A DNA stretch of 64,000 nt. It comes from Auanema rhodensis (taxonomy: Eukaryota > Animalia > Nematoda). The notes under the pieces were generated by a model. That model searched no databases. It had not been told where the DNA came from and was given only the letters and a program-made list of their open reading frames with translations. A program made the position numbers and the translations under genes. Location: assembly GCA_964057225.1 (NCBI GenBank), contig OZ059897.1, positions 14,880,001-14,944,000 on the forward strand, written 5' to 3'. Below are positions 1-64,000 of the stretch, one piece after another. Position 1 is the first letter of the stretch. Each line of letters starts with the position of its first letter.

Positions 1-862
1 CAAAGTTGGCCCGATTTTGAGCATGTCAATATTCTGGGAATTGATTCGTTGCGTATTTTGAATGTTACTTGACTATGAATTGGAGTGCGAACTCCTTCTC
101 GCTTATCCAAGTGTAGGCACTCTGTTTCGATAAATCGTTTTCATTATGAGTCTCTCTTTATCGCTTGTTTCCATCGTTTCTTGGATATCCAGATTTGTTA
201 GTGGTGGTAGATCTTTTGTGAATTTCATTTATTTTTTATCTTCAGAGATAATACCACTTTCTTTCTAAAATCGACATCCTTAGACATCCATGAATTTTCT
301 GAAAAGTGTTAAAATGATACATTTTTTGCGCATTTAAACATGAAAATAGAAAATTAAAAATGAAATCGACATCTCAACAGAAAATTGGTTGAAAATGTAT
401 AAAAATTACTGAAAATAAGCACTTTTTAGCTTCAAAAATGTTGTGATTTCACACTTTTTTCAAAAAAGCGTTGTAAATGAGGTGATTCTCTGTCATCAGA
501 GAACAAAAATGTGTTAAAATGACTGAAATGTCAAAAACGGTATTATTATCCTTCATTCCTATACTACTTGCATCACACAATATAAAGTACTATATTAACA
601 GAGATCAAACTATTAGAAATTTTATTCTAAACTATCTCCAAATTGCAAAGTGAAATCAAATTAGTTTCTTTATGAAATCGTTAATTCAGAAAAGATGAAA
701 TTTTGCTCAATATGATATCGTAAACCTCGAAGTATTATCTGGAATGTTCGTTTTCTTTGCTGATTGCTTGGTTTTTGGCCGATGCTGCGGTTTCTTCTAC
801 TCCTAATGAACATGGATAAAGAATCGTCCACCAGGATGTAACGCCAACACACCACATGGTCC

Positions 863-870
863 TTATCAGT
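863..870 (-). promoter_or_regulatory. GATA (ELT-2-type) site ACTGATAA upstream of the lysozyme gene
   Basis: TTATCAGT on + equals ACTGATAA on -, about 65 bp upstream of the lysozyme ATG, with TATA-like TATTTAA near 882. Fits intestinal expression but is a short motif. Confidence 0.45.
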
Positions 871-934
871 TGCTGGGGCAATATTTAAGGATGGAGACTT
901 TGAGGAGAAGCCAGTGTATCACTCTACTCACAGA

Positions 935-1746
935 ATGTACAAGCTCGCTATCTTCGCTGCTCTCCTCGGTAAGTGAAAACCCCAATGCAGATACGATCTT
1001 AGAAAAAATCTACTGCAACTTGCTTAGATCCAGCAATTTTTACTAGAAAATATAGAATTGGCTCTTGAAACTGAACATTATGATTTTCAGCTGTCACCAG
1101 CGCCATCGTCATCAGCACTGATGTCACCATGCCATCCAGCACTTGCACCCATTGCATCTGCCTCCAGGAATCTGGATGCAAGCCAATTGGATGTGAAATG
1201 GACGTCGGATCCCTCTCCTGCGGATACTACCAAATCAAGCTCCCATACTACGAGGACTGCGGACAAGTAGGAAGAAGAAACGGAGAAGACATCCAAGCCG
1301 CCTGGAAGAGATGTGCCAACGACCTCAACTGCGCCACCACCTGTGTCCAGGTAACCATTAATTTTGGCTTATTTTTTTCATTAGCATGTGAAATACGAAG
1401 GTGTCTTGGGTTGAACAAAACCTTTTCCCACAATTTTCCTTCCGATTTCCCATGAATGTATCTGACTGTTTGGCAAACTTTTCAAAAGCACTAATTTCAT
1501 TTTAAATTGACCAATGCCAAAGATCTCACACCGAACAATTCAAAACAATTTCTATTATGTTTCATGAATATAATTATATTTCTTCAGAACTACTACAAGC
1601 GTTATGCTTCTCAATGCAACGGAATGGGACAAAGCGCCTGCCAAGTTATGGCCCGTAACCACAACGGAGGACCAAGAGGATGCCACAACGGAGGAACCGT
1701 CGGATACTGGAACCACGTCAGCTCTTGCTGCAAGGGACAATGCTAA
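935..1746 (+). CDS. ilys: Invertebrate-type (i-type, destabilase family) lysozyme, 3 exons
   Basis: Exons approx. 935-968, 1091-1350 and 1589-1746 with GT-AG introns. Signal peptide MYKLAIFAALL; family motifs CICLQESGC, DVGSLSCGYYQIK, YYEDCG, ARNHNGGPRGC, GYW. Muramidase Glu and Asp are present. Confidence 0.95.
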
Positions 1747-4020
1747 TTCCTCACACATATCGATAGTTCTGAGAAATAGTTCTATTTTTTTTAATAAAAG
1801 TATAATTATTAATCAGATGAACTAAAAATATTATCTAATAAATAATGTATATAACACATATGTTTTTTTTTTTAAATTTGTTTATAGAAAAAAGTGAAAT
1901 GAAAACATTTCTAGAAGTAATATGAAACACAATCAAATTTGAATCAAAAAGAAAGATCAAGAATAATTCAATTGAATTGATTGTATTACAATCATATAAA
2001 TACATTAAATTACATTTTTTTTATAAAATATAATGATAAATTCAAAGAATTAAACATATAACATAACATTGAATAAGCAGAAAAGATAAGAATATAAAAA
2101 TTATTTAAATGATTGACTGTCTGCTGTTTCTTTTTCCGGTTCATTAAAAAAATTCTTTTGCTTTAACAATTATAATGTTATATATAAATATATATATATA
2201 TATATCTTAATTGCTACATTTTTGTATTATTTAGGAAGGAAGGAAAGGAAGAAATGGCCTTGTGCAGAAAAAAAAAATAAAATGTGTATTATTCTTTACA
2301 CCATTGCACATGAATATATAATATATAGATGACGTATTATTCTTTGAAAAAAAAATTAATTATTATAATTGAATAATCTTAATAATGAAAATAGTTTTCA
2401 TTCTTTAAAATTATCTTTTGCATACCTCAAATTGTATGCGTTTTCTCTTCATAACTTTGAAAAATTTGATAATCAGCAGTATTACATGAATGTACTGGTC
2501 ATGATATTATAGAAAAATGCTATTGTATTTTCTTTTTTTTCTTATTTTAACTTAATAATTATTATAAAATGAATCATATATATCAAAATACATGAAATAT
2601 ATATTCAAAATAATAAATTTCTGTATACTTTTTCACATTCGCAAGGTTCAAGAGTTCAAGTTTTTATGAAAGCTCAAGTCTTCGAAACATCTTTTATTTT
2701 ATAAATAATGTAAAATATTGTTATTTACTATATGGATCATCATAATATTATGTGATTATGATGATTATAATTGCTTATTTGCTTATTTGCTATTGCTATA
2801 TTTTTTAAATATATTTGTTCTATTAAATGTAAATTTTTGGGATTTTTTCTCGAAACGGTAATACCATTCGGTATTTAATCAAATTGTTCTTATCATTTTA
2901 AAATGTATTTTTTTTTCAGAGAAAATGATTATATGTCTATAAAATGGAAAAAATAAAGAAATTCAAGCATAAAGAACAATTTTGTCGTCTGATCTTATCA
3001 TTTACGGTGCAATTTGAATCTTTTGCATGTGACAACTTCCGGTGTTTTGCAAATTAATATTCTTCACAAAACTGCAAAAAATCTTTTTATTATTCAAACT
3101 TTATTATTAGTTCAAAAATTAAATGAAATTATATTGTATTTTAAAATTTGATAAGTACAATTTACAAACAAAATTTTAAATGTTACATGAGACTATTCAG
3201 TTTAGTCCTATCTCATCAATGTTCTTTCTAGTTATCTTATCATTTATATTGGCTTCAATATGATATCCATATCAAATCACATGAACAATTCATTACGTAT
3301 TAAAACATAGATTAAACGAAACATTTTTTTTCATTTATGAACCTCTAATAAAATATTTTGAACTATTATAATACATAAGTCTGATGAAAATGTATAATTT
3401 TATAAATTTTTTATGTATAAAATGGATAATTGAATTTAATAAATTAATTATTATAATATTATCAGAATAAATTTAAACTTAATTATATTTTTTATATTTT
3501 ATAATATAAAAAAATATAAATATAAATATAAATATAAGAATAAATATTATAAAAATTAATAAAAAAAGAAAAGATTCTTTGGGTTTCAAATTGTTTTTAT
3601 TAATGTCTATTGTTGATTATATTGACTTTCATATGAATAATCAAGACTGATTTGTGCAAATCATTTGGTTTTAAACATCATAAAAGCGAAAGTTCTAGAC
3701 TGATTAGTTCACATGATCTGTTTACTATCAGAAATATTGAAAATACTACATTATATCTTTGATCGTCTCAAACGTTTATTTTTTTTTGTTATCGGCTTTG
3801 TGTTGTTGAATTGCTCGACTATATGCTGAACAAGAAACATATCTTGAATATTTTATTATAAATTTATTAATAATAATATTATTTATAAGTACATATTATA
3901 TATATATAAATAAATATATGTTAGAATAATAACAATATACATATATGTATACATATGTATATAAATAAATATTTAATTGATCTTTACTTCTTTAATAATA
4001 ATAATAATAATAATACAGTT

Positions 4021-5420
4021 TTAAGTTGTAGTTACGATACGAGTTCGAGGTACAGCATTAAGAGATGAGCCTTTTGAATTTGTTTCTTGAGATTTATTCT
4101 TTTTTGAACCACAACATATACTAGGAAAAGTATTATTTACTGCTTCTCGAATATTTCTTGAGAAAAGATAAAGAAATAATGGTAATAATAAAGTCATAGC
4201 ATCCATAAAATAAGGTTCACTATACATTAATATTTTACTTAAAAGTGATGTACGATTTTCATGATCACCGAATATAGTGCCTATAACCTAAATACAATTT
4301 ATTATTTTCTATATATAGATATATATATATTATATAAAACATTATGATGTAAATTTCAAAAAAAAAAATTAATTACATACAGAATGTAGACAATATAAAG
4401 CTTGTACTGTAAAATATGCAATAGTCATTAAGCATAAACTAAGTTCAGATTTTTTGACATCTGCCAACTTATGCTGAAATTTAAAAATTTAAAAAATTAA
4501 AAATATAATAATTATTATTACTTTAGTTAATATAATAATTGTTGATATATTAAAGATTAAACTTAAAATTGTTACAATAACATTGAAAGTTCCAATACGT
4601 TTAAACATAAATACTTGATACTGTAATAGAATTAAAATTTATTTTTCTTTTTAAATTTCAAAAAAAAAATAAAAGAAAACTTACACCTGTTGATCTTAAT
4701 TGAAAAGCATTTATATTATCTACTTCTAAATAGAATGATTCACCAAATAAAAGTGTATAATCAACAATTAATGGAATAAATGGAAATATGATGGCAATTG
4801 GTAAAAATATTTTATCCCAAATCTATATTATAATTTATAAATATTTAAAATTATAAATACATACCTTTTCAAATGAAAATGGAAATAACATCATAGTTAA
4901 ACGATTAAATGATATTAATAAAACAATTAAATATTGAAGTATACCCATATGTACATATAGAAATGTTATAGCTTCTAATCCCCAAAAATGAGATAATTGG
5001 AATAATGAACTTAATAAGCAATTTTTTGGACATGTAACTATTGGTAGTCGAAAAGCAATAAATTGTATAAAAAAAAATATAAAATTCTGTAATATTAAAG
5101 AAATAAATTATATTTTTTAATTTATTTTATATATTTTAAAATAATAATTAAAGATAACTACTTATTTAAATCTTGAGTTATCATTTAAGAAATCAACTTT
5201 GTTTATATTTAAAAGAAAATCTAATATACTATATAAATTAAAATATTTTAAATAAAATAGAAATAATTACATATATAGTTGAATAAATATAAATTTTAAA
5301 GAAAGATGAACTAAATTCCTTCCAATTACGAAATATTATATAAACAATATATACAGATCCAATCATCATGAATATACCATAAGTTGTTGGAATTACAAAA
5401 TTTATATTTGTTAAAGCCAT
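4021..5420 (-). CDS. Serpentine chemoreceptor (7TM GPCR), Srg-superfamily-like, multi-exon
   Basis: Spliced translation gives hydrophobic helices with FSSSFFKIY, FRLP, LISFNRLT and PYFMDAMTLLLPLFLYLFSRNIR, typical of nematode srg/srv-type receptors. Confidence 0.8.
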
Positions 5421-8400
5421 TTTCTAAATATTTATTTAAATTATAAAAAATTAATATTGAAATTATTCTCATATATTTACATTAACTTTAAAAGTATAAA
5501 AAATAGGAATAGTTGCAACACAAAAATAAAAGAAAGAAAATGAAAAAACATCTTTCTTCTTCAACATTCTTTACAAAAGATAATAAAAACTCAAATTTTA
5601 ACTCGAAACTTAATTTATGGTTCTGAATAGAAAAACAACATCATAGATAACATTGAGATTGAAAGATGTCTGGAACAGTTAAAGAAACTGAAGACAAATT
5701 GGATATCATTTCAACATATTAATTAATCTTTTCTGAATAAAAATAATTTTATTATAACAAGGTTGAAATACTTGGCGAAGTTTCGAGAAATTAAATACAA
5801 TTAATACACATGCATGCACATAAAGTAAAAATTATTGAAAGAAGAAAATAAAATACAAACAGTTTTCCATTTCCTTTTCTTAGTGAAAAACATGTTCAAG
5901 AAAAACATTAAAATGTACAAACTCTATATACATATTGAAAATCCAAAAGAAAAAAAAATACAATCTTATATCTTATATACTGAGAAATAAATGTAAAAAA
6001 ATTGTCTTTTTGACGAAAGAATATATATATATACATATAAACAAATATACAATATGTAGTATGATACTGTATTAGGTTACGTCATTAGTATATATGTACT
6101 GTAGATATTATTGAATTAAAATGATATATTTTGTATAATTAAAGAAGAAATAGAAGAAGAAAGAGAATCTATCAATTTCATACAAAAATTGATGGAAAAA
6201 CAAGCTACATACCTGTATTTAAACTAAGACGATATTTGAAAAAAAAAGTTTATTCACATACACATTAATCTTTCTTTCTTTCTTCACCCATACTTTCCTT
6301 CGTATGCTGTTTGAAAACTTTCCATTTTTGTTTAAAACTTATATTTTTAAATAAATATTATTTCAATCAATATATTTGTAAGTAAATAAATAAACTAGAA
6401 ACATCGTTTATTTGAGATTTATCTAGTTATAAAATAATTTTTTTTAATAGTTAATGGCGCCTAGTTAACATAGTTTACTAGTACCAATACAGGAATTAAA
6501 TCATCAATTTAAATGTATAAATCATCTTTATTTCTCTATTTTTTCACATAATTTCCTATTTTTTACTAAAAAAAGTTTGAAAAAAATATTATTTTATAAA
6601 TATGAATTAATTAATTTTTATTTTAAACTTGAATAAGATTTGTTTTTAAATTACATTTTCATTTTACAGAAAATACAACATCATGTATTCTTCATAATGA
6701 AACATTTTTTTTGTATTATATCAACTCATATTAGTACACAACGCTTGAATACATTTTTTTGTGAACATCGGAATTTCAACAGATTGATCAATTTGAAGTA
6801 AATATTTTGAACTCAAAAAGCCTGAACTAGCTGAGTTTTATGGAATCTATATGAACCTTGTGAAAAATAAAAATGTTGAGCTCAAATTGATCAATTAAAC
6901 ATAACTGATCATTTTTCCTAAATTTTTCACAAATACTTTGTTATTAAAGCTATTAAAACAGATATAATATATCCCAAAATCAATTGTGGGTGTCTCGTTT
7001 CGATGAAAAATCGTTTATTGTCACTTTCAAGAGAAACCATAACTAGTTTTTATACAATATATGTTTCTTTTATTTCAAATAAAACTACATTTGAGATTTT
7101 ATATTTAATATAATAAACTATAAATTATAATATTAAAATATAATAAATATTTTAAAAAAATGCTTTTGAATTACGATATATGTGTATACTGAAATAGATA
7201 TTAGTAATACTCTTCAATATATGTAATAATTTTAATAATTTTCAATATAATAGTCTGTGAATCATAATATATATTGTAGTTTATAGTATAATTCTATATC
7301 AAATATGTTTTAATAAACTAGTTGATCATCTTGATATATAGATTATTTTGTCAAATTAATATAGTATATTTCACCTATATTTGTATAGTATATCTATAAA
7401 TTCTTTTAATCCACTAGTTTAGAACTTGAGTAATCTTATAAATAGTTCATTCAAAAAAAAAATAATAACTAATTGATACAATTTTAGAGATATAATATCA
7501 ATTGCTCATCCGATCTCTAGAATACATACATCTGAATCATAGATTATACATTCATATTCGGATATATATATATATACATATGTATATACATGTATATATA
7601 AAATAATAAAAAAAAGGAAATATTCATTAAGATTATTTGATGGAACAATATATAAATGAATACATTTTCAATTTATTCATTATTTATCAATTTATATGAT
7701 CTTTCAAATGTCAATTTTTTTTTTATAATATCTTATAACCTTACATTTCTAATTTTTTTTATTTTAATTGATTCATATTATTAACATTTTTTCTTTTGCC
7801 GTCATTTATGGTATTGTCAATATTGTTTTATAAATTTCTGTATCACATGCTTTTCCAATAAATTTAAAAAATTATTATTGTATATACTAATACTTTGTTC
7901 TATATAAATATTATTTTGGTAATAAAATGAAACCTGTTAGCAATAATTTGACACCAAAAAACATTTAATTCTTTATGTTTTAGTTCAAAAAAGTGGAGAA
8001 AACTATCTATTATTATACACTTTTATGTTGTTTTTAAAATATATAAACTAATATCTTTTTTTTTCTTAGCCATCTAGTTAGTATTTTACACATCTCGATC
8101 ACATATCTAGTCACTATAGTTTTTTTGTTATAATTAATCCGAGTTTTCCTGTTCATTACATGTTGCTTTAAAATGAAAATATTTGTGTGGCTCATCACAT
8201 TAGTTATATATAGTATATATATATTGGTTATATATTAAATATCTATAACTAATATATAAATAAGTTTATTGATTTCAATTTTATTTTTATTTAAAATATA
8301 CTGACATTATAAAACCTAACTTAATAGCTAAATACATAAGTAGTTCAATTAACAAGATAGCAGTTTAAAATTTAAAATAAATTTCTTGTTATTAAGTATA

Positions 8401-8453
8401 ATTATATAAAATATTCATTTTTTTATTAAATTTATAAATTTACAGATGTTGTT

Positions 8454-10308
8454 ATGATTTCTTCTTTTCTTTTTTTCATTCTTTACGGAATTCTTTGTAA
8501 TTCCGTATATGCTGCGCTAAAGGCAGAGATACTTCCAAATACTTTAGAAACATTTCGTGTTGGACAAATTCGGTCAGTTCAAATATATTATTTAATTAAA
8601 TATTATTTCTTATTATAGAGAATTATCAATAATTATATATGAACGTGTTGAAACAAATCATTCATCATTGATTGATGAAAGTCCAGAAGTTATTTGTAGA
8701 GATAATTCTGTATGCGAAGTAACATCATTGGAAAGTGTGTATACAGAATATGAAAATAAGACAATGATCCATATCTATAATATAACAATCGAAGCTATTT
8801 TTCTTGGAATTACTCAATTAGATATTACATTTGATAATCTAACGTAAATTATTAATATACTTTTCTTAATTAAAATACATAACTTAAGAATTTCTACTGA
8901 TCCATATATCATAAGAGTTATGCGAGCAACTTTTTATGTACATATCTCTACAATATTCACAGCTGTTATAGCAACGTTTATCACTATTGTCACATTCATG
9001 ATGGGTACTCAGTTAGAATGGTCAAGAATAAGGTAAAATTCATTAATAATAATATATTCAATAAATAAGAATAATGTTATGTATATACATCATTTAGAGA
9101 TGTAATCCGTAGACCTATTGGTCCTATTATTGGATTTGTCTGTCAATTCATACTAATGCCATTGGTATTACCTATTCATTTTAGAATTGAATATAAAATA
9201 TATATTTCAGTTCAGCTTCTTCATAGCAGAATATGCGTTTAATGATGACGAAATTGTACTTAAACTAGCATTATTCGCAGCTTCAACCTGTCCAGGAGGA
9301 GGAAAAAGTTCCTTCTGGACGATAATCTTCGGGGGAAATTTGGATCTTTCGGTTGCTATGACATTTACACAAACAATTGCAGCAATTTGTAAGTAAAATA
9401 ACAAACAAATGGCACCAATTAAATGAAAAATATTCAAGTTATGATGCCTTTATGGTTATATACGTTAGGAAGACGTTTCACATCTAAACGAATAGATATT
9501 CCATTTTTTGCCATTATTCAAGGTCTTATATTTCTTATGATACCTTCTGGAGCAGGAATGTACTTTATTCATCGAAAACCACATCTTGTGAAACGAATAG
9601 AAGGACAAATAAAGGTAATTCAAAATCTAAAATAAAAATAACACAACCGTTCTCTTCATAAATTTATGTAAAAATGAATTATTTCTAGAAATGTACATGG
9701 TTCGCTACCATTTTTTTTACAGCATTTGGAGTTTGGGCCAATTGGTACGAAATTTAAATAAATATTTATATTTTTTACTTGTTTAGGTACGTATTTTTAT
9801 TAGTATCATGGAAAACTATAATTGTGGGATGTCTTATGCCATGGGCTGGTTATCTTATAGCTTATACTACAGCATGGATGTGTGGGCAATCGCCTCAAAA
9901 TAAAATAACTATCGCTATTGAGACCGGCGTTCAAAATATAGGTATTAGGTGAAATTTTCACCGAATATCCCATACAACTACTAGGTATTGCCACAATATT
10001 GATGATATGGTCACTACCAGAGCCGGAAGTTGACATGTCTCTAACAATGTTTTTTGTAATTATGCTATCAACTGATAAACCACTAATTATTTTATGGCTT
10101 ATTCGGAAATGTCATCAGAAATTTAAAGTTGAAAAAGATCCTTCAGTTATTGGAAAATATACAGTTAATGCGGAAAACGTGGTAGGTACTGAATTATGTA
10201 ATGTTTTGACAAAAATTTTAATAGGAAGTAGCAGATGCACGTGCGCAGGTGAATAAAGCATATGAATCCATGGATGAAAGAAGCCAACAAAAAGAAGCCG
10301 CACACTAG
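8454..10308 (+). CDS. SLC10-family sodium/bile-acid symporter (P3/SLC10A3-A5-like, with signal peptide and N-terminal luminal domain)
   Basis: Multi-exon. Motifs RPIGPIIGFVCQFILMP, STCPGGGKSSFW, GGNLDLSVAMT, MMPLWLYTLG, TIAIETGVQNI. Last exon ends AYESMDERSQQKEAAH-stop at 10308. Confidence 0.88.
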
Positions 10309-10531
10309 GACAAAAATGATGTTAAAAATATTATTTTTATTTTGTATTTCAATACATAATAGAAACGTTTAGAAACAGTGAATTTTTTAATGAACGTTTC
10401 AGAGATATGCTTAACTAACCAAAAAGAGAAAAGTATATGAGATAATTATATTAGAGACTGAATCAAACCAGTGAGATCAGTACATTACAACGACAATGTT
10501 AATAAGCTAGCTTAATTCTTCAGAATCTACA

Positions 10532-11374
10532 CTATTCAGCCATGCTAGTGCCAGTTACAGGAACTGACGAGGAGGAACCCCTAATGGGCAGATAAAGCTT
10601 GAACTCAGCTGGTAATTCATCTTCATTGTATAGCCGATCCGCGAAATATACTCTTCTAAGTCGGCAATTGGCATGAATCTAAAAAAAATGACAATATATA
10701 TTGAAGTGTAAATGTGACACTTACTTGAACGCGCAAAGTTTCCGCATAGTTGGTTCCGTATGCTCTTTTTGTGAAATCAGCCAGGTTGAATTGAATTTGA
10801 TTCCAACCTTAACACGAAAAAGTGAAAACATATCAAGAATACAACAATTTTTACCTTCATCCAAACGAAGTGGCATTGTGCAGATGAACGGCTTTACTCT
10901 TGTGCTCGACTGATAGTTGGAAGCTCTGAACCTTCGTTTGACACCCTTGTCATCAAGAACCTAGAAATGGAAAAAGATAAATTATCAGCTTGAATGTGGT
11001 TAAAAGAACCTGAACTTCAAAAGTGAAGTATTTCTTCATGTTTTTCACAATCATGACAAAATATGGTAATTTAATACCCAATGTTGCTTTGGGGTCCAGG
11101 GGACAGGAAACAAAACAAGTACTATAATAACGAAAATAAAATAAAAATATATTGAGAAACAATTACCTGACATTAGCTCCAATAATTTCTAAAACAAACG
11201 ACTGAATTTCTTCGTCCGTTATTCTTTTTATATGTCCATTTTTAACCTTAAACATTGAAATTACTTATAGATTAAAGGAGTAAAAAATACCTGTTTATCC
11301 CACAGTTGTAATGGTTTACTGCCAATACTATAAAGAATGGAAAGCAAGCCACTTTGAAACGTATTGTGAAACAT
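10532..11374 (-). CDS. CFAP20: Cilia- and flagella-associated protein 20 (CFAP20/BUG22)
   Basis: Starts [28 protein letters not shown]; internal [62 protein letters not shown]. Highly conserved CFAP20 sequence. Confidence 0.96.
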
Positions 11375-11441
11375 TTTTTCTTTCTAGAACCTAACCGACG
11401 TTAAAGAGGCTGATAAGCTTTTAAGGCGTGTGAACACTGCG

Positions 11442-11455
11442 GTGTCCATGGCAAC
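11442..11455 (-). promoter_or_regulatory. X-box (RFX/DAF-19 binding site) of the ciliary gene CFAP20
   Basis: GTTGCCATGGACAC on the - strand matches the RFX palindrome and lies about 70 bp upstream of the CFAP20 ATG, the usual position in nematode ciliary genes. Confidence 0.8.
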
Positions 11456-12019
11456 ACGATATGTAAAAGACCCAGGAAAGGAAATCAAGCATAACTAACA
11501 CAAATCAATAAACAAAGATATGTATTATAATGTTTTAAATATACGGTTCAACTGATTTACTCGGTATGAGAAAAACTTCGTGATTCATAGGTAATGAAAC
11601 TGAAATTCAAATTTGAAGTATTGAAATCCCTTCAAAAAAACTGAAACCAACAAAGTCAAAGCAGAGAAGAATACTTTCAAATTATTGTGATTGCTTACAA
11701 TAGAATATAAATCAAAATATGAGACTTTCAAAATTGATTTTTGTTGTATTTTATATCATGTTTTGAAGAATTTTAAAGTCAAATGAAACACCAAGTTTCA
11801 GACCATTGAATTTATTTCAAAAAATCCGTAACATTACGTGGTGGTGAAATTTATCACTAATCCTGATTCTCTCTTTTTTTGTACTCTTCATTTAGGATTC
11901 AAGCATAACAAATAAGAATTAACATTTCTGTTATATTTCGATGTTTCAATGTGGATTGTTTCTTTTTTCAGGGAACTGTTTGTGTCTTTGGGTTATATAT
12001 TACAAGTAAAGTTGGCCAA

Positions 12020-15000
12020 ATGAGTGGCCATACCGGTCAAGTGCCAAGCGCTAGTAATGCGCCTAGCACAAATGCTTCTCCAGGTAGTTCTAGTCGGGTA
12101 ACATCGCAATATTCTGAATTCAGAACCAAGTCCTAATATCGAATTTGGGGGACCCCGATCGTCGTCTTCCATCAACAACATCAACAGTATGACGACAAAT
12201 GCTTCACCTCGCAAAACCGGCTCCTCCTTCATATCAAATCTCAGCATTAAAAAAATATTTGGGAATTCTTCAGCACAGCGAGAAAAGGTATAACTGATTA
12301 TATCTTTGGGAATTTAAAATAAATTATAATAGGAAAATGCTCGTAAACTTGCTGCTCTTATATCTACTGATGGTTCAATCCGTCAAGGTACTTGGGATGG
12401 ACTATCCCAAGGGTCTGAGAAAAGGATTGAGACACTAAATCAACTACATGAGGTAAATTTTCTGTTTCTTTAAAATCGATTGCTTTGCTTATACATCTGT
12501 TATGTGGCGGTATGCTGTGCACTCTTGATTATGCATGTTCTTATCTTTTACCTACATTACTGCCCCTGCTTGATGTGCCAGCTTTTTTAACTTTTTGCAC
12601 ATTTTTGGTGGTGGAAGCAGTATCTCCGGGTGTGATGCTACCAATAACCTTAGAAATCCCTACTCGAGCACCGCCTTCTTTCCTGAGTCGCCTTCTGTCG
12701 GATTTTTTTCACTTTGGTTCGGTAGTAAGTGGATTCCTTTGTTGGTTTTGTCTGATTTGCATGCCGTTTGCACTTATTATCTGTTGTATAAGTTATACAT
12801 GAGATTTTTTTCAACAGGTGATAAAAAATAGAAGTCTTCAAGTGTCTACATTGGAAGGCTTGTATCATGATACTAAAGATATGCTAAATGACCCTGATAC
12901 TAAAGATCCTGTTTTACGACTGATCATTGAACTAACCGAAACTCAGAGAAAGCAGCTTGGATTAGCATTACGTCATACTTTTTTTGAAGTAAGTGTCTGT
13001 TTTTTTCTCATAATTAAAGAATTGTTTTACTCAGACAATAAAAACTATCGGTGTTGAAGAGCTGACAGTTCAATGGCTTAATGCTTTGAGTAATAAAGGT
13101 GAAGATGTAAACGGTTTTGAAAAGGTTTTATATTGCCTTTAATTTAAAGATATTAATACTTATTAGGATATGGATTATTTAATTGCGGAATGGGTTGAGA
13201 AAACATTAACCGAATATGACCATCCCCAAGCAAAGAATGTCTTGCAAATAGCTCAGCAATTTATCAGGTAATTCGTTATTGTAAATTATATCTATATTTA
13301 CAAGTTCAGACATAATTCTGCTTTCATTTGTCTTGATAGCATTGATACTTTACTGAAATATATATGTGAAAGAGGTTGTAAAAGAAATGATCCTTTAGCC
13401 GAAGAATGTCTTAAAAGCATTGACTGTATTATGCTTTTCAGGTTTCTCATCTTTGTTTTGTTTTAATTTGAACTCTTTGAAATTTTTTAGTGAATTACCA
13501 AGTGATAAACTATACAATGTTGTAACGGTGCTTTGTATCCAAGTCTGTTATGATACTTTCCGAAAAGAGGCATGGTGTTTAACTAGAAAACTACTTAATT
13601 CTCACTTAGGTCATAGGTTGAGTTTCCTTATGTAGTAATTTTTATTTTCATTTTTTGTTCAGAGCTCGAAACCATCTGCAAAATATTTTAGAAGATAGTG
13701 TTACTCTTAAGTGTCGTACGAATTCTGATTTTATAAAAGTAGTTCGAGGAGCAGTCTTCTGTTTAACAGATGCAATTTGGGGAACACACGTAACAATTCT
13801 TCACAAATTTTATGCTTTTCTCTTTAATTTCAGAAAATAGATATGTTCGTATGGAGTCCTGCTGCAGCTATTCCTTTCTTTGAGAAAGCCATGTCGGCTG
13901 ATGTGAACGTCTGCATAGGTTAGTTAACTTTCTTCTTTTCTTTTTGAAACGAAAAAAAAATGATTTCAGATGTACTTACTGCTCTTCGTCGCCTAATTCA
14001 AAGAAATGGACGTGATTTACAACAAATGACTTGGGCTGCGTTAATCCGCCTATTTGAATCTCTTCTCTCTTTATGCGATGAAGTAGGTTATTCTCTTCCT
14101 GAGTCGTCTTATTGTTTCCTTTCAGCGACCTGAGTATAAAGAAAAATGTAAAGCTGTATATGATCTTTTATTGCTTACAGAGCAACTGTACAAGTCTGTT
14201 TTTATTGAGTTGCTTATGAACTTCCCGAATCTGCTTTCAGAGAGGGACATTTCAATGCTAGTCCTGATCTTCTTTTTGACTTGATAGAACGTTGTGCTGA
14301 TCATCGTCCTAATAGTTCTGTTATTGCCTTGATTGAATATCGGGCTGGCGTAAGTTCATTTTAACAAATAATATGTATCTGCTTGTATATTCAGAGCATC
14401 TCCCCTGCTACTCCTAATTGGATTGAAAACCTTATCAAGTTTGTTAAAACTTATTCACATGTAAATCAAGCGTACGAAAGAAGAAGTAAAGTCTTGGATG
14501 CTATGCATTCTATATATACTAGATTCAAATTGCTATATGAACCTGAGATAGTCACTCAGGTTATTCTTCCCTTGAGTGAAAATATTCATATGGAAAAAGA
14601 TCCTCGAACTCAGGTCTGTCTTCATATTTTGTAGCTTAGAATTTCCAAAGTATTTTAGTACCAAATGATTAATATTTTATTGGACGTTGCTAAAACTGTC
14701 TCGGTCCGGGACGACTGTAAACTATTTGAATCCGTGTTTAGTCTTATTAGAAAACTTTTCAACAATACAATTATGAAATGTAAGCTTTTTGTTTCTTATT
14801 CCTAGGCTTACTTTTATTTCAGCTAGTACCCCTGCGGATGAACTGGATTTTATGGAACGTTTCCAGACTGAATCAGATGTAACAGGAAACGGTAAATAAT
14901 TTTTCAACGTTTTAATTATGTTAATAATTGTCTTAATAGGAATAACCATTGATAATTTATTAGTTTTATCAAAGGAGATAGATGGAGTACTTGCGGAAAG

Positions 15001-18000
15001 ATGGATGTCATTGACTCCAAAATTTTTAAATATGCTTATAGGTGAAACAAGTTCTTAATATTTTGTTTAACGTTCGAGTTATGCTTTAGATACTCTTGTT
15101 GAGCATATTGAAATGCAGTATAATGCATCTTGGAATACTGATCTTGGATCAGATGTAAGATCCAAATTCTATTGTAGCAGTATTATTTTTGTTTCAGATA
15201 AGAATATCTGTTTTGAGTACTTTGCTCTCCATTCATTGCTGCCCAATTACAAACAGGATGCGTAAGTCTTACATTTGTCGAGATCTTTTAACCTTGTTAT
15301 TGTTTATATAGAAAGATTTGGTAGAGATGATGTTGAACCTCTAGCTAATGTATTCATTCAACGTAAACATCCCGGACATGAAACAGGATTCACTTGGTCT
15401 AAAATATGTACCATCGTTACCAGAGTTCTTGATCACGATACAAGGTATGTTTTCTTGTTACTTTTGAATTAATATTATTTTGTAGCTGGACTGTAATTCA
15501 AGAATGTCTTCAAAAGTTAGGAAGAGTACTGGAGCATATCGAACTTGTGTTAACAGCTTCTTTCCAAGAGGTTGAATTACTCATTCATTCCTTAGTTTCT
15601 CTATATAGAAGAAATGAGGAAAAAACCACAAGTTTCCCAGTAGGTCCTTTATCGAAGTATTTGCCTCCTGTATTAGCTACACTGGTATGTCTTATTTATT
15701 TGAAGTATTATTAACTTATGTTTTAACTAGATTAATTACACAATGACCCAAGAAAATAAAAGTCAAGAAGTTTGTAGAGTTCTAACGGACTGTATTAAAT
15801 ATGAACAGATTGAGGTAATTTAATTTAAGTTCAAGCATATCAGATAGCTCTATTTACTTCAGGCTATAATGGCTTGTGATATTGCTATTCTATTAGTTCC
15901 TGAAAGAATGAGTTCTAATGCTCACACTTTAATTGAAGAGCTATTAAAAGTAAAGCCAACTTCAACGAGGGCGATACCTGTAATTGAACTGCTTAGTGAT
16001 TCTGCAGATATTCCAGAGTTTCAGCAGCTTTTTAAGGTATTCATCATCTATTAATTATTTCGAGATCAGAAAAAAAATTTCAGCCAGACTACTATAAGAA
16101 GATCGTTGATATTTTAGTGCCTTATGCTGATGTCAGAGAATTCAGCACATATATCGTAGCATGCACTCATAGAGTTTTAATGCGCTGGTATGTTAGAACA
16201 CCTGAACATGTTCGTGTTGAGATCGGAGAGTAAGTTATAATTTTGTTTCCGAATTATATTTTTTCTTTCAGTCACATTTTGAAGTCTGTCACTGATCTCT
16301 ATAATAGATCTTCTATTTCGGAAGGTATACCTAGACAGCATAGTGGAGATGGGCGTCAAGTTTGTTTTTTTATATTTTATCTATTTTCTCAGATCCGAAA
16401 TTGTTAGGTTCCCGGTAATCTATTTTTGTTGGGAGGTGATCCGGCTACTCCTCCACCTATGGATGGAATGGGCTCGTTCCGAGAAGAGAAAAAGCCTGAT
16501 AGTGTATATAAAAAAACTAAAGCAAGAGATAATTCATACATTTTAGATAAGTGAAGAAATACTTCGTGCCCTGGATTGTTTTATACGTTTAGGTCGACTT
16601 GATGACATAATAGGTTCAGCAGTGGTACATCTCTATTTTTTCAAATATTTATTACAACTTCTTAATCTTAGCCACCTGATCATTTAATAGAGGCTAATGT
16701 GGAACATTATTATGTCAATGATTGCATTGTTTCTGTGCGTACGCTGGTTGACAAAGAGGACGGTGAGTGTTTTTGTGTTATCTTTCTTCATCGGTTTTAT
16801 TTTCATTTCGGGGAATATACCAAAAACTTTGTTCTGACGTAAATATTCGTCACTTTATCACTTTATCATATCATGAAAAGAAATTTAAAACGTTGTAAAA
16901 TGATATACACTCTTACGTTCAGATTGTGACAACGATGTTTTCACCACCTCGAGTGATGTTGCAAGCTCACCACCGGTTGAGAACTTTGCTGAGACGGTAT
17001 CGTTCACAAATGTTTATTAAAAAAATTAGGGTGTTTTTTTTTCAGAGAAGAAGACATCAATCTGCTATTCAAGATCGTCGATCAGCTTTGGCTCGTAACA
17101 TTGAAAGTATTGGTCAAAAACCAAAAGCTTTAGATGATTTATACGCTGTTGGTGGACCACACCAACAAGGTCGCCGAAAAGATAAAGGTTTGACTTTCAG
17201 TGAGTACTGTAGCTATTTTTATCCAGTTCGCTCCTCAACATTTGCATATCTTAATGTTCGTCATATGTATGGAAAAACATCTTGGTTGATGAGAACTTTT
17301 GAAGACTGGCCAGAAGATTTCTTACTTTGTATAACACATTTACTCTTTTATTCCATCTTTATAATGTTGTTCAGCTTCATCGTCTCCTTGGCTCGTAGTA
17401 AGTCTTTTGAACCATCTTCTACCATCTAATGGCATTACACGATTAATTAAAAAGGATGATGATGTTGAGCGTTCGTTAAGAGTACTTGACACAGTAAGAT
17501 TGCGAATAAGTTTTAGCTAAAGTTTATCCTACTCTTATAGGTTCAAGGTGTCGAGTTTCATGCTGTTGGTGTTTTATTCATAGCTTCTCACCAAGAAACA
17601 GATGCAGAGATACTATCCAATACATATGGGTCAGATCGTTATGCTCGGTTTATAAAACTTTTGGGAGAACCAATATCTTTGGATGGCAAACCAGGCGGTT
17701 TGGAATCTCCTCTTCATGGAAGTTACACATATGAGGACCGAGATGAGCTTACTCGAATTGTTGGTGGAAATTGAGAACATGGTTCTGAAATAACATTTTC
17801 AGGTTTTCTTGATATCAACGTTGATGCCAAACGTTCCAAATGATCCGAATTGCAATTCTAAAAAGAAGCTTATCGGAAATAATTTTGTTCTTGTTGTCTT
17901 TAATGAAAGCGGGAAAACATGGAAGATAGGTAACGTATGTGGACAGTTTGCTTCTGTCTGTATCGAAGTCGTACCTTCTGATGCAAAAAGTCTTTTGATT

Positions 18001-18359
18001 ACTGTACATGCTAAACAAGACATTTCCTGTTGGCTTGCTATGAAACGAGTCCTACTTAGTGACGTGTAAGTTTTCATTTCTAGTTTCCCTACCGTATACC
18101 AAGACAATTCCTTCGACGAAGTTACAGTAGTCTATGGATAACAATATCTTTGTCTTGCTGAATCTTTAATATATCTTAGGAATATTTTTGTATATTTAGA
18201 AGCGCTGCTCGTCTTCTTCGGAAATTGATAGTTCGCTCCTTATTATCAGTTAATGTTACTAGACATGGCGATGAATCGTACATATCAGCTGGTGTCAGTC
18301 GTCTCCGTAGTATTCGCCAGATCAAGGAGCGATATAAACCTAAGCTCAGGAATCTATAA
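12020..18359 (+). CDS. TSC2: Tuberin / TSC2 (Rheb GAP), many short exons
   Basis: N-terminal tuberin motifs AWCLTRKLLNSHLGH and VVRGAVFCLTDAIWG; central VRHMYGKTSWLM; C-terminal Rap-GAP domain ILSNTYGSDRY and STLMPN...KKKLIGNNFVLVVFNES including the catalytic Asn. The start codon is the least certain part. Confidence 0.9.
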
Positions 18360-18827
18360 AAACAGATAGTATTGTTAAGTGTATTTTGTTTTTTTTTACA
18401 AATTTTTTGTTGGTCTCGTTTTACTTGATATAGCTACAGGTATTCATACTCAGTCGATCTTCTTTTCCAAATTCACATGGTCAGCTAACTAGTCGAAGTT
18501 AAGAATTCGAGTATTTATTGAAGCTGTTTTACTACTCTGTGCTCTTGATTTTTTGTGGGTTGTCATCTTTTCCAATTGCCTTGTTAACGTTTTTCACCTT
18601 TCAAGCCCGCACTCTATTCATGTTTTATAATAGATTTTTTAGTAATAATATCTTTGTACTTTAGGATTCCATGTAAATTTAGATCTTATATGGCAGTTGT
18701 AAACTCTCTGCCTATTAATAAAATCAATTTCTTTTTTTATTTGAATGTTGAAAGTTCATAATTGTTGTGGTCTTCTAATATTTTTATTGTCGATCGTTCA
18801 TTTTTAAACTTAAGTTCAGCATAGAAA

Positions 18828-19819
18828 ATGCGTAACGTAGAGATCAAAGCCAAGGTTCATGACAGAAACAAGATTGTCGAATTGGCCAAGAAGTTAGTCG
18901 GAGAAGTATGACATCATTTTCTGTTCTCTTGTCTGTGATCATGATGTTTAGGAGCCTGCTGAACTTATTCAGCATGACATCTTCTATAATTCTCCAAAAG
19001 GACGTATGAAGATGAGATCAGTTACAAATAACGGAGTGGTATATAAACATTTTTACAGCATTAGAATCAAGAAGTGTCTTTGTTTTTAGAGAAGATCTGA
19101 ACTGATTTGGTATGACCGCCCTGATGTTTCCGGTCCAAAGCTTAGCGAATATAACAAGACTGATCTTGACGATGCTACCCTTGAAAGCCTAAAAAAATCG
19201 TTAGCGTTATCTATGGGATTAAAGGGGGAGGTTAAGAAAAGACGAACCCTTCTCGTTCATAATCAAACTAGAATTCATATTGATACTGTGGAAGGATTAG
19301 GTGATTTTATGGAACTAGAGGTATGATTATAACATATATCAATCAAATATGAAATTAACAGATATTACCACACATTGCATCATGTTTCTGCATCTTAATC
19401 TATTTCCTTATCCTAACATTAAACGAGTTGTCTTGTGTTGCTTATCATTTTAGCTTCATAAAAACTTAAAATTATTATTTTGATTTTCTAATTTTCACTA
19501 TTACCCCCTGCAACTCATACACTGTGTTCTCTTCATAAACAGAACATTAACCTAGTTCATGACATGTTCTGGGCTCACATTGTCTTTTGTTCAAAGATCT
19601 TAGCATTGTAGCACTTCAAATGTGACTTGTTTTTTTCATTTTAGAATAATTATATTTTTTGGAATTTCTTATCAAACAAATTTTCAGGTTGTTTTAAATG
19701 ATTCACAATCTGTTGCTGATGGTGAGAAAATCGCAAACGAAATACAACAGGCTCTCGAAGTAGCAGATGCTGATCTTTTAACTTGTGCTTATATGGACAT
19801 GTTGAATGCTCAGAAGTAG
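18828..19819 (+). CDS. CYTH-domain (CyaB-like / triphosphate tunnel metalloenzyme) protein, 4 exons
   Basis: MRNVEIKAK (ExExK-like), QHDIFY, ELIWYDRPD, GPKLSEY, VKKRRTL, TRIHIDTVEGLGDFMELEVVL, AYMDML. Confidence 0.92.
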
Positions 19820-22124
19820 AACTATACACTTCCTATTTGAAACAAGTATTTACTACATTTGCAAAAAGTGTTGTTTTTGTGTTGAAATAAAATTATTTTT
19901 TTGTTATTTTCCTATTCTTCAAGTTTCTTGTCTAATTTTGTAAGTGTATCTATTTACGGGAGATGCACCACGTTTTATAGCTTTCGAAATAAGCGAACGT
20001 TTTCAATATTTTGCTTAACTGAAGTTCATGTGACCAAATTGGCACAGTTTTGAAGCGATTCCCATGGTCGCTATCAGCGTGAAAACAGATGAACTCGGTT
20101 GTCCTTACAACGTCATCCGCTTAGCGATTTCGTCTTCGCGCCGTCCTCTACTTCACATATCACCCAGGATATCACCATAACCTGTTGAAAACAGCTGGGT
20201 ATTAATATTTTTTAAATAAATTTCATTTGCTCAAGTTTATATGCTTCTACTTTCAGACAAAACAGTACAATATACTTTTAAAAGTTCATAAGATGACTGT
20301 ACAATTCTAGTCCACATATCTGAATGTTTGACGTTTTCACTTTCAGACATTTTTGTTATTAAATGTTATTTCGTAATTATTAGGAATACTGCGTTCTGAT
20401 TCTTAATTTTTATTGTACTTATTCTATAAGATAAAACTATGTTTTGTTTACAATTCACACGTCTTGTTCGCCTTCTACTATACGCCTTCTGCGTAGTACA
20501 TCGCTGATAGCTCTATAGATTCATTAAACTTAGAATGTACAAAACATATATTCTTAAATATTGTCTGAATTTCTAATAACCACATAAGGTTTTTCTCATT
20601 TTTTTAATCTAATTGAAAATAAAGAGTATATAATTCAGCGTACAATTCATTCTCCCATACATCATATTTTGCAATCTTTTTTACACCATCTAACAGTCTC
20701 CCCCAACACGTCAAATCCTTTAGTTTCGACCACCGTCAGGCACAGTTCACGTGGCAGAAAAACTAAATGGGAATAACTATAGAAAAGTATTCATATAAAA
20801 TATTTTTTTATTTCTATCATACCTCATTACTTAATTACTTACTTACTTTCACATGTATTGATGATAAATAGATTCAACTTTGAACGTTGACAAGAAAGTT
20901 CAAGGTTGACGTATGAAACACTTGGCGTTTATATATATATTTATATTCTGAACCAAAAATAGCTATTAAAATCATGAAAATGATACATTCACCGGAAATA
21001 TTATGAATAACATTATATTAACTTTTATCAAGTTAATAAAAACAATTTTTAAGGGAATAAATTTCACAAATGGTTATTCAATGATAATAGGAACATGTGC
21101 TATTCACGTGGCCATCCCACGTCATTTTAATTCACGCAAGTCTCTGAGAAGTCATTTAAGTATTTCTTAAAGCAGTTAACGGTTGCACCCAGGCTCAGGC
21201 GCTTAACCTATTAGAACATTTTTTAAAATAAAAAAATTGCGAAATTCTAACAGAACTACTTTGGGTTGTGTTTACTCCCTTGGGAAGTTGATATTGTATG
21301 TTTCAGAGTACATTCTTCAATTATGATCAATATTTCCCACATACAATTACAAAGAATGAGTTATCCTACAAGGCATCATATCAAAGAAGTTGTGGCCTAA
21401 TAGACCTCTGTACTGTGTCGTTCTTTAGCGAGAACAGTTCACCTAGCTCTGTTTGATCCTGTTCTGCCCAAAAAAAGGCATATCTTTACTGAACCAATTC
21501 CATCTCCATTCAAATTGTCCTTTCTCTTAATTAACTAGATACATTCATTTGTGCGTAAATGTGTATATGAATAGAAAAAGAGAAAGAATAGATTTGCCTT
21601 TCAGAATTGTATGTGTGGAAGGTTACAGTTTGACTAGCAGATACAATACGTTTGAAGTGAACTTAATTTGTAATAAACTATCTCTCTGATTTTTTTACTT
21701 GTGGCTCTAATTTTTCCTTAAGTTTTTTTCTGTATTACTACTTATATTGGCACGTTGTTGTATAATTTATTTAAAATATTACGCTTTACGATTAACTAAT
21801 GATGATGTATTGTGTTGTTCCGTCAATTTTGAGGCGGGGCCTTGCGTTGTTTTTAGCATCTCTATATAAGTTGTGGACATTATGGTCTTATGCTGCTTCC
21901 GATCCTCGCTGATCTTCGTCTGTCGTTCTCTAGCCCAGTCAGCCTACTGTCTTTGAGAACTAGCATTGCCGCACCTAATCATTTAGCTCCACCTACTTCG
22001 TTCTCAGATCGTTTTTCCCATAAACTTTCTTTGCACGACAAAATTTGACATTTCTATAAAAAAATTTTTCGTCTATTGTATTTATTGATATTGTAGCATG
22101 TTTAATTATTTTAATTTTCAGGTT

Positions 22125-24913
22125 ATGGCGAACGTGTATTTCCTCGTTCTTATCTATGCCATCCTCACTTTTATCACCAACTTTCCTTCGGGATTCACTA
22201 ACTCTACCGTTAACACAGCTGTTGGTCAGCTAAGAAGGTTTGTTAAGCGTGCTTTTTCTCTTCGAATACAATATAAACTGGATATAGAAAGTTATTTTTG
22301 GTATCTCTTTAGGCAAACGACATGTACTCTTAAACTTTTGAACTTTTGATATCATCTTCATATCCATCTGATCCTAAACCACCTGATTACTGATTACCAA
22401 CCCTGACAAAAGGGTCGGTACTGAAGGACACTCAGAGCGTTAAGAATTCTGATTTTGCTTGTTCTATAGGTGACAGGTGCTATACCGTATCAAAGTCACT
22501 TAAGAACATTACAACCGAAGACCCTAAAGATTTTGTTTTTTTTATTCTGATGACATATTGGTTCTTCATTACCGATTATTCTATGTTCTGATGAAAAGTT
22601 TCTCTGATGTGACCCTGTTTGAGCATTTCATTAGAAATATAACAGCAGTAAATTCATGTTTGTATAAAACTTGAGAGAGAGAAAGAAAGAATGAGAGAGA
22701 GAAAGATAGAGAGAAAACAATCAGGTTATAATCCATTGATATCATTCCGAAGTTTAGCAAAGTCCCCAACAAAGAGAACTAACCTTGGGATAAGTACTTT
22801 TGAATTTGGGGTTCGAATAGATTCAATTGGGATGATTGCCGTTAAAGATTAAATATAAACCAAAAGTTTGCTTTATGGTGATAATTATTTGATCTCGATT
22901 TTTACAGTTTCATCAATGTGTCATATGTAGAACGAGGCATAAAATTGTCTCCTTCTGCCATGCTCTTCATCCAGGTTTGAGTAGCATTTATTCAAATGTT
23001 CAACATTTGTATTCTAGTCCGCTGTTATGAACTGCTGGTTCGTAGCACAAGTCTTTGGATCCTTATATACCCCTTTGATCATGGACAGATTGGGAAGAAG
23101 AGGTATTACAGACTATTTTTTGTTCTTTTGTACTTAAACTTAAATTTAGCTGGATATATGATTGCCGTCGTTATGACATTAGTTGCCACAGTTGTGCAAT
23201 ATCTGTCTATTCAATACAAATATCCTGAAGTTCTGATTATCGGTAGAACAATCGCTGCTCTCTCTAGTCCTATTGCTGACACAAGTCTCATGTTATATAT
23301 GCAGGTTTTGATTCTTCTGTTGCAGATTAAAATTTCAAATAATTTGCAGGAAACATCTCCGCAGCACTTGCGCGGTATGGCTTCATTCTTCTGTGAAATA
23401 GGATATGGTGCCATGTGCGTGTTAGGAGGAGTACGTTTTATGATTTTTCTTTCTAGTTTTTATCAAATGTTTTATCAGTCATTTTTAATTGTTCTCTATT
23501 TTTTTCAGGTTTTGGGTATGAGAAACGTTTTAGGATATGATTTTTCAATTCTCATATTGTTTGCTGGCATACCTGAATTACTTTCTCTTGTCTTCTTATT
23601 ATTCATTCCTGAAACTCCAAAATATTTGTTGATCACCAAGTAAGCTGTTTTTCAAGATAATAGAATTCATAAGGCATTTTCAGGGGAGATCGGCGATCTG
23701 CTTTGAAATCGTTGGAATTTTTCCAAGGCAAGCAAGAAGACAATGAGCAAATTCTTGATGAATATGAGAAAGAAAAAGAATTGGATAGTGTGAATAAGAC
23801 AAGATCATCATTCAGTGTAAGAAAAAACCAAATGTTATGGTATTTTATTTTTTATATTTATAGGAAGTTTTCACTACATGGTATCTTCGTCAAGCTATCT
23901 ATATCACATCTGCTGTTTCTATCCTCTCATTACCCTTTTTCCCAATTCTTCAATCATCCACTTTCTTCTTTTTGGAATGTGGAATCGAGAGGTGAATAAC
24001 ATGTTTCTAGTGATCTTAAAAAAAATGAAAGAAAAACAACCGATCTTCATTATTTGACATAATAAAGTGACAATATATACTTTGACGTCAATCATTCACG
24101 TCAAAATTTTCAACGAAAGTGTAATTTCTTAAAATAATATTAATTATTTGTCAGGTTGATCAAAAAATATTTTTTTTTAGAAAATGGGCAGAGTTCTCTA
24201 CAACTCTTCTGCTAATTGTATTTACTGTTGCATGTGTAGCTGGAGCTTCCTTTATTGATAAATTCCCACGCCGTTTATTAATTATCACTTTCGGATCTAT
24301 TTCAACGGTAAATTTGTATAAAACTATAATTATACTACGTTTTATTTCATAGGTTTTCATTCTCGGCTTCTCAGTTTGCTCAATATGTAATAATATGACC
24401 CCTTGGGCAAAATATGCCGCCGTTGGATGTATTGTGTGTTTCTGTATTTCTCATGGGTTTGTTAGAAATTGAAATACAAATTAATTATAATTTGTATTTA
24501 GATTGGTTATGGGCCCCATAACTTGGTTCATTGCTCCTGAAATGGTTAGCCAACGCCACAAGGCTACCATTTTCGCAACAACTTTCGCCATTAGTAATAT
24601 CTTAATCTCTATTACTGATTTCTTAATTATTCCACTTTTTAAGGTAAGAGAGGAAATTAGAAAATTAAATAATTTTAAAAATTGTATTTTTCAGCACGTC
24701 GGAGGAGTTTCTTTCATAATGGTCTTTGTAATTCCCTCAGTTATTAGTTTAATTTATCTATACTTGTATCTACCTGAAACAAGAGGTAGACAAACACATC
24801 AAATCATTGCTTCCATGATGAGAAAGAACAAAAAAGTTGATAATAATAAGGATGGAACTGGGTATAAAGTTTTTGACGTCAGTAGTACTGTAGGAGAACC
24901 ACCCAAAGTTTGA
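22125..24913 (+). CDS. MFS sugar-porter (GLUT/SLC2-like) transporter
   Basis: Motifs DRLGRR, QETSPQHLRG, IPETPKYLL, IDKFPRR, GPITWFIAPEM and LPETRGR across multiple exons. Confidence 0.9.
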
Positions 24914-25552
24914 AGATCTGACATTTCTGGGACATCACCCGAAAAAGGATAGACAATAATCTCTTAATAATTTACTACTCTTTCACTGTTTTAACAACTA
25001 CTTCATTTCTTTGACTTTCCATGTTTGGAAACAACACTTTTTCTTTTCATTTTTAGAAAAGTCATTTTGACCAAATATATATTATGCTATTCATATTATA
25101 ATCTTTTCATACGGGTTGCTAGTAATAAATAATCTGTTTTATTGCTTTACATTTTTAAATAAAAAATTATTACAAATTCAGGTTCGATATTTTTAAAACA
25201 ATAAGTAAGAAAATGAATTCACAAAGAACTAAAAATATAATGAAAAAAAAGCAGTAATATTGCAAAATAAAAAAATTACAATTTTTACTTGACAATGATA
25301 GTTATTTTCTACGTTTTTTTATTATAACAATGTTCCAATAAAACTAGAGTGTTTGTATTGTTTTAATTTAACAAAAAAGGAACATACGGGTTCAAGTGTA
25401 CGCAGCAAGACACAAAATTATTATTTGAACTGCCGCGGCAGCCAAAACTTTCGCTGCGGGAACCCAGTACATTTAATACTCAGTCTCAAAAATTTTTAGG
25501 TCGGACTGAAAAACATATACTATTCATTCTAAGGCTTCTACTGTACGGAAAG

Positions 25553-26685
25553 ATGGTGAGTAATCATTTAGTAACTTGAATTGTATTAATTATTGTTATT
25601 ATGTTAGCCCTCCAAGAAGGTAGTCAAGAAGAAGGTAGCTGCTCCACCCACCCACATCAGGGCAACGGTTAATGCCGAGAAGCAGGTGAAGAATCCACTC
25701 TTCGAGAAAAGAGCTAGAAGCTTCCACATCGGTAATTTAATTTTTTAATTTTTGCATAAATTTATGTGTAAAATTTTAGGAGGAGATATCCAACACAAGC
25801 GTGACCTCACCCGTTTCGTCAAGTGGCCAAAGTACATCAGACTCCAACGTCAAAAGGCCGTTCTCCAGAAGAGACTGAAGATCCCACCAAGCGTCAACCA
25901 ATTCCGTACTGGACTTGACAAGCAAACTGGTACTTTTTTTTGGATTTATTCGCAGAACTTTATGTAATAAGCACTTTGTGCAATGATGCATGCGTTCTGA
26001 TGAACCAGGTTTGTTCTCAGACCACAGTTTTTTCCGGGCTCTAATTTTTTCCTAAGTTTTTTAATCTATGCTGTTTAACTAATCGGGTTCTGTTTCGAGA
26101 AATTTATGGTTTAATTTCAGCTTCCCAGGTATTCAAGCTTTTGGACAAGTACAGACCAGAGTCCAAGGATCAAAAGAAGGAGCGTCTCCGTGCCCGTGCT
26201 CAGGCTCGTGCTGACGGAAAGAAGGAAGAAGTTACCAAGCGTCCACCAGTTGTTCGCCAGGGTATCTGCACTATCACCCGTCTTATTGAAACCAGAAAGG
26301 CTCAACTTGTCCTCATCGCCCACGATGTTGACCCAGTAGAGATCGTTTTATACCTCCCAGCTCTCTGCCGTAAATTCAATGTACCATACGCCATTGTCAA
26401 GGGAAAGGCTGCTCTCGGACGTGTTGTTCGCAGAAAGACCGCTACTTCCCTCGCCGTCGTTGACGTCAACCCGTAAGTGATCCCATTTGGTATGGATTCT
26501 TATTGTTATTTTTTAGCGAAGATAAGGCCGCTCTTGGCAAGATCGTCGAGACCGTCAACACCAACTTCAACGAGAGAGGAGAAGAAATCAGAAAGCACTG
26601 GGGTGGAGGAGTTATGTCCGCCCGTTCTGACGCCAGAAAGACCAAGCTCGAGAGAGCCAAGGCTAAGGAACTTGGTAAACTCTAA
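25553..26685 (+). CDS. rpl-7A: 60S ribosomal protein L7a (eL8)
   Basis: ATG-only first coding exon, then PSKKVVKKK..., [56 protein letters not shown]. Confidence 0.97.
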
Positions 26686-27659
26686 ACATTTGTTGTTAAA
26701 TAAATTGTTATTGTTTAAATCTGTTGTTTTTATTCCGAGGTGGGGGGGGGAACAATCTGAGATGGCGCTAGTGTTTCATCAATTTTCGTATCCCTGAAGA
26801 TTTGGAAAATTTCTAGACAGTATTGTAATTAAATTATCGTTGGTCTTGAAGGTGACCCTTTGGTTATCCGTGAACATCGGTAATTTGGTCAACTTCCGGA
26901 TCCATGCGAGGAACATGGACGGAGATGTACCCCAACCAGACTTCCTTAGCAACTTTCACGTTCGGTAAAGTGCCGTACGAAGTTTTTTCTAATGGATACT
27001 AAGCCGTATTCTCTGACAAAGGTTTTGGCTAGGCTATTCTTTGGTGAAACTGATTTTAGAAAAACGTGTGAACCTTCTGTCGTCTGCTCTAGATTCGTCA
27101 TTCTTAATTCATTTTACTTTCATTAGCGATAGCGAATGAAACAGAAACAGACAAATAATTATAGTAAATTATAAAAATCTAAAAGAAGGCCTCCCAATCA
27201 GCCAACGCATGCCCAAGTGATCTTATGAATCTCCTATATGGCTATATGACAGACGAACGCGGCCAAAAAACTGATTTTTTCTGCTTCATTGTGTAAAACC
27301 TGGTGAGGACTACATTCCTGATATTGAATATTGATTGAATTCTTTAACTATTCATTTGAAAAAGATGATATTTCCTGTGCCTGTTCTTTTACTATTTTTA
27401 AAATGTGAGTTTAAAACAATAATTAAATAATAGAATCTTTATTTTCGTACAGATAGTTGTTATGGTACAAAAACTACTGTCGTGTCTAGCACTGAGAACG
27501 AGAAAATGAAATACATTAAAATATAATAAGTTAGGTTCTGAGATGCTCTGCCGACGACGACAGCAGACCACCTTCGCGGCTTCAACTTTGTAGAAACAAG
27601 GTCGTTGCAATGAAGTGGGAAGTGAAGTTGTGGTATAAATGGTGAAATCAAGATATGGC

Positions 27660-28609
27660 TTAATATCCTGGGGCGGTTCTTGGTGGTGGGCAGTGATCGC
27701 AGGATCCCTTGGCTCCATCGCGTCCTGGGGCACCTCCTTCTCCTGGGGCTCCTGGGTTTCCTGGGGCTCCGTCTTGTCCAGCATCTCCTTGTGGTCCTGG
27801 TGGTCCAGCTTGTCCATTTTGTCCTGGACGTCCTTCTGGTCCTTGTGGTCCTTGCTCTCCTGGCTGTCCTGGTTGTCCTGGTGGTCCTGGTGGGGCTGGG
27901 ACGGTACGGACTTGTCCTGGGGCTCCTGGCTGTCCTGGTTGTCCATCGTTTCCTGGTTGTCCTGGTGGTCCCTAAAGAAAGAATTAAAGTTATTAGGTTT
28001 AAGCTTGTAGTTAGTACTTGTGGTCCTGGAGCTCCTGGGGATCCTGGGCGTCCGTTTGGTCCTGGCTCTCCTGGGGTTCCTTGGTTTCCTGGTTGTCCCT
28101 TTGGTCCTGGAGTTCCGGTTGGTCCAGCTGGTCCAACTGGGCATTCAAAGCAGAAGTCTTCAGCACGTGGTTGAACATGATCGTTAGCAGCGTCTGGTCC
28201 TGGCTGTCCTGGGGCTCCTGGACGTCCATCGCTTCCTGGGGCTCCATCTTGTCCTGGGTTTCCTACAGATCCAGCTGGTCCAATTCCGCAAGAGCAGCAT
28301 TGGTAGGCTTGACGCTTCTCACGCTTTTCGGCAGAGCGGAAAGATTCGAGCTGTAAGTGAATAGATGAAAGAGTGAATGGAAGACATATGACATGTACAA
28401 ACCTTGGTGTATTCTCCTCTGAGTGAATCAGCACGAGTTCTGCAGAAGTTGATCTCATCTTGAAGTCCAGATTGAACGTTCTGCATGTACATGCAGAGCA
28501 TTGGAACAGCAACAATGGCGGTCAAAGTGGCAACAGTAGAGACAGCAACTCCGAAGAAGGCGAACTTCTTAACGGATTCAGCCTCGATGAGTTTATGCTT
28601 ATCTTCCAT
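27660..28609 (-). CDS. Nematode cuticle collagen (copy A), 3 coding exons
   Basis: Col_cuticle_N domain ([14 protein letters not shown]...EINFCR), furin site REKR, CCSCG, Gly-X-Y blocks, C-terminal [13 protein letters not shown]. Confidence 0.95.
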
Positions 28610-31600
28610 CTGGAAAACATTAGAATATTGTAGATTATTAGCAAAGTAAAAAAAGGAATTAAACTTTTGAGAAAATCCATGAGAACTAATCATTAATTAT
28701 AAACAATATTTTAGAATAAAGCTTATTTAAAATTATAAGAATATTTCAGAATATTGCAGAATTATTTAACAGGAATAAATGAAAATTAAACATTTGTTTT
28801 AAAAATTGGAAGAAACTCCAAATAGAAAAAAAGCTTATGAAAAGCTTAAATGGCTGTAAAATGAAGCCAATATGAAGAAGAAGTGAATGAGGATGCACAC
28901 TGATTTGGATCAGCTATTGCCTTCCTTATATACTTTTTGGAAGGTGTGACGTTTTATTTTTTATGTCTCTACCTGATCAATCCTCTCCCCTTTTGTTAAC
29001 GCCCACTTTCGAGATCCGCCCCTAGTATCCTCGTCTCCTACCCCCAGGCGACGATCTGTTATCTGTACATAAAAATCATAAGTTTTGAAACAATTTTTTC
29101 GAAAAACGTTTTAAGCTAAGCTTGTAAGTAAAGTTGTATCATTATTAACAATACGTTTTATGAAAAATAAAAAAATAATTGTACTGTTACGGGGAAATAT
29201 GGATTCAACTATAATGTCACATTTAAATATTTGAATAAAATATTCCAGACATTTATACATAATAATGAAAGTATAAACTTTATTGAAACTTTAAAAAATG
29301 TTTTTTGTACTATGAAACAATGATTATTTATTCATATATAATCATATAAAAAAAGATTTTTTTGAAATTATCTTCCATTTTGGAAAATAAAAATATTACT
29401 TTTGGAACCATTTTAGTCAAAATTATCAAAATGTACAACTTATTAATAATCTTTATTTCTATTTTTAATTAATTATTTAGTAATTTACGTTTATATAAAT
29501 ATATAAAACATATCGTTTTCACCAATAAAAAATCTTGAAGTTCTAAAACATATTTCTTTTCGATTCACTCGTATTTGAAAATCGCAGATCTAGGTTGTTG
29601 TTTAAGCTTACTGTAATGAGATGGAAAAGAGACTTTTTGAATCTGAAATTGTTTGATTCTTCTTGTTTTTATCAATTTTTTATTTGAAAAATTGACAATT
29701 ATGACATATTAATATTCTTATTATATTATATATTATACAATATAATATACATATTTTATTTTTTGATTTATTACTTTTCAAATATAATTAAATTTTAGAT
29801 TAATATTATAATTAACTTTCACTTTTATGAAATAATAAATAACTTTCTCTTGTTGTAATCAAGCATGGTTTGCCGATCATTCATCGCTTTGCACTGCCCT
29901 GTTTTCCAGAACAGATAAGGATGAATCTTCCACCCATTATCTGCGTCTGATGAACAGATGAATGTCTTTTTCAACATCTTTTTTCTTTCTTTTTTTTGTC
30001 TATTCTCTTTACCATTCGCTCATCATTTTCTTCAACAATCTCTTCCCCCCCCAGGGCATAATCGTTTTTGTCCAGTTTTGGGCAGTTTCTTAAGTCCAAC
30101 TCTCGATTTCTTGCCTCCCAACGAAGAAAGATGAACTAATGAGACGATGTCAAAGGATCCAGATGATGACCTGTGATCATCTTACGTGAAATTCATCCGA
30201 GCTGGATTAGTGTAATCGAGCCACCTACAGTTTTCTATCTTCGGTGTGAAGAGGTTTATGAAGTAAAGATTTCATTCAATTAATCATAAAAATTAGCGGC
30301 CGTCGAATGAGTGTTTATTAGAATTGCATGATCTCATATAAATATAATTTAAAAATTAAAAATAATTAAAGATATTATATTCTATATAGTTAATAATTTG
30401 TTTGAATTGCCTCGCCTATAACTATCCTTTGGTTTTTTTCTCCTTAGATTAGATGAAATAAAGAAAGCTTAAGATGAGAACAGCTAAAGAAATTGAAATC
30501 TCGTCAGCTGATTTTCATGTCATGTGGTTAATGCTTTGAAAGACAAGGCCAAAGAAGTTGACAGTAATTTCAATTGGCATGAAGCTTCTTTGGAATTTGG
30601 ATAGCTTCGTTAGCTTTATTAGTTTTATTATAAATATTATGAAACTAATGTATATAGTCAACCGTTCTATATTCAAATAAAAAATGATTTTTCGGCATAC
30701 GTGTTATACGTGAACATTATTCCCATTAATTAGCATATTATTAAATAAAATTATTGACAACACCAGAAACATAATTCTTCATTTTCTCGATGGATGAACT
30801 GATTTTAAAACTGTTTGAAAGCTATATTATGAATTATTTTAAGTTTTTATTATCCGTTTAAGACCTAACAAATGGTTTTCGTGATCAAGATGGATATATC
30901 TATGATTATGAAAGGAAGTATGCTGAGGGGTTTCTGCTCCTCTTCCTTAGCTTTTTCTGGTTATCGTTCCCGTCCATCAGACACCCGTCAACTGCCTGAT
31001 GAACTGACCATGGTTTAAACAAGTTTTTAGGTAGTCGCATCACCTGAAATATAGTTTTTTGTCAAGGATTCATATCACTTCTTATATTCTTTGTTTTAAA
31101 AATAAGAAAAAAAATGGATTATTTTTTGCGTATCTTTTTTCATAACGCTCTTTTACGGAAATTTTTTTGTTTTATATAGTTTAATTATATAATTATTTTT
31201 AGTTAAATATTATATAAAAAATAACTAATTATGTAGATTATATATAATATTCAATATATTATTCATATAAATTATTTATTTAAAAACCTATTGGAAAATT
31301 GTTCTCATCAAATATCATTTTCTCTCTTCTCTCATTCTGTTTATGACGGTTTTTGATCATTTCTTTATAGGACATATGCTCGATCAAACTGTTCTCTTCT
31401 AAGGTCCATGCCATCAGGGAACGGCCCAAGAAATCCGGTTCTTCACTTGAGATGTTCTTCGAGGTCGTTGAGAAAAGGAGAAGCTGTTTTTCTTATTTAT
31501 CACTTCAAGTTATAACTCATTTTTGATAAGTTTATATTTGTTTTTTGATATATTCTTTCGGAAAACTTTCTTTCTTAACTTAAATTTCTTTAGAAAAACT

Positions 31601-31669
31601 ATCGAATTCAAAATATTTATTTCAAAGAAATAGTTGTCAGCTTGGTTTTTGCTTTTGTGCCATATTAGC

Positions 31670-33172
31670 TTAATTATAACCAGGGGGAGTTCTTGGTGGT
31701 GAGCAGTGTTCGCAACTTCCTGGTGTTCCATCGTTTCCTTTAGGCCCTGGAGCTCCAACCTCTCCATCATTTCCATCTGGTCCATTAATTCCTCTATCTC
31801 CCATTTCTCCCATATCTCCATCTAATCCAGGCATTCCCTTGAATCCATCCATTCCAGGGAATCCTTGTGGTCCTTGAGGTCCAGGAGGACCTGCTGGTCC
31901 ATCAGGTGAAAGCATATAATTGATCTAAATAGAAATATATAATAATAATAATAATGATAATGATAATTATTATTATTTCATCATAATTAATTATGAAAGT
32001 ATAATTTACACAGAGTGAAAGTGCACTTGGATCATAAATAGAATCCGTACTGGCTAAGATTCTATTCTTGTCTTTGAATTAGATAGTTCGGGCGGTAGAT
32101 GAATGGAAATTGATACAGGCTAAATCCATTTGAAGCTTTTTAAAATCTTCTATTTTACCAATTACAATGATATTCATCTAATTTATGATTAAAGCATTTT
32201 CAATTCATTTTCTGATTTTTCGCTGAATTATTTGGGAATGTTTTAATGATCAAAGAACTTATTTGAAGTTATTTGTTACTTTCAAACTTTACTTACCAAT
32301 CCGGATGGTCCTTGTTCTCCCATTGGTCCATCTTCTCCGTCAATTCCCATTTCTCCCATTTCTCCCATTGGTCCACATATTCCTTGAACTCCTGCCTCAC
32401 CAATCTAAATAATTATGCTAGTGCGGGGATTCGTAATTGATATATACTGGTCCTGGAGGTCCATCCTCTCCAAGAGGTCCTCGGGCTCCAGCGCGTCCTG
32501 GAGGTCCAGGTGGTCCTGCGGGGCAATCATAACAAAAATCAGCAGCAGTTGGTACAGCATTTTCATCAGTAGCGTCTGGTCCAGGTATTCCTGGGTTTCC
32601 ATTTCTACCGTCAGCTCCTGGCTCTCCTTCTTGTCCAGGCTGTCCAGCGGGACCGGGAATTCCAACTCCACAAGAGCAGCACAGTTCAGGAGCTAGATTA
32701 CGCTTCTGACGAACAGCCTTCTCAGCATTACGAACTGCGACAAGCTGGAAAATTTCATGTAAACGAATGAATGGCACTTTTCAATGTCCAAACTTTTTCG
32801 AATTTGGATTCAATTCGTTTGCAAAATTGAAACAAAAAAAAAGGGAAAAAGGGATTAAGAAGTGTGAAAAGATGCAATGAGAATATGTTTTTTGATCTAT
32901 TAAATATCTGAGACACCTTTTGTATTTCATCCCGAAGTCCATAATTACGTGAACGGCAAAAATCAACTTCTTGACGATATGTATTATCAATATGATGTGC
33001 ATGCATACACATTAATGGAACAACAATGATAGCAACAAGTGATACAATAGTTGACACAGTAATTCCTTTAATATTTAATAAAAAAATAATAATAAAATAT
33101 AATAAACAAACCAAATATTGCAAGTCTTTTAGAAGCTATAATTTCTTCATTTTTCTTTAAATTATTAGCCAT
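31670..33172 (-). CDS. Nematode cuticle collagen (divergent copy B)
   Basis: [21 protein letters not shown] / [19 protein letters not shown]...VDFCR, RQKR, CCSCGVG, Gly-X-Y exons, C-terminal [14 protein letters not shown]. Confidence 0.9.
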
Positions 33173-34502
33173 ATTTTGAGATCTAAATTATATTAATAAA
33201 TAATACTTTAGATAGTTAGAACACCTTATATAGATTATATCATATATAAAATAATAGTTTTATTCAAATAGTATTAGTTCTGATATTATAATTAAAGTTC
33301 GTTTCTCAAGACACGATATAGAAAATCATATAAGAATTGATGCTATAATCAGTTAATTTCAAAGTTTTAATATTATACTACATTCTGTCTTATGTACTCG
33401 TACAAGTGTGACTGTCAGGCTGGGCTTTTGGTCAAAAAAAAACCCATTCTTTTCATCATTATGTGGTATGAATAACCATATACCATTGAATAGTAGTACG
33501 ATGTGTAACAGTTGATAAAAATTTTATCAGCAAGTCAGCCAGATTTTTGAGAAAAAAAGGCTTTTAAGCGAATTTCTACGTTAGTTTCGTTTAATTTGAA
33601 TTCTAAGTTTTGTTCTTTTGAGCTCTTGAAAATGCTATAAAGATGGTAGTATCTTTCAAGCGGAACTGTTCTTTTTTCTTTTTTCAAAATTCTTTTTTCT
33701 TTTACAATATTTATCTTTTTAAAAAAGTTCCTGAGATTAATAGACTGTCTTTCAACATTTTGTTGCAGGATAGAAAGACATGAAACCTGAAAACTTGCAT
33801 GGTTTAAAAAAAATAATAGATAGCATGAAGAACCATCATTCCAATTTATTTCTATGTGTACATCGGAGGTTAGCCGACTGCGTGCGGGCGTAGTGTTGAG
33901 CAACAAGTCAAGGGTTCGAATCGGCGAATGACGAAATATACAGACCTGTTCTGAGTGAATGTGAGGACAGCAATTCATCACAACCGAGGCCTATTCTTTC
34001 TCTTTTAATATTTTTAAAATTTATTTTCTTTTAATTTGAAATGAAAATAATAATTTAAATTATTATGGCCAAAGGGAATATACAAAGCCGTATTGAATAT
34101 ATCTGAGGATAATTCTACATAAACACCAATGTTTCTGTTCATTATTTTGTTCATTTAATTGAACAAAAGATTTTTTTGTCTATTTGATCTAATGATTTTG
34201 AAATAGACAATACTTAAACTTTTTTTTTGGTTTGAAAATACTCGATGGAATCTATGAATCATTTGAAAGGTTATAAGAATATATATATATATATATATAT
34301 AAAGAATAACGTGATTAGTTCAAACGAAGAAATATACAAATTACATGTTAACATTTTAATTTGGCTTATGCATGATGAACACGTTCGTTTATAGTTTTTG
34401 CTGATAATTTGATGTCCTCGGCCAACTCGCTAAAACAATGCGAAGAAGAATAGCCTTTAAACTATACAATCCTAGTAAGAAAGTTTTCAAAGTTTTATTA
34501 GG

Positions 34503-34572
34503 GAGAGAGAGAGAGATAGAGAGAGATAGACACGACAAGAGAAAGAGAGAGAGATAGAGAGAGATAGAGAGA
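34503..34572. repeat. GA-rich microsatellite (GA/GAGATA)
   Basis: Direct reading of gagagagagagatagagagagataga... Confidence 0.7.
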
Positions 34573-34898
34573 TTTGGTGAACTATTATGTATATTATACT
34601 ATTTTTCTTTCTATTTTGTTGTATTAAAAGATTTTAAATATTCAAATAATAGAAGTGTTGTGACAAAAGTTTATTCAGTCTGATCATATGATCAATCAAT
34701 AAATACATTATAAGAATAATAGTTAGGGCAATTGTAGTTTATATGATGTTAGACATCATCAACCGGCTATATGACATACTCGCGAAAGTTTCGAGAATTT
34801 AGGATTTTTGTGTTTTAATTATTGCGTTGTGTCCCGTTATTACCGAAAGAACGAAGTAGAAAAATCTTGAGAATGTCGCATGGCAACAAAGGATTTGC

Positions 34899-36244
34899 TT
34901 AATATCCTGGAGCGGTTCTTGGAATTGGACAGTGATCACAGCCTCCTGAAATAGCAGAAATGTATAATCGGTATGTTCATTTATAATTTGATGTTGGTTA
35001 GATATATGGAAGTGAAGTGATTTTGTAATTGTTAAATTGATAATATGATTAGAGCTAGATGTTTCAATGTGATGTAGGAAGTATTTGAAGGATTACATGT
35101 GGATAAGTCAAGCTATGTTCAGCAACTGCTGATCTATCAGACAAGCGGATCAGTTTTTAATGAACTTGATAGCGCAATGGAACGTAAGGCTCTCATCAGA
35201 TATCTTTCTGACCGACATGGAGACAGCGTTGACGCCGTGTTTAGGTGTCTAGCGGAGACAACGATGTCGAAATCAGATTTTCAACCTGTCTTGTATCAAA
35301 TGATCAGAGTACAGGTCACTTTTCAAGCAGAAAATAACTTCTTTGAAGGGTGGGGAATGCCTTTGATGGAATGTTTGTAATTCTTTTGTCACTCACCCTT
35401 TGGTCCGTCGTTTCCGGCTTCTCCAGCTTCTCCTGGAGCTCCTGGGTTTCCTGGGGTTCCGTCTTGTCCGCAGTCTCCTTGTGGTCCTGGTGGTCCGGCT
35501 TGTCCTGGGTTTCCTGGTCTTCCGTCTTCTCCTGGTGGTCCTTGTGGTCCTTGCTCTCCTGGTTGTCCTGGTGGTCCTGGTGGGGCTGGGACAGTGCGGA
35601 CTTGTCCTGGAGCTCCTGGACGTCCTGGAATTCCGTCGTTTCCTGGTTCTCCTGGTGGTCCTTGTGGTCCTGGGGCTCCTGGAGCTCCTCCACGTCCTGG
35701 TGGTCCTTGCTCTCCTGGAGTTCCGCTGTTTCCTGGTTGTCCCTTTGGTCCGGCTTCTCCTGGTGGTCCAGCTGGTCCAACTGGGCATTCGAAGCAGAAG
35801 TCTTCTGGCTTTGGTTGTCCACGATCAGCTTGAGCGTCTGGACCTGGTTGTCCTGGGGCTCCTGGGCGTCCATCCATTCCTGGTGCTCCGTCTTGTCCTG
35901 GGTTACCGGCTGATCCAGCTGGTCCCATTCCGCAAGAACAGCATTGGTAGGTTTGACGCTTCTCACGTTGTGGCTTAGCAATAGCCTCAATCTACAAAAT
36001 ATAAATGATCAAATAAGAAAGGATATATAATGCAAACCTTGGTGTATTCTCCTCTGAGTGAATCAGCACGAGTTCTGCAGAAGTTGATCTCATCTTGAAG
36101 TCCAGATTGAACGTTCTGCATGTACATGCAGAGCATTGGAACAGCAACAATGGCGGTCAAAGTGGCAACAGTAGAGACAGCAACTCCGAAGAAGGCGAAC
36201 TTCTTAACGGATTCAGCCTCGATGAGCTTTTGTTTGTCTTCCAT
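34899..36244 (-). CDS. Nematode cuticle collagen (copy C, paralog of A)
   Basis: Same N-terminal exon as copy [14 protein letters not shown], Gly-X-Y, a 451-bp intron at 34946-35396, and last exon [14 protein letters not shown]-stop. Confidence 0.95.
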
Positions 36245-38592
36245 TACCAACTGAATAGATAGGGAACAGTTGATTATATTATATAAGTTAAGAAAAATAA
36301 GAATAAAAGAATAATTTAGAATAACTATAGTATGCTATACTAAAACTTTTTGTATGTTGAATATAGAAAATCAAATGATAAATAACTAAATATAAAATGG
36401 TCTATGAAAGTATAAATTTCATAAATAAATGTTTAATTGATGTAATTAATGAATGGAAATGTAATGAAATGAATGAGAAGCTGAGGATACAATGATAGAG
36501 CCGGGATTTCCAGCCTTATAAAGGCCCGATTGGGCGTCACATCCATAAAAAAGTGGTCCGTTAGTTGGGTACCGGATAATGGACTGAAGTGAACTTTCTA
36601 AAATGTCCAGTAGGGATGACTATCAGTACTTTTTATGGTTGGGCCCGTCGCGTTTTTTCTGTACCTCGGCTGACCCCGACAACGACGATTTGAAGCGTCC
36701 TCGATGTAAAACGACTAGGTAGAAGTTGATAATACATATTCATGAAGAAGACGACGATGGTAGATGTCAGATGAACTATCATCATGATAACTTTCCATTT
36801 TCATCCAAAGCTCTATGAAATCTGCAATATCTGGTTTCATGATCTGACTTTTTGAAAAAAGTTTTATTTTGGTTTTGTGGTAATTAATAATTAAATATTA
36901 ATGTTTATAACTTATATAATTTATAATAAATAACTTTATAAATATTCCTTTTTTATGATTTCTTGAATATAATATTTTATTTAAAAAGATATATTGAATA
37001 GAAAAATAGAAATTATTACAAATGAATATTTTTTCAAATAATTTGAAAAAATAAATAAAATTATAAGCAAATATTGTATAAATTTAATGATCTTTGATTT
37101 CTTATATTCTTTAATTAATTTTTTTTTATTTTTCAAATAAAAAAAAAAGATTCCAACATAACATTCTAATCTTCGATATTATTTCATTCACCTTATGACA
37201 AATAATGAAGAAGAAATCGAACTTCTCATGATTTCAGATGACCATCAACGATAATTCCTTTTGATTTGAGAAAATACATGTTATTACATTTTTTTTTGAT
37301 TAAAATTCTTAGAACATTAGATCATTTAATTATAATATCTAATTTATATAATATCATTATATTCTATAAAAATTTTAATATTTATTTAAAAATATATAAT
37401 TAACTATATTATTAATTATATATTTAAATATAGTTAATATTTATTTAATAAATATAATAATAATCATCAATATCTTGTTATATTCTCTCTTTGATATATT
37501 TTTTTCTTGTTAACATCTTCTTATTTGGAAACCGGTTAGAGCTTCATTCTAAAACGTAATCTTCTCTTACACTCTACCTACTAACCCCTCCCCATATCGT
37601 TCTTTCTTTCCGTTCCTCTTCTGTTTCTTCTCCTTATCTATTCATTCAATCATAGTTGACAAGAGGAGAATCATCAGGGTTTATCCAGAAAAAACCGGGA
37701 CGATTTGGGTGAAAATGTCACGAAAGTGAATGTATTTGTGATATATAGGGCTTCCAAATTGATAATAAGAATAAAAATTTCTTATTCTTCAAAAAATTAT
37801 ATTTTATATTTCATCTATAAGTTAATTTTATATTTCAGAATGTAAAAATCTTTTTTCAAATAAAAATTATAAAGATTATAACAACTTGATTTTCAAAAGA
37901 AATTTTGATATATGAAGACATGATAATCTTAACAGCTTTTTCATGTTTAGCTTCTCTTTCAACCGAAATAACACCTTCTTCGTTTTTTTTGATTTCATTA
38001 CTGAAATTCCTTCTGAAAAGAGACTCTCATGAACATATCATTGAAGCTGGATATCAAAAAAAAGAACAGAGAATTGAATGATACCGATTGCGAGATGGTT
38101 GGAATTGTTCCAGCTTTCCAAAAATGGTCTGCCCATCATTCCAGACATCAACTACGTCATTTCACGATATCAAACGTGTTTTCAGATGTTTTTTTCGGCT
38201 GTTCGGTATGAAATGTGGTTGATGTCCAGATGGTATCATGAAAATTTACTATTCAAACACCACATACTCATTGTTATTCAGAATTGGATATTCATGTATT
38301 ATATATTTAAAAAAATAGATGTTGACCGAAACGGAAATGAGCAGGATGCGAGTGTGAAGAACTTTTTCGGAAGTTGATGACCGCTAGCTAGACGGCAACG
38401 GAAAGCTTTTGTAATCTGCTCATCTGAGCGGTTTTAATCGGTTAATCATCAAGGAAACTGAAAGAGTTTCAACTGGACTTCACTTCTTCGACCTTCTTGC
38501 ATCACTCCCCATGCTGCTTACGGCTCTGTCAGGCTACATCAGGCTCTATGGCAGCCTATACATCCCATACCACATACGGCGATCCAGTCAAC

Positions 38593-38672
38593 TTGGGTAT
38601 TCAGATGTGTAGAATCTGAATTTCCTAGTGAGATTCAGTCGGAACCTCTGTTTTTTCTCCGAAAAAGGGTTT
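38593..38672 (+). repeat. Isolated degenerate partial copy of the 200-bp satellite monomer
   Basis: ttgggtattcagatgtgtagaatctgaatttcctagtgagatt matches the monomer (1 mismatch in about 43 bp), then diverges. Confidence 0.85.
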
Positions 38673-39257
38673 TTCTAATTTAGATTAATCATCTTAAATT
38701 AAATGTTTCAATGCTTAGTTCACTAATGAAGTCGAAAAAAGTTGAATAAAATGTAAAATAAAAATAATGAAAATAATTAAAAGTAAGTTAACTGAATGAA
38801 TTTCTAATTAATATAAATAAGTTTATATATTATTTTTTAAAATAAATAAATAAAATATTTGAACCGAATTAATGATTATCAGTGGAGCGCATCTCCAAAA
38901 AGTGTTATTCTCTGGTATGGTTTTAATGAAAAAATATGGTTAACAATAATAAATTCAGTATTATTTAACTTGAATATATTAAATCAAACCCGTAGAACCT
39001 GAAAAACCGATCAAAATTCAAAAATATGGTCAAATTAAAGAGATATAACGACTTGAACATAGCCCTTATAGTAAGGCTATATTGTCTTAAAGTTTATATC
39101 ATATATCCATTTTTTATTTTATCATATAGTTACCAATTATATATAAATGTGGTCAATAGCCGAAAGGATAAGATGACAGACTGACAACCAAACAGTCCAA
39201 GATCGAATCCCCTAGGATACTGAACAGAACATAAGGTAAGACAAAGATTATAGAAAA

Positions 39258-40108
39258 GAGCCCGAGGATCAGGAGCCCGAGGATCAGGAGCCCGAGGATC
39301 AGGAGCCCGAGGATCAGGAGCCCGAGGATCAGGAGCCCGAGGATCAAGAGCCCGAGGATCAGGAGCCCGAGGATCAAGAGCCCGAGGATCAGGAGCCCGA
39401 GGATCAAGAGGCCAAGGATCAGGAGCCCGAGGATCAAGAGGCCAAGGATCAGGAGCCCGAGGATCAAGAGGCCAAGGATCAGGAGCCCGAGGATCAAGAG
39501 GCCAAGGATCAGGAGCCCGAGGAACAGGAGCCCGAGGATCAGGAGCCCAAGGATCAGGAGCCCGAGGATCAGGAGCCCAAGGATCAGGAGCCCAAGGATC
39601 AGGAGCCCGAGGATCAGGAGCCCAAGGATCAGGAGCCCGAGGATCAGGAGCCCGAGGATCAGGAGCCCGAGGATCAGGAGCCCGAGGATCAGGAGCCCGA
39701 GGATCAGGAGCCCGAGGATCAGGAGCCCGAGGATCAGGAGCCCGAGGATCAGAACCCCGAGGATCAGAACCCCGAGGATCAGAACCCCGAGGATCAGAAC
39801 CCCGAGGATCAGAACCCCGAGGATCAGAACCCCCAGGATCAGAACCCCGAGGAGAAGAACCCCCAGGATCAGAACCCCGAGGATCAGAACCCCCAGGATC
39901 AGAACCCCGAGGAGAAGAACCCCCAGGATCAGAACCCCGAGGAGAAGAACCCCCAGGATCAGAACCCGAGGATCAGAACCCCCAGGATCAGAACCCCGAG
40001 GATCAGAACCCCCAGGATCAGAACCCCGAGGATCAGAACCCCCAGGATCAGAACCCCGAGGATCAGAACCCCGAGGATCAGAACCCCCAGGATCAGAACC
40101 CCGAGGAG
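39258..40108 (+). repeat. 15-bp minisatellite (GAGCCCGAGGATCAG, switching to AACCCCGAGGATCAG near 39752)
   Basis: About 56 tandem 15-bp units read directly, with one 14-bp unit near 39961. Confidence 0.95.
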
Positions 40109-40109
40109 A

Positions 40110-40360
40110 AGAAGCTGGATGGGAGAAGCTGGAGGGGAGAAGCTGCAGGAACGAGCCCGAGGAAGAAGCTGCAGGAACGAGCCCGAGGAAGAAGCTGGAG
40201 GGAGGAGCCCGAGGAAGAAGCTGGAGGGAGAAGCTGGAGGGGAGAAGCTGGAGGGAGAAGCTGGAGGGGAGAAGCTCGAGGGAGAAGCTGGAGGGGAGAA
40301 GCTCGAGGGAGAAGCTGGAGGGGAGAAGCTCGAGGAGGAGGAGCCCGAGGACGAGGAGCT
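40110..40360 (+). repeat. Purine-rich 27-bp (13+14 bp) minisatellite GAAGCTGGAGGGA-GAAGCTGGAGGGGA
   Basis: Tandem units read directly; they appear as KLEGEAGGE repeats in ORF 40119..40469. Confidence 0.85.
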
Positions 40361-40394
40361 AAACCTTCCGAAAAAAATTTTGGATTCCGAGTAT

Positions 40395-43300
40395 GATTTT
40401 CTCAAAAATCATTCACTAAAATCAAATAAAAATAGTTTGAGATTGGGTATTCATATGTGTAGAATCTGAAATTCCTAGTGAGATTTGACTATGACTTCTG
40501 ATTTTTCCGGAAATAAGGTTTATACCGAGACCATCCACAAGGTTTGTTCACAAAAAAGTTCAGGCTGTAGTCACGTTGTGCCCGATGAATGAACGATTTT
40601 CTCAAAAATCATTTACTAAAATCAAATAAAAATAGTTTGAGATTGGGTATTCAGATGTGTAGAATCTGAAATTCCTAGTGAGATTTGACTATGACTTCTG
40701 ATTTTTCCGGAAATAGGGTTTATACCAAGACCATCCACAAGGTTTGTTCACAAAAAAGTTCAGGCTGTAGTCACGTTGTGCCCGATGAATGAACGATTTT
40801 CTCAAAAATCATTTACTAAAATCAAATAAAAATAGTTTGAGATTGGGTATTCAGATGTGTAGAATCTGAAATTCCTAGTGAGATTTGGCTATGACTTCTG
40901 ATTTTTCCGGAAATAAGGTTTATACCGAGACCATCCACAAGGTTTGTTCACAAAAAAGTTCAGGCTGTAGTCACGTTGTGCCCGATGAATGAACGATTTT
41001 CTCAAAAATCATTTACTAAAATCAAATAAAAATAGTTTGAGATTGGGTATTCAGATGTGTAGAATCTGAAATTCCTAGTGAGATTTGGCTATGACTTCTG
41101 ATTTTTCCGGAAATAAGGTTTATACCGAGACCATCCACAAGGTTTGTTCACAAAAAAGTTCAGGCTGTAGTCACGTTGTGCCAGATGAATGAACGATTTT
41201 CTCAAAAATCATTTACTAAAATCAAATAAAAATAGTTTGAGATTGGGTATTCAGATGTGTAGAATCTGAAATTCCTAGTGAGATTTGGCTATGACTTCTG
41301 ATTTTTCCGGAAATAAGGTTTATACCGAGACCATCCACAAGGTTTGTTCACAAAAAAGTTCAGGCTGTAGTCACGTTGTGCCCGATGAATGAACGATTTT
41401 CTCAAAAATCATTTACTAAAATCAAATAAAAATAGTTTGAGATTGGGTATTCAGATGTGTAGAATCTGAAATTCCTAGTGAGATTTGGCTATGACTTCTG
41501 ATTTTTCCGGAAATAAGGTTTATACCGAGACCATCCACAAGGTTTGTTCACAAAAAAGTTCAGGCTGTAGTCACGTTGTGCCCGATGAATGAACGATTTT
41601 CTCAAAAATCATTTACTAAAATCAAATAAAAATAGTTTGAGATTGGGTATTCAGATGTGTAGAATCTGAAATTCCTAGTGAGATTTGGCTATGACTTCTG
41701 ATTTTTCCGGAAATAAGGTTTATACCGAGACCATCCACAAGGTTTGTTCACAAAAAAGTTCAGGCTGTAGTCACGTTGTGCCAGATGAATGAACGATTTT
41801 CTCAAAAATCATTTACTAAAATCAAATAAAAATAGTTTGAGATTGGGTATTCAGATGTGTAGAATCTGAAATTCCTAGTGAGATTTGGCTATGACTTCTG
41901 ATTTTTCCGGAAATAAGGTTTATACCGAGACCATCCACAAGGTTTGTTCACAAAAAAGTTCAGGCTGTAGTCACGTTGTGCCCGATGAATGAACGATTTT
42001 CTCAAAAATCATTTACTAAAATCAAATAAAAATAGTTTGAGGTTGGGTATTCAGATGTGTAGAATCTGAAATTCCTAGTGAGATTTGACTATGACTTCTG
42101 ATTTTTCCGGAAATAAGGTTTATACCGAGACCATCCACAAGATTTGTTCACAAAAAGTTCAGGCTGTAGTCACGTTGTGCCCGATGAATGAACGATTTTC
42201 TCAAAAATCATTTACTAAAATCAAATAAAAATAGTTTGAGATTGGGTATTCAGATGTGTAGAATCTGAAATTCCTAGTGAGATTTGGCTAGGACTTCTGC
42301 TTTTTCCGGAAATAGGGTTTATACCGAGACCATCCACAAGGTTTGATCACAAAAAAGTTCAGGCTGTAGTCACGTTGTGCCCGATGAATGAACGATTTTC
42401 TCAAAAATCATTTACTAAAATCAAATAAAAATAGTTTGAGGTTGGGTATTCAGATGTGTAGAATCTGAAATTCCTAGTGAGATTTGACTATGACTTCTGA
42501 TTTTTCCGGAAATAGGGTTTATACCGAGACCATCCACAAGGTTTGTTCACAAAAAAGTTCAGGCTGTAGTCACGTTGTGCCCGATGAATGAACGATTTTC
42601 TCAAAAATCATTCACTAAAATCAAATAAAAATAGTTTGAGATTGGGTATTCAGATGTGTAGAATCTGAAATCCCTAGTGAGATTTGGCTAGGACTTCAGC
42701 TTTTTCCGGAAATAGGGTTTATACCGAGACCATCCACAAGGTTTGTTCACAAAAAAGTTCAGGCTGTAGTCACGTTGTGCCCGATGAATGAACGATTTTC
42801 TCAAAAATCATTCACTAAAATCAAATAAAAATAGTTTGAGATTGGGTATTCAGATGTGTAGAATCTGAAATCCCTAGTGAGATTTGACTATGACTTCTGA
42901 TTTTTCCGGAAAAGGGGTTTATACCGAGACCATCCACAAGGTTTGTTCACAAAAAAGTTCAGGCTGTAGTCACGTTGTGCCCGATGAATGAACGATTTTC
43001 TCAAAAATCATTTACTAAAATCAAATAAAAATAGTTTGAGATTGGGTATTCAGATGTGTAGAATCTGAAATCCCTAGTGAGATTTGACTATGACTTCTGA
43101 TTTTTCCGGAAATAGGGTTTATACCGAGACCATCCACAAGGTTTGTTCACAAAAAGTTCAGGCTGTAGTCACGTTGTGCCCGATGAATGAACGATTTTCT
43201 CAAAAATCATTTACTAAAATCAAATAAAAATAGTTTGAGGTTGGGTATTCAGATGTGTAGAATCTGAAATCCCTAGTGAGATTTGACTATGACTTCTGAT

Positions 43301-46300
43301 TTTTCCGGAAATAAGGTTTATACCGAGACCATCCACAAGATTTGTTCACAAAAAGTTCAGGCTGTAGTCACGTTGTGCCCGATGAATGAACGATTTTCTC
43401 AAAAATCATTTACTAAAATCAAATAAAAATAGTTTGAGATTGGGTATTCAGATGTGTAGAATCTGAAATCCCTAGTGAGATTTGACTATGACTTCTGATT
43501 TTTCCGGAAATAGGGTTTATACCGAGACCATCCACAAGGTTTGTTCACAAAAAAGTTCAGGCTGTAGTCACGTTGTGCCCGATGAATGAACGATTTTCTC
43601 AAAAATCATTTACTAAAATCAAATAAAAATAGTTTGAGATTGGGTATTCAGATGTGTAGAATCTGAAATTCCTAGTGAGATTTGGCTAGGACTTCTGCTT
43701 TTTCCGGAAATAGGGTTTATACCGAGACCATCCACAAGGTTTGATCACAAAAAAGTTCAGGCTGTAGTCACGTTGTGCCCGATGAATGAACGATTTTCTC
43801 AAAAATCATTTACTAAAATCAAATAAAAACAAATTGAGGTTGGGTATTCAGATGTGTAGAATCTGAAATTCCTATTGAGATTTGGCTAGGACTTCTGCTT
43901 TTTCCGGAAAAGGGGTTTATACCGAGACCATCCACAAGGTTTGTTCACAAAAAAGTTCAGGCTGTAGTCACGTTGTGCCCGATGAATGAACGATTTTCTC
44001 AAAAATCATTTACTAAAATCAAATAAAAATAGTTTGAGATTGGGTATTCAGATGTGTAGAATCTGAAATTCCTAGTGAGATTTGACTATGACTTCTGATT
44101 TTTCCGGAAATAGGGTTTATACCGAGACCATCCACAAGGTTTGTTCACAAAAAAGTTCAGGCTGTAGTCACGTTGTGCCCGATGAATGAACGATTTTCTC
44201 AAAAATCATTTACTAAAATCAAATAAAAATAGTTTGAGATTGGGTATTCAGATGTGTAGAATCTGAAATTCCTAGTGAGATTTGGCTATGACTTCTGATT
44301 TTTCCGGAAATAAGGTTTATACCGAGACCATCCACAAGGTTTGTTCACAAAAAAGTTCAGGCTGTAGTCACGTTGTGCCCGATGAATGAACGATTTTCTC
44401 AAAAATCATTTACTAAAATCAAATAAAAATAGTTTGAGGTTGGGTATTCAGATGTGTAGAATCTGAAATTCCTAGTGAGATTTGACTATGACTTCTGATT
44501 TTTCCGGAAATAAGGTTTATACCGAGACCATCCACAAGGTTTGTTCACAAAAAAGTTCAGGCTGTAGTCACGTTGTGCCAGATGAATGAACGATTTTCTC
44601 AAAAATCATTTACTAAAATCAAATAAAAATAGTTTGAGGTTGGGTATTCAGATGTGTAGAATCTGAAATCCCTAGTGAGATTTGACTATGACTTCTGATT
44701 TTTCCGGAAATAAGGTTTATACCGAGACCATCCACAAGATTTGTTCACAAAAAGTTCAGGCTGTAGTCACGTTGTGCCCGATGAATGAACGATTTTCTCA
44801 AAAATCATTTACTAAAATCAAATAAAAATAGTTTGAGGTTGGGTATTTAGATGTGTAGAATCTGAAATTCCTAGTGAGATTTGGCTAGGACTTCTGCTTT
44901 TTCCGGAAATAGGGTTTATACCGAGACCATCCACAAGGTTTGTTCACAAAAAAGTTCAGGCTGTAGTCACGTTGTGCCCGATGAATGAACGATTTTCTCA
45001 AAAATCATTTACTAAAATCAAATAAAAATAGTTTGAGGTTGGGTATTTAGATGTGTAGAATCTGAAATTCCTAGTGAGATTTGGCTAGGACTTCTGCTTT
45101 TTCCGGAAATAGGGTTTATACCGAGACCATCCACAAGGTTTGATCACAAAAAAGTTCAGGCTGTAGTCACGTTGTGCCCGATGAATGAACGATTTTCTCA
45201 AAAATCATTTACTAAAATCAAATAAAAATAGTTTGAGGTTGGGTATTCAGATGTGTAGAATCTGAAATTCCTAGTGAGATTTGACTATGACTTCTGATTT
45301 TTCCGGAAATAGGGTTTATACCGAGACCATCCACAAGGTTTGTTCACAAAAAAGTTCAGGCTGTAGTCACGTTGTGCCCGATGAATGAACGATTTTCTCA
45401 AAAATCATTTACTAAAATCAAATAAAAATAGTTTGAGATTGGGTATTCAGATGTGTAGAATCTGAAATTCCTATTGAGATTTGGCTAGGACTTCTGCTTT
45501 TTCCGGAAATAGGGTTTATACCGAGACCATCCACAAGGTTTGTTCACAAAAAAGTTCAGGCTGTAGTCACGTTGTGCCCGGTGAATGAACGATTTTCTCA
45601 AAAATCATTCACTAAAATCAAATAAAAATAGTTTGAGATTGGGTATTCAGATGTGTAGAATCTGAAATCCCTAGTGAGATTTGACTATGACTTCTGATTT
45701 TTCCGGAAAAGGGGTTTATACCGAGACCATCCACAAGGTTTGTTCACAAAAAAGTTCAGGCTGTAGTCACGTTGTGCCCGATGAATGAACGATTTTCTCA
45801 AAAATCATTCACTAAAATCAAATAAAAATAGTTTGAGATTGGGTATTCAGATGTGTAGAATCTGAAATCCCTAGTGAGATTTGACTATGACTTCTGATTT
45901 TTCCGGAAAAGGGGTTTATACCGAGACCATCCACAAGGTTTGTTCACAAAAAAGTTCAGGCTGTAGTCACGTTGTGCCCGATGAATGAACGATTTTCTCA
46001 AAAATCATTCACTAAAATCAAATAAAAATAGTTTGAGATTGGGTATTCAGATGTGTAGAATCTGAAATCCCTAGTGAGATTTGACTATGACTTCTGATTT
46101 TTCCGGAAAAGGGGTTTATACCGAGACCATCCACAAGGTTTGTTCACAAAAAAGTTCAGGCTGTAGTCACGTTGTGCCCGATGAATGAACGATTTTCTCA
46201 AAAATCATTTACTAAAATCAAATAAAAATAGTTTGAGATTGGGTATTCAGATGTGTAGAATCTGAAATTCCTAGTGAGATTTGGCTATGACTTCTGATTT

Positions 46301-47015
46301 TTCCGGAAATAAGGTTTATACCGAGACCATCCACAAGGTTTGTTCACAAAAAAGTTCAGGCTGTAGTCACGTTGTGCCCGATGAATGAACGATTTTCTCA
46401 AAAATCATTTACTAAAATCAAATAAAAATAGTTTGAGGTTGGGTATTCAGATGTGTAGAATCTGAAATCCCTAGTGAGATTTGACTATGACTTCTGATTT
46501 TTCCGGAAATAAGGTTTATACCGAGACCATCCACAAGATTTGTTCACAAAAAGTTCAGGCTGTAGTCACGTTGTGCCCGATGAATGAACGATTTTCTCAA
46601 AAATCATTTACTAAAATCAAATAAAAATAGTTTGAGGTTGGGTATTTAGATGTGTAGAATCTGAAATTCCTAGTGAGATTTGGCTAGGACTTCTGCTTTT
46701 TCCGGAAATAGGGTTTATACCGAGACCATCCACAAGGTTTGTTCACAAAAAAGTTCAGGCTGTAGTCACGTTGTGCCCGATGAATGAACGATTTTCTCAA
46801 AAATCATTTACTAAAATCAAATAAAAATAGTTTGAGATTGGGTATTCAGATGTGTAGAATCTGAAATTCCTAGTGAGATTTGGCTAGGACTTCTGCTTTT
46901 TCCGGAAATAGGGTTTATACCGAGACCATCCACAAGGTTTGATCACAAAAAAGTTCAGGCTGTTGTCACGTTGTGCCCGATGAATGAACGATTTTCTCAA
47001 AAATCATTTACTAAA
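40395..47015 (+). repeat. 200-bp tandem satellite array, proximal block (about 33 monomers)
   Basis: Period of 200 bp (e.g. gattgggtat at 40441, 40641, 40841); occasional 199-bp monomers from an A6-to-A5 change; few variant sites. Confidence 0.98.
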
Positions 47016-47464
47016 TGTTTTGCGCCGTCGTGTCCTTAGAAATGGGTGAGCGGAGCAGTGGCATAGTTGGTTCAGTGGTAGATTTTTGTAGTGCTCTTGA
47101 TCGAAGAGAATATGGAGAGAATATTTATTATGCAACGGTAACAAGAATAAATTCTTTTACACTATTGACACATAAGAATTTGAGGAATCCTCTCGGCTTA
47201 TATACTAACGCGAGAGGCAAGATATAATGTTAACTTAGAGAATTCAGAGATACAAAAAGGGGGAGGAGAAGCAAGCGTTATCTCATGCTTATTCTGCGGA
47301 GATATGCGTGGGGGATGAGTAGCCTATGAGTCATGAGTAAAAAGAGCCTTAGGTTCAACTTACACGAATATTGATCAGTTAAAAGAGATTTATAAAGAAT
47401 TATGAAGTATTAGAAAAAGATAGAGTTTTTAAGGTTTTTTAGGAATATAGAGTGCTCAAGCACA
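47016..47464 (-). repeat. LTR (3'-LTR copy 1, 449 bp, oriented outward to the left)
   Basis: Reverse complement of 51747-52195; TGT...ACA termini; follows the env stop on the - strand. Confidence 0.82.
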
Positions 47465-47478
47465 CTCCGGCCGACGAG

Positions 47479-50103
47479 TTAGAAGATGTCCTGGAACTCG
47501 ATCGTACTGTCCTCACTGGGTGATGTTCGTGACTGCTTGGCTGGTGGTAGGTCTGTTTCTGTCCTTTTTGTTCTCAGTTTTCTTGGTGGTGTTTGGGTGT
47601 CCTTTGATAAGGTTGGCTGAATGGTCTTTGGGACCATTTGCTTCAATAGGTCCTTGATCTGTCGGAGTTCATCCAATATGTCCTTGCCTTTGTCGTCATT
47701 GTTTGATCTCATAATAATTCGAGTCAAAGTTGTAAGATCCTCACCGATGTTGCGGGTTGTGAGATCTATCCTTTTGAGTTCGGGCATAGCTTCTACGACT
47801 ATAATGTTGCTCTTTGTAGTGGGAGCTGGATCCCTTTCCTTCTGGACCTTTGTAAATCCATAAGGCATGTTCTTAAGTTCGATAGAGCTAAGATGGTCCT
47901 TCTGAATGTTGCGGACGAGGTCTGTGAGGCGCTTCTCATTGCCAAAAATTCTAAGCTTTTCCTTTTCCATATTAAAAACATAAGATGTTTTAGCTGTAGA
48001 TAGGAAATCTTTGAGCTTGATGTATGCTATTAAAGCATTAGCTGCGACATCGTTGACTTTTCCGGTGGGGGTTTCCTTGTTCTCCTCTAAGCTAAAGAGA
48101 AGCTTCAGGGTGGAGTCCATGGTCCTAGTCAGTTCTTTGAGGCATTCGGTCCTCTTTTCCAAGGGAAGTCGGATGTATTTCTGGCATCTATGATTGGAGC
48201 GATCAATGACACCTTGAATATCGGAGCAGCGAGTAGTAGGAATAGACATTATAGTGAGTATGAATACGAGAAGGATGTGAGTCTTTCTTTTGTATAGAAG
48301 AAAGAGCTGGCGGGCGAAGAAGCTGGTGACAGCGATGGGTAACCAGAGAATAATTTTTACGAGGTGAATGATGACATGGGCGGAGCTGACGGTGAATTTT
48401 GTTGCGTAAGCCGCGATGATGTGATAAGAAACAGCAAGGGCTAGCATTACTATAAGGATGCAGATTGCAATTTCTTTGTACCAGCCTAGGTAGATGTTGT
48501 AGAAATGGGTAATATCGGGCCATTGAAAGGTAATAGCTGTTTCGTGAAGTGAGGAGTGGTTTCCTTCTATGTAGTGTTTCTGCAGGTCCTGAATATTGCT
48601 GACGTAATATAATATTCCTGTTAGAGAGAAATATTGTATATTGTGTCCGCATGAATATGAACAGTTGATCCATGGTGATGCTGTAGTGATAGGTAATCGA
48701 ATATTGTTTGATGTTCCTTTTGGACTGCATTGTAGCATAAAGGCTGTGTCACCGCAGTTCGTGGCAGCTAAAGCATTTATGGGTGAAGTACATATGATGT
48801 TGGCTTGTGCTCCGTTTTGGCAGTTGTAGCATCCTCTAACCATTGAGTCATGGATTAAACATGTCGAGTCGTCGTGCGATGATGATACATTGAAGATTCC
48901 ATCCACTGTTACATAAATTTCTACCATCATGTTGCGATAGATGTTGATTTCAAGGTTCCGTTGTGACTGTTCGATTGAGTAAGCAGGTGTGAATATAGGT
49001 AAAATGGTTTGAACACTGTTAAAGACTGATTGAATGTTCTGGTTTTCACAATGGCAGTTGACTGAGTCTTCTGCAGGAGTGCATTCACACTGAGGGTTTG
49101 CTTTACAGTCCAATTTCTTTGCTTTTTCATGAGATGAGCATGTCAGTGTAGACTTCATGTTCCATATGGCCAGTCTTGTCAAATTTCTAATAAATTGTCC
49201 TTGCATTCTTGGAATAATAGGAGGTGTTAGACTGATTGCGGAGAATTTGAAAGGATGTACGTCTGTTTGAATGTCCGAATGAAGCGTGATGTTCCGTGAA
49301 GTGGTTGTGGTTCCGTTCAGATAGGTGATATGTAGTTGTGTGGAAGGTATCCATTCGTTACATGAAAAGACTTCGTAAACAGATTTGTCTATAGGTTTCA
49401 TGTAGGTGCGGTAGAAGAGGCATCCTGAAGATGGATAGAAGCAGCCACAGCCAAATCCTCCGCAGGATTCTGTGCAGTGTGTAGATCCAGGATATTGGTT
49501 GGCTAGTTCTAGTTCGTGAACCATGGTGTCCGATTGAATGGTGCTGCATTTGTTTTCTTGGCAAGATCCAGTTCTTGCGCATCTTTTGCTATTCTTTACA
49601 TGAGTACTGGTTGCTCGGGTGAAGAAGAGTGAACGGATTTCACAGAAGTATGTTGTTTTGATCCATTGTATGCGCAGAAAGGAGAACTTGTTCTGATTGT
49701 TAGTGAACGTTAGGCATGCTTCTTGTGTGTACGGGCTGATAGTGAGAGATTGTCCAGTCTGTATCTTGCATGTTTCTTTGTTGCATGAGGATTCTTGGGA
49801 AGTGCTCATACTAAGTTCTTGGCAAGCCATTGATTGGTGAATTAACAGAAGCGTTATTAATGGGATAACTGTTTTCTTGTTAAATCTATTTGTCCGGATG
49901 TATAGCTGTCCGAATAACGATGTGCATATTGCGTATATGAAGTTGGTCCAAAGTCTGATGGCTTTTCCAATGACCCATGGTGAATGCAATAGTCCGTAGC
50001 AAATGGCTGTGATTATGTAGGTTATGAAGCTGAATAGTAACATAGAGGTCCAGGGCCAGCAAGATGGGTTAAATAATGTGGCTGAGCAGAACGTGCATGA
50101 CAC
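47479..50103 (-). CDS. env: 5'-truncated belpaovirus envelope polyprotein: end of Gn, complete phlebovirus-like Gc (class II fusogen), TM segments and C-terminal extension
   Basis: Intronless 874-codon ORF. CTFC...NPSCWP and TM, signal-like segment before CQEL, Gc motifs KRCARTGSC and fusion loop CTESCGGFGCGCFYPSSGCLFYR, GCYNCQNGA. The ORF start coincides with the fold-back junction, so it has no native start. Confidence 0.88.
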   Translation of the reverse strand: MSCTFCSATLFNPSCWPWTSMLLFSFITYIITAICYGLLHSPWVIGKAIRLWTNFIYAICTSLFGQLYIRTNRFNKKTVIPLITLLLIHQSMACQELSMSTSQESSCNKETCKIQTGQSLTISPYTQEACLTFTNNQNKFSFLRIQWIKTTYFCEIRSLFFTRATSTHVKNSKRCARTGSCQENKCSTIQSDTMVHELELANQYPGSTHCTESCGGFGCGCFYPSSGCLFYRTYMKPIDKSVYEVFSCNEWIPSTQLHITYLNGTTTTSRNITLHSDIQTDVHPFKFSAISLTPPIIPRMQGQFIRNLTRLAIWNMKSTLTCSSHEKAKKLDCKANPQCECTPAEDSVNCHCENQNIQSVFNSVQTILPIFTPAYSIEQSQRNLEINIYRNMMVEIYVTVDGIFNVSSSHDDSTCLIHDSMVRGCYNCQNGAQANIICTSPINALAATNCGDTAFMLQCSPKGTSNNIRLPITTASPWINCSYSCGHNIQYFSLTGILYYVSNIQDLQKHYIEGNHSSLHETAITFQWPDITHFYNIYLGWYKEIAICILIVMLALAVSYHIIAAYATKFTVSSAHVIIHLVKIILWLPIAVTSFFARQLFLLYKRKTHILLVFILTIMSIPTTRCSDIQGVIDRSNHRCQKYIRLPLEKRTECLKELTRTMDSTLKLLFSLEENKETPTGKVNDVAANALIAYIKLKDFLSTAKTSYVFNMEKEKLRIFGNEKRLTDLVRNIQKDHLSSIELKNMPYGFTKVQKERDPAPTTKSNIIVVEAMPELKRIDLTTRNIGEDLTTLTRIIMRSNNDDKGKDILDELRQIKDLLKQMVPKTIQPTLSKDTQTPPRKLRTKRTETDLPPAKQSRTSPSEDSTIEFQDIF

Positions 50104-51732
50104 TGTAAAGCAAACCCTCAGTGTGAATGCACTCCTGCAGAAGACTCAGTCAACTGCCATTGTGAAAACCAGAACATTCAATCAGTCTTTAACAGTGTTC
50201 AAACCATTTTACCTATATTCACACCTGCTTACTCAATCGAACAGTCACAACGGAACCTTGAAATCAACATCTATCGCAACATGATGGTAGAAATTTATGT
50301 AACAGTGGATGGAATCTTCAATGTATCATCATCGCACGACGACTCGACATGTTTAATCCATGACTCAATGGTTAGAGGATGCTACAACTGCCAAAACGGA
50401 GCACAAGCCAACATCATATGTACTTCACCCATAAATGCTTTAGCTGCCACGAACTGCGGTGACACAGCCTTTATGCTACAATGCAGTCCAAAAGGAACAT
50501 CAAACAATATTCGATTACCTATCACTACAGCATCACCATGGATCAACTGTTCATATTCATGCGGACACAATATACAATATTTCTCTCTAACAGGAATATT
50601 ATATTACGTCAGCAATATTCAGGACCTGCAGAAACACTACATAGAAGGAAACCACTCCTCACTTCACGAAACAGCTATTACCTTTCAATGGCCCGATATT
50701 ACCCATTTCTACAACATCTACCTAGGCTGGTACAAAGAAATTGCAATCTGCATCCTTATAGTAATGCTAGCCCTTGCTGTTTCTTATCACATCATCGCGG
50801 CTTACGCAACAAAATTCACCGTCAGCTCCGCCCATGTCATCATTCACCTCGTAAAAATTATTCTCTGGTTACCCATCGCTGTCACCAGCTTCTTCGCCCG
50901 CCAGCTCTTTCTTCTATACAAAAGAAAGACTCACATCCTTCTCGTATTCATACTCACTATAATGTCTATTCCTACTACTCGCTGCTCCGATATTCAAGGT
51001 GTCATTGATCGCTCCAATCATAGATGCCAGAAATACATCCGACTTCCCTTGGAAAAGAGGACCGAATGCCTCAAAGAACTGACTAGGACCATGGACTCCA
51101 CCCTGAAGCTTCTCTTTAGCTTAGAGGAGAACAAGGAAACCCCCACCGGAAAAGTCAACGATGTCGCAGCTAATGCTTTAATAGCATACATCAAGCTCAA
51201 AGATTTCCTATCTACAGCTAAAACATCTTATGTTTTTAATATGGAAAAGGAAAAGCTTAGAATTTTTGGCAATGAGAAGCGCCTCACAGACCTCGTCCGC
51301 AACATTCAGAAGGACCATCTTAGCTCTATCGAACTTAAGAACATGCCTTATGGATTTACAAAGGTCCAGAAGGAAAGGGATCCAGCTCCCACTACAAAGA
51401 GCAACATTATAGTCGTAGAAGCTATGCCCGAACTCAAAAGGATAGATCTCACAACCCGCAACATCGGTGAGGATCTTACAACTTTGACTCGAATTATTAT
51501 GAGATCAAACAATGACGACAAAGGCAAGGACATATTGGATGAACTCCGACAGATCAAGGACCTATTGAAGCAAATGGTCCCAAAGACCATTCAGCCAACC
51601 TTATCAAAGGACACCCAAACACCACCAAGAAAACTGAGAACAAAAAGGACAGAAACAGACCTACCACCAGCCAAGCAGTCACGAACATCACCCAGTGAGG
51701 ACAGTACGATCGAGTTCCAGGACATCTTCTAA
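50102..51732 (+). pseudogene. env: Second, more truncated env copy in the right arm (longest ATG ORF 50281-51732), lacking the fusion loop
   Basis: The 483-aa translation is identical to the C-terminal 483 aa of the 47479-50103 ORF. Confidence 0.88.
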
Positions 51733-51746
51733 CTCGTCGGCCGGAG

Positions 51747-52195
51747 TGTGCTTGAGCACTCTATATTCCTAAAAAACCTTAAAAACTCTATCTTTTTCTA
51801 ATACTTCATAATTCTTTATAAATCTCTTTTAACTGATCAATATTCGTGTAAGTTGAACCTAAGGCTCTTTTTACTCATGACTCATAGGCTACTCATCCCC
51901 CACGCATATCTCCGCAGAATAAGCATGAGATAACGCTTGCTTCTCCTCCCCCTTTTTGTATCTCTGAATTCTCTAAGTTAACATTATATCTTGCCTCTCG
52001 CGTTAGTATATAAGCCGAGAGGATTCCTCAAATTCTTATGTGTCAATAGTGTAAAAGAATTTATTCTTGTTACCGTTGCATAATAAATATTCTCTCCATA
52101 TTCTCTTCGATCAAGAGCACTACAAAAATCTACCACTGAACCAACTATGCCACTGCTCCGCTCACCCATTTCTAAGGACACGACGGCGCAAAACA
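51747..52195 (+). repeat. LTR (3'-LTR copy 2, 449 bp, oriented outward to the right)
   Basis: Begins TGT right after GGCCGGAG (PPT position, 14 bp past the env stop) and ends ACA. Imperfect terminal IR (TGTGCTTGAGC vs TGTTTTGCGC). TATATAA at 52007-52013 and AATAAA at 52082-52087. Confidence 0.82.
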
Positions 52196-55100
52196 CTAAA
52201 ATCAAATAAAAATAGTTTGAGATTGGGTATTCAGATGTGTAGAATCTGAAATTCCTAGTGAGATTTGGCTAGGACTTCTGCTTTTTCCGGAAATAGGGTT
52301 TATACCGAGACCATCCACAAGGTTTGATCACAAAAAAGTTCAGGCTGTTGTCACGTTGTGCCCGATGAATGAACGATTTTCTCAAAAATCATTTACTAAA
52401 ATCAAATAAAAATAGTTTGAGGTTGGGTATTCAGATGTGTAGAATCTGAAATTCCTAGTGAGATTTGACTATGACTTCTGATTTTTCCGGAAATAGGGTT
52501 TATACCGAGACCATCCACAAGGTTTATTCACAAAAAAGTTCAGGCTGTAGTCACGTTGTGCCCGATGAATGAACGATTTTCTCAAAAATCATTTACTAAA
52601 ATCAAATAAAAATAGTTTGAGATTGGGTATTCAGATGTGTAGAATCTGAAATTCCTAGTGAGATTTGGCTAGGACTTCTGCTTTTTCCGGAAATAGGGTT
52701 TATACCGAGACCATCCACAAGGTTTGTTCACAAAAAAGTTCAGGCTGTAGTCACGTTGTGCCCGATGAATGAACGATTTTCTCAAAAATCATTTACTAAA
52801 ATCAAATAAAAATAGTTTGAGATTGGGTATTCAGATGTGTAGAATCTGAAATCCCTAGTGAGATTTGACTATGACTTCTGATTTTTCCGGAAAAGGGGTT
52901 TATACCGAGACCATCCACAAGGTTTGTTCACAAAAAAGTTCAGGCTGTAGTCACGTTGTGCCCGATGAATGAACGATTTTCTCAAAAATCATTTACTAAA
53001 ATCAAATAAAAATAGTTTGAGATTGGGTATTCAGATGTGTAGAATCTGAAATCCCTAGTGAGATTTGACTATGACTTCTGATTTTTCCGGAAATAAGGTT
53101 TATACCGAGACCATCCACAAGGTTTGTTCACAAAAAAGTTCAGGCTGTAGTCACGTTGTGCCCGATGAATGAACGATTTTCTCAAAAATCATTTACTAAA
53201 ATCAAATAAAAATAGTTTGAGATTGGGTATTCAGATGTGTAGAATCTGAAATTCCTAGTGAGATTTGGCTATGACTTCTGATTTTTCCGGAAATAAGGTT
53301 TATACCGAGACCATCCACAAGGTTTGTTCACAAAAAAGTTCAGGCTGTAGTCACGTTGTGCCCGATGAATGAACGATTTTCTCAAAAATCATTTACTAAA
53401 ATCAAATAAAAATAGTTTGAGGTTGGGTATTCAGATGTGTAGAATCTGAAATCCCTAGTGAGATTTGACTATGACTTCTGATTTTTCCGGAAATAAGGTT
53501 TATACCGAGACCATCCACAAGATTTGTTCACAAAAAGTTCAGGCTGTAGTCACGTTGTGCCCGATGAATGAACGATTTTCTCAAAAATCATTTACTAAAA
53601 TCAAATAAAAATAGTTTGAGGTTGGGTATTCAGATGTGTAGAATCTGAAATTCCTAGTGAGATTTGGCTAGGACTTCTGCTTTTTCCGGAAATAGGGTTT
53701 ATACCGAGACCATCCACAAGGTTTGTTCACAAAAAAGTTCAGGCTGTAGTCACGTTGTGCCCGATGAATGAACGATTTTCTCAAAAATCATTTACTAAAA
53801 TCAAATAAAAATAGTTTGAGATTGGGTATTCAGATGTGTAGAATCTGAAATTCCTAGTGAGATTTGGCTAGGACTTCTGCTTTTTCCGGAAATAGGGTTT
53901 ATACCGAGACCATCCACAAGGTTTGTTCACAAAAAAGTTCAGGCTGTAGTCACGTTGTGCCCGATGAATGAACGATTTTCTCAAAAATCATTTACTAAAA
54001 TCAAATAAAAATAGTTTGAGACTGGGTATTCAGATGTGTAGAATCTGAAATTCCTAGTGAGATTTGGCTAGGACTTCTGCTTTTTCCGGAAATAGGGTTT
54101 ATACCGAGACCATCCACAAGGTTTGATCACAAAAAAGTTCAGGCTGTAGTCACGTTGTGCCCGATGAATGAACGATTTTCTCAAAAATCATTTACTAAAA
54201 TCAAATAAAAATAGTTTGAGATTGGGTATTCAGATGTGTAGAATCTGAAATTCCTAGTGAGATTTGACTATGACTTCTGATTTTTCCGGAAATAAGGTTT
54301 ATACCGAGACCATCCACAAGGTTTGTTCACAAAAAAGTTCAGGCTGTAGTCACGTTGTGCCCGATGAATGAACGATTTTCTCAAAAATCATTTACTAAAA
54401 TCAAATAAAAATAGTTTGAGACTGGGTATTCAGATGTGTAGAATCTGAAATTCCTAGTGAGATTTGGCTAGGACTTCTGATTTTTCCGGAAATAAGGTTT
54501 ATACCGAGACCATCCACAAGATTTGTTCACAAAAAGTTCAGGCTGTAGTCACGTTGTGCCCGATGAATGAACGATTTTCTCAAAAATCATTTACTAAAAT
54601 CAAATAAAAATAGTTTGAGATTGGGTATTCAGATGTGTAGAATCTGAAATCCCTAGTGAGATTTGACTATGACTTCTGATTTTTCCGGAAATAAGGTTTA
54701 TACCGAGACCATCCACAAGGTTTGTTCACAAAAAAGTTCAGGCTGTAGTCACGTTGTGCCCGATGAATGAACGATTTTCTCAAAAATCATTTACTAAAAT
54801 CAAATAAAAATAGTTTGAGGTTGGGTATTCAGATGTGTAGAATCTGAAATTCCTAGTGAGATTTGGCTAGGACTTCTGCTTTTTCCGGAAATAGGGTTTA
54901 TACCGAGACCATCCACAAGGTTTGATCACAAAAAAGTTCAGGCTGTTGTCACGTTGTGCCCGATGAATGAACGATTTTCTCAAAAATCATTTACTAAAAT
55001 CAAATAAAAATAGTTTGAGGTTGGGTATTCAGATGTGTAGAATCTGAAATTCCTAGTGAGATTTGGCTAGGACTTCTGATTTTTCCGGAAATAAGGTTTA

Positions 55101-58100
55101 TACCGAGACCATCCACAAGATTTGTTCACAAAAAGTTCAGGCTGTAGTCACGTTGTGCCCGATGAATGAACGATTTTCTCAAAAATCATTTACTAAAATC
55201 AAATAAAAATAGTTTGAGATTGGGTATTCAGATGTGTAGAATCTGAAATCCCTAGTGAGATTTGACTATGACTTCTGATTTTTCCGGAAATAAGGTTTAT
55301 ACCGAGACCATCCACAAGGTTTGTTCACAAAAAAGTTCAGGCTGTAGTCACGTTGTGCCCGATGAATGAACGATTTTCTCAAAAATCATTTACTAAAATC
55401 AAATAAAAATAGTTTGAGGTTGGGTATTCAGATGTGTAGAATCTGAAATCCCTAGTGAGATTTGACTATGACTTCTGATTTTTCCGGAAATAAGGTTTAT
55501 ACCGAGACCATCCACAAGATTTGTTCACAAAAAGTTCAGGCTGTAGTCACGTTGTGCCCGATGAATGAACGATTTTCTCAAAAATCATTTACTAAAATCA
55601 AATAAAAATAGTTTGAGGTTGGGTATTTAGATGTGTAGAATCTGAAATTCCTAGTGAGATTTGGCTAGGACTTCTGCTTTTTCCGGAAATAGGGTTTATA
55701 CCGAGACCATCCACAAGGTTTGATCACAAAAAAGTTCAGGCTGTTGTCACGTTGTGCCCGATGAATGAACGATTTTCTCAAAAATCATTTACTAAAATCA
55801 AATAAAAATAGTTTGAGGTTGGGTATTCAGATGTGTAGAATCTGAAATTCCTAGTGAGATTTGACTATGACTTCTGATTTTTCCGGAAATAGGGTTTATA
55901 CCGAGACCATCCACAAGGTTTATTCACAAAAAAGTTCAGGCTGTAGTCACGTTGTGCCCGATGAATGAACGATTTTCTCAAAAATCATTTACTAAAATCA
56001 AATAAAAATAGTTTGAGATTGGGTATTCAGATGTGTAGAATCTGAAATTCCTAGTGAGATTTGGCTAGGACTTCTGCTTTTTCCGGAAATAGGGTTTATA
56101 CCGAGACCATCCACAAGGTTTGTTCACAAAAAAGTTCAGGCTGTAGTCACGTTGTGCCCGATGAATGAACGATTTTCTCAAAAATCATTCACTAAAATCA
56201 AATAAAAATAGTTTGAGATTGGGTATTCAGATGTGTAGAATCTGAAATCCCTAGTTAGATTTGACTATGACTTCTGATTTTTCCGGAAAAGGGGTTTATA
56301 CCGAGACCATCCACAAGGTTTGTTCACAAAAAAGTTCAGGCTGTAGTCACGTTGTGCCCGATGAATGAACGATTTTCTCAAAAATCATTTACTAAAATCA
56401 AATAAAAATAGTTTGAGATTGGGTATTCAGATGTGTAGAATCTGAAATCCCTAGTGAGATTTGACTATGACTTCTGATTTTTCCGGAAATAAGGTTTATA
56501 CCGAGACCATCCACAAGGTTTGTTCACAAAAAAGTTCAGGCTGTAGTCACGTTGTGCCCGATGAATGAACGATTTTCTCAAAAATCATTTACTAAAATCA
56601 AATAAAAATAGTTTGAGATTGGGTATTCAGATGTGTAGAATCTGAAATTCCTAGTGAGATTTGGCTATGACTTCTGATTTTTCCGGAAATAAGGTTTATA
56701 CCGAGACCATCCACAAGGTTTGTTCACAAAAAAGTTCAGGCTGTAGTCACGTTGTGCCCGATGAATGAACGATTTTCTCAAAAATCATTTACTAAAATCA
56801 AATAAAAATAGTTTGAGGTTGGGTATTCAGATGTGTAGAATCTGAAATCCCTAGTGAGATTTGACTATGACTTCTGATTTTTCCGGAAATAAGGTTTATA
56901 CCGAGACCATCCACAAGATTTGTTCACAAAAAGTTCAGGCTGTAGTCACGTTGTGCCCGATGAATGAACGATTTTCTCAAAAATCATTTACTAAAATCAA
57001 ATAAAAATAGTTTGAGGTTGGGTATTCAGATGTGTAGAATCTGAAATTCCTAGTGAGATTTGGCTAGGACTTCTGCTTTTTCCGGAAATAGGGTTTATAC
57101 CGAGACCATCCACAAGGTTTGTTCACAAAAAAGTTCAGGCTGTAGTCACGTTGTGCCCGATGAATGAACGATTTTCTCAAAAATCATTCACTAAAATCAA
57201 ATAAAAATAGTTTGAGATTGGGTATTCAGATGTGTAGAATCTGAAATTCCTAGTGAGATTTGGCTAGGACTTCTGCTTTTTCCGGAAATAGGGTTTATAC
57301 CGAGACCATCCACAAGGTTTGATCACAAAAAAGTTCAGGCTGTTGTCACGTTGTGCCCGATGAATGAACGATTTTCTCAAAAATCATTTACTAAAATCAA
57401 ATAAAAATAGTTTGAGGTTGGGTATTCAGATGTGTAGAATCTGAAATTCCTAGTGAGATTTGACTATGACTTCTGATTTTTCCGGAAATAGGGTTTATAC
57501 CGAGACCATCCACAAGGTTTATTCACAAAAAAGTTCAGGCTGTAGTCACGTTGTGCCCGATGAATGAACGATTTTCTCAAAAATCATTTACTAAAATCAA
57601 ATAAAAATAGTTTGAGATTGGGTATTCAGATGTGTAGAATCTGAAATTCCTAGTGAGATTTGGCTAGGACTTCTGCTTTTTCCGGAAATAGGGTTTATAC
57701 CGAGACCATCCACAAGGTTTGTTCACAAAAAAGTTCAGGCTGTAGTCACGTTGTGCCCGATGAATGAACGATTTTCTCAAAAATCATTCACTAAAATCAA
57801 ATAAAAATAGTTTGAGATTGGGTATTCAGATGTGTAGAATCTGAAATCCCTAGTTAGATTTGACTATGACTTCTGATTTTTCCGGAAAAGGGGTTTATAC
57901 CGAGACCATCCACAAGGTTTGTTCACAAAAAAGTTCAGGCTGTAGTCACGTTGTGCCCGATGAATGAACGATTTTCTCAAAAATCATTTACTAAAATCAA
58001 ATAAAAATAGTTTGAGATTGGGTATTCAGATGTGTAGAATCTGAAATCCCTAGTGAGATTTGACTATGACTTCTGATTTTTCCGGAAATAAGGTTTATAC

Positions 58101-61100
58101 CGAGACCATCCACAAGGTTTGTTCACAAAAAAGTTCAGGCTGTAGTCACGTTGTGCCCGATGAATGAACGATTTTCTCAAAAATCATTTACTAAAATCAA
58201 ATAAAAATAGTTTGAGATTGGGTATTCAGATGTGTAGAATCTGAAATTCCTAGTGAGATTTGACTATGACTTCTGATTTTTCCGGAAATAAGGTTTATAC
58301 CGAGACCATCCACAAGGTTTGTTCACAAAAAAGTTCAGGCTGTAGTCACGTTGTGCCCGATGAATGAACGATTTTCTCAAAAATCATTTACTAAAATCAA
58401 ATAAAAATAGTTTGAGGTTGGGTATTCAGATGTGTAGAATCTGAAATCCCTAGTGAGATTTGACTATGACTTCTGATTTTTCCGGAAATAAGGTTTATAC
58501 CGAGACCATCCACAAGATTTGTTCACAAAAAGTTCAGGCTGTAGTCACGTTGTGCCCGATGAATGAACGATTTTCTCAAAAATCATTTACTAAAATCAAA
58601 TAAAAATAGTTTGAGGTTGGGTATTCAGATGTGTAGAATCTGAAATTCCTAGTGAGATTTGGCTAGGACTTCTGCTTTTTCCGGAAATAGGGTTTATACC
58701 GAGACCATCCACAAGGTTTGTTCACAAAAAAGTTCAGGCTGTAGTCACGTTGTGCCCGATGAATGAACGATTTTCTCAAAAATCATTTACTAAAATCAAA
58801 TAAAAATAGTTTGAGACTGGGTATTCAGATGTGTAGAATCTGAAATTCCTAGTGAGATTTGGCTAGGACTTCTGCTTTTTCCGGAAATAGGGTTTATACC
58901 GAGACCATCCACAAGGTTTGATCACAAAAAAGTTCAGGCTGTAGTCACGTTGTGCCCGATGAATGAACGATTTTCTCAAAAATCATTTACTAAAATCAAA
59001 TAAAAATAGTTTGAGATTGGGTATTCAGATGTGTAGAATCTGAAATTCCTAGTGAGATTTGACTATGACTTCTGATTTTTCCGGAAATAAGGTTTATACC
59101 GAGACCATCCACAAGATTTGTTCACAAAAAGTTCAGGCTGTAGTCACGTTGTGCCCGATGAATGAACGATTTTCTCAAAAATCATTTACTAAAATCAAAT
59201 AAAAATAGTTTGAGATTGGGTATTCAGATGTGTAGAATCTGAAATTCCTAGTGAGATTTGACTATGACTTCTGATTTTTCCGGAAATAAGGTTTATACCG
59301 AGACCATCCACAAGATTTGTTCACAAAAAGTTCAGGCTGTAGTCACGTTGTGCCCGATGAATGAACGATTTTCTCAAAAATCATTTACTAAAATCAAATA
59401 AAAATAGTTTGAGATTGGGTATTCAGATGTGTAGAATCTGAAATCCCTAGTGAGATTTGACTATGACTTCTGATTTTTCCGGAAATAAGGTTTATACCGA
59501 GACCATCCACAAGATTTGTTCACAAAAAGTTCAGGCTGTAGTCACGTTGTGCCCGATGAATGAACGATTTTCTCAAAAATCATTTACTAAAATCAAATAA
59601 AAATAGTTTGAGATTGGGTATTCAGATGTGTAGAATCTGAAATTCCTAGTGAGATTTGGCTAGGACTTCTGCTTTTTCCGGAAATAGGGTTTATACCGAG
59701 ACCATCCACAAGGTTTGTTCACAAAAAAGTTCAGGCTGTAGTCACGTTGTGCCCGATGAATGAACGATTTTCTCAAAAATCATTTACTAAAATCAAATAA
59801 AAATAGTTTGAGATTGGGTATTCAGATGTGTAGAATCTGAAATTCCTAGTGAGATTTGGCTAGGACTTCTGCTTTTTCCGGAAATAGGGTTTATACCGAG
59901 ACCATCCACAAGGTTTGTTCACAAAAAAGTTCAGGCTGTAGTCACGTTGTGCCCGATGAATGAACGATTTTCTCAAAAATCATTTACTAAAATCAAATAA
60001 AAATAGTTTGAGGTTGGGTATTCAGATGTGTAGAATCTGAAATTCCTAGTGAGATTTGACTATGACTTCTGATTTTTCCGGAAATAGGGTTTATACCGAG
60101 ACCATCCACAAGGTTTGTTCACAAAAAAGTTCAGGCTGTAGTCACGTTGTGCCCGATGAATGAACGATTTTTCCAAAAATCATTTACTAAAATCAAATAA
60201 AAATAGTTTGAGGTTGGGTATTCAGATGTGTAGAATCTGAAATCCCTAGTGAGATTTGGCTAGGACTTCTGCTTTTTCCGGAAAAGGGGTTTATACCGAG
60301 ACCATCCACAAGGTTTGTTCACAAAAAAGTTCAGGCTGTAGTCACGTTGTGCCCGATGAATGAACGATTTTCTCAAAAATCATTTACTAAAATCAAATAA
60401 AAATAGTTTGAGATTGGGTATTCAGATGTGTAGAATCTGAAATCCCTAGTGAGATTTGACTATGACTTCTGATTTTTCCGGAAATAGGGTTTATACCGAG
60501 ACCATCCACAAGGTTTGTTCACAAAAAAGTTCAGGCTGTAGTCACGTTGTGCCCGATGAATGAACGATTTTCTCAAAAATCATTTACTAAAATCAAATAA
60601 AAATAGTTTGAGATTGGGTATTCAGATGTGTAGAATCTGAAATCCCTAGTGAGATTTGGCTAGGACTTCTGCTTTTTCCGGAAAAGGGGTTTATACCGAG
60701 ACCATCCACAAGGTTTGTTCACAAAAAAGTTCAGGCTGTAGTCACGTTGTGCCCGATGAATGAACGATTTTCTCAAAAATCATTTACTAAAATCAAATAA
60801 AAATAGTTTGAGGTTGGGTATTCAGATGTGTAGAATCTTAAATTCCTATTGAGATTTGGCTAGGACTTCTGCTTTTTCCGGAAAAGGGGTTTATACCGAG
60901 ACCATCCACAAGGTTTGTTCACAAAAAAGTTCAGGCTGTAGTCACGTTGTGCCCGATGAATGAACGATTTTCTCAAAAATCATTTACTAAAATCAAATAA
61001 AAACAAATTGAGGTTGGGTATTCAGATGTGTAGAATCTTAAATTCCTATTGAGATTTGGCTAGGACTTCTGCTTTTTCCGGAAAAGGGGTTTATACCGAG

Positions 61101-64000
61101 ACCATCCACAAGGTTTGTTCACAAAAAAGTTCAGGCTGTAGTCACGTTGTGCCCGATGAATGAACGATTTTCTCAAAAATCATTTACTAAAATCAAATAA
61201 AAACAAATTGAGGTTGGGTATTCAGATGTGTAGAATCTTAAATTCCTAGTGAGATTTGACTATGACTTCTGATTTTTCCGGAAAAGGGGTTTATACCGAG
61301 ACCATCCACAAGGTTTGTTCACAAAAAAATTCAGGCTGTAGTCACGTTGTGCCCGATGAATGAACGATTTTCTCAAAAATCATTTACTAAAATCAAATAA
61401 AAATAGTTTGAGATTGGGTATTCAGATGTGTAGAATCTGAAATTCCTAGTGAGATTTGACTATGACTTCTGATTTTTCCGGAAATAAGGTTTATACCGAG
61501 ACCATCCACAAGGTTTGTTCACAAAAAAGTTCAGGCTGTAGTCACGTTGTGCCCGATGAATGAACGATTTTCTCAAAAATCATTTACTAAAATCAAATAA
61601 AAACAAATTGAGGTTGGGTATTCAGATGTGTAGAATCTTAAATTCCTAGTGAGATTTGACTATGACTTCTGATTTTTCCGGAAATAAGGTTTATACCGAG
61701 ACCATCCACAAGGTTTGTTCACAAAAAAGTTCAGGCTGTAGTCACGTTGTGCCCGATGAATGAACGATTTTCTCAAAAATCATTTACTAAAATCAAATAA
61801 AAATAGTTTGAGATTGGGTATTCAGATGTGTAGAATCTGAAATTCCTAGTGAGATTTGACTATGACTTCTGATTTTTCCGGAAATAAGGTTTATACCGAG
61901 ACCATCCACAAGGTTTGTTCACAAAAAAGTTCAGGCTGTAGTCACGTTGTGCCCGATGAATGAACGATTTTCTCAAAAATCATTTACTAAAATCAAATAA
62001 AAATAGTTTGAGATTGGGTATTCAGATGTGTAGAATCTGAAATTCCTATTGAGATTTGGCTAGGACTTCTGTTTTTTCCGGAAAAGGGGTTTATACCGAG
62101 ACCATCCACAAGGTTTGTTCACAAAAAAGTTCAGGCTGTAGTCACGTTGTGCCCGATGAATGAACGATTTTCTCAAAAATCATTTAATAAAATCAAATAA
62201 AAATAGTTTGAGATTGGGTATTCAGATGTGTAGAATCTGAAATCCCTAGTGAGATTTGACTATGACTTCTGATTTTTCCGGAAAAGGGGTTTATACCGAG
62301 ACCATCCACAAGGTTTGTTCACAAAAAAGTTCAGGCTGTAGTCAAGTTGTGCCAGATGAATGAACGATTTTCTCAAAAATCATTTACTAAAATCAAATAA
62401 AAATAGTTTGAGGTTGGGTATTCAGATGTGTAGAATCTGAAATTCCTAGTGAGATTTGACTATGACTTCTGATTTTTCCGGAAATAGGGTTTATACCGAG
62501 ACCATCCACAAGGTTTGTTCACAAAAAGTTCAGGCTGTAGTCACGTTGTGCCCGATGAATGAACGATTTTTCCAAAAATCATTTACTAAAATCAAATAAA
62601 AATAGTTTGAGATTGGGTATTCAGATGTGTAGAATCTGAAATCCCTAGTGAGATTTGGCTAGGACTTCTGCTTTTTCCGGAAATAGGGTTTATACCGAGA
62701 CCATCCACAAGGTTTGTTCACAAAAAGTTCAGGCTGTAGTCACGTTGTGCCCGATGAATGAACGATTTTCTCAAAAATCATTTACTAAAATCAAATAAAA
62801 ATAGTTTGAGATTGGGTATTCAGATGTGTAGAATCTGAAATTCCTATTGAGATTTGGCTAGGACTTCTGCTTTTTCCGGAAATAGGGTTTATACCGAGAC
62901 CATCCACAAGGTTTGTTCACAAAAAAGTTCAGGCTATAGTCACGTTGTGCCCGATGAATGAACGATTTTTCCAAAAATCATTTACTAAAATCAAATAAAA
63001 ATAGTTTGAGATTGGGTATTCAGATGTGTAGAATCTGAAATCCCTAGTGAGATTTGGCTAGGACTTCTGCTTTTTCCGGAAATAGGGTTTATACCGAGAC
63101 CATCCACAAGGTTTGTTCACAAAAAGTTCAGGCTGTAGTCACGTTGTGCCCGATGAATGAACGATTTTCTCAAAAATCATTTACTAAAATCGAATAAAAA
63201 CAAATTGAGGTTGGGTATTCAGATGTGTAGAATCTGAAATTCCTATTGAGATTTGGCTAGGACTTCTGCTTTTTCCGGAAAAGGGGTTTATACCGAGACC
63301 ATCCACAAGGTTTGTTCACAAAAAAGTTCAGGCTATAGTCACGTTGTGCCCGATGAATGAACGATTTTCTCAAAAATCATTTACTAAAATCAAATAAAAA
63401 CAAATTGAGGTTGGGTATTCAGATGTGTAGAATCTGAAATTCCTATTGAGATTTGGCTAGGACTTCTGCTTTTTCCGGAAAAGGGGTTTATACCGAGACC
63501 ATCCACAAGGTTTGTTCACAAAAAAGTTCAGGCTGTAGTCACGTTGTGCCCGATGAATGAACGATTTTCTCAAAAATCATTTACTAAAATCAAATAAAAA
63601 CAAATTGAGGTTGGGTATTCAGATGTGTAGAATCTGAAATTCCTATTGAGATTTGGCTAGGACTTCTGCTTTTTCCGGAAAAGGGGTTTATACCGAGACC
63701 ATCCACAAGGTTTGTTCACAAAAAAGTTCAGGCTGTAGTCACGTTGTGCCCGATGAATGAACGATTTTCTCAAAAATCATTTACTAAAATCAAATAAAAA
63801 CAAATTGAGGTTGGGTATTCAGATGTGTAGAATCTGAAATTCCTATTGAGATTTGGCTAGGACTTCTGCTTTTTCCGGAAAAGGGGTTTATACCGAGACC
63901 ATCCACAAGGTTTGTTCACAAAAAGTTCAGGCTGTAGTCACGTTGTGCCCGATGAATGAACGATTTTCTCAAAAATCATTTACTAAAATCGAATAAAAAC
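52196..64000 (+). repeat. 200-bp tandem satellite array, distal block (about 59 monomers, continues beyond the window)
   Basis: Same monomer, orientation and register as the proximal block. Confidence 0.98.

Follow-up and report, generated by a model that had tools for sequence, protein, structure and literature searches.

The insert described here lies in a 64,000-nt stretch of Auanema rhodensis DNA (contig OZ059897.1, assembly GCA_964057225.1; hereafter the window), where it interrupts a host array of 200-bp satellite monomers (40395-64000, plus strand) after monomer position 182. It measures 5,180 bp (47016-52195, about 5.2 kb) and consists throughout of env-derived sequence and long terminal repeat (LTR); no match to it was found elsewhere in the 64-kb window. 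A left arm on the minus strand (47016-49109) and a right arm on the plus strand (50102-52195) are exact reverse complements over 2,094 of 2,094 bp, the first mismatch appearing only at element position 2,095, and enclose a spacer of 992 bp (49110-50101, minus strand). Each arm is composed of the 3' part of env, a polypurine-tract-like motif (51739-51746 in the right arm) and an LTR of 449 bp. The right LTR (51747-52195, plus strand) reads TGT...ACA and carries TATATAA at 52007 and AATAAA at 52082, while the left LTR (47016-47464, minus strand) is its mirror image; the U5-side end of each points toward the adjacent flank, and both tips of the insert are the same LTR end, terminating at CA. Two long reading frames are present, one of 888 codons running through left arm and spacer (47479-50145, minus strand) and an env frame of 543 codons in the right arm (50101-51732, plus strand). 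The initial annotation had recognized this arm-spacer-arm layout of env 3' end plus LTR, as well as the shared terminus at both outer ends, and both descriptions hold over the full length. It had further proposed that divergence between the arms would point to old independent insertions fused by deletion; as the arms are 100% identical, such an origin is ruled out, and a chance origin of the inverted arms is likewise ruled out by the complete match. Any read-through RNA of the insert would form a perfect hairpin of 2.1 kb.

The surrounding satellite is informative with respect to how the insert arrived. A satellite anchor sequence occurs 93 times on the plus strand and not once on the minus strand of the window, hence orientation is uniform throughout, and removal of the element together with one CTAAA restores a normal 200-bp monomer with the register kept, in agreement with the common orientation and register noted initially. 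The inverted match between the arms stops at the insert ends without extending into the flanks. A simple chromosomal inverted duplication or a simple fold-back read, both already dismissed in the initial annotation, is thus ruled out by the direct flanks. CTAAA stands immediately outside each tip (47011-47015 and 52196-52200, plus strand), next to ends of integrase type; the initial annotation took about 5 bp as the typical target duplication of BEL/Pao integrases. In the literature covered, including the available portions of PMC3118150 and PMC12801901, no support for 5 bp as the BEL/Pao duplication size was found, nor was another insertion site of the family seen in the contig data listed. 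The 5-bp target duplication had been called clean, which is true only in part, since the exact direct repeat flanking the insert can validly be read as either 5 bp or 205 bp long: the interrupted monomer and its next neighbour are identical, so that 46811-47015 (plus strand) equals 52196-52400, and the integrase-type ends fit this longer reading as well. Because an exact one-monomer tandem duplication exists at 939 of 17,556 array positions (5.3%), 5 bp is the simplest reading, albeit not the sole one. The 205-bp repeat is precisely what would be expected if two independent insertions of opposite orientation had hit adjacent monomers in the same phase, one on each of two homologues or chromatids, and had then been fused by exchange at a short microhomology of 13 nt. 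This would require strong targeting to one monomer position, however, while identical neighbours are frequent in the array in any case (6 of its 89 other adjacent pairs, besides the 5.3% of positions mentioned), and, as weak evidence from contigs only, no LTR-to-satellite joint in any phase is among those listed for four public sequencing runs. We therefore regard such a fusion as very unlikely.

As to its identity, what the insert encodes is an envelope of phlebovirus-like type, with Pfam family PF07245 matched at residues 108-411 in a profile search (E = 1.4e-81), and only Phlebovirus_G2 families match the two long frames. The 888-codon frame covers the end of the Gn-side region, the whole of Gc and a C-terminal extension; homology to env starts at codon 12, the 5' part of env being missing. 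The 44 env relatives identified are nearly all nematode retroelement proteins, of which the best (P0001) shares 41% identity over residues 12-813. In the three relatives that were scanned for domains, env is fused to an integrase and DUF5641 (both 3/3) and to Peptidase_A17 (2/3), i.e., to BEL/Pao integrase and peptidase domains. When 14 of these 44 proteins were aligned and the alignment was used for searching, none of 34 pattern matches in viral contigs and none of 31 in metagenome contigs was confirmed as a related locus. Nematode belpaoviruses with a phlebovirus-like env, such as the Atlas virus of Ancylostoma ceylanicum (PMC9094657, PMC8742986), likewise carry a PF07245 Gc-like env ahead of the LTR. 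The 449-bp LTR falls within the belpaovirus range of 0.2-1.2 kb, and integrase, DUF5641 and, in two of the three scanned cases, Pao peptidase A17 are common to belpaoviruses and the env relatives of the insert. Unlike belpaoviruses, however, the present copy has U5 at both tips and mutually inverted instead of the direct LTRs of Belpaoviridae (BEL/Pao), and it is devoid of gag, pol (PR, RT, RH, IN) and the 5' part of env. The 18-nt primer-binding site is absent as well, as satellite directly adjoins each U5 end, while the polypurine-tract-like motif, which abuts the TGT of the LTR, comprises 8 nt with 6 purines and thus falls short, in length and in purine content, of the roughly 10-nt tract described by the ICTV. 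The insert represents a mirror-image piece of an env-bearing, multicopy nematode element, probably of BEL/Pao type.

That parent can be followed in public data. Contigs from four runs (X1, X2, X4 and X8) of the 15 listed, which belong to four studies and none of which is on record as RNA, were compared with 49110-52400. In all four, spacer and left arm are continuous in the parent, where 49110 is joined to 50102 on the opposite strand. LTR depth exceeds internal depth 1.64-fold in X1 and 1.58-fold in X4 and is about equal to it in X2 and X8, while one X2 contig (record 14) continues for 1,907 nt past the U5 end of the right LTR at env-like depth, as would be the case if a 5' LTR led into internal sequence. 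LTR depth in X1 and X4 and the long multicopy X2 sequence beyond U5 would fit a parent of ordinary build. At 50288, 51153 and 51697 the arms agree with each other, whereas all contig depth in the four runs has another letter; these shared letters point to one source allele for both arms, but later conversion between the arms could equally explain them. Divergence from the contigs amounts to 3 positions in 2,094 for the arm versus 0-1 in 992 for the spacer (p = 0.56 and 1.0), a comparison that fails to discriminate between variants of the source allele and subsequent conversion.

The central new observation, likewise obtained from the public contigs, concerns the joint itself. Parent contigs from X2, X4 and X8 align up to 50114, i.e., 13 nt beyond the apparent joint, with one other letter and no gap. 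Hence, the joint sits on an inverted microhomology: the segment 50102-50114 (plus strand) fits both the arm and the upstream env of the parent and is the reverse complement of 49097-49109 (minus strand), the last 13 nt of the left arm. The multicopy parent thus possesses, in three of four runs, an inverted repeat of about 13 nt with at most one mismatch exactly at the joint, which is stronger than the microhomology the initial annotation had guessed at. The chance of such a repeat at a given site is about 1e-6, and only one equivalent is found elsewhere in the 3,086 bp of arm plus spacer. The Cys at codon 12 of the 888-codon frame, encoded inside these 13 nt, is invariant in all 32 anchored relatives, and one codon further out the sequence no longer specifies the residue present in 31 of the 32. 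The microhomology favours a snap-back or template switch over two cDNAs joined afterwards. The initial annotation had traced the insert to a U5-U5 substrate and left both routes open; of the two, the former is now favoured and the latter disfavoured. In the latter, two cDNAs would each have given one U5 end to a single integrase complex, the host then resecting the free ends and joining them at the 13 nt. Two-donor integration is routine in vitro, and both U5 ends, the 5-bp duplication and the shared 13 nt would be accounted for equally well. On the other hand, several kilobases would have to be lost from both molecules, unless two partial cDNAs were involved, and a chromosome break would have to be survived in the germ line; moreover, identical arms bearing three letters absent from the contigs of all four runs arise more simply from one template than from two cDNAs. 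A two-cDNA origin is therefore considered unlikely.

Neither the internal joint nor either of the two outer junctions is among the contigs and joints listed for the four runs, and depth sums leave no room for a contig of the joint in X2, X4 and X8. This raises the question of an artefact, in which an inverted chimera formed at the 13-nt repeat during amplification or assembly would have been incorporated into the contig. The joint does resemble chimeras of multiple displacement amplification, more than 85% of which are inverted with a deletion and primed at 2-21 nt according to the accessible part of PMC1855051, and satellite surroundings are hard to assemble. Contigs drop rare variants, however, and, given the lack of the arm-specific letters, the four runs may represent other strains. 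A single fold-back from a normal insertion would give the opposite side the same flank in inverted form, whereas the observed flanks are direct and different. A further switch would be required precisely at the tip of the LTR, where the shared sequence is only 3 nt (TGT). An artefact thus appears quite unlikely.

Taken together, we consider it rather probable that a minus-strand cDNA was self-primed, or primed on a second minus strand, at the inverted repeat and that the resulting U5-U5 palindrome was integrated. The fold-back likely arose before integration, from a minus-strand cDNA stalled at the 13-nt repeat in env, and the integrase of the element likely inserted the whole palindrome as one piece. 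From the anatomy, the continuity of arm and spacer in the parent and the microhomology, we infer five steps. Minus-strand synthesis would have run through the LTR and come to a halt about 3.1 kb from the U5 end, whereupon the 3'-terminal 13 nt could anneal to their 13-nt complement 992 nt further back, which would be located on the same strand in a snap-back or, in cross-priming, on the minus strand made from the second packaged RNA, the spacer forming the loop. Reverse transcriptase would then copy back outward until reaching a U5 end, and the second strand would be completed directly in case of cross-priming or after re-priming at the new U5 end in case of snap-back. Finally, both U5 ends would be taken by integrase as attachment sites and the satellite cut with a 5-bp stagger. 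Fold-back self-priming of minus-strand DNA is an in vitro reaction of HIV-1 reverse transcriptase, in which the minus-strand strong-stop DNA's 3' end folds onto its complement and is extended, as in our model. In the portion of PMC6088434 available, these short self-primed products are described as dead ends that are suppressed by nucleocapsid in particles, which counts against the model; in the present insert, by comparison, the fold-back would lie 3.1 kb in and its product was apparently integrated with a target duplication. The flanking repeat, which may be 205 bp long and would then not be predicted by a single concerted integration, and the lack of doubled LTR depth in X2 and X8 also count against it, as does the absence of all three junctions from the contigs and joints listed for the four runs.

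Alternatively, a normal full-length provirus may have been inserted first and its 5' part replaced later by an inverted 3' part through a break or template switch. Chromosomal repair is known to use short inverted repeats for fold-back priming, and the 5-bp repeat follows without an extra assumption. Yet the second switch must again hit the LTR tip exactly, a point at which U3 and the inverted U5 have just 3 nt in common and the flanks nothing, and chromosomal fold-back normally continues into the flank and inverts it, of which there is no sign here. This course of events is regarded as very unlikely. As the copy lacks gag, pol and a primer-binding site and its LTR promoters would face outward, a further round of retrotransposition is predicted to be impossible, and the copy is probably a dead end.

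Several known systems share single traits with the insert. Nested antisense self-insertion as in EVD was rejected, as it would, judging from the accessible text of PMC11624286, keep U3-side outer ends and more LTRs. Ginger1 resembles the insert in its terminal inverted repeats starting with TGT, its short target duplication and its link to LTR integrases (PMC2836005, consulted in part); in contrast, the insert encodes no integrase, has repeats of 2,094 bp, is known from one copy and shows no sign of excision. An origin as Ginger or another TIR DNA transposon was discarded on account of the missing integrase match, and the joint is not listed in the four runs. DIRS-1 retroelements have inverted LTRs in common with the insert, but they use a tyrosine recombinase and a designed replication scheme, whereas inversion here would be an accident of a direct-LTR element. 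Besides, DIRS elements are not known to leave a target duplication, and tyrosine recombinase, reverse transcriptase and an internal complementary region are absent from the two long frames; DIRS membership was likewise rejected. L1 twin priming (available part of PMC2837659) and inverted Penelope ends also yield an inverted segment inside a target duplication in one retrotransposition event, but these are target-primed, non-integrase processes, and twin priming gives no second copy of the 3' end at the other tip. In maize, Mu killer (cited in the accessible part of PMC11624286) is likewise a partial inverted duplication of a transposon that could give hairpin RNA; its silencing is shown, whereas hairpin RNA of the insert is predicted from sequence. 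In a literature whose coverage was poor for subscription journals and older virology, we found no account of an LTR insertion that bears one and the same end at either tip together with a target duplication. Because the older work, in which aberrant retroviral DNA was studied, is mostly uncovered, this absence is weak evidence of novelty. Literature on inverted LTRs yielded only DIRS and that on U5-U5 only RNA packaging, and nothing relevant was found in the available parts of PMC12112155, PMC12220202 and PMC12312487.

The evidence base is one copy in one assembly. If the insert is real and its fold-back preceded integration, it would constitute a natural germ-line record of an LTR integrase using two U5 ends of one palindromic DNA, and the cause would be traced to one particular short inverted repeat of the parent. 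Such products can be searched for by the same LTR end at both tips, a duplication of 4-6 bp and a joint on a parental inverted repeat. Only tentatively can it be suggested that fold-back at short inverted repeats recurs in the reverse transcription of LTR elements and that integrase accepts U5-U5 palindromes in vivo. If so, one fold-back event would turn direct LTRs into terminal inverted repeats, and fold-back products would escape annotation tools that search for direct LTR pairs. A fold slightly further upstream would enclose the integrase gene and might supply the step that is missing between LTR elements and Ginger-like DNA transposons. In the portion of PMC2836005 available, such LTR-to-DNA-transposon events are called unclear, and two opposite LTRs around an integrase are suggested, a route requiring two insertions, whereas the fold-back route would require one. 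Provided the insert is real and its fold-back preceded integration, this one-step route from a retrovirus-like to a DNA-transposon-like layout becomes testable. Fold-back products would also provide, without further change, hairpin 'killer' alleles directed at the family they come from, and whether retrotransposition bursts make their own hairpin silencers would likewise become a testable question.

The element spans 47016-52195 (5,180 bp), its initial 2,094 bp being the exact reverse complement of its final 2,094 bp around a 992-bp spacer, and these two arms (47016-49109 and 50102-52195) are the sole matches when the window is searched with the element by BLAST. The insertion lies within a 200-bp satellite, the anchor of which was counted 93 times on the plus strand and never on the minus strand of the window. 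Excision of the element together with one CTAAA, the 5-bp direct repeat found on both sides, restores a complete 200-bp monomer, the insertion cut following monomer position 182. A chimera formed during amplification would yield a joint of the right kind, according to PMC1855051, but its flank would be inverted; an artefact is considered quite unlikely. The flanking direct repeat itself fits two lengths, 5 bp and 205 bp, the latter as monomers 32 and 33 do not differ. Since 6 of the 89 other neighbouring pairs are identical as well, and 5.3% of positions would yield a 205-bp fit, a doubled monomer predating the insertion is the simplest account. Such a repeat is also expected from the fusion of two same-phase insertions, which would leave 205 bp on either side, and this origin is judged very improbable.

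The satellite (40395-64000) comprises 91 monomers in 52 variants, with a loose higher-order pattern of 7-8 monomers surrounding the insertion. Its edge is formed by a 15-bp tandem repeat of ~57 copies (39258-40359), open in several frames and grading into 13/27-bp repeats, and an isolated partial monomer lies at 38589. Further features of the window are destabilase exons (1084-1455), sugar transporter exons (22981-24913), L7Ae-family exons (26045-26476) and a cuticle collagen gene cluster (27400-36250) with two genes 81% alike across 900 bp. The presence of these collagen genes identifies the host as a nematode.

On the minus strand, an 888-codon frame (47479-50145) matches Phlebovirus_G2 (E 1.4e-81), and a 543-codon frame on the plus strand represents the 3' part of this env frame. 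Among its 44 relatives, three are without a name and the named ones are all from nematodes except one labelled as a bacterial bin; the top relative shows 41% identity at 90% query coverage. Integrase domains and DUF5641 occur in all three relatives scanned and Pao peptidase A17 in two of them, a domain set agreeing with the nematode belpaoviruses of PMC9094657. The env stop codon is followed by an 8-nt purine-rich motif and then by a 449-bp LTR with TGT...ACA termini, in which an internal TATATAA precedes AATAAA, identifying the outer end as U5. A misread U3 end at the left tip was excluded, as the LTR termini have no more than 3 nt in common in inverted orientation. The env frame extends ~250 residues beyond the Gc membrane anchor (47479-48200, minus strand), a stretch with no Pfam match into which the alignment with the best relative reaches. 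The copy clearly derives from a BEL/Pao-type env element and itself lacks the defining features of Belpaoviridae, Ginger and DIRS. No description of its layout was found in the literature searched, in which much older virology is sparse.

Sampled words were present at 82-91% in 15 public sequencing runs from four studies, and the contigs of four of these (X1, X2, X4 and X8) were aligned on 49110-52400. All four contain an opposite-strand joint 49110/50102, showing left arm and spacer to be contiguous within a multicopy parent. In X1 and X4 the LTR has ~1.6 times the depth of the internal region, in X2 and X8 about the same depth, and one X2 contig extends 1,907 nt past the U5 end at env-like depth, which fits, without proving, an ordinary two-LTR parent. 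A second subfamily, roughly 90% identical (27 differences in 278 nt) and at ~1/6 of the main depth, appears at 50114-50391 and 51477-52086 in X1, X2 and X4. The element was found in runs bearing four different organism labels; env is near-identical across the three compared (A, B, D) and the LTR differs in D, a distribution that may reflect close kinship, mixing of samples or horizontal transfer. In contig depth the satellite exceeds the element by a factor of hundreds, and one X2 contig links satellite to satellite on opposite strands (52218/52336), indicating that array orientation switches somewhere in that sample.

Neither the internal joint (50101/50102) nor either outer junction is among the joints and pieces listed in the four runs, and in X2, X4 and X8 the depth sums rule out any contig crossing the joint; the junctions are without independent support from these runs. 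At three sites (50288, 51153 and 51697) the letter common to both arms has zero contig depth in all four. The runs may therefore derive from other strains, and contigs drop rare variants. The shared letters indicate arms from one allele or later homogenised, the counts fitting either.

In X2, X4 and X8, the parent contig matches the minus strand to 50114, 13 nt beyond the apparent joint, in gap-free alignments of 961-1,005 nt with one differing letter. The parent thus carries a 13-nt inverted repeat with at most one mismatch and halves 992 nt apart, a match with a probability of ~1e-6 of arising by chance at any one site; the 3,086-bp piece holds only one other comparable inverted repeat. The piece listed for X1 ends at 50040, and an unexplained depth of about 1,530 over 15 bases would fit the upstream parent piece seen in the other three runs. 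A motif at the joint anchors 32 of the 44 relatives, all with Cys at the codon-12 position. The window env keeps this Cys even though codon 12 is on the side of the inverted arm, and its next codon outward differs from the residue present in 31 of the 32. The protein comparison thus agrees with the parental inverted repeat at the joint.

That the joint coincides with an inverted repeat of the parent suggests priming by a 3' end, and the exact CA termini flanked by a 5-bp repeat implicate integrase at both tips, as judged from the standard LTR cycle (PMC8742986). Two-donor integration with subsequent joining by the host is unlikely, and a later rearrangement has only a slim chance of being the source. 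Integrase-type ends combined with 3'-end priming favour a minus-strand cDNA which would have stalled, found a priming site 992 nt back, within the same molecule or on another minus strand, and been copied outward to U5, integrase then acting on both tips. Second-strand completion is the least supported step; two minus strands priming on each other would provide it directly. The insert probably stems from a fold-back or cross-primed minus strand that ended at U5 and was inserted by integrase. Reverse transcriptase is known to self-prime by fold-back on HIV-1 strong-stop DNA in vitro, a dead end suppressed by nucleocapsid (PMC6088434). The element is real in the assembly and single-copy, its mechanism is well constrained, and it is unconfirmed at read level.

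Having no gag, pol or primer site, the element is not expected to move. Its two LTR promoters would be directed into the satellite on opposite strands, and any read-through RNA would form a perfect 2,094-bp hairpin, the same layout as Mu killer (cited in PMC11624286). How an LTR element becomes a DNA transposon is described as unclear in PMC2836005, where two opposite-orientation LTRs are proposed to arise from two insertions; a fold-back cDNA would provide them in one step.
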